NCBI GenBank assembly: GCA_977016875.1
Contig: CDRNST010000257.1
Coordinates: forward strand, 62,001-126,000
DNA length: 64,000 nucleotides
Direction: 5' to 3'
Source: Pavona decussata
Lineage: Eukaryota
This document shows, in pieces, positions 1 through 64,000 of the stretch. Position 1 is the stretch's first letter; every line of letters starts with the position of its first letter. The position numbers and the translations under genes are program-made. The notes under the pieces are model-generated. The model made no database searches, was not told the origin of the DNA, and saw only the letters and a program-made list of their open reading frames with translations.

Positions 1-1606
1 GACGTAAAATTTGAGCGCTATGACGTGATCCGTTGTGACAGGACTGTTAATGGTAGAATTGGTGGGGGTGTTTGCTTTTATATTCGTTCGGACATAAATT
101 ATGTTGTCCACGAGGATTTGGATGATCACCTCCTGGAAATCTTATCCATAGAAATTCGTAACTGTTAACTGGTATTTTTCCTGATGAGTGGAAGTCTGCT
201 AGGGTTACCCCATTGTATAAAAATTCTGGAAAACGCAATGATCCCACTAACTATCAACCAATATCAGTAATCCCAGTCGTGGCTAAAATATTTGAGTGGG
301 TTGTGTATGACCAGGTATACCACTATCTTACTGAAAACTGTATTCTTTCTCGTTATCAATCCGGCTTTTGTTCTCTACTCTCTATGGTTACTGCATTACT
401 CGAAGCTATGGATAGTTGGGTTATGAATATTGATCACGGTTTTGTCAATGCTGTTGTTTTTCTAGATTTAAAAAAGGCTTTCAACACCGTCGACCACAAT
501 ATTCTATTAACAAAATTGCAATTCTATGGAATACGCGGTCTCTGTCACAAATGGTTTACGTCATATTCAAGCAATCGAACTTAAACTTGTCTAATGAACT
601 CCTTGATGTCCACTCCAAAATTAGTCAAATGTGGTGACCCCTAGGGAACAATTCTAGGATCCTTACTTTTTCTATTATATATTAATGACCTGCCTAATTG
701 TCTGTATTTTTCACAACCTAGAATGTATGCAGATGACACCAGCCTCATCTTCGCTAGCGCAGATTTAAAACATATTGATGACTGCCTTAACTATGATTTA
801 AACAGGATGTATACCTGGCTATCTGCCAATAAACTGTCCTTGAAATTACCAAAACTGAATTCATGTTAGTTGTGTTGAGACAGAAGTTATCAACATTCCC
901 TGAAATTCATTCTTTCACTATAAATGACCATCCAATGGAGCAGGTGTCATCCACGAAATCTCTTGGTGTGCACATCGACTAAAACATGAACTGGGAATGT
1001 CATATACAGAACATTTGTAAAAAGATTGCTTCTGCTTTGGGCGCAATTAAGCGAATAAGACATCTTATACCTTTTAACATATTAATTAATGTATATGACG
1101 CCGTAGTTCAACCACATTTTAATTACTGTAGTGTTGTTTGGGGCAACTGTGGCAATGGTCTTTCTGAAAAGCTTCAGAAGCTCCAAAATCGTGCAGCCCG
1201 TATTTTAATGTGTGCCAATTATGACTCTAACATCGATGAATTGTTCTGGGCACTGGGTTGACATAAACTAAAATACTAAAGATTGGAATCAGCTGCTATT
1301 ATGATGTACAAATCTTTACATGGAATGACCCCTGAATATCTGAGTTCTAGATTTGTTTCTCGAAACAACGTAACATCATATCGATTAAGGAAAACTGAAA
1401 ATAAATTGGCTCTTCCGCAGCCCCGCACCAATTATTTAAAAAAGAGTTTCTCTTAACACGGCATCCTTGTAAAGCAGCTTTTAGTATGTGGTTAATAGTA
1501 GTTTAGGTTAGTTTAGTTAGGTATGATTTTGGTTATCTTTTTTTTTTTTCAATGTTCGCTGAAGGACTCACCGTGTCTAAATAAAGTTACCTTACCTTAC
1601 CTTACC
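1..1606 (+). mobile_element. Degenerate CR1/L2-group LINE (APE fragment + reverse transcriptase), copy 1
   Basis: APE-like peptide at 1-163 (YDVIRCDR..GGGVCFYIR) is joined by an internal deletion to RT motifs: YQPISVIP, QSGF, VFLDLKKAF, ILGSLLFLLYIND and MYADDT (~723). Many stops and frameshifts. Ends in AATAAA + (CTTAC)n at ~1580-1606. Confidence 0.9.
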
Positions 1607-3784
1607 AATACCCTATGTTATTTGATGCCTCAGATTCACTGTTCAGCAATTGATTGTATGCCAAAAAGTGTATCGGAAGAAATGGGATTGAAGAGAAAGG
1701 GGGGGCATTTATAGTTTAAAAGCCATGTGTTCCAGAAAAAGAAGTTCTTAAGGGCAAAGTGATGAGAGGGATGGTACAAAACGCAGACTGGTTGACAAAA
1801 TTTTGAAAGAAAGAGAAAGCAGGAAAAAGAGGAAGCTTACAAATACAAGAACCAGTACAAGTTCATTTACTACCACCAAAGAGACATGTCCAACAACCAA
1901 GCCACCCAAAACTAGGCGAATTTCATTAGGACTTATGAAGTTTGACAAAGCTAAGAGCAAATTTGTGAGCGTGCGTTACTGTACAGGTGGCGGAAGCCGT
2001 TCCTTAGATGTACCCATTCACATGACAAAGCAATAGTTGATTGAACAAAGCAAGCAAATATTTTTTCCAGATGGTGATTCACCTATAGGAAGGGCATTTG
2101 CTTTAAAAGTGAAATTATTGACAACGTCAAAGGCAGTGATTGATGTCCACTCCAAAATTAGTCAAATGTGGTGACCCCTAGGGAACAATTCTAGGATCCT
2201 TACTTTTTGTATTATATATTAATGACCTGCCTAATTGTCTGTATTTTTCACAACCTAGAATGTAGGCAGATGACACCAGCCTCATCTTCGCTAGCGCAGA
2301 TTTAAAACATATTGATGACTGCCTTAACTATGATTTAAACAGGATGTATACATGGCTATCTGCCAATAAACTGTCCTTGAATTTAACAAAAACTGAATTC
2401 ATGTTAGTTGTGTTGAGACAGAAGTTATCAACATTCCCTGAAATTCATTCTTTCACTATAAATGACCATCCAATGGAGCAGGTGTCATCCACGAAATCTC
2501 TTGGTGTGCACATCGACTAAAACATGAACTGGGAATGTCATATACAGAACATTTGTAAAAAGATTGCTTCTGCTTTGGGCGCAATTAAGCGAATAAGACA
2601 TCTTATACCTTTTAACATATTAATTAATGTATATGACGCCGTAGTTCAACCACATTTTAATTACTGTAGTGTTGTTTGGGGCAACTGTGGCAATGGTCTT
2701 TCTGAAAAGCTTCAGAAGCTCCAAAATCGTGCAGCCCGTATTTTAATGTGTGCCAATTATGACTCTAACATCGATGAATTGTTCTGGGCACTGGGTTGAC
2801 ATAAACTAAAATACTAAAGATTGGAATCAGCTGCTATTATGATGTACAAATCTTTACATGGAATGACCCCTGAATATCTGAGTTCTAGATTTGTTTCTCG
2901 AAACAACGTAACATCATATCGATTAAGGAAAACTGAAAATAAATTGGCTCTTCCGCAGCCCCGCACCAATTATTTAAAAAAGAGTTTCTCTTAAAGTGGA
3001 GCCGGGTTGTGGAACAGCTTACCTAGTGACCTTCGTGCAGCAACATCTTTACATGATTTTAAATTTAATCTACGTCACCACAGTTTTGAATGAGTTTTAA
3101 CACGGCATCCTTGTAAAGCAGCTTTTAGTATGTGGTTAATAGTAGTTTAGGTTAGTTTAGTTAGGTATGATTTTGGTTATCTTTTTTTTTTTTCAATGTT
3201 CGCTGAAGGACTCACCGTGTCTAAATAAAGTTACCTTACCTTACCTTACCAATACCCTATGTTATTTGATGCCTCAGATTCACTGTTCAGCAATTGATTG
3301 TATGCCAAAAAGTGTATCGGAAGAAATGGGATTGAAGAGAAAGGGGGGGGCATTTATAGTTTAAAAGCCATGTGTTCCAGAAAAAGAAGTTCTTAAGGGC
3401 AAAGTGATGAGAGGGATGGTACAAAACGCAGACTGGTTACAAAATTTTGAAAGAAAGAGAAAGCAGGAAAAAGAGGAAGCTTACAAATACAAGAACCAGT
3501 ACAAGTTCATTTACTACCACCAAAGAGACATGTCCAACAACCAAGCCACCCAAAACTAGGCGAATTTCATTAGGACTTATGAAGTTTGACAAAGCTAAGA
3601 GCAAATTTGTGAGCGTGCGTTACTGTACAGGTGGCGGAAGCCGTTCCTTAGATGTACCCATTCACATGACAAAGCAATAGTTGATTGAACAAAGCAAGCA
3701 AATATTTTTTCCAGATGGTGATTCACCTATAGGAAGGGCATTTGCTTTAAAAGTGAAATTATTGACAACGTCAAAGGCAGTGAT
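603..3784. repeat. Tandem duplication: 603-2139 repeated at 2140-3784
   Basis: Near-identical sequence and duplicated ORFs (986/2524, 1523/3167, 1803/3447). Junction ...GGCAGTGA|TTGATGTCC shows TGAT microhomology. Copy 1 lacks 106 bp lying between two TTAA motifs (2991-3100 in copy 2). Confidence 0.95.
2140..3250 (+). mobile_element. Duplicated 3' half of the CR1/L2-group LINE (copy 2)
   Basis: Same RT C-terminal sequence and (CTTAC)n tail as copy 1. The Tyr codon of YADD is mutated to TAG at ~2263. Confidence 0.9.
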
Positions 3785-4502
3785 GGACAAGAAGTACCAT
3801 TCACTGTTCAAGGGTATTTTGAATGTTTCAAGCTGTCAAGAGTCCAGCTGTACCTCACTTGCGAACCATATGAACCTTCTGATGATGATGTACTTTTGAC
3901 TAGCGTGTTTGAGCCTTCAACAAGTGATAGTAAAATTTCCCGACAAAGCAAGGGCAAGATGTGGCGCCAACATCTGACAGGGCAAATTAAAAATGAAAGA
4001 AAACTGTGGAGTGAACTAGAAGCAAAGGAAGATCTAGAAGGAGAAATCACGAAAGTATCAAATCTGGGGGAAATACGAAGTGGAAGGGAAGCTACAGTTC
4101 CAGAGGAGCCAGGAGGTGATTCTTCAGCAGTGCATATAGTGATACAGCATCCCTCTCACGGAAGAGTTAAGCGCTGCTTCTTGAGATCAAAAAAGATCAG
4201 GGCTGTGTATGATTGGGTAGGCTCCCTAGAACTTTATCCGCCATAGTTCCGACTGTACGTGCAGCCTGTTAAGCCAATGTTGCCTGAAGAGGGTGTCTGT
4301 GGGTATAAAGGTGTTGTTTTCTACATGAGACCTTCGAAGAAAGCATTGCCCTTGTCAATTTTTTTCCCCAGAGGTCAGCTTCAAAGGGTTTGGTTCTTTT
4401 GCTAGTGAAGACGTCACGGATGACCTGCAATCTCAAAGTCCATCACTTCTGACCGTTTGCTGACGTTTTACCTTACCAGATTATGGAACTGGATGACACA
4501 AG
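3278..4502 (+). pseudogene. Degenerate N-terminal part of a G2E3-like (HECT-family) gene with a UBX-like ubiquitin-fold domain; probable transposon cargo
   Basis: Splice acceptor ...CCTCAG before 3278. Frameshifted peptides DCMPKSV..EMGLKRKG and RRISLGLMKF..FVSVRY.TGGGSRSLDVP..QIFFPDGDSP, then VHIVIQHPSHGRVKRCF..KIRAVYDWVGSL (UBX-like). Possible later exon at 5970-6016. No HECT domain is visible for this copy, so the family assignment is recalled, not searched. Confidence 0.5.
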
Positions 4503-4856
4503 GTGTGCCCAGTTTTGCCTTTTGGGCGTGTCCAAAAACCAAAGGCAAGCTTTCATCTGAGCTTGTACAATAATGGAATTTAACTCGACACTCAATGTTG
4601 GCAAACTAACAATAACTGAAAATGTAATAAGCACACTTTTTTGGTATTAGCGAGTTGCACCCATTTCAGATTCATTAGCTCCTTAATTATCAAGTAAAAG
4701 TAATAAGCATTTTGAATGTAAGGTCTGACTTGCTGCTTACCACCTGAGAAAATCTTAATAATTTATTGTTTGGCGCATTGAAAAAAGCATGAAAATAATT
4801 TACAAGGTTAAAAATTAACCTGCTACATGACAGGGTTGCGAGTGGTGTATGTTAAA

Positions 4857-4996
4857 TATATCAAACACGAGGAAGAGTGTTTCATCAGATATCCAAACAC
4901 TGAGAAGTAGGTTGAAGAAACAAGGCGCAGCCGAGTTTTTTTATACAACTTCGAGGTGTGGATATCTAATGAAACACACTTTCGAGTGTTTGATAT
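4857..4996. mobile_element. Palindromic (foldback) non-autonomous element end, Crypton-like MITE
   Basis: Arms ATATCAAACAC..GTGTTTCATCAGATATCCA / TGGATATCTAATGAAACAC..GTGTTTGATAT. Central GGC-GCA-GCC-GAGT at 4924-4936. Confidence 0.55.
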
Positions 4997-6710
4997 GGCT
5001 TCTCAAATGATCAATAATTCTTGGAGAAATTCAAGGCTAAAATTGGCAAAATTTTATGGTAATTAGGATCACAAATCCAAACCACGATCACAGTAGTGAT
5101 TTTCTTTGTTTTCTCTTGATGAATTATTAATGAATTTGGGAATTGCTCTTTCCAATCAAGAGAGGCAATCCAATCCTAACTGCAAATACTCATAGTATTC
5201 GCTGCTCCACTAAGATGAGTAAAGGCAGCTGGGCTTGTGTAATAAAACTATACATTATAGTTTCAATTTGGCTATGTACTTTTACTCAGAAGTCGAACAG
5301 TGGTTCAGCAACCAGACAGCACAGCAGCACAGGGGGATGATAATCAAGAGGTACAACAATGACTTCCTTTCTTATGCTTTGCTGTCACTAATGCAATCAA
5401 GCTTAAATGAATGGGTAGAATTTCATGTACAAGAGAAATTGGCAAATTATCAAGCACTTTCACATATTGAGTGCAGTATTTTTGTTCCTTATAAATTTCA
5501 GACAGTACATGAAGAGCATAATTAAAGAGCTTCAAGGACAAGTCCTGGTTACCGCTTCAGACAAGAATATTTGAGACAATTTGACACAGAGATGAGGTTG
5601 GGGGAAGAAGCACAAGACATTGCGCTTGTAGGTTTATCTTTCACTTTCTTAACTGCTGTTATCTTCATTTGTGTGCAATACGCTATAATCAAGTAGATAG
5701 TTGCTGACATCAGTGAGTAATCAGTGATGTAGCAAAGAGTTATAAATGCCCCTTGCAATTTTTTGGTGTTCAGTTATTCATTATTCATTATCGGCAGAAC
5801 TAAATTACCTGTTGATTGTGGATTGATACCATTGATCATTGAATAGTTATTCCTCGAAAGACAATAAAGTCAAACGCAATCATCAGATGCATGCATCAGT
5901 TATTTTGCATGTTGTAAAGTTATAAGTAGCCATCAATGTTGACATTCCAGATGTTTCTTTTCTTTAGGACACCGATCAAGGTGGGGGAGAGAGTGCCCTT
6001 TATATGGGAAGTCCAGGTAAGCATACACTCTACCCAAATCATAACCAAAAGTTTGAAACAGCAAATTAGAAAAATGTTTTATTCCTTTACCCCCTCTTTT
6101 ATTTTCATTCAGTCAGGTTGAGAAAGTTGTGACTGATATATTTACTTCTTTTTGAAGGGAACTTTTGACATTTTTCTCGACCTTGTGTTTTGCACAATTT
6201 GCGTTGCCATTATGTGACACTTGTTTTTATGTAATTTTCTTGGAGCGGAAATGTTTTTTGTCCCCATGTGGGAGACGACTTTCCCGTGCGCTTGCGTGAT
6301 TTCCCGCTCAACCAGCCCTGACAGAAATAAGGGACTGCTCAAAGTCTATGAGCGTCAGCCGGTTTGAAGAAAGTGGAGCAACATCACCTTTCATAGAAAT
6401 AAGGAAAGTTATACATTTCAAACATCTAAAAACTAACTTTTTTATGGCCAGGGAAGAATGTGACTGAAGACTGAAAACGAGTTCATCATTTGATTGACAA
6501 GGATCTGGCACTAGGAAAACAAAATGAGAAAACAAAACAAAGCAAGGAAAACTTTAATTCCATATTGAAATTTTAGTTAATCCAAGTTGATCCAACCTGG
6601 ACTAGGTGATCTGGTCTGGTCCCATCCTATCCAAGTAGATCTGGTCTGATTTTTTTACCTGCCTGAAGGAAATTTAAATTTCTGATGCCATTTTGCCAAA
6701 ATTAATATTT

Positions 6711-7472
6711 AACAAATAGATTCCATTTTGCCGTGCGTCTGTACTCTGATAACGCACAGATGACGTCAAAACGTGGTGAGAACAAAGAAGTACGCTACGA
6801 GCCGCAGGCGAGTAGCATGACTGATGTTCTCACCACGTTTTGACGTCCTCTGTGCGTTATCAGAGTACAGACCCACGGCAAAATGGAATCTATTTGTTTT
6901 ATACAATAACCAAGACATTTCAACACATTTCGTGAGCGAGCATCGCGTTGCCTTAGCTGAGTCAAAAACAGCTGCACACATGCAATTGTGATCTTCCAAA
7001 TTAGAGTATAATCCAAAAGAATTTCACTAACAATATTTTCAAAACTAACCTTTATTCCAGAAGGAAATCCTGACACCAAAATATTACAGCATGTAAGTCG
7101 CTTCACTGCGATTTGTAATTGATTACTCGCCATTACCGGATTTCTATCGGCGACATATTTCGACAAATATTTGCTTCCTTTTCACCTCACAACAAAGTTC
7201 TAGCTTTCCTATCCTGGTTGAGGCCACTCTCAACAGTCTTTGTCCAATTTTTTATTGGACAGTTTTCCTTTCCTGAGAAAATTTGCCTGTGTTTGTCCGC
7301 TACTCGCAAATACAGTTTGCAAAACTTTGTTGACCAGTCGCTCTTGCTGGACTCTAGACTCTGATCACGTGCGCCGGTCACACCACTCGATGACGTCAGT
7401 CGTGCGTCTATACTCTAATCACACACTCCTCTAGACCAATCAAAACGCGAGTTTTACACAGTTCATTGTATA
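6711..7472. mobile_element. Foldback element: ~190-bp hairpin (6711-6898) plus an adjacent segment bounded by short inverted repeats, Crypton-like MITE
   Basis: Near-perfect arms AACAAATAGATTCCATTTTGCCGTG... / ...CACGGCAAAATGGAATCTATTTGTT. Central GCC-GCA-GGC-GAGT at 6801-6813. TTATACAAT...ATTGTATAA bounds 6899-7472. Confidence 0.6.
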
Positions 7473-7923
7473 AATGTTGATAGTTTCTTGCAGAACCATC
7501 TTTATAGATGGAAATGCTGACCAGTTGTTTTCCAGGTTGTTGGTTTTCTTGTTTGTTTCTTTTTTGCGTGTAGTCGAAACATTGTAGTTTCAGTTGTTCC
7601 TGTTTCCGCTGTTTGGTGGCTGTTAACTTTCAATTGTTAGATAAAAGGCCTGTCTTTACAGTTGTTAAATTTTGTAGCCTAAACCTCAACGCGGACTCAA
7701 GATTGGGATCTGGCAGCCTTTCTTACAACCTAAACTAACCGTTACATAATACATATACTTAAGATTGATCGGATCATAAATAATACACTAGTTCAAACAA
7801 TAGCCCACAGTAACAATTCCATTTTTTATAACAGATCATAAGATAACATAATCCCTATAACGATAACACGACAACAAAAACTGACAAGGCTGCCCTGGCG
7901 TGGGTGGGTGGGCAAATTTTTTT

Positions 7924-8600
7924 TACCACTAAGGCCTAACTGCAGACTGCTATAGCTTAATATAAGTTGCTGTAGCCCGATGCTGTTTGTGCTACAGCTT
8001 ACATTGAATGAGAATATGGTTGACTAAGTCCGTATCATATACAGATCTTGAAACTTGTGTCCATATGATTGGCTAACCTTACCGATCACCCGACGTTTTT
8101 CTGCAATTCTGGCACGCAATCTCTCTTCGTTCTGCTGTCGCCAAAGGGCCTGTTCCTCCATCTCGAGGAACAGGCCCTTTGGCCCTCCTTTAACTCCTCC
8201 GCTAGCAAGGCCATTATGTCCCCTACTTTGTCCAGAGGTGCATCATCAACTTCTTTCCTCGGGGAGCTCTTCTCATACCCATCACAAAACTTTGAAACAA
8301 TGCCCCAATGGTGTTCTTAAAGTGCTGTTTTGAACCCAATGCACTTCGCTACTCGTTTAGATGCATGATCCAAATCTTGAACAGAACTGTTTTGGCTCAT
8401 AATTCAAAAGGCTAACTGCTGACTGTATAAATTCAAATTTTGTACCACTAAGGCCTAACTGCAGACTGCTTTAGCTTAATATAAGTTGCTGTAGCCCGAT
8501 GCTGTTCGTGCTACAGCTTACATTGAATGAGAATATGGTTGACTAAGCCCGGATCATATACAGATCTTGAAACTTGTGTCCATATGATTGGCTAACCTTA
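7924..8600. repeat. Pair of 158-bp direct repeats (7924-8081, 8443-8600) flanking ~360 bp
   Basis: TACCACTAAGGCCTAACTGCAG...GATTGGCTAACCTTA occurs twice with only a few substitutions. Confidence 0.9.
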
Positions 8601-9188
8601 ATCTTGTGATTATCATGCTGCATACCTAGAATTTTAGGTCACTGGCTTGTGACCCACATGCACATTCATAACTAGTGATTAGCCTGATAGGTCGTGATAA
8701 GGCCCCCAGGTCCCACACCCTGTCGACAGGTTGTTGTCTAGACTTATATTAATAACGAGTTATCAATGTTCACTATAACAAGAAGTAATAAGAGATTCAG
8801 GATGTGCACAGTTGACATTACCCACAAATATATCTATTTCGTCTTTCTGAGCTTACGATATCAAGATAAATGAACCGGCATAATTCCCCTGTCGACTTTA
8901 ATCATTTCCTTTCGGGTTCTGGTTCTTCAGTTGGTATTTTTCTTTCGTTATAGACACTAGAATTATGATAAATTAACATGCCCTCCAATGAATAGCTAAA
9001 GCCATCGCACTGAGCACACATTACACAACAACTACCCTAAGAGAGAAACTAAGAATTTTAGTCGAAATTTAGTATTGTTTCATTCATGCATGACGGGAAC
9101 CCCAAACAATCGTCAATTTGTATCCTATCAGCGGGATTATCAATTCCAATCAGTGAGTCCACAAGTACCCCACGTTCTATGAATGAAA

Positions 9189-9467
9189 TAGGCCGTGATG
9201 TTTGCACAAGTATTTTAATTTGAGCGTCATGACGACCATTGCGTACAGCAAAATTATAAGGATTTGTATGAAAAAAAAGATTTCTACTTCAATTTAAAAA
9301 TACCAACGAATTTTCAGGCAGGAATCTTTTTTTTTGTCGAAAATTCATTGGTATTTTTAAATTGAAGCAGGAGTCGTTTTCCCCCATACAAATCCTTATA
9401 ATTTCATCGTTACACTATAGTCGCCGCGATGCTCAAATTACAATACTCACGCAAAGGTCATGGCCTA
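9189..9467. mobile_element. Fully palindromic MITE
   Basis: TAGGCCGTGA...TCATGGCCTA. Long arms (AAATTATAAGGATTTGTATG..CTTCAATTTAAAAATACCAA / TTGGTATTTTTAAATTGAAG..CATACAAATCCTTATAATTT) centred near 9325. Confidence 0.75.
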
Positions 9468-9785
9468 CCATTTTTATTCGATTAACCGCACTGGGCGCTT
9501 ATAATTTTCCTAACATTTTCAGCAAGCAAGGACATTTTGAAAGAATTGCAAAAGAAGGCATAACAAGTTAATTTCGTTTCACCAAGACACAACAAAGTGG
9601 AACGCTATGATAACGAAGGCATAAACAATATAATAGTTCGTTTGACCACCGTATCTAAACACAACTGATGCTCGCAGTCGGTTTTTTTATTGGGAGTGGA
9701 GTGGGAGTGGGCGCTTATTAACTTTTTAAACTTTTCAGGGTGGGCGCTTATTCGAGGGTGGAAGCTTTATCGAATAAATACGGTA
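9466..9785. mobile_element. Tc1/mariner(pogo)-type MITE
   Basis: TA-CCAT.TTTATTCGAT ... ATCGAATAAATACGG-TA, with internal GGGCGCTTAT repeats. Confidence 0.65.
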
Positions 9786-10580
9786 TATCTCTCATGGAGC
9801 TTGGGGTACCTGTGGTGAGTCATGGGAGGCCCATAGTGAGCCACAATCTTGGACAAATCTCGGTAAGCAAAACACGAGTCGTGTGCTTTCCACTGTCTTC
9901 CTGGGAAGAGAGGCAGTAGAAAACACTCCCTTGTCTCCTCTCCCTCCCCAGCAAAACAAACGGAATGCTGCTCTCCATTTCTTTGGAAGGTATGCCAAAT
10001 TACAAACATTGACTAGCAACGGTAAATGCTAAAATGCCAAATTACAAACATCGACTAATGACGGTCAATGCTAAAAGGCAATTTACATAAAATTAAACCG
10101 AACCTTGCCCTTAAAACCTTGAAGAAATGTTAACAAAGCGTTTAACTCATTTAGCTTAGCCCGGTTATCAACATATCTTATTATTATGATATAGATCTCG
10201 ATGGAATACCAGAATTTCTACCATCTCTAAAATATAAACTTTCATCTCATTTATCAGCTTTCACGTGTGGAGATATTGATGTTGCGATAGTTACCGTCAA
10301 ATCAACAAATCGTCATAATCTTGCTCTTCATCTTCCATCGAGATGTATGTAATAAACAGATAGTGTTGATAGTATCTCTTACTGGTTCGCTTTGCAAATG
10401 AGCGGCCATGTAATATCCATTATATATCATACAGAAAATGATAAACCAGACTAAAACGGCATTGAAAAATCCTTCACTTTTGATGAAATGGAACCTATTC
10501 GTAGTTTCTGTAAAACATGACTGACTGAGCTTTCTTCCGGAACATTCTTCCCTGATGTATGCAACAAAACAAAACAAATT

Positions 10581-12317
10581 TTACACGTTATGTATATGGT
10601 GAACTAGTTCCACATACAAGGACAGAGCTTCATCTGTGTTTCTTGGCAGCTGTAAGTTGTTTTCTTCTATAATGAGTTCTGCTAAACTTTCAAACAAAAG
10701 ACAACCAAAAGGATGTTGTCAGGTACCACAGAGATTTTCTGCAACATCTAAATCACTTTCATCAGCGAAAACCTTGTAATGTGTAGTGTTCGATTCTTCA
10801 GGGAGTAAAAACAAAACGTCAGGTCTCCTGGCAGGTGTCTCTCCATTCGATGGCCTTATTCTATGCAAATTCCAGAGTTGTGACTCTCTATGCAATTCCT
10901 CTTGAATTAAGCTCGTAAAGCAAAACCTTAAGCACTCAACGTGGATGACATTGCTATTGTCATACTGCCCTAAGGCTGTTAAATCTTTGAAAAAACTCAT
11001 CTACCAGTGTGTGTTACTTTTCCTGAGGAAGGCCCACCAAGCATCAATCCTTTGGTTGGCTACATATTTGCCATACAAAAAGCTCTTTTCTCCAGCTAAG
11101 TTGTCTTGACAGTTTCATCTAAGAAATCACTGGACCACAGCGATGTGTATGTTTTCAGTCCCACAGTCACCTCGTACTACCCGAGGACAGCCGCCTAACT
11201 GCTGCACGCAATCGAGGTACAGTAATAGCCCACGTATAAGAACCTGAATTTTTTCAATTTAGCCTAAATAGGTTCTTATATAAATGGTACTTAAAGCAAA
11301 TTTAGGCTACCAAGGTTCTTAAAATAGGTTCTTATATTTTCATACGAATTTCATCTGAATATACTATATATATTGTAAATATCATCTCATAATACAGTAT
11401 AATGGCAAACAAAATAGACATGCATACAACATGGTACTTAAGCTTGAAAGAAAAAAAGTAATGTCAAGGTACTTTCAAATAGATGATGTTCTTAACTCAG
11501 CAGTTTCTACCTATACACTTTCACAGCAACCCCACTGATAAGAACCTAACGTAAAATTTTAGCCTAAATAGGTTCTTACGTGGAGGGGGCTTAAAATGAA
11601 AGTTTAGCCTAACAGGTTCTTAAAACCCAGGTTCTTATATGCGGGCTATCACTGTAGTATTGTACCATTACCATTGGATCATTGTTTGAGGGACCAACCT
11701 CCAGCCACAAGATGTGACGACTGTAGCCGTCAATAGCACCGTGAATGCAAAACCCGCAGGGCTTTAGCTTGTCATAGCCATCCATATGCCATATGAAGTT
11801 AGGCCCTGCTACCACGTAAATCGTTTCTTCGATGGTAACTCGATGCCATCAGGATCTAGTTTCTTCACTATTCGTCATAACGTGTCTCGATCAATCACGA
11901 TCCCCTGGTCATTTAGTAGATGCTGGTGCATTTGTCGATAGCCAATGCAACTTGCACTTCTTTGCAACTCTTGGTCTACTGCATTTACTACTCTTTTAAT
12001 TCTAGACTGATTCCTTCTTCGCCGAAGCTCTCAAGACCTAAGAAGCCTTTTTAGCTGAAGTAGACTTAAGTGAACACTGTGACAACACAGCAAAAAAGAC
12101 ATAATCTCGGGGTACTTAAAACCGAGTAATTTCGTTCATGGTTGCCATCTATATTCCTAACGGTTGGCAGATAATCTGGAAGAGCCCAGCCATCTGAAAA
12201 TTTCAGTAAAACGAAAAGAGTGGTCAAAGAGAAATGCACACGGGTGTAGTTACCAACCATCTTTTCCCACTGATCAAGAGTCAACACATACACCTGCACG
12301 CATGTCCATGTAACCAA
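10581..12317 (-). pseudogene. IS3/IS481-like (IS3EU-type) DDE transposase pseudogene no. 1
   Basis: GPNFIWHMDGYDKLKP.GFCIHGAIDGYSR (D1), CPRVVRGDCGTEN (D2, after removing the MITE), NQRIDAWW (E position is D here) and WNLHRIR. Stops and frameshifts. Interrupted by the MITE at 11220-11654. Confidence 0.85.
11220..11654. mobile_element. Tc1/mariner-type MITE inserted in transposase 1
   Basis: TIR CAGTAATAGCCCACGTATAAGAACCTG / CAGGTTCTTATATGCGGGCTATCACTG. TA duplicated at 11218-19 and 11655-56. Removing it restores the reading frame QYYLDCVQQLGGCPR. Confidence 0.9.
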
Positions 12318-12319
12318 AC

Positions 12320-12524
12320 ATGATAATTAGTAAGTTGCGATCGCAAGTTAATAAGTTGTGATCACAAGTTAGTAGGTTGCCACGAAAAAATCGATGTGTC
12401 CCTTATGAAACACCGTACGAAGCGACCATACATGTAACTCGGCAAGTTCGCAAGTTATTATGTTGCAATTGCAAGTTATTAAGTTGCGACAAAAAAATCG
12501 ATACGTCCCTTATAAGCCACCGTA
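12320..12524. repeat. Two tandem putative IS3EU-type element ends (...CACCGTA at 12417 and 12524) with AAGTT(G)/CGCAAGTT subterminal repeats
   Basis: AAAAATCGAT..GTCCCTTAT.A..CACCGTA occurs twice, immediately upstream of transposase 1. The RTA-3' end matches IS3EU termini as I recall them. Confidence 0.55.
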
Positions 12525-14299
12525 GATATCACCAGATATAACGTGAGTAACGATTGCAGACAAGTGAGAGCATTTCTTTATATCTATAGTTTTCAGTCGT
12601 GTTATCTGGTTGTGATTGAGCTGAGTCAGTAGTCAGTAACAACGTTGCACTATTTCTTCAGTACTATACAGATGGGCATAGAGAAGATTTTTGGTTTCAA
12701 CTTTCTGGTGATAAATGTATACAAAGGTAAAACAACGGACGCGTTTCATCCATGTGGCAAGTCGAGAATCGGCTGACGTTTACATTTACGTCGGTGCACG
12801 ATTCTTTCAGTTTTTTCTTGCGGTGGACTTCATTCCACTTTTTAAAGGAAATTCTGTTTTAGGTAAGTAAAAAGGAAGCATTTACACTTTCAAGCTTAAA
12901 AATAACGGTAGTTTGGAAGTGTAGCATGATATGAAAGACAGGGTATTAATTTCACTGATTTCAAAGTTATCTCCATGGGAAGGCTCTTGGATCTCGCTTG
13001 CTTGTCTCAATATAAACTCGAAAATTTCACCTGAAAAGAATCATTTGATAACTTAATGCTAATATTGGGAGCACTCAAGTTTAAAGTTAGTTATTTACAT
13101 GTATAAAAGCACGAGATGAAACCAGAGACCTTGGCTTTTATCCAAACGCTTCCGTGAAGTGACTCGTGCAAAGTAACAGGAGGAACATGAAGTACTGAAA
13201 AGGCGATTGTGTCAAAGTGCATTGCACATATCTCGACCTAGCACGCTCACTTTTCACTGGTAAAACTAAATATTTTAACATGATAAATAAGAAAAATTGC
13301 CCGTTCATAGAAGTTCTTTCATTTGTCACATATTCATACTCCCCCAATGATATGGTCATCTGAAATATGGCAAAAATCACTTTATCTAAGGAATAGCAAA
13401 CGTTGTATTCTTTACGTGGGCAACTTTAAATGTACGGATGTTCAGGTCGAGATAAAAATGTAATGTACTAATTTGCACAATTTCAATCGGGCCATCGGAA
13501 ACGCTTAGGCCAATTTTAAACTTTCCCAATTTTTGCAAAAATAAAAATTTGCTGGAACTTTTTGAATATTATTTTTGAAAAAAGTTTACCAAAAGGGTCT
13601 TTTTGGGCAAATAAAAAGAAATTTTTGCTTCGGTCGCCGGATTCTTGAAAGTTACTGACAACGGCTCCAAAGCTTTTCTTGCCTGAAGGAGTGTCCAAGT
13701 ATGTTTCTATTAAAGATGTGCAGCTGGTGTGGGCAATTATGCACAGGAAATCATTACAAGTTTTCGAGATAAAGATGATAAACAATTCACATTTCAAGAA
13801 TATTTGAGTTAGCATGGTCTTTTTGCCAGCAAATGAACTGTCCACTTAATGTCAACATTAACAGGCGGGGATGAAATCAGAAGATTACTTAGTCACTGTT
13901 GTATTCCTGTATGTCTCTATATTAATGTGAAAAGGATTTGTCTCAAACAAGCAGGTGCTTTATGCTGCATATACAGTGGTATCGTAGCTTCCTGCTCCAA
14001 GCATGATTGCAAAATTAATACGAATACTGAGAATCTTTAACATCAACTGAAACTTGGCTTTGATACTACATAAACATCAATTTTAAACGCTGTAATCCTT
14101 TTTGTCAGTCTCTAGTAGTTTTACAAAATGTTTGTTATTTTGCAGTATAATACAAGAACTTCTCTCCCATCTGAAGGAGGCACATAATCGGGTTTGATAA
14201 ATCGCACTAACTCCTCCAAATCTTCACTGTAATCTTGACAATTTTCAGGGTACATGTCTTTGCACACGTTGACATCGTCAATGTTGACATCTACATGTA

Positions 14300-16135
14300 C
14301 CAGATAGAAGTGTGATCCATATGTCTCTGGTGCAAGCAGTTATGCCGGGTTAAGCGAAAAAAATGCTACAAGTAACAAGCAACGAATTTAAATACCAAAT
14401 TCACAACGCGAGGTTTACGAACAAGGCGACTCCTAAACCCTTTACAGCAAAGCATGTGCAGTCACAGCACCAGATTGATCTTATTGATCTCAGTAAGGAT
14501 CCCGTTGAACACAATGGCAAGGTGTGTAAGTATATGTTATTGGTAATTGACAAATTTAGCCCCTTTTATGGCTAGTTCCAATGGAACGCAAGTCAAGCAG
14601 ACAGGTTTTTCGATTGTTGCGAACAATTTGGACCTGAATTTCAAGGAAAACTGCCGTCTCTTATGTACTCACTATAAGATCAAAATGATAAAATCAAGGT
14701 CTTATCCCCAATCACAGGGAAAGGTGGAGCGATCACTCAGGAGATTAAGAACAAAGATCATGTAGGATCTTATAAACCTGGGAAAGAAGGGTGTAAACTG
14801 GGTGTCTAATCTGGGTTCAAACAATCTCATTCTAAAGGAGGAAAGTAAACAAGAACTGGGATGGAAAAGCCCATTCGAGATTTACTTTGGTCGGAAATCA
14901 CATATTCTTGTCAAGGAAGCGTTAGAGGAAGAAGAAGCTGATACGGATCATTACATCATTGCGGCCCCAAAAAGAAAGGATTATCAGTGCCATCTCAGTA
15001 ACGTCAAAAAATTGCGAAAAAGGGCAAGGCTTTACAGTAAAAGAATAAATAAAATAATACTTAATCGACACGCATGCCTTCACAAAACTCCAGCATACAA
15101 ACCTGGTGATGGGGTTTTAGTCTGCTACCGACCAGATAGCAGAGGAAGTATTCCCTCCAAACAACGCATTGTTCTGAAAGGAACGATCGTAAAGAAAAGT
15201 AAAAGAAGTGCTATGTACAAAGTTCGCATTGTACCTCCTACATCAGAAAGAGAGATAGAGAAGTTGGTTTTTGTTGAAGATATCGTATATCTAATGAGCA
15301 AAGCTGAAAAAGAAAAGAGGGCGAAACAAGAAAAAAAAGCGAAAACTGAAGCAACTCAGAGAAAAGCCCTACATTCCGATGACACGGTACGATCGTTATG
15401 AATCAGTTTCTAGCATGGGTTATTCAGTGGCCTATAATCCAAAAGGTGACGGAAACTGTCAGTTTGAAGCGTTATGCTACTGGCTTGAGAGGCTGGGTAT
15501 ATACCGCTCAGTGGAAACCCTTCGTGATGAAATAGCTGAATACCTTTCACAGCACCCCTATAATGCAGATTGGGATCCTTTAGAGTATTTCACTGGAATA
15601 CCATGGGATGACTATCTTGAGACAATGGCAAAGAACGGTGAATATGAGGACCATATAACATTACAGGCTGCAGCTGAGATATTGTCAATGTCTTGTTGTT
15701 TTGTCCCTTGGTCCTGACGGAACAACAGTGATTTTTCCAACTGCAAACATTCCCATAGCAACGATTCAGCTAGGTCACTTTGCTGAGGAAGCCGGTGAAC
15801 ACTATCTATGTGTTCAAGAAAGCTTCCATTCAAACAAAGAGGCCATGGAATATGTCAGTCAAGTACGCTATGAAAACAGGGAATTCTCGAGTCATGATGA
15901 AAATAGCAATGATAATTTGAACCGATCAGAACACCAGATTACAGAAGAACGACATGAGCCACGAGAGAATGAAGATGGTGACATCTCAAAGAATCAAGAG
16001 GATTCAGGTGCAGAACTACAGAACAACGATGTACGAATTCGTTTTGAGATAACACTTTGACGATGAACAAAGGAAGCCAAAACTTGCCAGAAATATCAGT
16101 GGCAATTCACCTTCCTATTGACCTTATAGATTACA
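14300..16135 (+). mobile_element. Ginger-like DDE integrase + OTU deubiquitinase relic
   Basis: Integrase motifs HQIDLIDL..KYMLLVIDKFS, YPQSQGKVERS and GWKSPFEIYFGRK, followed by an OTU domain (YNPKGDGNCQFEAL...WDDYL..MAKNGEYEDHITLQAAA...GHFAEEAGEHY). Frameshifted. No RT or LTR is associated and no termini were found. Confidence 0.75.
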
Positions 16136-17678
16136 TGTTACGGCCGCATTCCACGTCAATATGTTTAACATTTAGTTCTTTGTATGATTGCACATTCCTA
16201 TCACATTCTTTTCAGATATCACTCTTCATTCTGTTAGATTTCTCTGCATGATTTTCTTTGTTCTTAGATCATTTTGTAAGTTTCATAGTTTATTCTAAAT
16301 CATTTTGCTTCAGCGTTCACGGCAACATCGTTGCAGTTTCTTTCGTTCAGTCTTGTTAGCCATCGTACATTTTTTTCCGTTCAACTTTCTAGCCACACGT
16401 TTGTAAGTATTTTTGCTTAGTTTCTTTCTGTTTCTTGTATTTTCGTCGTTTTACAGCCGTCATTTGTATTCCTTAGTAATTTGTATTTTGTTTCGCTTTT
16501 AGCAACCGTAATCGTAATAACTGTAATAAAGACGAGTTGGAACCGTGGACCATCCTTAGATTATTCGCCTATATTTCGTTGAAACGTTATGGATCCAATT
16601 GGGGAACAAGTTGGAACGGAAAGCGGCAGTTTGGATTTCGCTGCTTCAGCAAATGGTGTAAGTAGGCGAAGGCAGCTCACAGAAAAGGGAAAAGCATTTA
16701 TCCCTCATGTCCGATGGACGGATTCCCAGACTTTATTTGGAAGAATCCAACGTCAAATGAAGGAGATTGATAGTTTGGCGACTAATGAAGAGAATGTGGA
16801 CGTCGTCGAGAGGAATTTAACTTCATTTCGTTTTTCCGTGGAAGAGCTCAAGGCGGGTTTCGCTGCTCTTTTAAATGATCTTGAGTCCGGGGAGGATTTG
16901 GACGTTGCGAACGAATGGTATATTAATCTGAATGAAAGGATTAACGACTTTTTAGACAAAACTGTACTCTGGATTTCAACCGCGAAAGAGACAATCGAAC
17001 ATAGCTTGGAAACAAGATCCCAAATTGGCACGTTATATTCCACATCACATCGGTTAAAGGCATCCTCTAGACATTCTAGCCATTCGATTACCTCAAGCAG
17101 AGCGAAAGAGAAAGCAAAGCCGCAGAGTTAATGGCCAGAGTTGCTATGTTGGAAAAAAGGAAAGAGTTGGAGTTGAGAGTTGAGAAGTTACGCCTCGAAG
17201 AGCAGTTGGCAGTTGCTTGCGTGCGAGAGGGTTTTGTGTTCGCTGAAATTGGAAGGGGTGTCGGCGATGCAGATACGAATGATCGTCAAGAATTGTCTGC
17301 GAAAGATTTTTCTGTACAGGCATCTACTTCACCTGGGCCGTTTCTTCCGACTTCCTCAAGCGCTTACACGTCTTTAGCCGTTACGTCTAACACTATGACT
17401 AAAGTGAGCTTTACCGCTGGTTTATATGACTCTCCTATGATACAAACTCCTCCTAAGCCAATGCAGCATCCAAGTCTGAATCCTTTTGCACCTGAGTTTC
17501 ACGTCTCGGAAATGAAGCAAGATACAGAGCCATTAGGACAACCGAACAAAAACCTTTCGCGAGTGAACCTCGATACACCGCCTACACACATCAAAGCACT
17601 AAGCAGTTCTGTGAAGTCCTTCAACAACAGAACAGATTAACAGAATTACTAGCAGAGAAACAACAACAGAGTTTACGA
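16136..17678 (+). mobile_element. BEL/Pao LTR retrotransposon 5' fragment (LTR + gag N-terminus)
   Basis: Starts TGTTA; T-rich LTR-like tract with AATAAA at ~16525. ORFs 16589-17640 carry RRQLTEKGK, a coiled coil, SSRAKEKAK and LNPFAPEF, as in BEL gag. Truncated at ~17678. Confidence 0.7.
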
Positions 17679-17679
17679 G

Positions 17680-20600
17680 ACAGTAAAATCTTTAAAAATT
17701 AAGCCCTCAAAACGTCAAACAAACTTAAAATAGCTAAACACAAATTCATAGGAATGTTGTTAACAATGGAAGCAGTACGCAGATTTGTTCATTTGCATCC
17801 AGCATTCTGTTGTTCATTCTCGGTCGCACAGCCCAGCGCAATCGCACAGTGCTGTGCACAGTAGTTTGGCTTTAACGCATTTGCATCATCCTGCACAACC
17901 TTTTTCTCTCTTGCAACCACATTTCAGTAATTCCTGACAGCTCTGTGATGCCTGGGGAATTCTCATCCACAAGGGCGCCCACATGTCATTAGCGATTTTC
18001 ACCCAGCCCCATTCACTTGGACACGGAAACGGAGGAGACGGCACTAAGGAATTGCCCCAGCAGTGGCCAGCCTGGTAAGTGGACCTCTTTACATGTTGAC
18101 GTAAGGCATCTGAGGTGGGGGGAATGGCTTCAATGTCTCTCCCTTTACGTGTCAACAGGTCCCTCCGCGCATCATTTACTTTCATACAAATGCTGGTACG
18201 ATCATACATGATGGTGACGTATCGCTTAAGAATAGGCATCACTTCATCCACAACATCCACTGTTGGAGCATTGCTAAGAGCTTGGAAAGCTGCCGTCACA
18301 TCGAATGCGCACCACGCTCCCCATGCTGTCTTTTTGCCATAGTGGGCAAAAGACGACATTTGATCACAGCCTGTGAAGGCGTGAAATGCAAGGAGAGCTT
18401 GTGACTTTTCTTCGCCAATACTACGGGATATGTCGTGTGCTGGCAAATATTTCAGGTGTTTGCCAACACCAAACTCAATCCAAAGCTCGGATAAGGAAAT
18501 GTATTGGAATTTTGCAACTCCGATGACTACGACATCGGTATCGACAGTGCGTACCATTACTTTAGTGTACCCACGTCTTGCAGCATCAGCGGCATGAAGT
18601 AGGAGTCTCGTGTCTACTTCTTTGTGGGCGCAAGGTGACAGATCTGCAGCGTCAGTTCAGTCATTATTAAAGACTACTGTCTCATGTTTAGTCGATACTA
18701 CTTCTCCATGGTCAGTTCCAATTGTGGTAAGCTGCTCGGCCAGGTAAAAAAAAAGTTCCTCTTTGTTCTCGTCAATCCTCAAGAAGACTGTCCAGTCTCC
18801 TGGGATCCTGGTATCCGCTCTGACTCGTCTACGGATACCTTTTCCTCTCTTGCTTCGTGCAGAATCTTTAAGACTGCCCGGGAGATATCTGTCCCATACC
18901 ACATCCACTCTCTTCACATCCCTTAACTGGTTAATTACGTATGGAGGGAAGAGGGTCTCACTCTACTCTTGAAATGTGTTGGACGCTCTAGGCTTTAGCA
19001 TGTTAACGATGGCTGCACCATCTAATAGCAGAGCTTCAACAGATGGCCTTTGTGCTTGGGCTGGTCCATTCTTCTCGAAACACGATAACAAATCCGATTT
19101 GGTACCAGCTCTGAGCTTCCCATACTGAGATAACGAAGGGGGAAAACTCTGGTTCTCGTGACCAAAGAATCCTTCCAAATCATCATCCCTGACCTGACAT
19201 GAAATGTAAAGACGTAAAAACAGAGAGCAGTTGCTCTTGAGTGATGCCATCTTGAGTTTATCGCTAGACTTCTCTTTTGTAGCGGGAGGACTGCTGAATA
19301 GTGGCAACTTGTTTTTCAAACAGTGGTGTTGTTCTCTCGTGTAGCCTTTTGGTAACAAACTGTTGATACTGATCCTTGCTTAGTTGCTCTACAGTTCTGA
19401 CTGTCTCAACAACCTTGGAATCTGCAATGTCACAAGTTTCTAGCACAAACAAGTCACCAGTTTGGTCTGTGAAGGGGTTGCCCATTTCTTCAATGGTGCT
19501 ACAAACTGCGTTCACTTGATTTCGGAAAGTGTTTTGAACTCCTTTCATTTGCTCGTGATGGCGTAAATCTTCTTGCTCTTCTTGTTTCGCTATATTCCTG
19601 ACCAATCCCTGGGACAACTCGAAATCGTTGATTATTCTTGACATTTCTGGTCTTGATACCATCCAGCGCAATAATTGAGTTGGAAGTGAAGCGTAAGCGA
19701 CCAGTAATGAAATTGTGGACTTCTAACTCTGCTTGCTTACGCCAATCGCTAAACGACTTGGGCTCTTCTCCTTCGTTAACACCTTCCCGATATTTCTTGT
19801 ATGCCTTATCCATAATGAAATACAGAGCAGCAGCAGTAACTTGATGTGCGTGGTGGGTGCGTGAAACGTGTGAAGCCTTGAGAAAAGAATCAGCGGTACC
19901 TGGAGTTGTCACGCCAGCTTGTAGTAAAACACTGGTCCAACCACTGTCCTCTACCCAGCTTCTTAGTGCCTTGAGAGCTGCAAGCTCAGTATGAAATCCA
20001 CCGAACATTACCACCAGCTTTTTCTCACCATAAACTGTCAGAAAGTTCCATTGAATCTTCTTAGCAATGGCATAAAGAGGCTGATCGCAGGCGAGAACTG
20101 GAACCTGCCCTTGATTGAGAAGGTTCACTGCTTACGTAATGACGTTGATAGCATGGCAAATCATAGCTGCTGAAGCTGCTTTTTCTTGAAATAGAGGTAG
20201 CAACGAGCTTCTGCTCAACTGATTTCCTCGATTAGGAAGTAACTGGTTTGCATGGAATGCTGCCCATGATATTTGCAAGATATTTTGTGATATTTCTCTG
20301 TTCAGCTCATCCCTTACATGCTGTAGCCATTTATACTCCAAACTGAATGCTTCTTTCATTCCAGGGCAGATGCTTACAAACGAACCTTGAAGACGAGGAA
20401 CATCTGGCTCCTTCTTGGGAAGGATAACTGGTCTTACGGCTGTGTAAGAATCAGGAAGTCGAGCAAGGCGCTTTGCCTTTGAAGGCTGACTTTCAATGCC
20501 CACAACCTCTCGCTCTTCTCCTGGGGCATCGGAAGTGGAATGTTGAAATAACGATATACCAGTTCCATGAAAAGCACCTTGCACAGTTACAGAACTCGGG

Positions 20601-23574
20601 TTGTGGTCAATATTGTCCACGGCAGCAGTTGTGAAAACTCTTTTAAGAAGCTTGGGCGGGCAAACGACTCCTTCTAATTTGAAGCGCACGCAAACACTGT
20701 TTCTTATGTCAGTCAATAATTCCAACACTGTCCTATGAGATTGACAATCCCAGATTGTAGAGCTCATCAACAAGTGTACGCTTTCGCGTTTCAGCGTGAG
20801 TCATGAGGCCTAGATAAATGGGTAGTGTTGGAGTTGCGCTTCCGTCATATCGCTTGACTAGGTCTTGATACCTGGTCCCCCCAAAATCCTTCCAATTAAT
20901 GTTTTCAGAGACTCTGGGACAGATTCCTGCTGACAACTGTTATTAAATGTGCTGTTGAACTTTGATTTAATGTCCAAAATATCCCTACGCATTATCCTCG
21001 TAGCCTTAAGGAGGGTCATAGCTTCATTGTCAAAGTCGCCTTTGCAAGATTGTTGAAGCGCAGTAGCAACTTCGTCATTGAAAGCTAGAAAAATGTCTCG
21101 CCCTTTCTTATGAGCCTAAAGACCTGGGACATTTGCTAAGAGCCTTTCTTTAAGATCAGTAGAGTAAACTCGGCCAGACACCTCCACTCCAAGTTGTGCC
21201 AGACGGTTAGAATGCATGTCTGTAAGTTCTGCTAGCCTAAACAATATGGGAGTGCTACCCTTTGTCTCAGCACGCGTTTCTTCTATATATGCTACTAGCT
21301 GTGCTAATGCGATACTTTGGATTCTCTTTTCTTTTCCATTAATTGTACTCTGTTTCGATTTCTCCGCTTTGTTACAAAGTGCTACCAGGCATTTCGCATG
21401 ATAAACTGCTTCTTGAGAAATCATATCACCTACTGCACTCAATTTCACAATTAACACCTTGTCTCGCAACTGATGCACGCACTCGTGAACCCTTGTATCT
21501 ATATTAAAAGTCGAGGCTTCATGAAGCGTTTCCGAGGAACTTCCACAGAAAAAGCAGCTTTTTTCGGCTTTGGATGTGGTTGCGCGAACACGCCCTTGTA
21601 AATTTAGAATGTTGAGGGGATCCAGGCTCTTCTTCTCTTTTCCGTTTGTCTCCTCTTTTTAGCTTCATGTTACTAAATTTATTTCTGCAGGATTTGTGCA
21701 ATTTTGCTTTTCGCTGCATAAGCGTTTCTGCAATCCCTTCACCCTCATTTAGCTTCTCAACATCTATGGGTATTGGCAAGCTTCGAATTTCACTAAATTG
21801 AAGAATGTTACTAGCCAAGGTGTGGTAACCGGTTCCACACTCTATATCCGATCTTCTCGAGTTTCCTGGGCATTGGAGTGGTTCTGAGGTTGTTTCCTGG
21901 CACAAAATACATTTTGTCCAGTCCACACTAGCACCATCATCTTGTTCAGTCATCGCGGTTATGTGTGATACATTGAAAACAAGGATTATGAGAAGGAACT
22001 TCAGATACATCACATAACGGCAAGCTGTATGGTCAAACGAAATACGGATAGGTGAGGGTCATGTCAAACGGTTGGCCTTTTAATAGCGGTGGAATAGACT
22101 GTACTGATTTAATAATTTCATAACAGCTACCGTCAAATATCTATTCTATGGGTTTTAAATGATATTTCATTATGAAAACTGTTTTGAATATAAGGGGAGT
22201 GTACCGTTGATTTAAGCGTAAGGCGATCAGAAAAGCGAGGGATAAAATTGGCTAGTAAAGATACATTGTTTGCCAAATCAGCAAAGCGAACGATGAAATG
22301 TAATTTGATGAATGAAATTACAAAGTTGCAAAGCCAACCACCGAGAAATCGCTTGCTTCGAAAAATGAGTAGAGGAGATTTCGCTTCTAACTTTCCCCTA
22401 TCAAAGAGCAGTTTTCATGTCCAGAAAGAAAACAGAGTACTTCATTTAAAACTTAGTGAGATGAAAAATTGCTGAAACGTTGTCTAAGAAGACAAAGCAT
22501 GGCAGGGATAGCCGAAGATTTCCCCGCGCTGGCGCGATTTTTATACATTTAGAATCTTAGTCTTTGTTTTTTTCACTAAAGATAGCAATAACTCAAAAAA
22601 GTTAAAAAAAAAGTTCTTACCCTCGTATGGTACTCCAACGAAGAAATGAGAGCGATTAGCAATAATATTTTTGAAAACTGAGGGACGTGTTCAACTACTT
22701 CTACACGTGTGTGGAATAGTAAAAGGAACCTGGCCAATTACAACACTTTGTTGGTTTCCTCATGCACAGAAAAAAATTAAAATTTGTGGTAGATGGACTC
22801 TATTCCATTTTCGGTTACACAGTAAGAGATATATGAATCGTATAAATCTTGGCTTTGAACCAATTCGGTGGAAAAAGTGAAATATGAATTTTTTTTTCAT
22901 CCATCTCACTCTGCTTTCAAAAAAACCCATTCGATAGCCGTCTAAATTTGTTTTGCTAGCCTTCTAACTCGAGAAGAAAAGAATTTAAAAACGAGAAGTT
23001 TGAATAAACCAGGCAGGCAAAAGGAAACCTCGTTTTGACATTCGATGTTCATGTTTAAAAACCTGTGAATAGCCGGAACGATTTCTATTTTTATCAACAG
23101 CCTATTCTTTGTTATGTTAATTGCTTGTTTTGCAATTTATAGGGCAGCGTTACAGCCCCATATTGACGGCTCTGGAAGAAAATATTGTCATCGTATTGGT
23201 CTTGGTTCCTTGTCTATTCTGAAATATATTTTCACCCCAAACCATCGATCAATATTAGCGCAGTATCGCCGTCTCAAAATATCAAGATCAAAGAAAAGCA
23301 AATATATTGAATAATTCTCCACTTTTGGAGAACTGTCGATTTTCTGATGCAGGACTGTGGCTGCTACACGAGAAACAAAACTTGAGCCTCGTCTCCATAC
23401 TAGAATTTTAGTGAGCCACCTTAAACCCGCTGAAACCGCAATTATGGGATAGATCCCAGGTGGGTCCATAGCTAATATTGTTCAGTAGGTATGTCTCCAT
23501 CTATGTGCCAAATTTGGCGCTTTTACCATAAATCCCACAATTCTGTCATATTTTTGCACTGATCTGCCGGACTA
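17680..23574 (-). mobile_element. AcademX DNA transposon relic (only one terminus left)
   Basis: Terminus ...GCACTGATCTGCCGGACTA at 23574 (TAG start on the minus strand). Contains the transposase-XPG-Cys8 gene. The other TIR is missing and the element abuts the BEL fragment. Confidence 0.8.
17814..21953 (-). pseudogene. AcademX protein: Zn fingers + DDE-like transposase + XPG/PIN nuclease + Cys8 (CXC-like) finger
   Basis: N-terminus DWTKCILCQ..HKSC and YHAKC. Transposase-like AVDNIDHN..FHGTG, CDQPLYAIAK, MFGGFH. XPG-like LLDGAAIV, VDVVWDRY, HKEVDTR, RTVDTDV, TGCD. C-terminal CGC..C..CKC..CTALCDC..C. Multiple stops, frameshifts and an internal deletion at ~19665. Confidence 0.85.
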
Positions 23575-23659
23575 TAAAGGTAAGAGGACAGAGCTCTCCA
23601 TTTTTAGATAAAAATTTCAAATCCTTGCCCAACAAATTGAATGGTCCCGGATGGCAATT

Positions 23660-23835
23660 CTATCACAGGGGTACCCCCAACATTTTGCTAGGTTTACCTA
23701 GCTACAGTCACTGTTACCCATGCATTTATATATCTGGGTAAAGAGACAATGTGGAGTAACGTTTCTTTTTTAGGAAACAACATGTAGCAGATGTTAGGAT
23801 TGAAGCAATAACCTTTTGCTTGAGACTCTGATACA
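23660..23835 (-). mobile_element. Degenerate SINE fragment (Nin/Deu-core-like)
   Basis: TACCCATGCATTTATATATCTGGGTAAAGAGACAATGTGGAGTAA..AGGAAACAACA resembles a widespread invertebrate SINE core. Recognised from memory only. Confidence 0.4.
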
Positions 23836-23954
23836 CTTAAAACCATTATCTATCCATTATGCCATTATCCATTATCCATGCCGTGTACATCGTAATGTAA
23901 ATTTAGGTGTTTAAAATAGTAATAACGTTAAACACAATTATTTTTTTTTATCAG

Positions 23955-26900
23955 TGCTAGGTGAATTGGGTATCAAGGATGAAAGCAATGCACAGGAATT
24001 GAAGCAAAATCTTGTAAGTAATGTTTAAAAACAGTTGGCACATATAACTGCTCCCACATCTATACATTCTAATATGAAGTGCTTATGAAGTCCTTAAAGA
24101 AAAGATGTGTCAACTGTTTTGCATCATTTCAGGATTCAAACAACTCAATTTCACATGCCGGAAGACAGGCCTCAAGACTGCTGAAAGTCAACTGTTTGAC
24201 ATGTTTCCAGGAGAGACTAAAGAAAACATTGAGTGCTCTACAAGGAAATGATCTGACAGGGGCTATTGATATCCTCTTGAATAAAGGGAGTAAAGGGTTG
24301 GGTATGTGAAGTAGATTAAGATAGTTTTGATTATAATGTAAATGTCTGTAAGATCATGTGACACATGAACGCATTTGAACTGGGGTTTTTTCAGAAAAAC
24401 CTGTTTTGTTTTGAACTGACTAAAAACCAACTGTTTTTTATTAGAAAACTTTCCAGTTCAGGCCCTGGACCAAAATTAATGACTACATTGTTGCTTAATG
24501 CAGTACACATAAATTATAGTTTAATTTATTTGGTATATAGCATTCCTATGTTGTTAAAATATTTTAAACGCAGTGTATTGTGTCAATTTAAATGTGAAGG
24601 TGAGGAGAGTGTCGAGGACTGGATGCAGATGCCACTTGCTGCAGATGGCAAGATCAGAAAGCTGGATGCCCAAGATGCTATACGGCAGTTTATTAAAGGT
24701 GTTACCCTGCCTTCTGCACCGGATGTAGATCTGGTTATTAAAAGGGAAAAAAGCATTCTTAACCAAGTTTTTAGGAAGTACAAGAGCCCTACTTTTGATG
24801 TGCGCAGTCCGATCAACGTTCAGTTCCACAGCTCTGGCGTACCTGAACCTAGGGTTGATGCGGGGGGCCCAACAAGGGCCTTCATTCATCAACTAATGAA
24901 TGAGTTAGTCAGGGGGAGTCTGAATGGAATAAGATTGTTCGAGGGTGAGATGGGCAATCTGACACCTTCCTTCGACTACGACTTGGTTTTGAGCTGCCTC
25001 TTTGTTATGGTTGGGAGGATGATCCTCCATTCTGTGATACACGAATGCCGAGGTCTACCAGGTATCTCACCAGCAGTGATTAGTCATGTCGTAAGCGGAA
25101 GCAGAGACACTGTGTTGGAACATCTCGATGTCAAAGATATACCAGACCCTTGTCTCTGCCAGAATCTTTGCGAGGTACATGCAAATTAATGCATACACAT
25201 CAGCCAATTTCAAGCACGATCATGCCCCCCCCCCCCCTCACCCCCTTCAGGCAACCTCAGGGCATTTGACCCCTCTGCAGAACTTGAACCCGAACAACTG
25301 TGATTACCTGTGCAGTGCTCTAGCCACTTGAGCTGCCATACTTTTCCATCTCAAGTAAGTGGAAGACACCACTTATTGAGTACCCAGTAATTTGTCCATA
25401 TAGTGTGGAATTTGACCAATGTGTTTTGGAAAACTCAGATGTCCAATGTCATTATACAGATTCTTCATACTAAACCTTATACATGTTTTCATTGACGTAT
25501 TAGTCCCCTCCCTGTGGTGATAGTTTTTTTTTTTAATAATCATGATCTCGTCTGCTGATGATGGGTTGATATTGTGAGGGAATTTTGATGCTCACGTTTC
25601 ACTAGGTTAAAGTGTAACTGTGCAGTATTTAATGCTTGTATGTGTAAACATCTTTTTGTAAATTTTCTTTTCATTTTAAACAAATGTACAGTCTATATAA
25701 GAAACTGTACATACTTCTGCCATTTGTAAGTAATGCTTCTAAAAAATGATTTACATACAAAATGATATACTGGTCATGCACAGTGAAGTGCTTTCCAGTA
25801 TATTAATTTCCTGCGAGACATGGTAAAGTCACATGTATATTTTCTCTGTAGACAATTGTTTTCTATGCATGTAATGGTCAAAGGATGCCATATGGAGGTG
25901 TAGTTTAGACGTTTTTACCTTTTTACTTTTTAGCTTCTGAACTGCAGTGATGAGGAGTTAAACAACTTTACTTGCAGCCAGGATCCACATAACATTGCAG
26001 ACACACTGATGGCTGCAGGCTTCCCACATCTCCAGGTGACTCCTGCCACACGAACACTGGCCTATGAATATTGCCTCACACATGAAGTTATCACCAAACG
26101 GCTTCCTGCACTAGATTGTCTTAGAAAGGGGTTGAGTTCTGAGCGTGTAATGGGGACAAGCCTGCTTGACTTGTCACAGCAACATCCCGCTGTCAAACTA
26201 CTCGTATTTCCAGAAGCAGGTGAAGCAGTGGAAGTATCAGAGCTCAGAAGGCTGATCAAGTATGACATGACAAACGAAGATGCAGATGTTTCAGCAAAAG
26301 GGTATTTTGATGAATACCTAGATGATCTTTATGCACGAGGTAAACTTCTCTTTCCTTTTCTATTCCATGGTTTTCATCTTCATCTGACTCGTCAATTGTT
26401 CCTGTACTCAGCTGCTGACAGAGGTCTCTTAGTTTAGTAGCCTTTTGTTGCAGCAGGTGAGAGACCCCTGGAAACAAGGATTGATTTTCTATTGTTATAC
26501 AAAATGTGCATACATACTATGTGGGATATGTATAATGCTTTGCCATGCATGTTGTTACTTCAGAGCTGTAGAATGTCATATCTGGTTTGTTTGCACAGGC
26601 AACTGAACCTGAAATCCGTATATACACATCAGTTGGCAACTAACAATAAAATGGCTGCATAGTCCAGGTCAACTATCGGAGGAACAAAGGCTGTCACAAA
26701 TGATTAATTTTGTTTGATTGTGGTTTCATAGTATACCAGCAGAAGATTCCATCTGCCTTACTTGTTTTAAACCAGTCATGAGCTGGTTAAAACCATTTTT
26801 AATTGTTTGTCTTAAGCAAATTCCTCAACAGGGGTATGTGAAAGAATTTAAAAAGTTGTTGTTTGCAGAGCTCTCTCTAGCATTTTCCAGCTTTCTCTCC

Positions 26901-27490
26901 ATCCCGACTTTCCCTCCTCCCAGTATGGCTTTATGTCATTACAGTGCGGACACTTGAACTGTGAACGGTTAAGGCTTTTTTTTTCAAATGCTTTCCAATC
27001 AGCAACTTAGCCCTTGAAAACAACGAATCCGACCCTTTTTGACCACATCAAATCAAAAAAAAAAATGTAAATTTCTTGGCATGCAATACATTTTCTTTCA
27101 TCTGTTTAGATCACAGAGAAAAAAAAGTCGAAAAAAAGCTTTCACTGTTCACGATTCAAGTCTCCGCACTGTAAATGTCTCAGATATTGTTGTTTCTCTT
27201 TATGTCTTAAACGGTCGGATATTTTCTCTTTTTTTTTTAACCTAGGGTGCCAAGGGGAAGAAAGATTGAATGACCTTTTACAATTCTGGACTGGTTGACC
27301 CTCCCTGCCCATGTTGGATGAGAAATTAAGCGTTGTCTTCCTGTCATGTGAAACCTCTAAACTTCTCACTGAGACAGACACTTGCTTTAAATTGCTGAAG
27401 ATTCCCACTTGGCACCGGGAATACCATGAGTTATTAAGTTTCATGGATCTATCACTTTCCCATGGAAAAGTAGGTTTTGGGAAGTTTTAG
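23955..27490 (+). pseudogene. Spliced CUE-domain + HECT E3 ubiquitin ligase (G2E3-like) pseudogene
   Basis: GT-AG exons at ~23955-24013, 24133-24301 (CUE-like QLFDMFP...GNDLTGAIDILL, frameshifted), ~24600-25174 (HECT N-lobe VDAGGPTRAF..LFEG..VGRMILHS), 25934-26339 and 27246-27490 (LLQFWTG*..TETDTCFKLLKIP..GFGKF*). Catalytic Cys codon at 27383-85; in-frame TGA at 27296. The 5' part is lost at the AcademX junction. Confidence 0.85.
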
Positions 27491-28839
27491 TACCCTATTC
27501 ACAGTCATGATTACATTGCAGATTTACATATGTTACTGTTGACATTGTTCTTACGGAGCCAGGCAGAAATATTTTCTCTTACAATATTATTTGAGAATTA
27601 TGTTTGTTGAAGTTTCCTTTATAACTTGAAAATATGTGTTATCTACTTGAAAAAACAAAACAAAAACACGGTCACCTTTTAAAGTTAACAACAATTTTAA
27701 ACTCTGTTTATTGTATTTGTTTGAAAATCATTTTTATGTAATTGTATAAAGGTGACAATTTTAAAATTCATCATGCTATTACTTTTTTAATATTAGTTTG
27801 TTCAATGAATGAGCAAATACGTATCTGTATCATAACATTAAGAGAGTCTCTATTTTCAATTACAATACCCCTATCTGGAGTTCGAAATGGAGAGGTTTAC
27901 CTAAAGAACTCCCCACCGCTAGAAAACATGACATTCGCTGGGGCCACACAGACCTAAATCAAAATAAAGTCTCTAAATCACGCTTTAACAGGTATAACAA
28001 TTTAGTTGACACAGGCACATTAGCGGGGTTTTACTACATGCTCTATTTCCTCCAGTAGCTATGTATTTGGACACTATTATTGATAAATTGAAAAGGGATT
28101 CAGAGTATTAAAAAAAAGGGTATAGGAAACAAAATGATGGTGTAACAGTTATCATCCGGAACACAGGGAACAGCTTGAGACATTGCCACATATATGTACA
28201 CGTGTAATCTTATGTTGCTTTAAGCCAACAGGCCCTGAACCTCAGAGCATAACGAGCATGTGAATGTGAATCTGAAGATATAACAAGATTATTCAACACT
28301 GTACTGCATCGATTATATTCCTGTAGCCTTAAGAAAATAACTGGCAGTAAACAGGTTTAAATTAAGAATAGAAGTTAAAATTCAATGTAATGTGAGTGAC
28401 AACTTTCAATTTATTTACACACATTGAATACTAAGCTGCCCTAAGTTACATCTCCTTAGAGTCAAGAAACAAATAATGTGACTTTTTTATGGAATTCAAA
28501 GCCAGTAGGCCAATTTCGATTTATTAAACTTCTATCTTAACTCCCAGGCTTAGGGAAATAAAAGAAATTTATTTCTCATTCTTGATGATCAATTCTTTTG
28601 TTTTATGCCCCTAAACCTCACAACCAAGTATGAATTTTGGTATAATATTGAAATTTGCCTATTATAATTTATTGTAATGTACCCACAATGCAACTTATTC
28701 CCTATGGTAGATCACTACTGTTACAATATAATTTCCACATAAGCCAAATTTTAATGCCCTTTACACCAGATGAACATTTAATAGCACAATTTGAAGTATG
28801 AGCTGATATGTGACCGTGCACGGGAAAACGTACCTTAAC

Positions 28840-29132
28840 GCTTATCCGTTAAACGGGCAAAAGCGTTAGGCATCCGTTAGTCATCCGTTAGAAAGTTTTC
28901 TTAAGAGCGTTAGAGGCGTAAGCCTAACTGTTAGACCTTAGCATCGGGCCGTTAGAACGGATAGTGCAGCCGTTAGCAAAAGACATGTATCCATTAGCCG
29001 TTAGCATCAGACCGTTAGACTGGACAGCATAACCGTTAGAGAACAATCTGTATCCGTTAGCACGGCTAGAGAAGCCGTTAGGATCCGTTAGAATAAACCA
29101 GCACCCGTTAAACGGGTAACGATTCCGTTAGA
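28840..29132 (+). repeat. Left array of CCGTTAG-like motifs with variable spacers
   Basis: Roughly 17 copies of (C/G)CGTTA(G/A), spaced about 10-25 bp apart. Confidence 0.9.
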
Positions 29133-30852
29133 ATAGCATGACATGCGTTGAAGTAGAATGTGGTCGCCTAAACACACTGTGAAACAAGAGCCTAACGGAG
29201 GGTGGCTCTTGTAGTTGGCTTCCATTTAGTTCAAAAGAATCATGAGATATAGCTAGGAACGCAGGAACTATCTTTACCGCGAAATCAGACAGTTTTGTAA
29301 ACCAGGAACGGAAGATATCGTGTTCCGGCTCCATGAAATTAAGTCACAAAAATAAATTACGACCCGGAATAAAATCAGTAAATTCAACAGACTTCTCTCC
29401 TCCAGCGCGCTTCGGTTCCGATTTGCATATTTGTTGACTTACCATGAACTTTCCCTCACTCTACCTTGAGCATTTACTGTCTCCGGCCGCAAAAGGTAAT
29501 CGTTCAGTTGACTTTTAAGATGCAAAGCAATTCCGTTGGTTAAGGGCTTGGGGTAAAATAGGAAACTTCAATTTTGCAAAATTTCATTCGGGTCCAGTGT
29601 GAGCGTTAAGATCGATTACCCATAACAAACGCAAACACTGCGAGTCTACTGAGTACCGCAAATTAACGCTTGACGCATTTCTATATTCAGTACGTTCGCT
29701 TGGATAAAGCCAAAATACCATCTTTTACAAGATTTAAAGCTTCTACTAACGTTATAAAGTACTGACAGAAGGCGTCGATCGGACGTAGAAAGGAATTGCC
29801 ACGCTGAAAACACTGGCAAGATTTTGGTCACGTGCTAGGCAACCAAATTTCTTCACATGTATCAAGTTACATTCGGCAGGCTTCAATTCACAAAGTGTGG
29901 GTTCAAAAATTTGCATAAGGTTGTTTACATTTTCCAAGATGTGAGAAACGGACATATTCCGGCGGGAAGTTTGATGAATATTTTGATAACCTGTTGTCTC
30001 GTTCTCTCTGACTCTGAATCAGAAGAAACCAACTTTAAACAACATGTATGTGACAAAAACAACTTTATCTGATGAAACCAGCGCCAACAAAACGCTCGTC
30101 GCTTCGAGACTCGTGAATCCAAAGGTACCGCTTTTCGCATTCTGTCAAGAAATTGAGAGCGTGATCTTTTGCGAATCCACAGCTGGATTAAACAGTTACT
30201 TTAAATAGCTCTAGACAAAGTCATTGTGTAAAATAAGTATAACCGACAAAACCATTTGAGTAAAACAATAAAAAATGTTCACCCCGACTGGCAAGTGAAA
30301 TTGTTTACACGCTCGTTTAGCGACGTTAGCCTTGGACCAACTTCTCATCTCACACGATAATCATCATCCAAGGACTTGAATTCTGCATTTGTTTATCTCG
30401 ATGAGGAAGTGATAGTTTATATCAATGAGTTTTGCTTTTGGTGGAAATAACTATACTTATGTTTGTCTCATCGATGACTGGCGAAATCGGCACTTTGTGA
30501 TTCTTTTTAAAAAAAAAGTGAGTGTAATTAAAAAAGCCGCCATTACACCTTGAAACTTTTAGCTGAAACTTGTGTGCAACGGCGCTGCGAAACAAGTTTC
30601 AGCATGCGTTGCACCCTGTAACATGGTCGGTTTCGTGAAACTTTTTCGAACTTCCGTTGCGAGACAAGTTTCACGAAAAGTAGAACCGCTTTCTACTTCT
30701 GCAACGGCTCGCAACGGTGAAAAAACGAGAGTTTCACCGTGTAACACCACTTTGTGAAACTGGTCTCGTTTGGTCTTGTCACGTTTCGCTGCGTAAGCCA
30801 ATCAGAAACCGGGACAAGTCGGCCATGATTCATTGCAAGCATCCAAAACAAA

Positions 30853-31949
30853 ATGGCGGACGAACACACAAGCGATGGCGATGTGGAGGAGAATGAAATA
30901 CAAGAGAAAGCACAAGAGAAAACGTTTAGTATCGAAGAAAAGAAAATGTTGCTCAGTATTGTAGAAGAGAACAGATGCCTTTGGGATAGCGCATCCCCCG
31001 ATGCCTATTAGCATCATCACTGGAGACAACCCCCGACTGCATTAAAAAGAGTCTCCACAGCCTCAGGACATCAATGGTAAGAGAGGTAAAGAGAAGTAAG
31101 GGGAATAGTCAGTTCAAATCGAGATGGAATTTGTACGAATCCATGTTGTTTATGAGGGAAGAAATACTGAGGTCGCTCGAAAGTAAAGAGGAAGAAAAGT
31201 GGACAGACGAGGACATTGAAATGCTGATAAACTTCTACAAGGAGAACCCCCTTTTGTGGGATATTAGTTTACAAGAGTACAGAAGCCGAGATTCTAGAAG
31301 GCTAGCATTTAAGAAGCTTAGTGAGTTGCTGAATAAGACAGAAGAAGAGTGTAAGAAGCAGTGGCATAGCCTCAGAGTGCAGTTCAATAAAAACTGCACA
31401 CGTCACGAGTCAAGTAAGAAGAGCGGCTCTGGTACTGATGAGGTGTTTACTCCATCATGGAAGTTTTATGACAGCATGTTGTTTACAAAAGAAAGCCTGG
31501 AAGTTGATGCATCCAGCAGTACTCTAAGTGACTCTTTTAATGACAGTGAGCCAGTGCCAAAAAGGAGGAAGAATATTTCAGTGAAAACAAATGATACTGT
31601 GGATCAATCTGAAAAGGCTAAATTGGACATGTATCAAGCTGCAATTGATGTTCTGAAGGCTCCATCCTCAACTTCTAATGAGGGTCCCTCAGGAAGTGGA
31701 GAAATGGAGGTTTTCGGCAGGCTAGTGGCTGAAACACTATCACGATTTGACGCTAAGCAGAGGGCATTTGCTAAAAAGAGGATCAATGATGTGCTCTTTG
31801 ACATTGAAATGGGTGGCTCACTCCATGGGTCATCTTCATTATCTGTTATACATCCAAACTATTCAAGTACTCCGAGTTCCTTTCATCAAGATTCATCCCA
31901 GCACATGAGCAGTGGTTTACATTCAATGTCTTTTGCATCTCCTTTCTGA
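30853..31949 (+). CDS. Harbinger MADF (Myb/SANT-like) DNA-binding protein; 5' part disrupted
   Basis: ORF 31074-31949 has WTDEDIEMLINFYKENPLLWD..EECKKQWHSLR..SKKSGSG..PSWKFYDSMLF and a BESS-like tail (KKRINDVLFDIE). A remnant of a further MADF repeat starts at ATG 30853. Confidence 0.85.
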
Positions 31950-32907
31950 AATAATATTTAATTATTGGTTAATTTAACAAGTGTGGTCTGTCTCTTTTCA
32001 AGGTGTAATTTATTTCATGTGTGCCTATTACACATTTTTTTATGTCAACTTGATTATCAGTTACTTGTTACAGCGGTGAATAATGCAAAGATGTACATGT
32101 ACGTGTGGTTTACACTATTATTTTGATGAATATCTCAGTTCAAACACCAGTTGCTGTTCAATGTTTTGCCCTCCATCACCCAAATTTATAACTTCAGTTC
32201 AATAACAGCCGAAGTATAGTAGACGACAACAATCTGTTTTTATGTCCTGGACTGGTTGATTTTGGTAGTCATCAGGTTGAAAGATGGAATTCCTAAAAAC
32301 ACCAGTGCAATATCTAGTAGTTGCTGGTGTGTGGACTTATGTAGTGCAGAAAAAGATCAAAAGTAAAGTAGATGTAAGTTTTAAAGTCACTCAAATGTAT
32401 TTGCTAATAGAATACACCCATGCCTAAACATGGTTGCTGGTACTTTATTCAACTTGGTTGTGTTAATAATGGTAACTCTGAAAAAAATTAATTATGGGTT
32501 CATGTAAATTGAATATTCAACTACATTAACCTTAACGTTAATTTTGTTCTTGTTCTTGATAATCCTAAAATGAATGGATACCAGTATACAATACGGGTGA
32601 TAGTTTATCTTCTGTAGTGAAATGGACTGAATGCATAAATGGTGGCCAAAAAATTATTATTTTGTCCTAGTGCTAGTAGACCCACTATTGTCATTTGCAC
32701 AACAAAAATACAAATGAAATGTTTCTTTATAGCAAGGCTAGTTGGTCTAATTAGCACAAAGAAAAGGAATGATTCATTGACCACTGTATATGCATTCGGT
32801 CTATACATAGTTCTATATTTTAACTTCAACAAACAGTTAAATTTCAACATTGTGGTATTGGTACAAGGTTGCTTGTCTCAAATTATCACATTTACACAGT
32901 ACCTGAA

Positions 32908-33509
32908 GGTGGCTTAAACCAGTAACAACAATTTTGGAAGGAATGTCTTATTTTAAAGGATAACTCTACAATCCTGTTTCACAAAATGGCAAGGTTATGG
33001 TACCACATAAAATAGCATTAATTGCTTAACAAGATGCATTCATTGATATGATGTAGTAGGTCACCATGGCCACAAAAAACACACCTTAAAGCGCTCTATA
33101 TTTTGTCTTTAAGCGCTTATATCTCAAAAACGAACCCTGACCCCCAATTTTTATTTTCGAAAAGTAGTTAGCAGCTCATATAGAACTCTCTGTGAAGTTT
33201 GAAAAATCCTCTGGAGAGCTTTCAGAAAATGTTTTTTACACTTTGCAGAGAGTTTTATTTAAGTCTGTTTATCACTTTCCAGGAATAGAAATTGGGTTCA
33301 CCGAGTTCGTTTTTGAGATGTAAGTGTTTAAAGACAAAATATAGGGCATTTCTAAATGGCTCCTTTGTTGCCATGATGATATATTACATCACATAAGTGA
33401 GTCCATCTAGTTAAGCAATTATTGGTGTTTGGTATGTGAAACAGTGCTGTAGAGTTAATCCTTCTAATTAGACATTCCTTCCAAATTGTTGAGACTGATT
33501 CGAACCACC
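32908..33509. mobile_element. Kolobok-type MITE nested in the Harbinger
   Basis: GGTGG..AAACCAGT..CAACAATTTTGGAAGGAATGTC / GACATTCCTTCCAAATTGTTG..ACTG..AACCACC, with long imperfect arms. Flanks are TGAA and TTAA (degenerate TTAA TSD). Confidence 0.7.
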
Positions 33510-33775
33510 TTAAGAAGATGTTCATATTCATTCACCCTTCTCTGCACAGATCGGACAATTTGTAGAGAAGGAATGTATACAATTTAAACTAACAGAAACC
33601 AGTAGCTGAAAAAAAAAAAACAGTCAATAGTAAATTCAGGAGATCTACCCTTTTGTTTTTTTTTTTTTGCTTGATTGATGTAAAGGCATAAATGCAGATG
33701 TACATCTAGTAGGCTTTGTTGTGTAGTAAATGTTTAAGTTTTCAAAAGATGTAGGATTGTGTTTATGCACATTGT

Positions 33776-35196
33776 TCAAACAATGCCACATTGTCGCCAT
33801 TGCCAGGGCACAACTCCCTCATTATTAAAGTACTCCTTGAACTCATCCCTTATCTGCTTTGCTCTCATCCCATAATTATTGCTGCACTGGGGATTAAAAT
33901 CCTCCCAAACTGGAGCAAAAGACTGAGCTCTCCATGTTCCAGGTGTTACATCACCAGTAGCTTCATCTTCTGAGTCAACAAGGGTACTTGATACATCAGA
34001 CCTGTAGAAAAGTACAAATAAAATGCTTTTTACAAATGGGATCACTGTGAACAGAATGTTATGGCTCTCCCTCCTTTGTGGTTGTTGAGGTAATGTCTAT
34101 ACAGGATTCCTATGGGAGTCTCTAGTTAAGCCTTACCGTAGTAGATTATGGAGGGTAAGTGCTGCCAAGACTATTTCCTTCACTTTTCCAGGCCCAAGTA
34201 ACATTGGGGAACAAAAGATTCTCCATCTGCTAACGAGGATTCCAAATCCATTTTCAGAAATCCTTCTCATCCGAGATAACCTGTAATTAAAAATCCTCTC
34301 CTCAACAGTCATCTTACTTTGAGGATATGGCTTCATAAGATAGTCTGTTAAGCCAAAGGCATCATCCCCAGTTAGCACATATGGTACAGGCATGGCCCTG
34401 ACTGGGAGTGGTTTAGGATCTGGTAGGTTCAGTGGATTATCTTCAGAACTAAGTAAACTTTTGAGATCACTTCGTTGCCATACGCCACCATCTGATGCAC
34501 GCCCATTGGCCCCCACATCTGCCCAAAGGCATTCATAGTCACCTCCAAAGATAGCCATCAAAATTATACTGTTATGACCTTTGTAGTCATAATATCTTGA
34601 CCAAGAATTTTGAGGCTGTTGGATCAAGACTCTCTTCCCATCCAAAGCTCCTATTCCGTTTGGAAAGTTCCAACGACTTTCAAAGCGTTGAGCAACAGAT
34701 ATCCACTCTTCTTGGGTGGATGGTGTCTTCAAGTACCTTGGCCCTAGAATATCAAATATTGCTTGGCATGTCTCGACAACAACGGAGGAAATGCAAGTAC
34801 GACTTATACGAAAGCTGTACTCAAGCGACTTGAATGTTTCCCCAGTGGCCAGATATCTAAGAGTCACTGCTATTCTTTCATCAGGCCTTATGCTTTCACG
34901 CATCAAGGTGTCTTTCTTTTCAATTGCATATCCCACACTGTCCACGAGGAATCGAAATTTCTGCCCATTTACTCGAAAGAACTCTGTGTATGCAACTTCG
35001 TCTTCAAGTTCAAGTTCTTTGACCAACTGATGGTAAACTCCTTTGGTTCTTCTTCTTTTTATCCAGTCCCTTGTCCAGACTACTCTGTTTCTTTTCCGAG
35101 CATCCTTTTTTTGCCTTCTTCTTCAAGTCCTTCAAACATGTCTACTAATATTAAGACTGCCAACGCTCGTCTCTTCTTATCTCGTGAGGCGGCCAT
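33776..35196 (-). CDS. Harbinger DDE transposase (HARBI1-like nuclease), 2 exons, N-terminal frameshift
   Basis: ERIAVTLRYLATG, FPNGIGALDGKRV (D), VLTGDDAF (D), FNYRLSRMRRISENGFG (E), LHNLL. Phase-consistent GT-AG intron at 34136-34002. Frameshift at ~35090. Confidence 0.9.
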
Positions 35197-35499
35197 GTTT
35201 ACATTTTGGACTTTCGCGCGCTCACGGCCAAGGGCATGGAACTGGTATCGAATTATTTTGCGGGAATCTGGTAACAACATTTTGAGACCAGTTTCAACGT
35301 TCCCAAACAAGCTTCGACATTTTATGTTACACGGTGCAATGCCTGCTGAAACTTGTTTTGCAGCGCCGTTGCACACAAGTTTCAGCTAAAAGTTTCACTG
35401 GTAACGGCGGCTACTAATGGTTTGGCCTGCTATGTGTTTATAGCATCCGACTGAAAGCTAAGCTATTCGTTCGTTAAAAGTCCTTAGTTGTAAACCATC

Positions 35500-35735
35500 A
35501 GACAACCGTTAAACGGCTCCAGTCATCCGTTAGAACAAATTGGGCAACCGTTAGAACTTTCTCTTCATCCGTTAGGCATACTTAGTTAGCCGTTAGAACA
35601 AAGCGTTAGCATGCTTTGATCATCCGTTAGGCACAATTAGATAACCGTTAGAACGTTAGGATAAAACGTTAGAATGCTGTGCAGGCCGTTAACTATCCGT
35701 TATCTATCCGTCCGTTAGCGACCGTTTAACGGATA
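35500..35735 (+). repeat. Right array of CCGTTAG-like motifs, same orientation as the left array
   Basis: About 14 copies of (C/G/A)CGTTA(G/A) on the + strand. Confidence 0.9.
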
Positions 35736-35772
35736 AGCGTTAAGGTACGTTTTCCCGTGCACGGTCACATAT

Positions 35773-37348
35773 GCTAGAATACCATCCATATCTTGGACTT
35801 CATCCAAAGTAGACAGAACTTCCTGAACTTGTTGTAAGGGGTATTCACTTGACTGAAATTCATTTTCTGGAACCACCACATTGTTGTTTGTTTGTAAACC
35901 TGGCACAGGCCCTTCTTCGTCGATACCACAATTGGGTAGATCAGGTTGGTTATTGCCTTGCAATACATCCTGCACAGCAAAATAAACGTGCTTCTGTAGT
36001 TACATTCAGTTGTCACAGGGTGGTGATTCCAAGAGCATATTAATTCTTGTAGTGCTTTATTAATCAGTGGAAGGTACACCACATGCACGGACCAAAGATG
36101 GATATCACTTAGTGGATTGAACAGTCCATTTCTCTCTAGATACGAGAAAATGTTTACAAACCGACTGCAGACAATTCTATTAACTTCACGCCAAAGACGC
36201 TCAAAACGTTGGTTGTGGACTGATGTCCCAGTTATTATGCATCCTGTGTTCAAACCACACCTTTCGAGCATAACACGTGCTACATCTACATTTTCCATTC
36301 CCATGTCTGTTCTTACATGAGAGAGAAGGTTGTACTGCTGAACAGCATTAAGAAATGACTGAAGAACTGTATCTGCTTTGTTGTTACTGGAAGCATGCAA
36401 GAAAACTATCAAACGTGAATACCCATCAATTCTGCCATGTATGACAATCCTGTAGGGCTCTATCAACTTGTGATTCCCATCCAAATACCTGTATTTGAAC
36501 AATGTAACATATAGTCCAAATTCAAAAAAGGTGGTGGCCTGGGGGCACAACAGCCTTAAATTTCTAAATTTTTCCAAGTCCCCAAGCGATCCCATAGTTT
36601 AGTGCGCACCAACTCTCGACCCAGGCTGCCACTCTTTTTCAAAGTGGCCATTGCAAAATGCATATGTTAGTCTCGACTTAAGTGAATCCCTAATTATTTT
36701 ATTTTTCTGTTATTTGCCCTGGCCTTGAATAGCGCTTTGCTACCTGAGGGGGAAATCTTTCTGTAAACTTTTTTCAATCCTACCCCCACTAAAACCAAGA
36801 AAACCAAAAAATTACCCTCCAAGAACTGAATCGTTTTCAAAAATTACTCCCACCCCTGGAAAAGGTTGTATTTAATATTTTATTATGCCCCCCAGGGGAC
36901 ATAATAAGCGAACAGTTCCTAACTGAAAGTTGTGAGATGAGAGGGAATGTTGGTCTTGGCAGAAAAGAAACGACCTTGCATTTAAAGGGGTAAGAAAGAG
37001 TGCTTACCATAAAGCATTCGGACAGGGGACCTTGTAGGTTCTTCTCACAACACGCCTGGAATTTCGTATGGTCGAACTGATTGGGTCAACCCTTATCATG
37101 GAGTCACGAATTCTTTCCTGCTGTAGTCTAAGACCACGAGCTCTTGTAGCTCCAAGCACCATATCAAGACCTGCTTGAGGTGTAGCGTGAAGAACACCGG
37201 CAACAAGGGTATCCAGTTCATCGTCAGAAATGTGATCAAAATTTTCACCAACAGGCATGTCACATTCTCTTCTTCTTCGTAACGTAATAGGAGAAACTCC
37301 AAAATAACGTGCAATGTCTGCCCATCGAAAGCCTTCCTCTCTCATCAT
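35773..37348 (-). pseudogene. IS3/IS481-like (IS3EU-type) DDE transposase no. 2, spliced; C-terminus continues at 28805-28761
   Basis: Exon 1 carries an HTH (FRWADIARYFGVSPITLRRR..ISDDELD..RRTYKVPCPNALW|GT). Intron at ~37006-36489. Exon 2 has LDGNHKLI..IHGRIDGYSR (D), VRTDMGMEN (D), SVHNQRFERLWREV (E) and WNHHP. Frameshift at ~35985. Confidence 0.88.
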
Positions 37349-37914
37349 TTGTATATGAGCCTCTGTTATAGCATATCAGGGCCTTCCCACAGCACCTGTA
37401 TGCTCAGTCGTACTGAGAGTCTAAGGAAGTTTGTGCCCCTCAACCACAAATTCGCTTCGAAACGTCAGAGAATCGAGCATCTCTCTGAGAGTTGTTACGG
37501 ATGCAGTCAACACCTGCAAATCTCAAATGAAACTGCCTTGATCGGGCCTAGATTCCTCTACTCCAGACAGTAAAAGCGTCTATGTCCGTTCGTACTCGTG
37601 TAGTCGGCGACACCAGAATTCCACCTGTCTACTTGATTGGTGGACAAATGACTTCAGGCCCCGCGTATCACACGTACAAGGGACTCTAAGAAGACATCAA
37701 CATTTGGAAGCCATCGGGCGGCCATGTTGTTGACTGGTGTAGCCTCGCTTTCATTCCTCGCGGGACACGGGACAGCTCATTTGCATAAGTTTGCGCGCTA
37801 AAATATATGTCGAAACTGCATCCAAAACATATATGTCGAAAATCACATTAAAACGAGGCAACATAAAACGAGATCCCATATGTCGATTTGGACGTATATT
37901 TTGTAAAGTAAAAC

Positions 37915-38037
37915 ACCTATTGACATTTCGACATATATATTGACATTTCGTCATATATATTGCTATTTCTCCATATATATTGAAATTTCAACATATATAT
38001 TGACATTTCGATATTTTGAGCCTATTTGACAAGCATA
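37915..38037. repeat. 20-bp tandem subterminal repeat (TGACATTTCGACATATATAT, ~4.5 copies) and putative element end (...AAGCATA)
   Basis: The tandem units are directly visible upstream of transposase 2. The end assignment is inferred. Confidence 0.55.
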
Positions 38038-38269
38038 GACAAGATTGCTCTTTTCTTAGCACTGAAATGGTACAAATAGACTAAAAGCTACTAAATGCCC
38101 GGCAGTCAGAAATGAAAAGTTTGACTGAAAGTCTCAGAAACGGCGACGTTTTCTGGAGTCAGTATGGTTCCAAACAAATGTTGGTTTTCTAGTCGACGAA
38201 ATATCCGAGCTTGATCATACCAAATTCGTTGAAAATTTCTGACTGATGGGCATTTTCATAGTCTTACTA

Positions 38270-38626
38270 CCATACTGACACGAAATTTTTGCGACACTTC
38301 AATTTCGCGATTTTACTAAGTGTCATTATACTAAAAATTAAAAAAATACAGTTTCGTTCACTTAGTTGCTGTTGCATGCCGCACAACGGTGTTGCGTATC
38401 ATAAAAACATGACTTTGTAACTGCATTTAAAGCAGTTTAAATGGTAGGTCATGTTGATTATATTGTTTAATTGCGAGATATATGGGTATACAAGCAAATA
38501 TGCGATGCAAACTCTCGGACGAAATCGCGATATTTGGGATGAAATTGCGAAAATTAAGTAACTAAGATTTTAAACTTTCCGCATATTTGCAAAATTAAAG
38601 TGTCACGAAAATTTCATGTAGTGAGG
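38270..38626. mobile_element. TA-flanked Tc1/mariner(pogo)-type MITE
   Basis: TA-CCATACT..CACGAAATTTTTGCGACACTT / AAGTGTCACGAAAATTTCATGTAGTGAGG-TA. Confidence 0.7.
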
Positions 38627-39829
38627 TATTTGAGAACATGCACGGCTGCTGGGGATATAGCCACCCACAGCGATATATAAAAAGGCCGTGATTTCATCGA
38701 ACGGGATTCAAGCTCGTCTGGCAAGCATGTCTGTGCCGAAAACGGAACGAATGCTTGTGATGCTTATATAGTAGCCTATAGTCTTTAGACTTTTTGCAAG
38801 CCCCGTGCTGTTTATGTAGTTGACAGCCGTTTTACATTTCTGTCTCAGGTAAAACAATAGGCAAAGAGTTTGATATAAGAAATAGGATGCCTGTGATGCA
38901 TTAAGTTGAGCGTAGCATGCAGCACAGGGAACCCCGCAACAACCATATACTCATTGCCAAAAGGTCCTTTAATTAACCTTAAAACAAGTCAAAAAACATT
39001 TTGGGTCGATGAGATAGAAGTAGGCTTATCAGTTTGTGCTCTAGGCCGTCATTTGATCTTGCCAAAGAATGTCAAAGAACCGCAATTAAATTGTCCCTAT
39101 ATAAGCTTATGTACACGCAAGGTATCATAATGCAGCAAGCTCATGTTGATGCTTTTATATTTCACAGGAAAATCGCCTGTAGGAGGAGCGTCATTTTTAA
39201 GAGCTCTGCTTCCAGGACGGCAAACCCGTTTAAACCCACATATATTTGCCAAGAAAAAGTTGGATCAGCAAGCCGCAGCACGTAAGTGAATTATGCAATT
39301 ATATTATAGCAAAGTTTACAGTATTCAAAAGTTTTTGTAGACTTGCACGTGTGCTGCACGACTCTTCGGTAAGATGTTTGAAGTCTTAAAAAGAAGCGCT
39401 ATTTGTACAGTAATTTAATAGCTCTTCAGTTGATCCTCTAATAAAGAAGCATGATATTTGTGTACCAATTTATTAAAGCTTCAAGTAATTAAGTTTTACT
39501 ATTGAAATTGTTGGTAATAGAAGCGATATTTGTACGAAAGCTCTTTAATTACCAAATCAGTCCTCTTAATTGAAAAGAAACAATATTAATTCTATTTTGC
39601 AAATAGAACTGTTACTGATGTGCGGTTCATATTATTTCGAATAAAAAGGTTTAATCTTAATTATTGTTGTTTTTTTCCTGTCAACCAATAAAAGGCTGCA
39701 ACACCGGCTAGTATTTTTACAGCTTCGCAGAAGCGATCTCGAGCTGGCCGCCTGCGAGACTGCCGGGATCACGTACAATACAGCAAGCCCGAAATTCTTG
39801 TCAGTCATCACGTTCCTTTCACCACATGT

Positions 39830-40120
39830 TGATTGGAAAGTCTTGTGGTTGCCTTTCTCTCTAGACAATTTTAGACATTCCAAGACCTTTTCTCTGGGAA
39901 AACCTCTTTTGAAACAAATGTCTTGAGAATGTCTAGTCTCGAGCTAAGAATGTCTAGCTGTCAAAATGTTTAGAAATGTCTTGCATTTTCGCTCAGAATA
40001 TAGATCTTTCTAGGACGTTTCTTTGAAAAAGGCCGCCAGACCTAAACAAGACTTTTCAAAGACTTTATTCCAGATCTAGTCAAGACATATTTAAGATCTA
40101 TGCGTTTGGTGCGGGGTGGG
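39830..40120 (-). mobile_element. Solo terminus of an EnSpm/CACTA-like element
   Basis: Dense AGAC/GTCT(AG) subterminal repeats ending in ...GCGGGGTGGG. No partner end was found. Confidence 0.4.
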
Positions 40121-40478
40121 TTCCAGTGTCACATCAAATGTGGAAAAGTTACCCCAAAGCAATTCAAGCTAATCTTAAGTGATGGCATTTCGACCTGTAA
40201 CTGCCCAGCTTGTTTACAACAATCTGAGATTGATTACAGCTCGAGCTTGGCCACATCATCGTCACTTCCCTTCGCCACTGTGTCAGATAAATCATTCACA
40301 GAACTGTATAAACTACCAGACGATATATATGACGTAACTACAAACGAAGAGGAAGAATGCGGCTCTCATTTATCAAACCTTGTTCGACAACTGGAGACGT
40401 GCTCAAGTAAGGACCTGAGGGTGGCTCATTTAAATGTCTGCAGCCTCAGAAATAAGATCAAGGAATTAAAATGTCTAC
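40121..40478 (+). mobile_element. CR1/L2-group LINE fragment (PHD finger + start of AP endonuclease)
   Basis: CHIKC..CNCPAC followed by LRVAHLNVCSLRNKIKELK, cut off by the AcademH terminus. Confidence 0.7.
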
Positions 40479-41496
40479 TACCCTGGTTCCTGAGGCCCGT
40501 TATCCAAATAAATGGGAGAATATAATCCTAATAAAAAAAACTCGGCAGTTTGAGGCACCCTGAGATGGGCCTCTGGTCACACGAACCGGGAACCTCATTT
40601 CTATGTGAGAAATCAGTTCAGGAATTGAACCGCGTTGTTGATTGGTTTGACAAAAGCAACAACAACTGTGATTGGATAGTTAAAACCGCAGCTTCCCGTG
40701 GGACTTAAAACCGTTTTTGTCGCGGAAAATCGGAGATTATGCGAACAAAACAACTACTATGGCAGCGAGCGAAATAGAAAGCGATTTCTCTTGTTCCTTT
40801 CAAAATGCAGTGCGATACGCGTTAGATTCCAAGTTTAAAGAAATTCAAAACCTGAAACCAGAAGAAGCGTTGTACAAATTTATCCAGCCGAATGATGTAT
40901 TTTTTTTAAATTTTTATTTAACAAACAACAACAATTTATTACAATATTAGTTACCCACAATTAGCAAGGGTTATTCGAGGTGGGAAGCATTGATAGGAGT
41001 TTGCTTTTTGGTCGCGGGTCGAGGGTCGAGGGTAACTAGTCAAGGGTCGAGGGTCGAAAAATTATTCAAAATTATTTTCAAATTATTTCTGAACTTTGTC
41101 AACTCAAAAGTTCGCAGACTCGTGTTTACTCGAGTTTCCCGTGCCTGTTTTTGCCGCATTTGGGTCATATTTTTGTTTGTCAAAAACTCACGTTTATACA
41201 TTCCCACGGACTCTCCGGCGTGCTGAGCATCAGAATTCGGCAAGCTAATTTTGGTTCAATTATCAGTTTTTCCCGGCCGCGAATTCGAATTACAGCAGAA
41301 TATTGAATATTTAGCGCCATTACTCGCATAGTTTTATTGTTGTGCATAGTTCACGCTTTAGTTCACACCATAGTTCGCATATCTCTATTGTTACCTTGGT
41401 TACCTGTTCGCTTCGCGAGTGAGTTAGTTTTGCATTTTGATTCTCGGTTGAATAAACGTGGACGCTCGTTCGAAGTTTCTGCCTTAATCATTGGCG

Positions 41497-41507
41497 TGGT
41501 GGCAGCG
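41497..41507 (+). promoter_or_regulatory. Primer-binding site, probably tRNA-Leu
   Basis: TGGTGGCAGCG lies directly after the 5' LTR and is complementary to a ...CGCUGCCACCA tRNA 3' end. Confidence 0.75.
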
Positions 41508-41599
41508 TTTCGGTTCAACGGACCCACAAAAGACGTCAAAGTGTTCTTTTCGCCCCTTCGATCGATTGTGTCTGAATTTCGTGAGTTTAACTCTTCAAG

Positions 41600-44500
41600 A
41601 TGACTTCCCATAGAGCGCCGAAACAGTGGTCGCTAACCTCGAACGAAACAATTACTTCAATTGAGGCTTGGGAGAACAACCTTAAGTATATTTTGTCCCT
41701 CGATCCTAATTTTGCAGATTTTCTTACCGATGGTTCGTCCTGGGGTAAGAAAACGAATGCTTCGCCTCTTCGCGGTTTCTCGAATGATCCTGAATCTGTT
41801 CCTGCGACCCGAAGAAGAACTGCAGCTCAGAAGGTGACACATCTGGAAATGATGCTTGGCCAAATAGCGAACTATTCTCCAATTATTTCTAGGAATTCCA
41901 TCGTTAAGAACTCAACTTCTATAAACGGCGTTTGGCAAGCGATCCGACAGCATTATGGCCTTCAGTCCACTGTTTCACGGTTCTTAGATCTCGCGTATAT
42001 TTCTCTGAAACCTGAGCAACGTCCAGAGGATTTGTTCCAAAGCTTGATGGCCTTCGTTGAGGATAATCTTCTCACAACTTCTAGCGGTATTACTCATCAC
42101 GGTGAGGCTCCTGTAACCGACGAGGAACTTTCGCCTTCTCTAGAAAATTTTATCGTGTTAACTTGGCTTCGTTTGCTACATCCAAACCTTCCTCGGCTTG
42201 TTAAACAGCGCTATGGTACTGAGTTACGTTGCAGAACTCTCGCTTCCATGAAACCGGAAATTTCCCAAGCACTTGATTCACTTCTCGACGAGCTTCACAC
42301 CAGCGATGAATCTAAAATCCTCCGCTCTGCTTCTCAAACGGAACATCGCGCATCGTTTGCTTTTACCCGTCGCAGAGGCCCTCCCAAACCGCGACCATTG
42401 AAGGTGTGCCCTCTGTGCCAACAGGCTGGACGCCCCAATTCTCACTCTCACTTCTTGAGTAATTGCAAGTTCTTGCCTGAGTCTGACCGCCTTTTCATGT
42501 CTAGAATTCGACAAGTGGCTGGCCTTGACGTCGATATAAACAGTTGTGATTGTTTTCAGAATTCCGACCCAGTGGAGTCTCCAGTTCCCCTAGACACACC
42601 CGTGATGCAGAATTGTGGCCCTGGTGTCCTTCCTACAATGGAATCAACTGTTTCCCGACGTGTTAATATATCCCAGTCTCCGTTTCTTCACGCCTTTTTT
42701 CGTCACCATCCTTTACGTTTAACTATTGATACTGGTGCTGAAACGAACATGATGAGGGCTTCTCTAGCCAAACACATCGTTGCAAAGGTCACTAAAAGTA
42801 CCCAGACCGCCCTACAAGCTGATGGTCGTACTCCGTTGTCCGTGGTTGGTGAGACCCGTCTCCAGCTGGTTCGCCGTGGCAGATCTGTTATGCTGGAGGC
42901 CCTCGTTGTAGAGGACTTAGACGTGGATATACTTGCTGGGACTCCCATCATGACTTCAAATGACATAGCTGTTCGCCCTGCCAAACATGAGATCATTATT
43001 GCTGGGTGTGATGTAGCATCTTATGATTCTTCTCAGATCTCTCAAGCCCATCACGCTGTTAGAGCCTGTCACCTTCTACGTGCTCCTTGCGCCAACACTA
43101 CTGTCTGGCCCGGTGAGTTTCTTGAAGTCGACGCCCCTTCTGAGTTTCTTAAAGATTCTCCACTCGCCATCGAGCCTCGTACTGACTCAGTCTCATCTAA
43201 TCACTGTAAACCTTCACACGCATGGCCACAACCCGTCATTGTCCAAGCTGTCGGGGGTAAACTGAGACTTCTCAATGACACTGATGAGCCCTTACTGATT
43301 CGTAAGAATGATCATTTCTGCCAAGCGCGCCTAACCGTTCCTGATCCTGCTTCAGATCCTTCTCCGGTCGAAACTTACCCGGCACCGAGTATGCTAACGG
43401 CACCCCTCCTTACGCCTGCCGAGTCAGTGTCAGTAGATCCTGATGGTTTATTGTCCTCCTCTCAGAAAGCTTCTTTCAACTCTCTTCTGAAGGAATTTCA
43501 AATTGTCTTCGATCCTCGCATCCCTGGTTATAACGGAACAGCTGGTCCCATCGAAGGAATTGTGAACATGGGTCCTGTAGAGCCTCCCCAGCGCAAAGGC
43601 CGCATTCCACAGTACTCGCGAGATCAACTTGATCTGCTCCAGAGCAAGTTCGATGAACTAGAGGCTCAAGGTGTCTTCCGCCGCCCCGAAGACCTGAAGG
43701 TTGTTGTCGAGTACCTCAACCCTTCTTTCCTGGTGAAAAAGAAAAATGGTGGCTTTCGCCTGGTCACAGCCTTTACCGATGTAGGCCGTTACAGCAAACC
43801 TCAACCTCCGCTAATGCCGGACGTAGATTCCACCCTTCTAAAGATTGCCTGCTGGAAGTACATCGTGGTCTCCCATCTATCCAAGGCTTTTTATCAAATT
43901 CATTTTTCAAAGGATTCAATGAAGTATTGCGGCGTAGTTACCCCTTTTAAAGGGGTCCGCGTCTACACACGTTGTGCCCTGGGTATCCCTGGTTCCGAGA
44001 CAGCCTTAGAAGAGTTGATGTGCCATGTCCTTGGCGACCTCCTACAAGAAGGGTGCGTTGCTAAGATAGCCGACGACCTTTACTGCGGCGGGGATACTCC
44101 TCAAGAGCTCCTCATGAACTGGCGGAAGGTCCTTTCCGCTTTAGACCGCTGTAATCTGCGCCTTTCCCCCGAAAAGACCGTCGTTTGTCCTGCCTCCACC
44201 ACCATTCTCGGTTGGATATGGTGCCAGGGCTCTATCCGTGCTTCACATATCGTGTAGCTGTTCTAGCGTCGTGTGAGCCTCCCAAGAATGTTCGCGGTCT
44301 CCGCTCCTTTGTTGGTTCCTATAAAATGCTAGGACGAGTCTTGACTGGCTGCGCTAAGTACCTCGCTCCTCTTGAGTCTCTTGCGGCTGGCCGCCAATCT
44401 CAGGACACAGTGACCTGGTCTGATGAGCTCCTTGTATGTTTCCGCTCTTGCCAAGAGGTGCTTACTTCCAACAAATCCATCACCCTGCCAAAGCCTGAGG

Positions 44501-46621
44501 ATCAGCTATGGATCATAACCGACGGTTCCGTCAAGATGAGTGGAGTTGGCGCCACCCTCTATGTTCTTCGCAACCAGAAACTGCATCTCGCCGGCTTCTT
44601 CAGTGCTAAGTTCAAAAAACATCAAGCCTCCTGGTTGCCCTGTGAAATAGAGGCTCTGTCTATTGCTGCCGCTGTCAAGCATTTTGCTCCTTACATAATC
44701 CAAGCCAAGCCGAAGTCTTATGTCCTAACTGACAGCAAGCCTTGTGTACAAGCCTTCGATAAGTTATGCCAGGGTCAGTTTTCTTCCAGCCCTCGTGTGA
44801 CGTCTTTCTTATCAGCAGTTAGTCGTTACCAAGTCTCACTGCTCCACTTAGCTGGCTCTGCGAACCACCCTTCTGATTTCGCCAGTCGAAACGCCCCTGC
44901 CTGTGATGTCCCCTGTTGCCAGATTTGTTCATTCGTGTCAGAAGCTGAGGACTTGGCTGTTCGCCCTATTTCTGTTCAAGACGTACTGTCCGGACAGGCC
45001 TCTCTGCCCTTTACAAGTCGTGCCGCCTGGCTTCAAACTCAATTAGAGTGTCCGGATCTCAGACGAGTTCACTCTCATCTTGAGCAAGGTACTCGTCCCT
45101 CAAAGAAATTGACAAACATCAAGGACGTCAAGCGTTACCTGAACTCAGTCTCCATTTCTCGTGACGGTCTCCTTGTTGTTAGACAAGATGAACCTTTTTC
45201 TCCGACAAGAGAGTGTATAGTCATCCCTCGCTGTCATAGATGGCTTTCTCACCGCCTTACATGTGAAACTGGACCATCCTTCGCGCCACCAGATGAAGCT
45301 GGTTACCCAGCGTTACTTCTTCGCGTTGGACCTTGACAAAGCCCTGGACCGGTGCTCCCAGTGTTGCCACCTGAGCTCTTCCCTGAAAAAAGTTCCCTCC
45401 AGCCTCGTTGAGCAGTCTACCTCTGATCCTCCTGACGGTGTTGGTATATCCTTCGCCGCGGACATCATAAAGCGCTACCGTCAGTTGATACTTGTCGTCC
45501 GCGAGACTACAACCTCCTTCACAGCCACCTGTTTATTGGATGATGAGCGGCGCGAATCAATTCGTAACGGTCTTCTCCGCTTATGCCTTGAGCTGCGTCC
45601 CCTGGCTGGTCCCCCTCCCGTCGTAAGAGTAGATCCCGCTCCTGGCTTTTCCGCATTGTCAAGCGATGAAACTCTTTGGCAATATGGTCTTGCATTGGAG
45701 GTCAGGCGTATCAAGAACCCCAATAAGAACCCTGTGGCTGAAAAGGGCATTGCCGAACTTGGGGACGAACTTCTACGCATTTGTCCAGGGGGTGGCCCAA
45801 TCTCCCCCCTTTCCTTGGCTGTGGCGACCGCTAATCTCAATACCCGTATCCGCAACAGAGGATTGTCTGCCCGAGAGATGTGGCTTCAGCGCGACCAGTT
45901 CACTAACTGGCAGATTCCTGTAACGGATCTCCAGCTTCTCAGAGAGTAGCACTCCTCACGCCTCAGAAACCACCCAGTTAGCGAGAGATCCAAGGCTCCT
46001 GGGCGCAGTCCTCCCACTTCACCGTCTGTTGAAGTAGGCGATTACGTTTAAATTACCTCTGACGGCTCCAAGAATCGTGCTCGTGATCGATATCTCGTGG
46101 TTTCTGTTGAGGGCCTGTGGTGTAATGTGCGGAAGTTTACCGGTTCTCAGTTGCGTTCTACCTCTTATCGCGTCAAACGGTCTGAGTGTTATCGCGTTCC
46201 TGAGCACGTTGACCCCTCGTTCAACCTCTCCCGTCGTTACAACGCCGATCCCTATTGTGAAGATGTCGCCGTGGAACCTCGTGATGAATGCTTTAATGAG
46301 GAAACCAATCCTGTTCCTGTACCTCCGCCCCCTCCTAGCCCGTTTGTCCCTGTGGTTCCTGTCGAGCTCGCTACACCTCCAGATCCTCAAGCAGCTGACA
46401 CTTGTTCAGATTCCGAGCTTTCTCCAGCTCCGGAGGGAAACGCTCCCCACTTCGCTACGGCTGGTCCTCTTGCAGATCGAAGAGACTCTCTTACTCCACC
46501 CCTGTCAGACGATTTTAGTGTTCCAGTCTCCGAACAAACCTCCTCCTCTGCTAGTTCCGGTCCACGCAGGTCCAGCCGTTCAACTCGCCGCCCCGCTTAT
46601 CTTAGTGACTATGTAACTTAG
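41600..46621 (+). pseudogene. gag-pol (PR-RT-RNaseH-IN), broken by two frameshifts and a stop
   Basis: Gag Zn knuckle CPLC..H..C; protease LTIDTGAETN; RT LNPSFLVKK..FRLV and KIADDLY; RNase H ITDGS..CEIEAL..TDSKP..SDFASR; integrase H..H..CC, FAADII, VRVDP, NPVAE. Breaks at ~44245, ~45230 and TAG at ~45947. Confidence 0.92.
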
Positions 46622-47244
46622 TTGTGAACTGCGTAATTAACTTCCGTTTTTGTTTGTCTCCTTAAGCTGTGCTACTTCGCCAGTGCGCTGAGGATTTTAC
46701 CCATTGCACGACTGTCATTTTTCCTGTAGTTTAGCTTCGCTTTGCTTTGTTGTTCCTTTTTTTTCTTCATTTGTAAGCGAGAGGAAGAAGAAGTCACGCC
46801 ATTACTCGCATAGTTTTATTGTTGTGCATAGTTCATGCTTTAGTTCACACCGTAGTTCGCATATCTCTATTGTTACCTTGGTTACCTGTTCGCTTCGCGA
46901 GTGGGTTAGTTTTGCATTTTGATTCTCGGTTGAATAAACGTGAACGCTCGTTCAAAGTTTCTGCCTTAATCATTGGCGTAGAGCAGAAACCCCTAACGTT
47001 TCAGTCGCTCATGAAAAGGTTAGACAGATAAAGCCCTGGATTTCAGAGGATATTCTTCAGATTCTAATAGCTTTTTGTGCCCACAAGATTTGAATGTAGC
47101 GGGGCAGCCACATTGTCTGGGCGTGTTGCTTTGATTGACAGCACCAAATGCAGTTTCCTGCTGTCAAAACCCCTGTCTCGTCGTTCCAGCTTTACTTGCT
47201 CAAATACCGGGACTCATCTTCTTGTTCTGTTTGTTATCGTGGCT

Positions 47245-49752
47245 ATGGAATCATTTCGCAGTCGATTGAAACAGAAAGGCTCTATTGTCTCCTTCAATCC
47301 AAAAGGAGATGGAAGCTGCTTTTTTTCAGCAGCTGCACACCAGCTGAAACAAGACGGTGCGTGCTTAAAGGAGGCGACCTTCGAGTATCTATTAAGTCAT
47401 CGTTTTGATGTAAGTATTTTCATTGTTAGTCATTACGAGCAAAGAAATAGATAGGAAAGAATAACGTAACGTCAGTTACAAAAGCGCAAGTCAGAAAGGT
47501 TGTAGCTAGCTTTTTGCTGTACTTTGCATTGTTCGCGTTTTATGCTTTATTGATTACGAACTCGACAAAAGTTGCCTGTCAGTGATTAAACGTTATTACA
47601 CTGGTCTTACCTAACTACATGACACTCAGGTGAGGCAAACTAGTCTGACCAGAGTGCAGGGTGTGGAGTAAAAGTTGAATACGGAGCCCCCATTAGAAGA
47701 CTTGAATAAGAGCAAAGGAAACGCAAAATGACAAAGCGGGGTGCCAGTAAAAGCTGAATAATACTACCGACCCGATGTAGGTGGATTTGAATACGAACTC
47801 TTTCCGTACTCGTTTTACTTTTATATCCCAGACCGTTGGCCGTTCAATTACGCCTCGCTTTCTACAGACAAATTGAATAAAGAACTAAAAGAGTCGCAAT
47901 TGAGAAACCCATGAAAAAAGGAACAACAAATGGCGGACATGACGTGAAATGTTTTGCGCTGCTTCCAGACGGGAAACCACTTACTATAATGTACTTTATC
48001 AGCTCATCAGTCAAATATCAAGAAATAAATATTAGTTCGACAAGCTATTCCCCTCGCTTAATCAAAAATTTAAATATCAACAGCATGCGGGGAACGACCG
48101 TCTTGGGTTCGTCTGCGAGGAGGACTTTGCAGACAAGAAAAAGCCCATTCAATGGGAAGAGGCCATCGTAAAATTACAAGACGAATTTGCGACCAACATG
48201 GTAATCCAAGCATTCTCGGATGTGATGCATCAGGAAATCATTGTACTCGCTGTACACGGGGTAAGACGATTGTTAATTAAAAACAAGAATACCGTCAAGA
48301 TAAGACAATTTGTCTCCACACACATTTTCTGAATGAATGTATAGTTCAAAAGGTTTTTCACTTATATAGAACATATTAAAGAATATGTTAGTCACATTTA
48401 TTCACGTAATTCGCGAAATTAAAGCCCCGGCCAAACGGACTTGCAAGTAGCCCCATTTTGGACGCGTTTCAAAAAAGCTATTTCAGTGCAACCTTGCAGT
48501 CGCGCTAAAGAGACCAACTTGCGTTGCGTGGTCAAATGGTGAAAAACTTGCGTCTACTTGTGTGTGGATTTTTAGCTCCATTAAAGTGCAAGAAAGTCAT
48601 CGCAAGTCTTCCCAAGTACACGCAAGCAGGCGCTTAACGCGCCGCGAAAATTTCGTGTAACAAGAAGCCCTTTACAAGCAACCTCGTTCCCTGGGTCTCT
48701 CTTTTGCCTTGTAAGTGGCTCTTTGTGACATCATCATTGACGTCACAGTCTATCTACCACACCATCCATTAAATGAAAAAAATGCCACTTGGGCTTTCTG
48801 TGCCCCTGTGATGTCATCACGACGTCACACCTCACTCCACCACCCAATATATATGGAATAAAATTATGTGAAAAATACATTATGCGCATGCCTTGACCTG
48901 CTGCCTGGTCTTCCTGTGACTCCACCGCCTGGGTATCTTGTGCTCCTGTGAAGTCAACTTAAATATGCCTTGGCTTGCCACTTGGGCTTCCTGTAACTCC
49001 AGAAACATGTCTTGGCTTGCCCGGGCCAAGAGCTGACGACGACGACCACGACCATTTACCAAGAATACAGGGTAATTTATGAAGTAATGCCTGACGGGCC
49101 ACTTAATAAGGCATTAAAAAGTATTTTATTATTTACAGGGAGAGGAGGATTGTATAAGAACAGTGAGGCCAAGCTCAGGGATATGTTTTGGCACAATATT
49201 TTTGGGGCATACTGGCGATGGTGACCATTATGTGGCTATTGTCCCTACAAATACAGTAAATAGATGTTTCTAATGTTTCGAATGTTCCTGAAGAATACCT
49301 TGGGCTGATACAAAACATATACCATACCATATCATATCCATAACCAGGGGTGACTTGTCTGATCGGAGGGGGAGTGAAAATAATATGCCATGCTAACGAG
49401 TTGACGCAAGCACGATACACCTTTTTTACAGGGTACCGGCAGTTATGCTGATGCCACAAAATTGCCAGCCAGTACCTCAGATGATAATTTAGTAGTTGTC
49501 GAGAGGAAGACGGCGGTTTCGAAAAAAGAGCGGTTATCACCAAAGAAGTCTCAAGGGAATGGTGCCTTTAATCAACACTCCTGGAAAACGGTCTGTCCAT
49601 TAGATTAAACTATAAATTTCGTTATATCGCAGTCATTTAACGAGGCCGGGGAGCACCCCTGTGCACTGAGGATTCCCCACAGGATTTCAACAGTGAAGCC
49701 GGGGAACCTTATGAGGGTTGGGTTATTATGGAACGCACTATAGCGGAGTTTC
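47245..49752 (+). pseudogene. Spliced OTU deubiquitinase domain inside the MuDR
   Basis: Exon 47245-47409 (FNPKGDGSCFFSAAAHQL..|GTAAGT), exon ~48003-48260 (WEEAIVKL..NMVIQAFSDVMHQEIIVL|GTAAG) and exon ~49683-49752 with a candidate catalytic HY. Confidence 0.65.
48420..48632. mobile_element. Harbinger-type MITE remnant
   Basis: TAAAGCCCCGGCCAAACG start with internal CTTGCG/CGCAAG repeats. The second end is missing. Confidence 0.4.
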
Positions 49753-51537
49753 TAGGCAGTACCTAAAGTTCTTATTTAAGAGTTTTACAAATAAAATTGA
49801 ACAATTGGTAAACGTGCCTTGCATAATTCTGTAAAATCCTGTTGATCCTTTTTGATCATTTTTTTTTTCAGACACAAAGGAAGAGAAGGCGGCAAATTCC
49901 TGAAATGGAATGGTGGGGCGACGAGGAATTCAACCCTGGAGTTCCTGTTTGGAGGGGCGAGCCACAGGTAGGGAGAGTTATTTCAATACTGTTAAGAGTA
50001 ATGATCTTGACATCCATCTTGATTCTACCCAGTAAAGATTTGGACCCTGGCTAGAGTATGGAATGGGAAAAGAATGCTTTTTATTTCCATTGATGTCAGA
50101 AATTTGAGAAAATTGCTTTTTTTTATCCCCAGTTTCATCTTTTTTGTAAAGATGATCGGGAAGAAATCATTACCATTTCAGAGGATTCAGCCGACGAAGA
50201 TAGCACGCCAAAGGAATCGAAACGACTTGAATGCGGCTAAAAGGATTAAAAGACGGCGTAATTCATCGGTACGTTTCTCGTGGCATGACATTAAATAGTA
50301 AAGTAGCGATAAAGATACAAAAATACTGAGAACGATAATAATGCAACTGTCTTGTTTTCCCTATTATAGAAAGAAGACAAGGAGAAAGATGTTGATTTGA
50401 TAGATCTGACCTTGTCGTTTGACAAGCTTAGCTCTGCTGAAAACACACCAACAAAAACAGAGCAGAATCGTCGTCCTTCAAATGCGAAAGCCAAGGATCT
50501 ATTCAATGACAAATCAAGGTAAAAGGAAGTACAATTATTAATGCTAAGAGGGTGAAGGAAAAAAATTCGAGTTTAAATCGCCATGATTTAACATGACTTG
50601 CAATCTAAGGCAAAGTTGGGCATTCAGAACTAACTTTGGTTGCAAGAAAAGGCGCTAGAAGTAAAATAGCAATTAACTCTGATCTGTTTATGACTTAAAG
50701 CATTTAAGATTGTTATCGTCAGCGTTATTGTTTCAGTACCACGGTATGCCCTGATGATCCCTTAAAAAAAGAACCAGGGAGTGATTCAGACGAAGAATTG
50801 CTACGACCTGCCTTCAGGTAAAACTGTTGCAAATTAAAATTTCAGCCAGCACATTAATCCTGTTGTGAGAGTATCTCATAGGAGGAGGAGGGGTAGAGGG
50901 CGAGTACCGGGCCTCTACCTTTTTGTAATTTGCTGGCTAAACGAGGCAACAATGTTGCGGAAATAGTTTGCGCTAGCCCATGTTTCCACGATGTGTGGAA
51001 TATTGGAAAGTAACATGAGAAAAGGGTGAGATTCCCCTTTAGCCCCCTCCACCTGCTGTCCCCCTCCCGCTGCGCTTAACCCTGAAAATGCCGAATTTGT
51101 GCACGGAAAACCACATTTTGGGCCTCAATTAGCAGTTTTCGGTCGGTATGGTGTCTATTTGTAGCGAAATGGGTAAAAATGCTATTGGCACAAAAAAGAT
51201 AAATTTTCCTTTAATCAAGAGTGAAATAGAGTTATGTCTACCCAGGGGGCTCATAGAACGGAATAGACTTGTTAAAGTAACAATTTCCTCAGCTGCCTTA
51301 GACTGGATATGAAAGTCAGAGTTGTTGATTGCAGCTTTTTGGAATACCTAGCCCCTGCAATCCAGTTCATTTAGATGGATTGTTTTAGTTTACTGGGTCA
51401 TGGATGGTCATCATACAAAGTCTATAACTTTTTTCCCATAGTACCTCAGCAGTCTCAGATGACGATCGCAAAGACGAAAGTTCACTTCAAGCTTTAATTA
51501 AAAGCAGGTATAAAAATTTAAATCTGTTATATGCAGT

Positions 51538-53457
51538 GTGCGAAGGTATCTTAGTTATCATAATAAATCAGTGACTGTTTACCACATTGGTAATCACACA
51601 TGCCCTGTCAAAGACAGCCTCCGAAAAAAGGACATCACGAGCATCGAACAGATTATACGGAATCAACCAAAAATCAAGCCCTTCGAGGTACAGTCGGCGT
51701 TCGTCATGTTCGCATTTCAACAGCAAATGGATTGGAACGCTGTCGAAAGAGAGGCCAGTGCTGTATTGGATAAGAAACGCGTATCCAACATGAAACAGAA
51801 ACTGAAGAAGGATATAGAGCCGTTTGGCCACAACTTTGAGGCGGTTGTCCCTTTTAAAGAGTATGCAGATAAAAAAGACCCCTTATATGTGTACAAAATT
51901 AATGACAGGAGGGGAAACCCGAACATGCCATCCTTTGTCTTCAAGACGAGCACGACGAAAATGAAAATGGCATTAAACATGGACAAAAATGGGGACCATT
52001 TTCTGAGCAAAGAATTTTCTTTTTTTGACGGAAAAAGGAAACCGTGCAATGGGTTTATCACACTAACAGCCAGTGTGTATCATCCCTTGCTGCGGAAGCA
52101 GATACCACTGGCTACAATGGAGGCAGAAACCGAGGACACCGTAAACGTCGAACTTTTCTGGCGTTTATTTAATGAAGCCTTCAGGAAAATGGCCGGTTCG
52201 GATCGTGCTAAATTTAACCCAATAGGTTGGTGTAGCGACATGGCAGGCGCTAATTTAGCAGGAATTTCAAAGGTTTTTGGGGATGACGCCGAAATCAAAT
52301 CGTGTGAGTTTCACTTCAAAGACCACAGAAACAAAAAAGCTCAAAAACTTGACAGTGAGAGCAGTGACGAGTTCAAACAACTGTGTGACAGGCTGTTACT
52401 ATGCACAACCGTTGCTGGATACCAGGCCGCCAAATCTCATATGGACTTATTTATGGGGGCCGATGATAGCAGGGCTTTCCTGACAAGCTGGGTATCGTGG
52501 TGGCATGAGTGCCGTCGGTTCATTTTCCGTGCATTCACCAACCCCAGTGCACCGCAAATAAACCAGGCTGAAGTGATTCACGCTGGTTGGGCTCACTGAG
52601 ACCACCAAAATTTGTCTCTAATGGACGTGTGTCAAGCAGACACACGAGACGCTTTGTTGCTTGATGTGGAGACCAAAGCATACTTGACCGGCGCTACACC
52701 AGGAGGAAAAGGTCCTTCCTTTGCTGACCGAGCACGTAAGAAACATGAAGCAGAAGTTCGGAGGGCACAGTCAACAGGGAAGGAGATGTTTTCCTCTTCA
52801 GAAGGCATGCTCATTGATGCAGGTTCCTCACACAAACCACCTTCCGGAAAAAGAAGGCAACTAAATCAAAGGGTCCAGCTTTACCATCGCCACAGGTAAC
52901 CAATCAAAGCGTAAATCCTCTGCCTACTTGGCAGACGAGCTACCCTGCTACCCACAGCGCTGCCAAAATGATGCAGCCGCGGATGCAGACGTTACCTCAA
53001 CCCCCTGTGTTTCCTCAACCGCCCGCGTATCCTCAACTACCTTTTCCTCAGCTGCATCCCCCTCTACCGTCTTTCACTCAATCACCAATGCCCTGTGCCG
53101 GCTTACAGCCCTCATGGAATTCTAGCATGTCACCAAGTAACTACGAGCTGGTCATCATGCCTCCAACAGTAAGAAAATGCTATGGGTGTGGGGACGACGA
53201 TAAATACAAAACTCCACCTTGTAATATTATAAAACATGTAGACAAAAGGGTCACCGGAAAAGATTCTACAACAGGTCAGCCAATTACACATGCAGGACTA
53301 TTCAAACACATATTATCATCCTATAGCGACCCATATAACCAGAAAAAATCCACTTTTTTCTGGCCAAGTTTACCTCAGGTATGAGCTTTACACATCATTG
53401 GATAATGCCCAGCGCAATTACATCAACACGCTTCATAGCCTAAATATTTTAAAGTAA
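51538..53457 (+). pseudogene. MULE DDE transposase with a Pro/Gln-rich linker and C-terminal Cys/His finger
   Basis: GNHTC; FFDG (D); WCSDMA (D); CEFH (CxxH); NQAEVIH (E). TGA at 52597 likely arose from CGA. Later VRKCYGC...YYH..H. Short upstream exons at 49870-51510. Confidence 0.85.
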
Positions 53458-54155
53458 CCTTTTAATTGAATGGGCGCAAGTGCCGCTTGCAACATAGGTA
53501 ATGCTTCTCGGGCAGTACACCACCACAGCCCAAGCTTTATTTCTCTCAAAGCATATTAGGAGTACCCAATTAAATTCTTAAAATGAATTGACCTTGTTTA
53601 GTAACGCTTATTGTTATGCTTATTCAGTTGCGAGGTATTTTTTCCGGAACAATCGAAAATGTGGTGGGTCTCGGATATATACCCCGTAACCTGGATATCT
53701 TTGAATAGGACAATGTTTTGATCTTTTCCCTTACTCCTCTTTACTTCGCTTTTAAATTGCCGGAGACAGGTTGAGAGACTTTGAACCAATGGCTTGAATT
53801 ACGTGTTAGTGCTTGCTATAGTTGTTTGGGTGAATGCGGCATTTGATATTTGTCTTTATTATATTGTTATCGTCGAGTTTTCCATGTTTTTGTTTTACAG
53901 GCGCGAATGCGTATAATCGCCCTGACCCAAGTCTCACATAGGATTATACTAGCCATTTTACTACACGGCTCCTGCTGCCATAACCTGTTATACGGTTGGA
54001 AGGTCTATAAAAAGGGCATATATCTATAGTAAATGTTTCTGTTGGTTACTGATCTGCGCCGTGATTTATGACTAATAATAAATATCAAATGACTCATTGA
54101 GAACTATACAGAAAACTTGTGTCAATTATTTTATTAGTGCAACGTAAAAACAAAA

Positions 54156-54237
54156 TAGCCTGTGTATACATCTGTTCCTGGACTCAGTATTAGTATTATT
54201 TGTATAACTGAGGCCAGGAACGGATGTACACAGGCTA
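54156..54237. mobile_element. 82-bp AcademH-type mini-MITE
   Basis: TAGCCTGTGTA..CATC.GTTCCTGG / CCAGGAACGGATGTACACAGGCTA. Flanked on both sides by AAACAAAA. Confidence 0.75.
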
Positions 54238-56001
54238 AAACAAAAAGGGAAAAAATCCGATAGTAATCGATAGCAATCGATGAATCAGTGGTCATCAATT
54301 TCCGATGAATCCATATGAATCGAATTCACATCGTTTTATCTTTATCGATTTCTATTAATTGCCGATACCAATCGATATCAATCTTTGATTGTTATCCATT
54401 GATATCGATATTGATATTGATATTGATATTGAGGGTTATTCTGTCAAATCTTTTCATAAGCAAATGAATCATTAGACAAAAAAAACCACTGGGTTTCTGC
54501 TCTGAATAAACAATATTGGTTTAAAACTTGAGTGTTACAACGATACGTAACAGCATCTTCAGCGTTCGCGTTACCTTCTTCTATAATTCGAATTCGCGGC
54601 CCGGAAAAAAAATAATATAACCGTAAGAATAGAAAGGGCCAGATTCTGATGCTCAGCACGACGGAGAGTCCGTGGGAATGTAACGTGAGTTTTTGACAAA
54701 CAAAAATATGACCCAAATGAGGCAAAAACAGGTACCGGAAACTCGAGCCTGTGAACTTTTGAGTTGACGAAGTTCAGAAATAATTTGAAAATAATTTTGA
54801 ATAATTTTTCGACCCTCGACCATTTACCCTCGACTAGTTACCCTCGACCCTCGACCAAAAGGCAAACTCATTGATAGTTGTTTACCTGCTTAAAAGGAAA
54901 AGAAAATTAACAACACAAAATAGATGCATTATACAAAAAAAAAAGGATTAAAAAGGAAAATAAATGAATAGATAAATCACCTTAATGACTAATTATTATT
55001 TAGAAAGTTAAGTGCAAGCTAACTAAGTAGTGACATAAGATTGATACAAGTAACAGCGTTCATATCAACATACACCTTCTCAGTCTCCAAAACCTTTAAG
55101 AGCAATTCATGCAGTTTACGCTTGAAAAGTGTTTTACATAACTCACGTAGTTGAGGAGGAATTTTATTCCAAATTCTCGTTCCAATTCTAGAAAAGGACA
55201 GCAGCTGTTTATTGAGTCTTGACATGAAAATTACCTGACGCTGAAAATCTAGTGTAGTGAGAATGGATCTGGTCAGAACGAGTGAACAGTTCAGAGATTT
55301 TTGGAGGAGCACAATGGCTAAAAATATCACGCATTATAGTAACAATATGTTTAAAATAGAGCATATTCAGAGGCAAAAGACCGGAGCTGACAAACAGAGG
55401 GATGGCGTGAGTTCTACTATCAGAAAAGTACATCAGACGAAGGACTCGTTTTTGCAGCAGAAGAATTTTGTTTAGATGAGAAGCAGAAGCTTGTCCCCAG
55501 GCAGCTAATCCATAAGAGATGTAAGGTTCAATCAGGGAACAATAGATTCTTAAAAGGGTACTTGTAGGCAGAAAATGCCTAAGCCTCAAAATGATCCCAA
55601 CATCTTGACTTATTTTCGATGAAATATAGTCTATGTGGTATCACCAGGAGAGGTTATTGTCAACCAGAATACCTAAATATTTTACTTAGTTTCTATGTTC
55701 GAGAGAAGTCATTTTGTTGAAGTCGTTATCATATAATATTAAGTTTACGTCGTAATGAACCTTGCGTTGATCAGGGTAAAAAAATAACAAAATTGGATTT
55801 ACCAGTGTTTAGCGATAGTTTATTTGCGTTTAATTCAATTCAATTCAGCATTAACAACTAGCTCAAGTGATCTACGATTTTTGTCTGCATGTAAAAGATT
55901 AGTATCATCAGCGAATAAGTAAAAGTTGAGTTTATGAGAAGCTTGATAAATATCATTTATATAAATGAAGAAAAGTAATGGCCCTAGGACAGAGCCTTGA
56001 G

Positions 56002-57375
56002 TAGCCTGCGAACAGCAGACGTATTTCTGGTTGTACCTCCGAAAAATAATGTCTATGATCTCGAGCTCCGAAACAATTTCCGTGACGTCATTTCTTTTCT
56101 TCTTTACTCGACCAATGAAATTAAGTGATCATCATTTGGTCCTTTTCCCTTTAAGGGAAATGGGGCCTTGAAATTAAGTGATAGAAAGATGTTATTGATA
56201 ACACGTGCGAAATCGCAAGGAGCAACAACTGTAAGTAGCCATGAGTGCGGAAACGCCGAAAAAAGTTACCTCGGCCGAAGGAGATTGTTTTTCGTGTAAG
56301 GATAAAATACCCAGTCTGAAGGGGAAAGTGAAGATCTTTGGCAAGAGTGAACTGGAGATTGGTGCAGTAATTCATCGCTCACTTGGAGTCGATTTGTCTG
56401 TTTACATCGGCAGCGAGAACCTCCTAATGTGTCGCTTGTGTTATAACATGTTGAATGCCTACAGCAAGGCCTCAAAAAATCAACCAGATCATCGATGGTA
56501 TCAAGAAGAAATTTGAAAATAACGGACCTCTCAGTATCAAAAGATTATCGAAAGATTCAACAAAACCGACTCAAAAATTAAAATCGAACCTCAGGCTTCA
56601 AACGGACTTTATAAGACCAGGACAATGGCGACAACACAGTAAATGATGTTTTCTGATGTTGATGTGCTTTTAACAAAACGTTTAAGTGATGATTTGAACC
56701 AGGATTCTGTAGCTTCTGTAATTTTCATCGCAAACGTGCCCGAATTTACTGCAAGTGATCGCTTTGAACAAACACGGAGTGTCTTCAAATTTTACATGCG
56801 TGCATGTTTGCACGCACACAAAAAAACTGAAAGGTTTTTGCCTCTAATAGGAAATTCATTGTTTATTTCAATAAAATGTTTTGTTGGAAAAGCTCTTTGC
56901 TGATTTTTGTGTCTGTGAATTCATATATGCGTTTGAGAAGCGACAGATGCATAGTCAAGGACAATTTGCATAAGCAGGCTGAAATCAACATGCCATGAAT
57001 TTTAGCAATTTTTGCGTTCAAGCGTGTTTTTCGGCAAATGATTACATGTGATAGGTAACCATATTATTTTACGTCAGAAAACATTTGTTTAATCATTCCA
57101 GTTTAATATGCAGTTAATTTTGGAAGCCAGCAATATTAATTTATCTACTGCGCATTTTAGTGAGTTAAACCGCTCTCCCCATCTTCCGCCATTTTGTTTT
57201 TCTCGCGGACATCGAGATCCCCACGTAAAGCCCATGCGTGTTCGCTCCACAAACAGAAGAGCCGAATTCTGATTGGTGAAGAACTATTGACGTCACGGAA
57301 ATCATTTCAGAGCTCGAGATCGTAGAAGTTATTTTCGGAGGTACGACTGGAAATACGTCTGCTGTCCGCAGGCTA
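56002..57375. mobile_element. Non-autonomous AcademH-type element with a Zn-finger ORF
   Basis: TIR TAGCCTGCG.ACAGCAGACGTATTTC / GAAATACGTCTGCTGT.CGCAGGCTA, with ~100-bp imperfect extension. Exact 9-bp TSD AGCCTTGAG (55993-56001, 57376-84) inside the LINE GVPQG motif. ORF 56241 has CFSC...CRLC. Confidence 0.9.
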
Positions 57376-58103
57376 AGCCTTGAGGAACTCCAAATAATAT
57401 TTCATCTTTGCCAGAAATATCAGAACCAATTTGAGTTGTCTGAGTCCTATCAGATAGATACGAAGAAAACCAATCATCGATAACCCAGTGTATACCAGTA
57501 ATGCAATTTGCACAAAATGCTTTGATGAATGGTGTCAAAGGCCTTTTTTAGATCAATAAAGACGCCACACTAATACAATCCTTCGTCCATATTGTTTTGT
57601 ATCTAACTGACAATATCGAGGATTGCATGTTGGGTAGAAAAATTTTCTCGGAAACCATCCTGTGATTTGAATAAGATGTGGTGTTTTTCAATGAAAGACG
57701 TGAGTCGCTTATGCATGAGTCTTTCAAATAGACGATTGAACCCATAGTAATGACATCGGCCGATAATTGCTTAGCTCAGTCTCGTCACCTGTCTTGAACA
57801 CTGGAATTATTTTCGCATACTTTAATTTGGAAGGATGATCACTGGTTTGCATTGACAAGTTTATTATAGTAGCCTGGATGTCAGATAAGATTAAAATACG
57901 AATAGGGCAAGAGTACAAGCCATATGCTTTGTTCAGAGGTGTTGATAATATCTCAGATTCAATTTCAACAGAAGTAACAGGATGGAAGAAGAAGGAGTTT
58001 GGATACACTTGATCACTAATATAATTGCTAAAGTGCCGACTAGTGGAAGGTACATCATCTGCAAGCTTTTTGCCTACCGATGTGAAATGGCGATTAAGAA
58101 TAA

Positions 58104-59594
58104 GTATCCTCTGTCCTTCCGACCGGCTGTGAAAAATTGTTGATCTTTCAACTTGTGCTGATTTTCTGCTCGTACCTTCATGATCAAGGTTTTAAATACC
58201 CAAAGAATGCTACACTGGTTGTTGTTTGCCGGCTAAGTGCTCTGATCAAGTCACATATTCAAGAGCTTGCCGATTTCAGGGGAAAAGGGAAACGAAGAAG
58301 CAAAGAAAGCTGCATTCAGGGAGTGTTTCTTCAGGATTGGTGATGTGCGCTCACTGCTACCCCAAGGAACACCTGTCCTCGCCTTAACAGGCACAGCCAC
58401 TGAGGAAGTCATTGAGGACACCCAGAAAGGCTTGTCCATGAAAGCCGATACCCACATAATTCGTGTTAGTCCTGATCGGCCCAACATTTATCTCTACAAC
58501 CACAAGTTCGACAAAGACCTTTCAAGTACATTTGCATGGCTTATAGATATGCTGAAAACAAAGGCTGACAAGACTCCGAGAACTACTGTGTTTTGCAAAT
58601 CACAGAGAGACTGTGGAAAGCTTTTCAAACATTTTAAATATGAACTTGGCAAGTTAGCCTACTTCCCCACAGGATCTGAAGACATTTCTGCAAACATGCT
58701 AATTGGCATGTACAATACAAAAACTCTACAGCACCACAAAGAACGTGTGTCTGCCTCATTATTTGAGGACGAGGGAGTTTGCTGAGTCCTGTTTGCATTA
58801 ACAGCCCTTGGAATGGGTGTAAACTTGCGCGATGTACGCCAAGTCATCCACTATGGTCCATCCCGTCAAGTGGATGATTTCGTACAAGAGATGGGGAGAG
58901 CTGGCCGGGATGGCAAGCCAGCCAAGTCTCTCTTGTTCTTCACTGGCCATCAACTAAAGACGTGTGAAGATACAATGAAACTCTATGCAAACGGCAATGA
59001 TTGCCTCCATAAAGTGCTTCTAGCCAAATTTGGAGCAACAGCATCGTCCACTAATGTCGCACACGACTGTTGTGTGATTTGCCATGCAGCGTGCAAATGC
59101 CTTGGGACAGTTGTGAAGTGGAACTATCAGTCTACGTCTCAGTTCATTCTCCTGCCACCAATTTGCAGGGGCATAAGACATGAAGTGTTGAGCAATACCA
59201 GAAGGAAGAACGTAAGGAACTTTTAGAGGACCACAAGGAAGAACTAAACAAGAGATGTGCTGGCTATGTTCTGTCGTCTCAGACAACAACTGGTTTCTCT
59301 AATACGCTGATAAAGCCTGTATTAAGAACTTGAAATTACATTTTTACTGTTGATGATGTGATTAGTTCGAACCCTGTGTTCAAAAGGCAACATGCAGTAG
59401 ACATTTTGTACATGATCAGAGATGTATTTGAAGATTTTGAATTAGACATGTCTTGTGACTTAAACTGTGAGGACGATTCGTCCTGGAACTTTGATCTTGG
59501 GTATGGTGGAATCTATGAAAACGGTTCTTTGGCTGATGAACATTCTGGTACCTCCAGTGACTCAGAACTGTCAGGTGTCATGGAGTTCGAGTAA
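58104..59594 (+). pseudogene. RecQ-family helicase of AcademH (degenerate)
   Basis: Motif I VLPTG.EK, Ia VVVCRLSALI, III LALTGTAT, IV TVFCKS, V ALGMGVN, VI QEMGRAGRDG, RQC-like C...CCVIC and an acidic tail. The motif II region is deleted; stops and frameshifts present. Confidence 0.88.
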
Positions 59595-59825
59595 GGGGGT
59601 GCAAACATCGTGAACACTTCTTATACCAGTGATGATGATTTCACATCACTTTCAACATGTGTGACATGCCAGTATGTGTTGTGGGAAGTTATTTATTTTT
59701 ATTTTTTATCAACGTTGATGTCCTTGTGACAAAATGTAAATATCATTTATTACATTTAATTAAATATATAATTAAATATCTCTGAGAAATTTGGCTTGTC
59801 GAAGCAAAGAAAGTATTACTTTACA

Positions 59826-59964
59826 TCATATAGATAAGGGAAAAACCTCATTTGCAGTTACTTGAAACACACTTTTATATTCACGACTACAAAAGTTATT
59901 TCGTTGATAGACCTCGTCAGTAAGTTGAAAGTAAACGCAAATGAGGTTTTTCCTTATCTATATG
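59826..59964. mobile_element. Short palindromic MITE
   Basis: TCATATAGATAAGG.AAAAACCTCATTTGC / GCAAATGAGGTTTTTCCTTATCTATATGA. Confidence 0.65.
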
Positions 59965-60025
59965 ACAATTAAATATAAAAGTGTAAAAAAGTAGTAATTA
60001 TATTCACTGCATAAGTATGTTACTC

Positions 60026-60108
60026 CAGGGGTAGTCAGTCGATATCAATCGATAGTAATAAATAACAATCGAAGATTGATATTGATTTCTATCAATTGAC
60101 TACCCCTG
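60026..60108. mobile_element. Internally deleted hAT-like MITE (related ATCGAT-rich remnant at 54255-54435)
   Basis: CAGGGGTAGTCA...TGACTACCCCTG. The TSD is not clean. Confidence 0.5.
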
Positions 60109-60800
60109 ATATTACCAAATAGACATTGCAGTATGATACAAGTAAACAACACAATAGTATGAAAACCTCTTTGGTGAATAATAATTGGTAGTTTTTAGTT
60201 CCTATGAAACAATAAATGTCGTAGAATGAATTACTTACATTCATTTCCAGTTGTAACAATGGGGAAAAACCAGACCCATCTCCCCAGCCAAACTCTGGCA
60301 TAGCAAATCTCATTATGTACAAATTGTAACCAAAACCATTTTTCATTTGAGGCAATGACCAAGCATTTGTTTCGCATTTTTTGGCGGGAAAAATTTCTGA
60401 CCCTTCTTAATTCAATTATACATATACAACTCCCCCATATAGGCCCATCCTACATGTCATATAGAAATTTGAAGAGTCTGAGAGAAATAAACATTCCCAA
60501 TCACATCTTATTGAGATCATTGCCCAACTGTAATAAAGTTTTCAAAGAATCGCCCCTGGTATCAAAAGAGGGTGTTCACTGAAAGATGTACATGTAAGGG
60601 CTAAACTTTGTATTGAGGGTGCCATATTAATTCATTGTGAAAAAATTAGCCAATCTGACAGTCTTGAGCCCCCATCATCCTTTGTCAAAACCCTCTACAT
60701 AAATAGTGACCGGTCCCTAAAAAGATTAAATGCTATAATGGATCAGAGAAAAACAATAAAGAACTAGTCACAAAATGAAGCCCTAATTATAATGTAAATT

Positions 60801-61973
60801 TTACAAGGACTCCATTTTGTGAAGTTCTTTCGCTTTCTCGCTGATCCACTCGTTAAGTTTTGCCAAATCCAACCCTTTAATTAAACTGTCACGAAAGTTC
60901 CCACACACATGGTATCTTCGTCCAGGCTCAGGAACGAACTTAAACATCATTCCTTTCTCATCAACCAGGAGACGAAACTTAGATTCCCGTTTCTGTACCT
61001 TGTAATGACCACCTGAGCTTTCTACCAGCAAGTGTTCATCCATTGCATCGAGCAGGCGATTTACATGACAAACGGACTTGCTACAACCTGTGGTAGCACT
61101 CTTTGTAATGTTAGGTCGAAGATGTTAGAAGTTCTTTGATTAAATTGATTAAATGTTCCATTCTCAGATCCATAGAAACGTTTTTGCCAGCTCCTCCCTT
61201 GGTGCTTACTGTTCTGTTCCACAATAAAAACTCTCAGCTTCTCTTGGAGTGAGCATTGCCATGATGTCTGTAGATGCAAAGCTGCCAGCGCATACTGGTT
61301 ATGATCGAAAGCTGGGTAGATGAGCATGGCAAACTTCCAACAGCAAATGATGCGTTTTCCATCCCCCTCCTTGACTGCATCGTCAAAGTTCCATTACAGA
61401 AAACCCATGGACAGGCGCAAGGTTGCATATCGGTATCTGTCATCTCTTGGTTTTTCTTTAGGCCCACTGTCACCATCTGCATTTGCACCATCCTGGGGGG
61501 GAGTATCATTCTCTTCAGTCTGTATTGATTCAGGGTGTACTCTGTTCTCATGATGCCTTGGCATGCTTCTACTGCTTTTCGCACACTCAATATAGATACA
61601 CTTTAGGACGGTTTGCTTCTGCAACATGCTCTCTGATGTGCTCATGTTCAGATGTCTGATCTGACATAAACTTTGATACCATGTGCTTGACATGGCCATG
61701 AAACCATAGCCTCCTCTTCTCCTTTGATGACTTCAAGATGTCTGGTGGGATAACAGAGTCAACGTTGTCATCAAGTCTGGACATCCCAAAGCATGTCAAG
61801 GCTGTTGCAGTGATCAGTACATCTGTTTCAACATTGACATAGTCCTTGCACTGATTGAAGTTGTCAAGGACATTATTTGTCTTGGCATTGTAATTGTTGA
61901 TAACATTCATGTTTGCACACATTGTCCTGATGTCACTTGCAGAAGAGGCCTTAAAGAAGATGTCATACAAGAT
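60801..61973 (-). pseudogene. AcademH transposase, C-terminal part (DUF6589-like)
   Basis: YATLRLSMGFL*WNFDDAVKEGDGKRIICCWKFAML..HNQYALAALHLQ, a C2H2-like remnant, then SGGHYK..FKFVPEPGRRY. Convergent with the RecQ gene. The upstream intron holds the Gypsy insertion. Confidence 0.7.
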
Positions 61974-62029
61974 CTGTGAATTGAAAACATACATATTATA
62001 TATGGTTAAAGATGTTAAAGAGGTCCCAC

Positions 62030-64000
62030 TGTTGGCCCATTGCTTGCACTCAGGCCCTCCCTGAGGGAAACTACATCCGGGCTAACCAGAGACAGCAGTT
62101 GTTGTTGTCGTTGTAGAAAATCCCTCGTCTGAGGAATAAAGACTGTGTTCATTCTAGTGTTTATTGAGTATCAGTAGTGCCTGTGTCATCAACCCTGGCC
62201 AACATGGTGTCAGAAGTGAGGTTGGCCCGACAAGTCAACAAAGGAAGCATTCACGGAGGTTAAACGCACACCAAGCGATACAGTCGCAGACAACTTGTCA
62301 AACAAAGATGGCGAACTTCAAATGACCTGAATTGAAACTCGGCGGGACTATATCCGAAAATTTCAAGAACTTTGAAGTTAGATTTCACGACTACTGCATC
62401 AGGGCAGACTACAGAAAACAGGCAAAAAACCAGGTCATGGAGAGAGCGGATTATTACAAGAAACCTTTGCTAGAAATATCGGCGCTACGATCGGCAATGC
62501 CAGACAAAGATTTGCGGGTGATCCGCCCACCATTGAACCGCAGATTGCAGCTGATGATAGGGGAAAACCATGGATCTGGATGGACAAGTTACGACTTCAT
62601 TACACTGGATCCATCAGAAGCTCTCTGCTGGCGGACAGATTCAAATTCTGGCATGCTCAACAAAGCCCACATGAATCCGTTCAAGAATGGGAGGTTAAAG
62701 TCAGACAGGCAGGCAGCCAATGCTCCTACAACACGTCAACAGACGAAATGGGTCGCGATAAATGTGTGTTTGGGCTACACGATGACACAATGAGGGCTGA
62801 GTTACTTAAAACGCACTTAAAGTCGGATGGAATGCCCAAGAGCATGCAAGACATCGTAGCCAAAGCCAAGGCCCTTGAGTGAGCTCAGAAAGTGAACAAT
62901 CTCATTACAGATGCGAGTGAACTGGATTAGCCACAAACACATGAAACACCCCTGGAAAACATGCCCTGCCAATGACAAAATGTGCACAAACTGTGGGATT
63001 AACGACCACTTCTCCAGAGTTTGTCTTGAAACAGGACCCTCCCTCCAACAAGCAAAACCACGGAAAACTACCCAATGGCAAGCCCAGGGCAGAGGCTGAG
63101 GCGACAGAACCCCTCGTGATCGGCCCCAACCGGTACCCCCCCCCAAACAGAACAAACATCTGCTACACACCGCCAATGATCACCTCCCTGTAGAATACTA
63201 CACTGATCACTACCAAGAACAGTGCTACTCCCTGGAAACACAGCAAATACACAGTGTCCGCACAGATTCCACAAAGAAAAAGTACTTTGTTACGCTCCAA
63301 TGTCTGCAACTGGGAACAAATTCGTCGAATTGACATTTCAGATAGACACCGCTGCCACCCGCAATACCCTGTCTGAATACACCCTTCTCAGGCTGATGCC
63401 AAAAATGAAGCTAACAAAGGCACCTTACCTCCTTTACCCCTACAGCAATGCCCAGCCACTGAAACCATTGGGGCAGATCAACCTCCTACGCGAACGAAAC
63501 AGAAGATACAAAACACTTACATTCCAGGTACTCGAGACGTCATGTTGGATAAACCAGCCATTCTCTCTGGGTCCAACTGTGAGACACTGGGGCTCATCAT
63601 CATCAAAGCAGACGAAATATTCCCCCCCCCCCTTTACCCAGCCAGCTCGTCAGATACCAGCCATGCATCAGGCAGCCCAACAGCGAACACCAACAGCACA
63701 CCCAAGGAAGCCACAGGCTAACATCTGGACCACCCCAACAAGGACAAACAGTACAGGGAACCCACAACATCCTCACCGTCAAAACCCATAATGATCCCTT
63801 CTAAAAGAGGTCTTGCCGCACCTGGGGAGCTCACAAAAGAAAACGTACTACCTGATAATTTTGAAGGCCTTGGCTACTTAGGACCCCCAGTTCACTTTGA
63901 AGTAAAAGCCGACGTCTCACCAGTACAGATCCATCGAATTCCCGTGGCCAAACGATCAAAGAAAAGGAAACCTTTGACAGATACGCTGCAGCCCGCATCA
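62030..64000 (+). mobile_element. Gypsy LTR retrotransposon, 5' part (LTR, PBS, degenerate gag-protease), running off the window
   Basis: 175-bp LTR at 62030-62204, TGTTGGCC...GGCCAACA, with AATAAA at ~62135. PBS TGGTGTCAGAAGT (tRNA-Leu-like) at 62205. Gag CPA..KMCTNCG..DHF..VC; protease FQIDTAAT; start of RT. Frameshifted. Confidence 0.88.

Follow-up and report, generated by a model that had tools for sequence, protein, structure and literature searches.

Retroviruses and other LTR elements end in ...CA-3' and integrate with a stagger of 4-6 bases. The window analysed here, a stretch of 64,000 nucleotides of Pavona decussata DNA (GenBank assembly GCA_977016875.1, contig CDRNST010000257.1, forward-strand positions 62,001 to 126,000), contains an LTR retrotransposon with CG...CG ends and the trinucleotide TAG on either side, which raises the question of whether this is an ordinary element with altered or misplaced ends or a member of a group in which such ends are the rule. 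The region is almost certainly one inactive insertion of the Troyka superfamily, lodged in an older DNA transposon with long terminal inverted repeats (TIRs), the left arm of which it interrupts. The combination of CG...CG ends with a 3-bp target-site duplication (TSD) is already known and has been Troyka-defining since 2008.

Anatomy of the insertion

The element, a single insertion of 5,664 bp bounded by two direct repeats, occupies 41312-46981 of the window when the flanking TAG copies are included, and all of its features lie on the forward strand. The left (41312-41314) and right (46979-46981) TAG were identified from the flank sequence and by comparison with the other arm of the host transposon. 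The 5' LTR (41315-41496) and the 3' LTR (46797-46978), delimited by comparison with each other, are 182 bp long and differ by 5 mismatches (97.3% identity, BLAST E 8e-86), all five of which are transitions and three of which fall at CpG. Both LTRs start with CGCCA and end with TGGCG, yielding a 5-bp terminal inverted repeat, and the initial annotation, which had described two 182-bp LTRs with these ends and TAG on both sides, was accurate on each point. The boundaries are fixed because LTR identity stops there and the TGG of the primer-binding site adjoins. This site, TGGTGGCAGCG (41497-41507), is of the usual TGG... kind and directly follows the 5' LTR, within which an AATAAA is found at 41451-41456, 40 bases short of the LTR end. 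At the opposite end of the 5,300-bp internal part, the polypurine tract, a 15-base purine run (46779-46793), is followed by three bases, TCA, and then by the 3' LTR. A search of the window with the LTR revealed no further copy of the element and no solo LTR within it.

A broken gag-pol gene

The internal part carries one gag-pol gene (41600-46621), in which a zinc finger, protease, reverse transcriptase (RT), RNase H and integrase follow each other in this order, leaving only 157 bases between the end of pol and the polypurine tract. The extent and condition of the gene were determined against an intact relative of 1,675 codons, P0121, an uninterrupted 1,675-residue gag-pol that belongs to the same 90% protein cluster and is present on four public contigs. 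None of the four contigs supplied flanking sequence, and one of them reads LTR-internal-LTR-internal again, which may reflect a tandem arrangement or an assembly that was wrapped. The window gag-pol is 98.6% identical in nucleotides to the P0121 coding sequence and differs from it by two frameshifting indels, one in-frame deletion and two premature stops, the three indels together removing 6 bases; 83 substitutions were counted across the whole element, 18 of them CpG losses. The frameshifts and stops mark the window copy as dead and, judged from its sequence, it is no longer able to make its polyprotein.

A motif scan located the gag zinc finger at 42407-42466. It has the Troyka-type form CX2CX10HX4C; a finger of this type is present in 24 of the 34 long relatives, and the canonical CX2CX4HX4C finger is absent from the window gag and from all 34 relatives (0/34). 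The retropepsin (aspartyl protease; 42704-42943) matches Asp_protease_2 with an E-value of 2.4e-4, just below the Pfam cut-off, and the same domain is recognized above the cut-off in P0121 (E 1.3e-5). Pfam models also identified the RT (RVT_1; 43841-44215), with IADD at 44066-44077, and the RNase H (RT_RNaseH_2 / RT_RNaseH; 44416-44763), and the N-terminal zinc-binding helices and DD35E core of the integrase (45275-45877) were placed by alignment and fold prediction.

An aliphatic residue in the RT active site

Nearly all related RTs carry tyrosine at the first position of the YxDD active-site motif. The reading of this motif as KIADD in the window element was confirmed: KIADD corresponds to gag-pol residues 822-826, and a phmmer alignment of P0121 with Ty3 (PDB 4ol8, E 5.6e-23) sets its isoleucine beneath the Y of the Ty3 YLDD. 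Among the 120 best relatives, the first column of motif C is occupied by L in 67, I in 51 and V in 2, with Y or F in none of them, and the A, D and D that follow are kept in 120, 119 and 120 of the 120, respectively. Judged by these aligned relatives, [L/I]ADD is a group-wide trait and not a lesion of the window copy.

A divergent integrase

The integrase core was missed by both Pfam and PDB sequence searches. Alignment of the unbroken window piece with 32 long relatives places the catalytic D, D and E at 45461-45463, 45632-45634 and 45740-45742, with spacings of 56 and 35 residues; the three are conserved in 33/33, 31/32 and 28/30 rows, respectively, and conserved His and Cys residues lie upstream of the triad. 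The fold predicted for the integrase piece (mean pLDDT 71.8, exceeding 84 over most of the core) is matched by Foldseek to the integrases of maedi-visna virus, HIV, SIV, BIV, FIV and foamy virus with a probability of 1.00 and 12-20% identity. The triad combined with these matches makes this, on the predicted model, a retroviral-type DD35E integrase, albeit a highly divergent one. It resembles the integrases in the maedi-visna, HIV-1 and prototype foamy virus intasomes in the predicted fold of the N-terminal and core domains and in the DD35E arrangement, whereas the integration products differ: retroviral integrases use ...CA-3' ends and leave duplications of 4-6 bp, in contrast to the ...CG-3' ends and 3 bp of the window element. 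From these products, as in the literature, we infer that the integrase differs in how it recognizes the DNA ends and staggers its cuts. No GPF/GPY motif follows the catalytic Glu in any of the 32 aligned relatives.

Membership in Troyka

The Troyka group was first defined by Kapitonov and Jurka (2008, Repbase Reports 8:510, as cited in PMC12440569) and has recently been surveyed across 586 LTRs from 256 species, with 589 families catalogued (Kojima 2025, J Gen Virol 106:002143, PMC12440569). Troyka termini are 5'-CG...CG-3', with CGCCA starting 573 and TGGCG ending 522 of 603 LTRs; the LTRs measure 100-400 bp and the internal part 1,553-7,691 bp, and the TSD is 3 bp, a length borne out by unoccupied sites in corals, mussels, sea urchins and fishes (PMC12440569). 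A single Gag-Pol with the order zinc finger-RP-RT-RH-IN is encoded, without env; the gag finger is CX2CX8-10HX4C, the tether domain and GPF/Y are lacking, and the hosts are exclusively aquatic animals (PMC12440569).

At the sequence level, every Troyka-defining feature tested is present in our element. The CGCCA and TGGCG ends of both window LTRs recur in six other insertions, and the LTR of 182 bp and the internal part of 5,300 bp fall within the published sizes. The single open reading frame with the Troyka domain order is intact in P0121 and retained, in the same order but broken, in the window copy; the window finger, CX2CX10HX4C, conforms to the published pattern, and the tether domain is absent from the continuous alignment with the Ty3 RT-RNase H over ~390 residues. 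Overall, the element shares with Troyka the ends, TSD, LTR length, gag-pol order, finger and the lack of GPF/Y and env; it departs from the group in no defining respect, the window copy being merely broken, and the proteins nearest to its own belong to corals, bivalves and fishes. The name Troyka, given in the initial annotation, was therefore well chosen, although the accompanying description of the group as little studied has been overtaken by the survey of 586 LTRs from 256 species (PMC12440569).

The same family is represented by three additional insertions, located on large contigs from two ENA assemblies, with TSDs AAG/AAG, AAG/AAG and TTA/TTA; all three also have a broken gag-pol, and one of their 5' LTRs ends in TGGTG, a CpG transition. 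More distant relatives with CG...CG ends and a 3-bp TSD are present in Porites lutea (TTG), Pinctada imbricata (TAA) and the eel Synaphobranchus kaupii (TTG). Hence, the 3-bp repeat is observed in 7 of 7 insertions (the window copy, three from its own family and three from distant relatives), with a chance expectation of ~1/64 for each, and CG is kept at 27 of the 28 LTR termini examined. Copies with TG...CA ends or 4-5-bp TSDs, which the initial annotation had named as the observation that would speak against its reading, did not turn up, the six other insertions all sharing CG ends and 3 bp. The primer-binding site TGGTGGCAGCG also follows the 5' LTR in the Porites lutea and Pinctada imbricata relatives and, with one mismatch, in that of Synaphobranchus kaupii. 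A search for tRNA genes with ARAGORN returned none in the window and one doubtful candidate in 7 loci.

Proteins of Porites lutea, Mytilus, Pinctada and Synaphobranchus kaupii share 64-88% identity with the RT, and three of those loci bear the Troyka hallmarks. It is these hallmarks, coupled with an RT identity of 64-88% to proteins of species for which Troyka has been published, that would place the element in the group. Montipora foliosa supplies the closest named protein, and the named relatives as a whole are from corals, sea anemones, bivalves and fishes, consistent with the published distribution of Troyka. As for the host, an HLH gene in ENA assembly ERZ25073751, to which the contig belongs, has a single named relative, from a stony coral, at 48%.

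Relationship to Gypsy

A point of comparison outside Troyka is yeast Ty3 (PDB 4ol8, 7q5b), which shares the domain order and has a homologous RT and RNase H (E 5.6e-23), with the tether domain lacking. With Ty3 as the best match among solved structures, and with Repbase filing Troyka under Gypsy (PMC12440569), Troyka, including the window element, could be a divergent lineage inside Gypsy instead of a separate superfamily, a matter of classification only. We consider this placement unlikely, though well worth keeping in mind: the trees of Kojima 2025 provide no support for inclusion and recover Troyka as the sister group of Gypsy, Retroviridae, Caulimoviridae and Loki-Odin combined. It has been proposed as a superfamily of its own (PMC12440569), in place of the gypsy-like status given in the initial annotation.

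A different proposition is that the element is an ordinary member of Ty3/Gypsy (Metaviridae), the TG...CA ends of which were altered in the window copy or the boundaries of which were misplaced. Its gypsy-like domain order and the resemblance of its RT-RNase H to Ty3 among solved structures agree with such an origin. Gypsy elements have TG...CA ends, 4-6-bp duplications, the CX2CX4HX4C finger, YxDD and, in many cases, GPF/Y, none of which is found in the window element, and the Pfam integrase core model fails on the Troyka integrase. The finger spacing and the lack of both GPF/Y and YxDD are thus all unlike Gypsy. Misplacement of the boundaries is countered by the end of LTR identity together with the adjacent TGG of the primer-binding site, and alteration of the window copy by the finding that all four window LTR termini are CG, as are those of the six other insertions, across four species. 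Mutation would, moreover, be expected to run from CG to TG/CA, not in reverse. The initial annotation was correct that a single CpG deamination at each end separates CG...CG from TG...CA, but this arithmetic does not translate into an origin by mutation of TG...CA: CG is retained in ~95% of published Troyka families (PMC12440569) and at 27 of the 28 termini, and is therefore a selected feature. We regard the ordinary-Gypsy interpretation as already refuted and its probability as very small, and retain the assignment to Troyka.

Length of the target-site duplication

The insertion interrupts the left arm of the host transposon, which covers 40997-41314 and continues from 46982 to about 47028, whereas the right arm (about 54440-54869) is uninterrupted. 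Piecewise scans compared each flank on its own with the reverse-complemented right arm. For the left flank, the terminal 16 bases have their best register at 54517-54502, with 13/16 matches compared to 10/16 in the next one; for the right flank, the initial 14 bases align to 54504-54491 (13/14). Given that the flanks end at 54502 and start at 54504 on the intact arm, they overlap by exactly 3 bases, which read CAG in the arm and TAG at the element. However, a T follows both window LTRs (bases 41497 and 46979), so the window copy and the arm comparison alone cannot separate an LTR of 182 bp with a 3-bp TSD from one of 183 bp with a 2-bp TSD; the matter is settled in favour of 3 bp because the 3' flanks of other copies of the family begin with A or T after ...TGGCG. 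Consequently, the TSD length given in the initial annotation stands, on the strength of the 3-base overlap and the other copies, but the TIR alignment from which it had been derived is not sufficient in itself, owing to the ambiguous T.

An LTR of 183 bp ending in T, with a duplication of only 2 bp (AG), would explain the T after both window LTRs and fits the arm comparison equally well, yet it is scarcely credible, since in three same-family copies ...TGGCG is succeeded by A or T as the opening base of a 3-bp repeat (AAG, AAG, TTA), TGGTGGCAGCG begins in every lineage with the T that follows the 5' LTR, and a final T would disrupt the 5-bp inverted repeat, CGCCA/TGGCG, at the LTR ends.

Proposed replication cycle and candidate diagnostic characters

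By analogy with the established cycle of LTR retrotransposons, an active Troyka element with the anatomy described above would be transcribed from LTR to LTR, with the AATAAA in the LTR as the likely polyadenylation signal. In the standard cycle, minus-strand synthesis would then start from a host tRNA at the primer-binding site and plus-strand synthesis from the polypurine tract, after which the DD35E integrase would join the ...CG-3' ends to target cuts staggered by 3 bases.

Neither YxDD nor the primer-binding site is mentioned in the main text of Kojima 2025 (PMC12440569). In our data, the aliphatic motif is drawn from ~120 relatives and the shared primer-binding site from 4 lineages. If all lineages share them, the aliphatic motif C and the 11-base TGGTGGCAGCG with the 3-base gap between polypurine tract and LTR would, on balance, probably be further Troyka-wide diagnostic characters, and the replication machinery, not the integrase alone, would seem to depart from that of other LTR elements. 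In practical terms, [L/I]ADD and the primer-binding site held in common offer inexpensive additional diagnostics. LTR finders that demand TG...CA ends and 4-6-bp duplications would miss or mis-delimit such elements, and spotting Troyka directly in raw sequence is a helpful control on annotation. The value as a discovery is small, the group having been known since 2008 and surveyed in 256 species in 2025.

The host inverted-repeat element

The element that received the insertion (40997-54869, unstranded) has long inverted arms of ~320-430 bp that are roughly 90% complementary and start with GAG; they begin with GAGTTTGC at 40997 and finish at 54869. Between the arms, Pfam detected no transposase domain in the five scanned open reading frames of at least 90 amino acids (of seven listed), which yielded only weak matches below the cut-off, to OTU (E 0.0081), phlebovirus glycoprotein (E 0.0017) and papillomavirus E1 (E 0.038). 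Thus, of the earlier classification of the host as MuDR, the long TIRs are substantiated, but a MULE transposase is not, no such domain having been found in the five scanned frames. The host is a DNA transposon with long TIRs, possibly Mutator-like. It is flanked on both sides by ATTGATAG, a repeat of 8 bp, or 9 bp if the terminal C is counted, the duplication typical of MuDR/Mutator being ~9 bp.

Primer-binding site and polypurine boundary of the Troyka elements

The primer-binding site of the Troyka element, TGGTGGCAGCG (window 41497-41507), is the same in the window family and in one Troyka element each from Porites and Pinctada, and that of an eel element differs from it by a single mismatch. 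In a search for the priming tRNA, ARAGORN detected no tRNA gene in the window and a single doubtful one across seven loci. At the opposite end of the internal part, the polypurine run stops 3 bases short of the 3' LTR in each of the four lineages examined (the window family and the relatives in Porites lutea, Pinctada imbricata and the eel Synaphobranchus kaupii, whose loci together are L009-L011); this gap, at 46794-46796 in the window, reads TCA, TCA, ATG and TTG in the four lineages.

Relatives in public records and the host lineage

The RT of the window element shares 86% identity with a protein from Montipora foliosa, whereas an HLH host gene from the same assembly as the element (L008, 2112-2810) has its best named relative in Oculina patagonica at only 48%, a contrast that may reflect either an unsampled host lineage or horizontal transfer. 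The public contig carrying the intact ORF, L001, contains an exact 300-base repeat (77-376 and 5565-5864) spanning the LTR and the beginning of the internal part; either the arrangement is tandem or the assembly wrapped around the repeat, and therefore no element flanks can be taken from this contig. Two Troyka-like gag-pol proteins, P0081 and P0101, carry the names of bacterial MAGs in NCBI: one of these MAGs is Candidatus Thiodiazotropha endolucinida, which is a symbiont of a clam, and the other is a Deltaproteobacteria bin. The proteins most likely represent DNA of the host animal inside the bins.

Surrounding mobile elements

The host element of the Troyka insertion (40997-54869) has inverted arms of ~320-430 bp that start with GAGTTTGC, with ~58 additional bases in the right one compared with the left, and is flanked on each side by ATTGATAG (8-9 bp). 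A Pfam scan of five ORFs between the arms found no transposase domain and gave only weak, below-cut-off matches, among them one to OTU protease at 47077-47451. Upstream of Troyka lies a region of other transposon genes (31074-36595), with a MADF/Myb-like ORF (31074-31949) and, on the minus strand, DDE_Tnp_4 (Harbinger-type) transposase (34133-35026) and rva_4 (35774-36595) ORFs. Another pair of ~90-bp inverted repeats (56002-56090 and 57288-57375), 88-91% complementary and ~1.2 kb apart, could represent a non-autonomous DNA transposon of small size.
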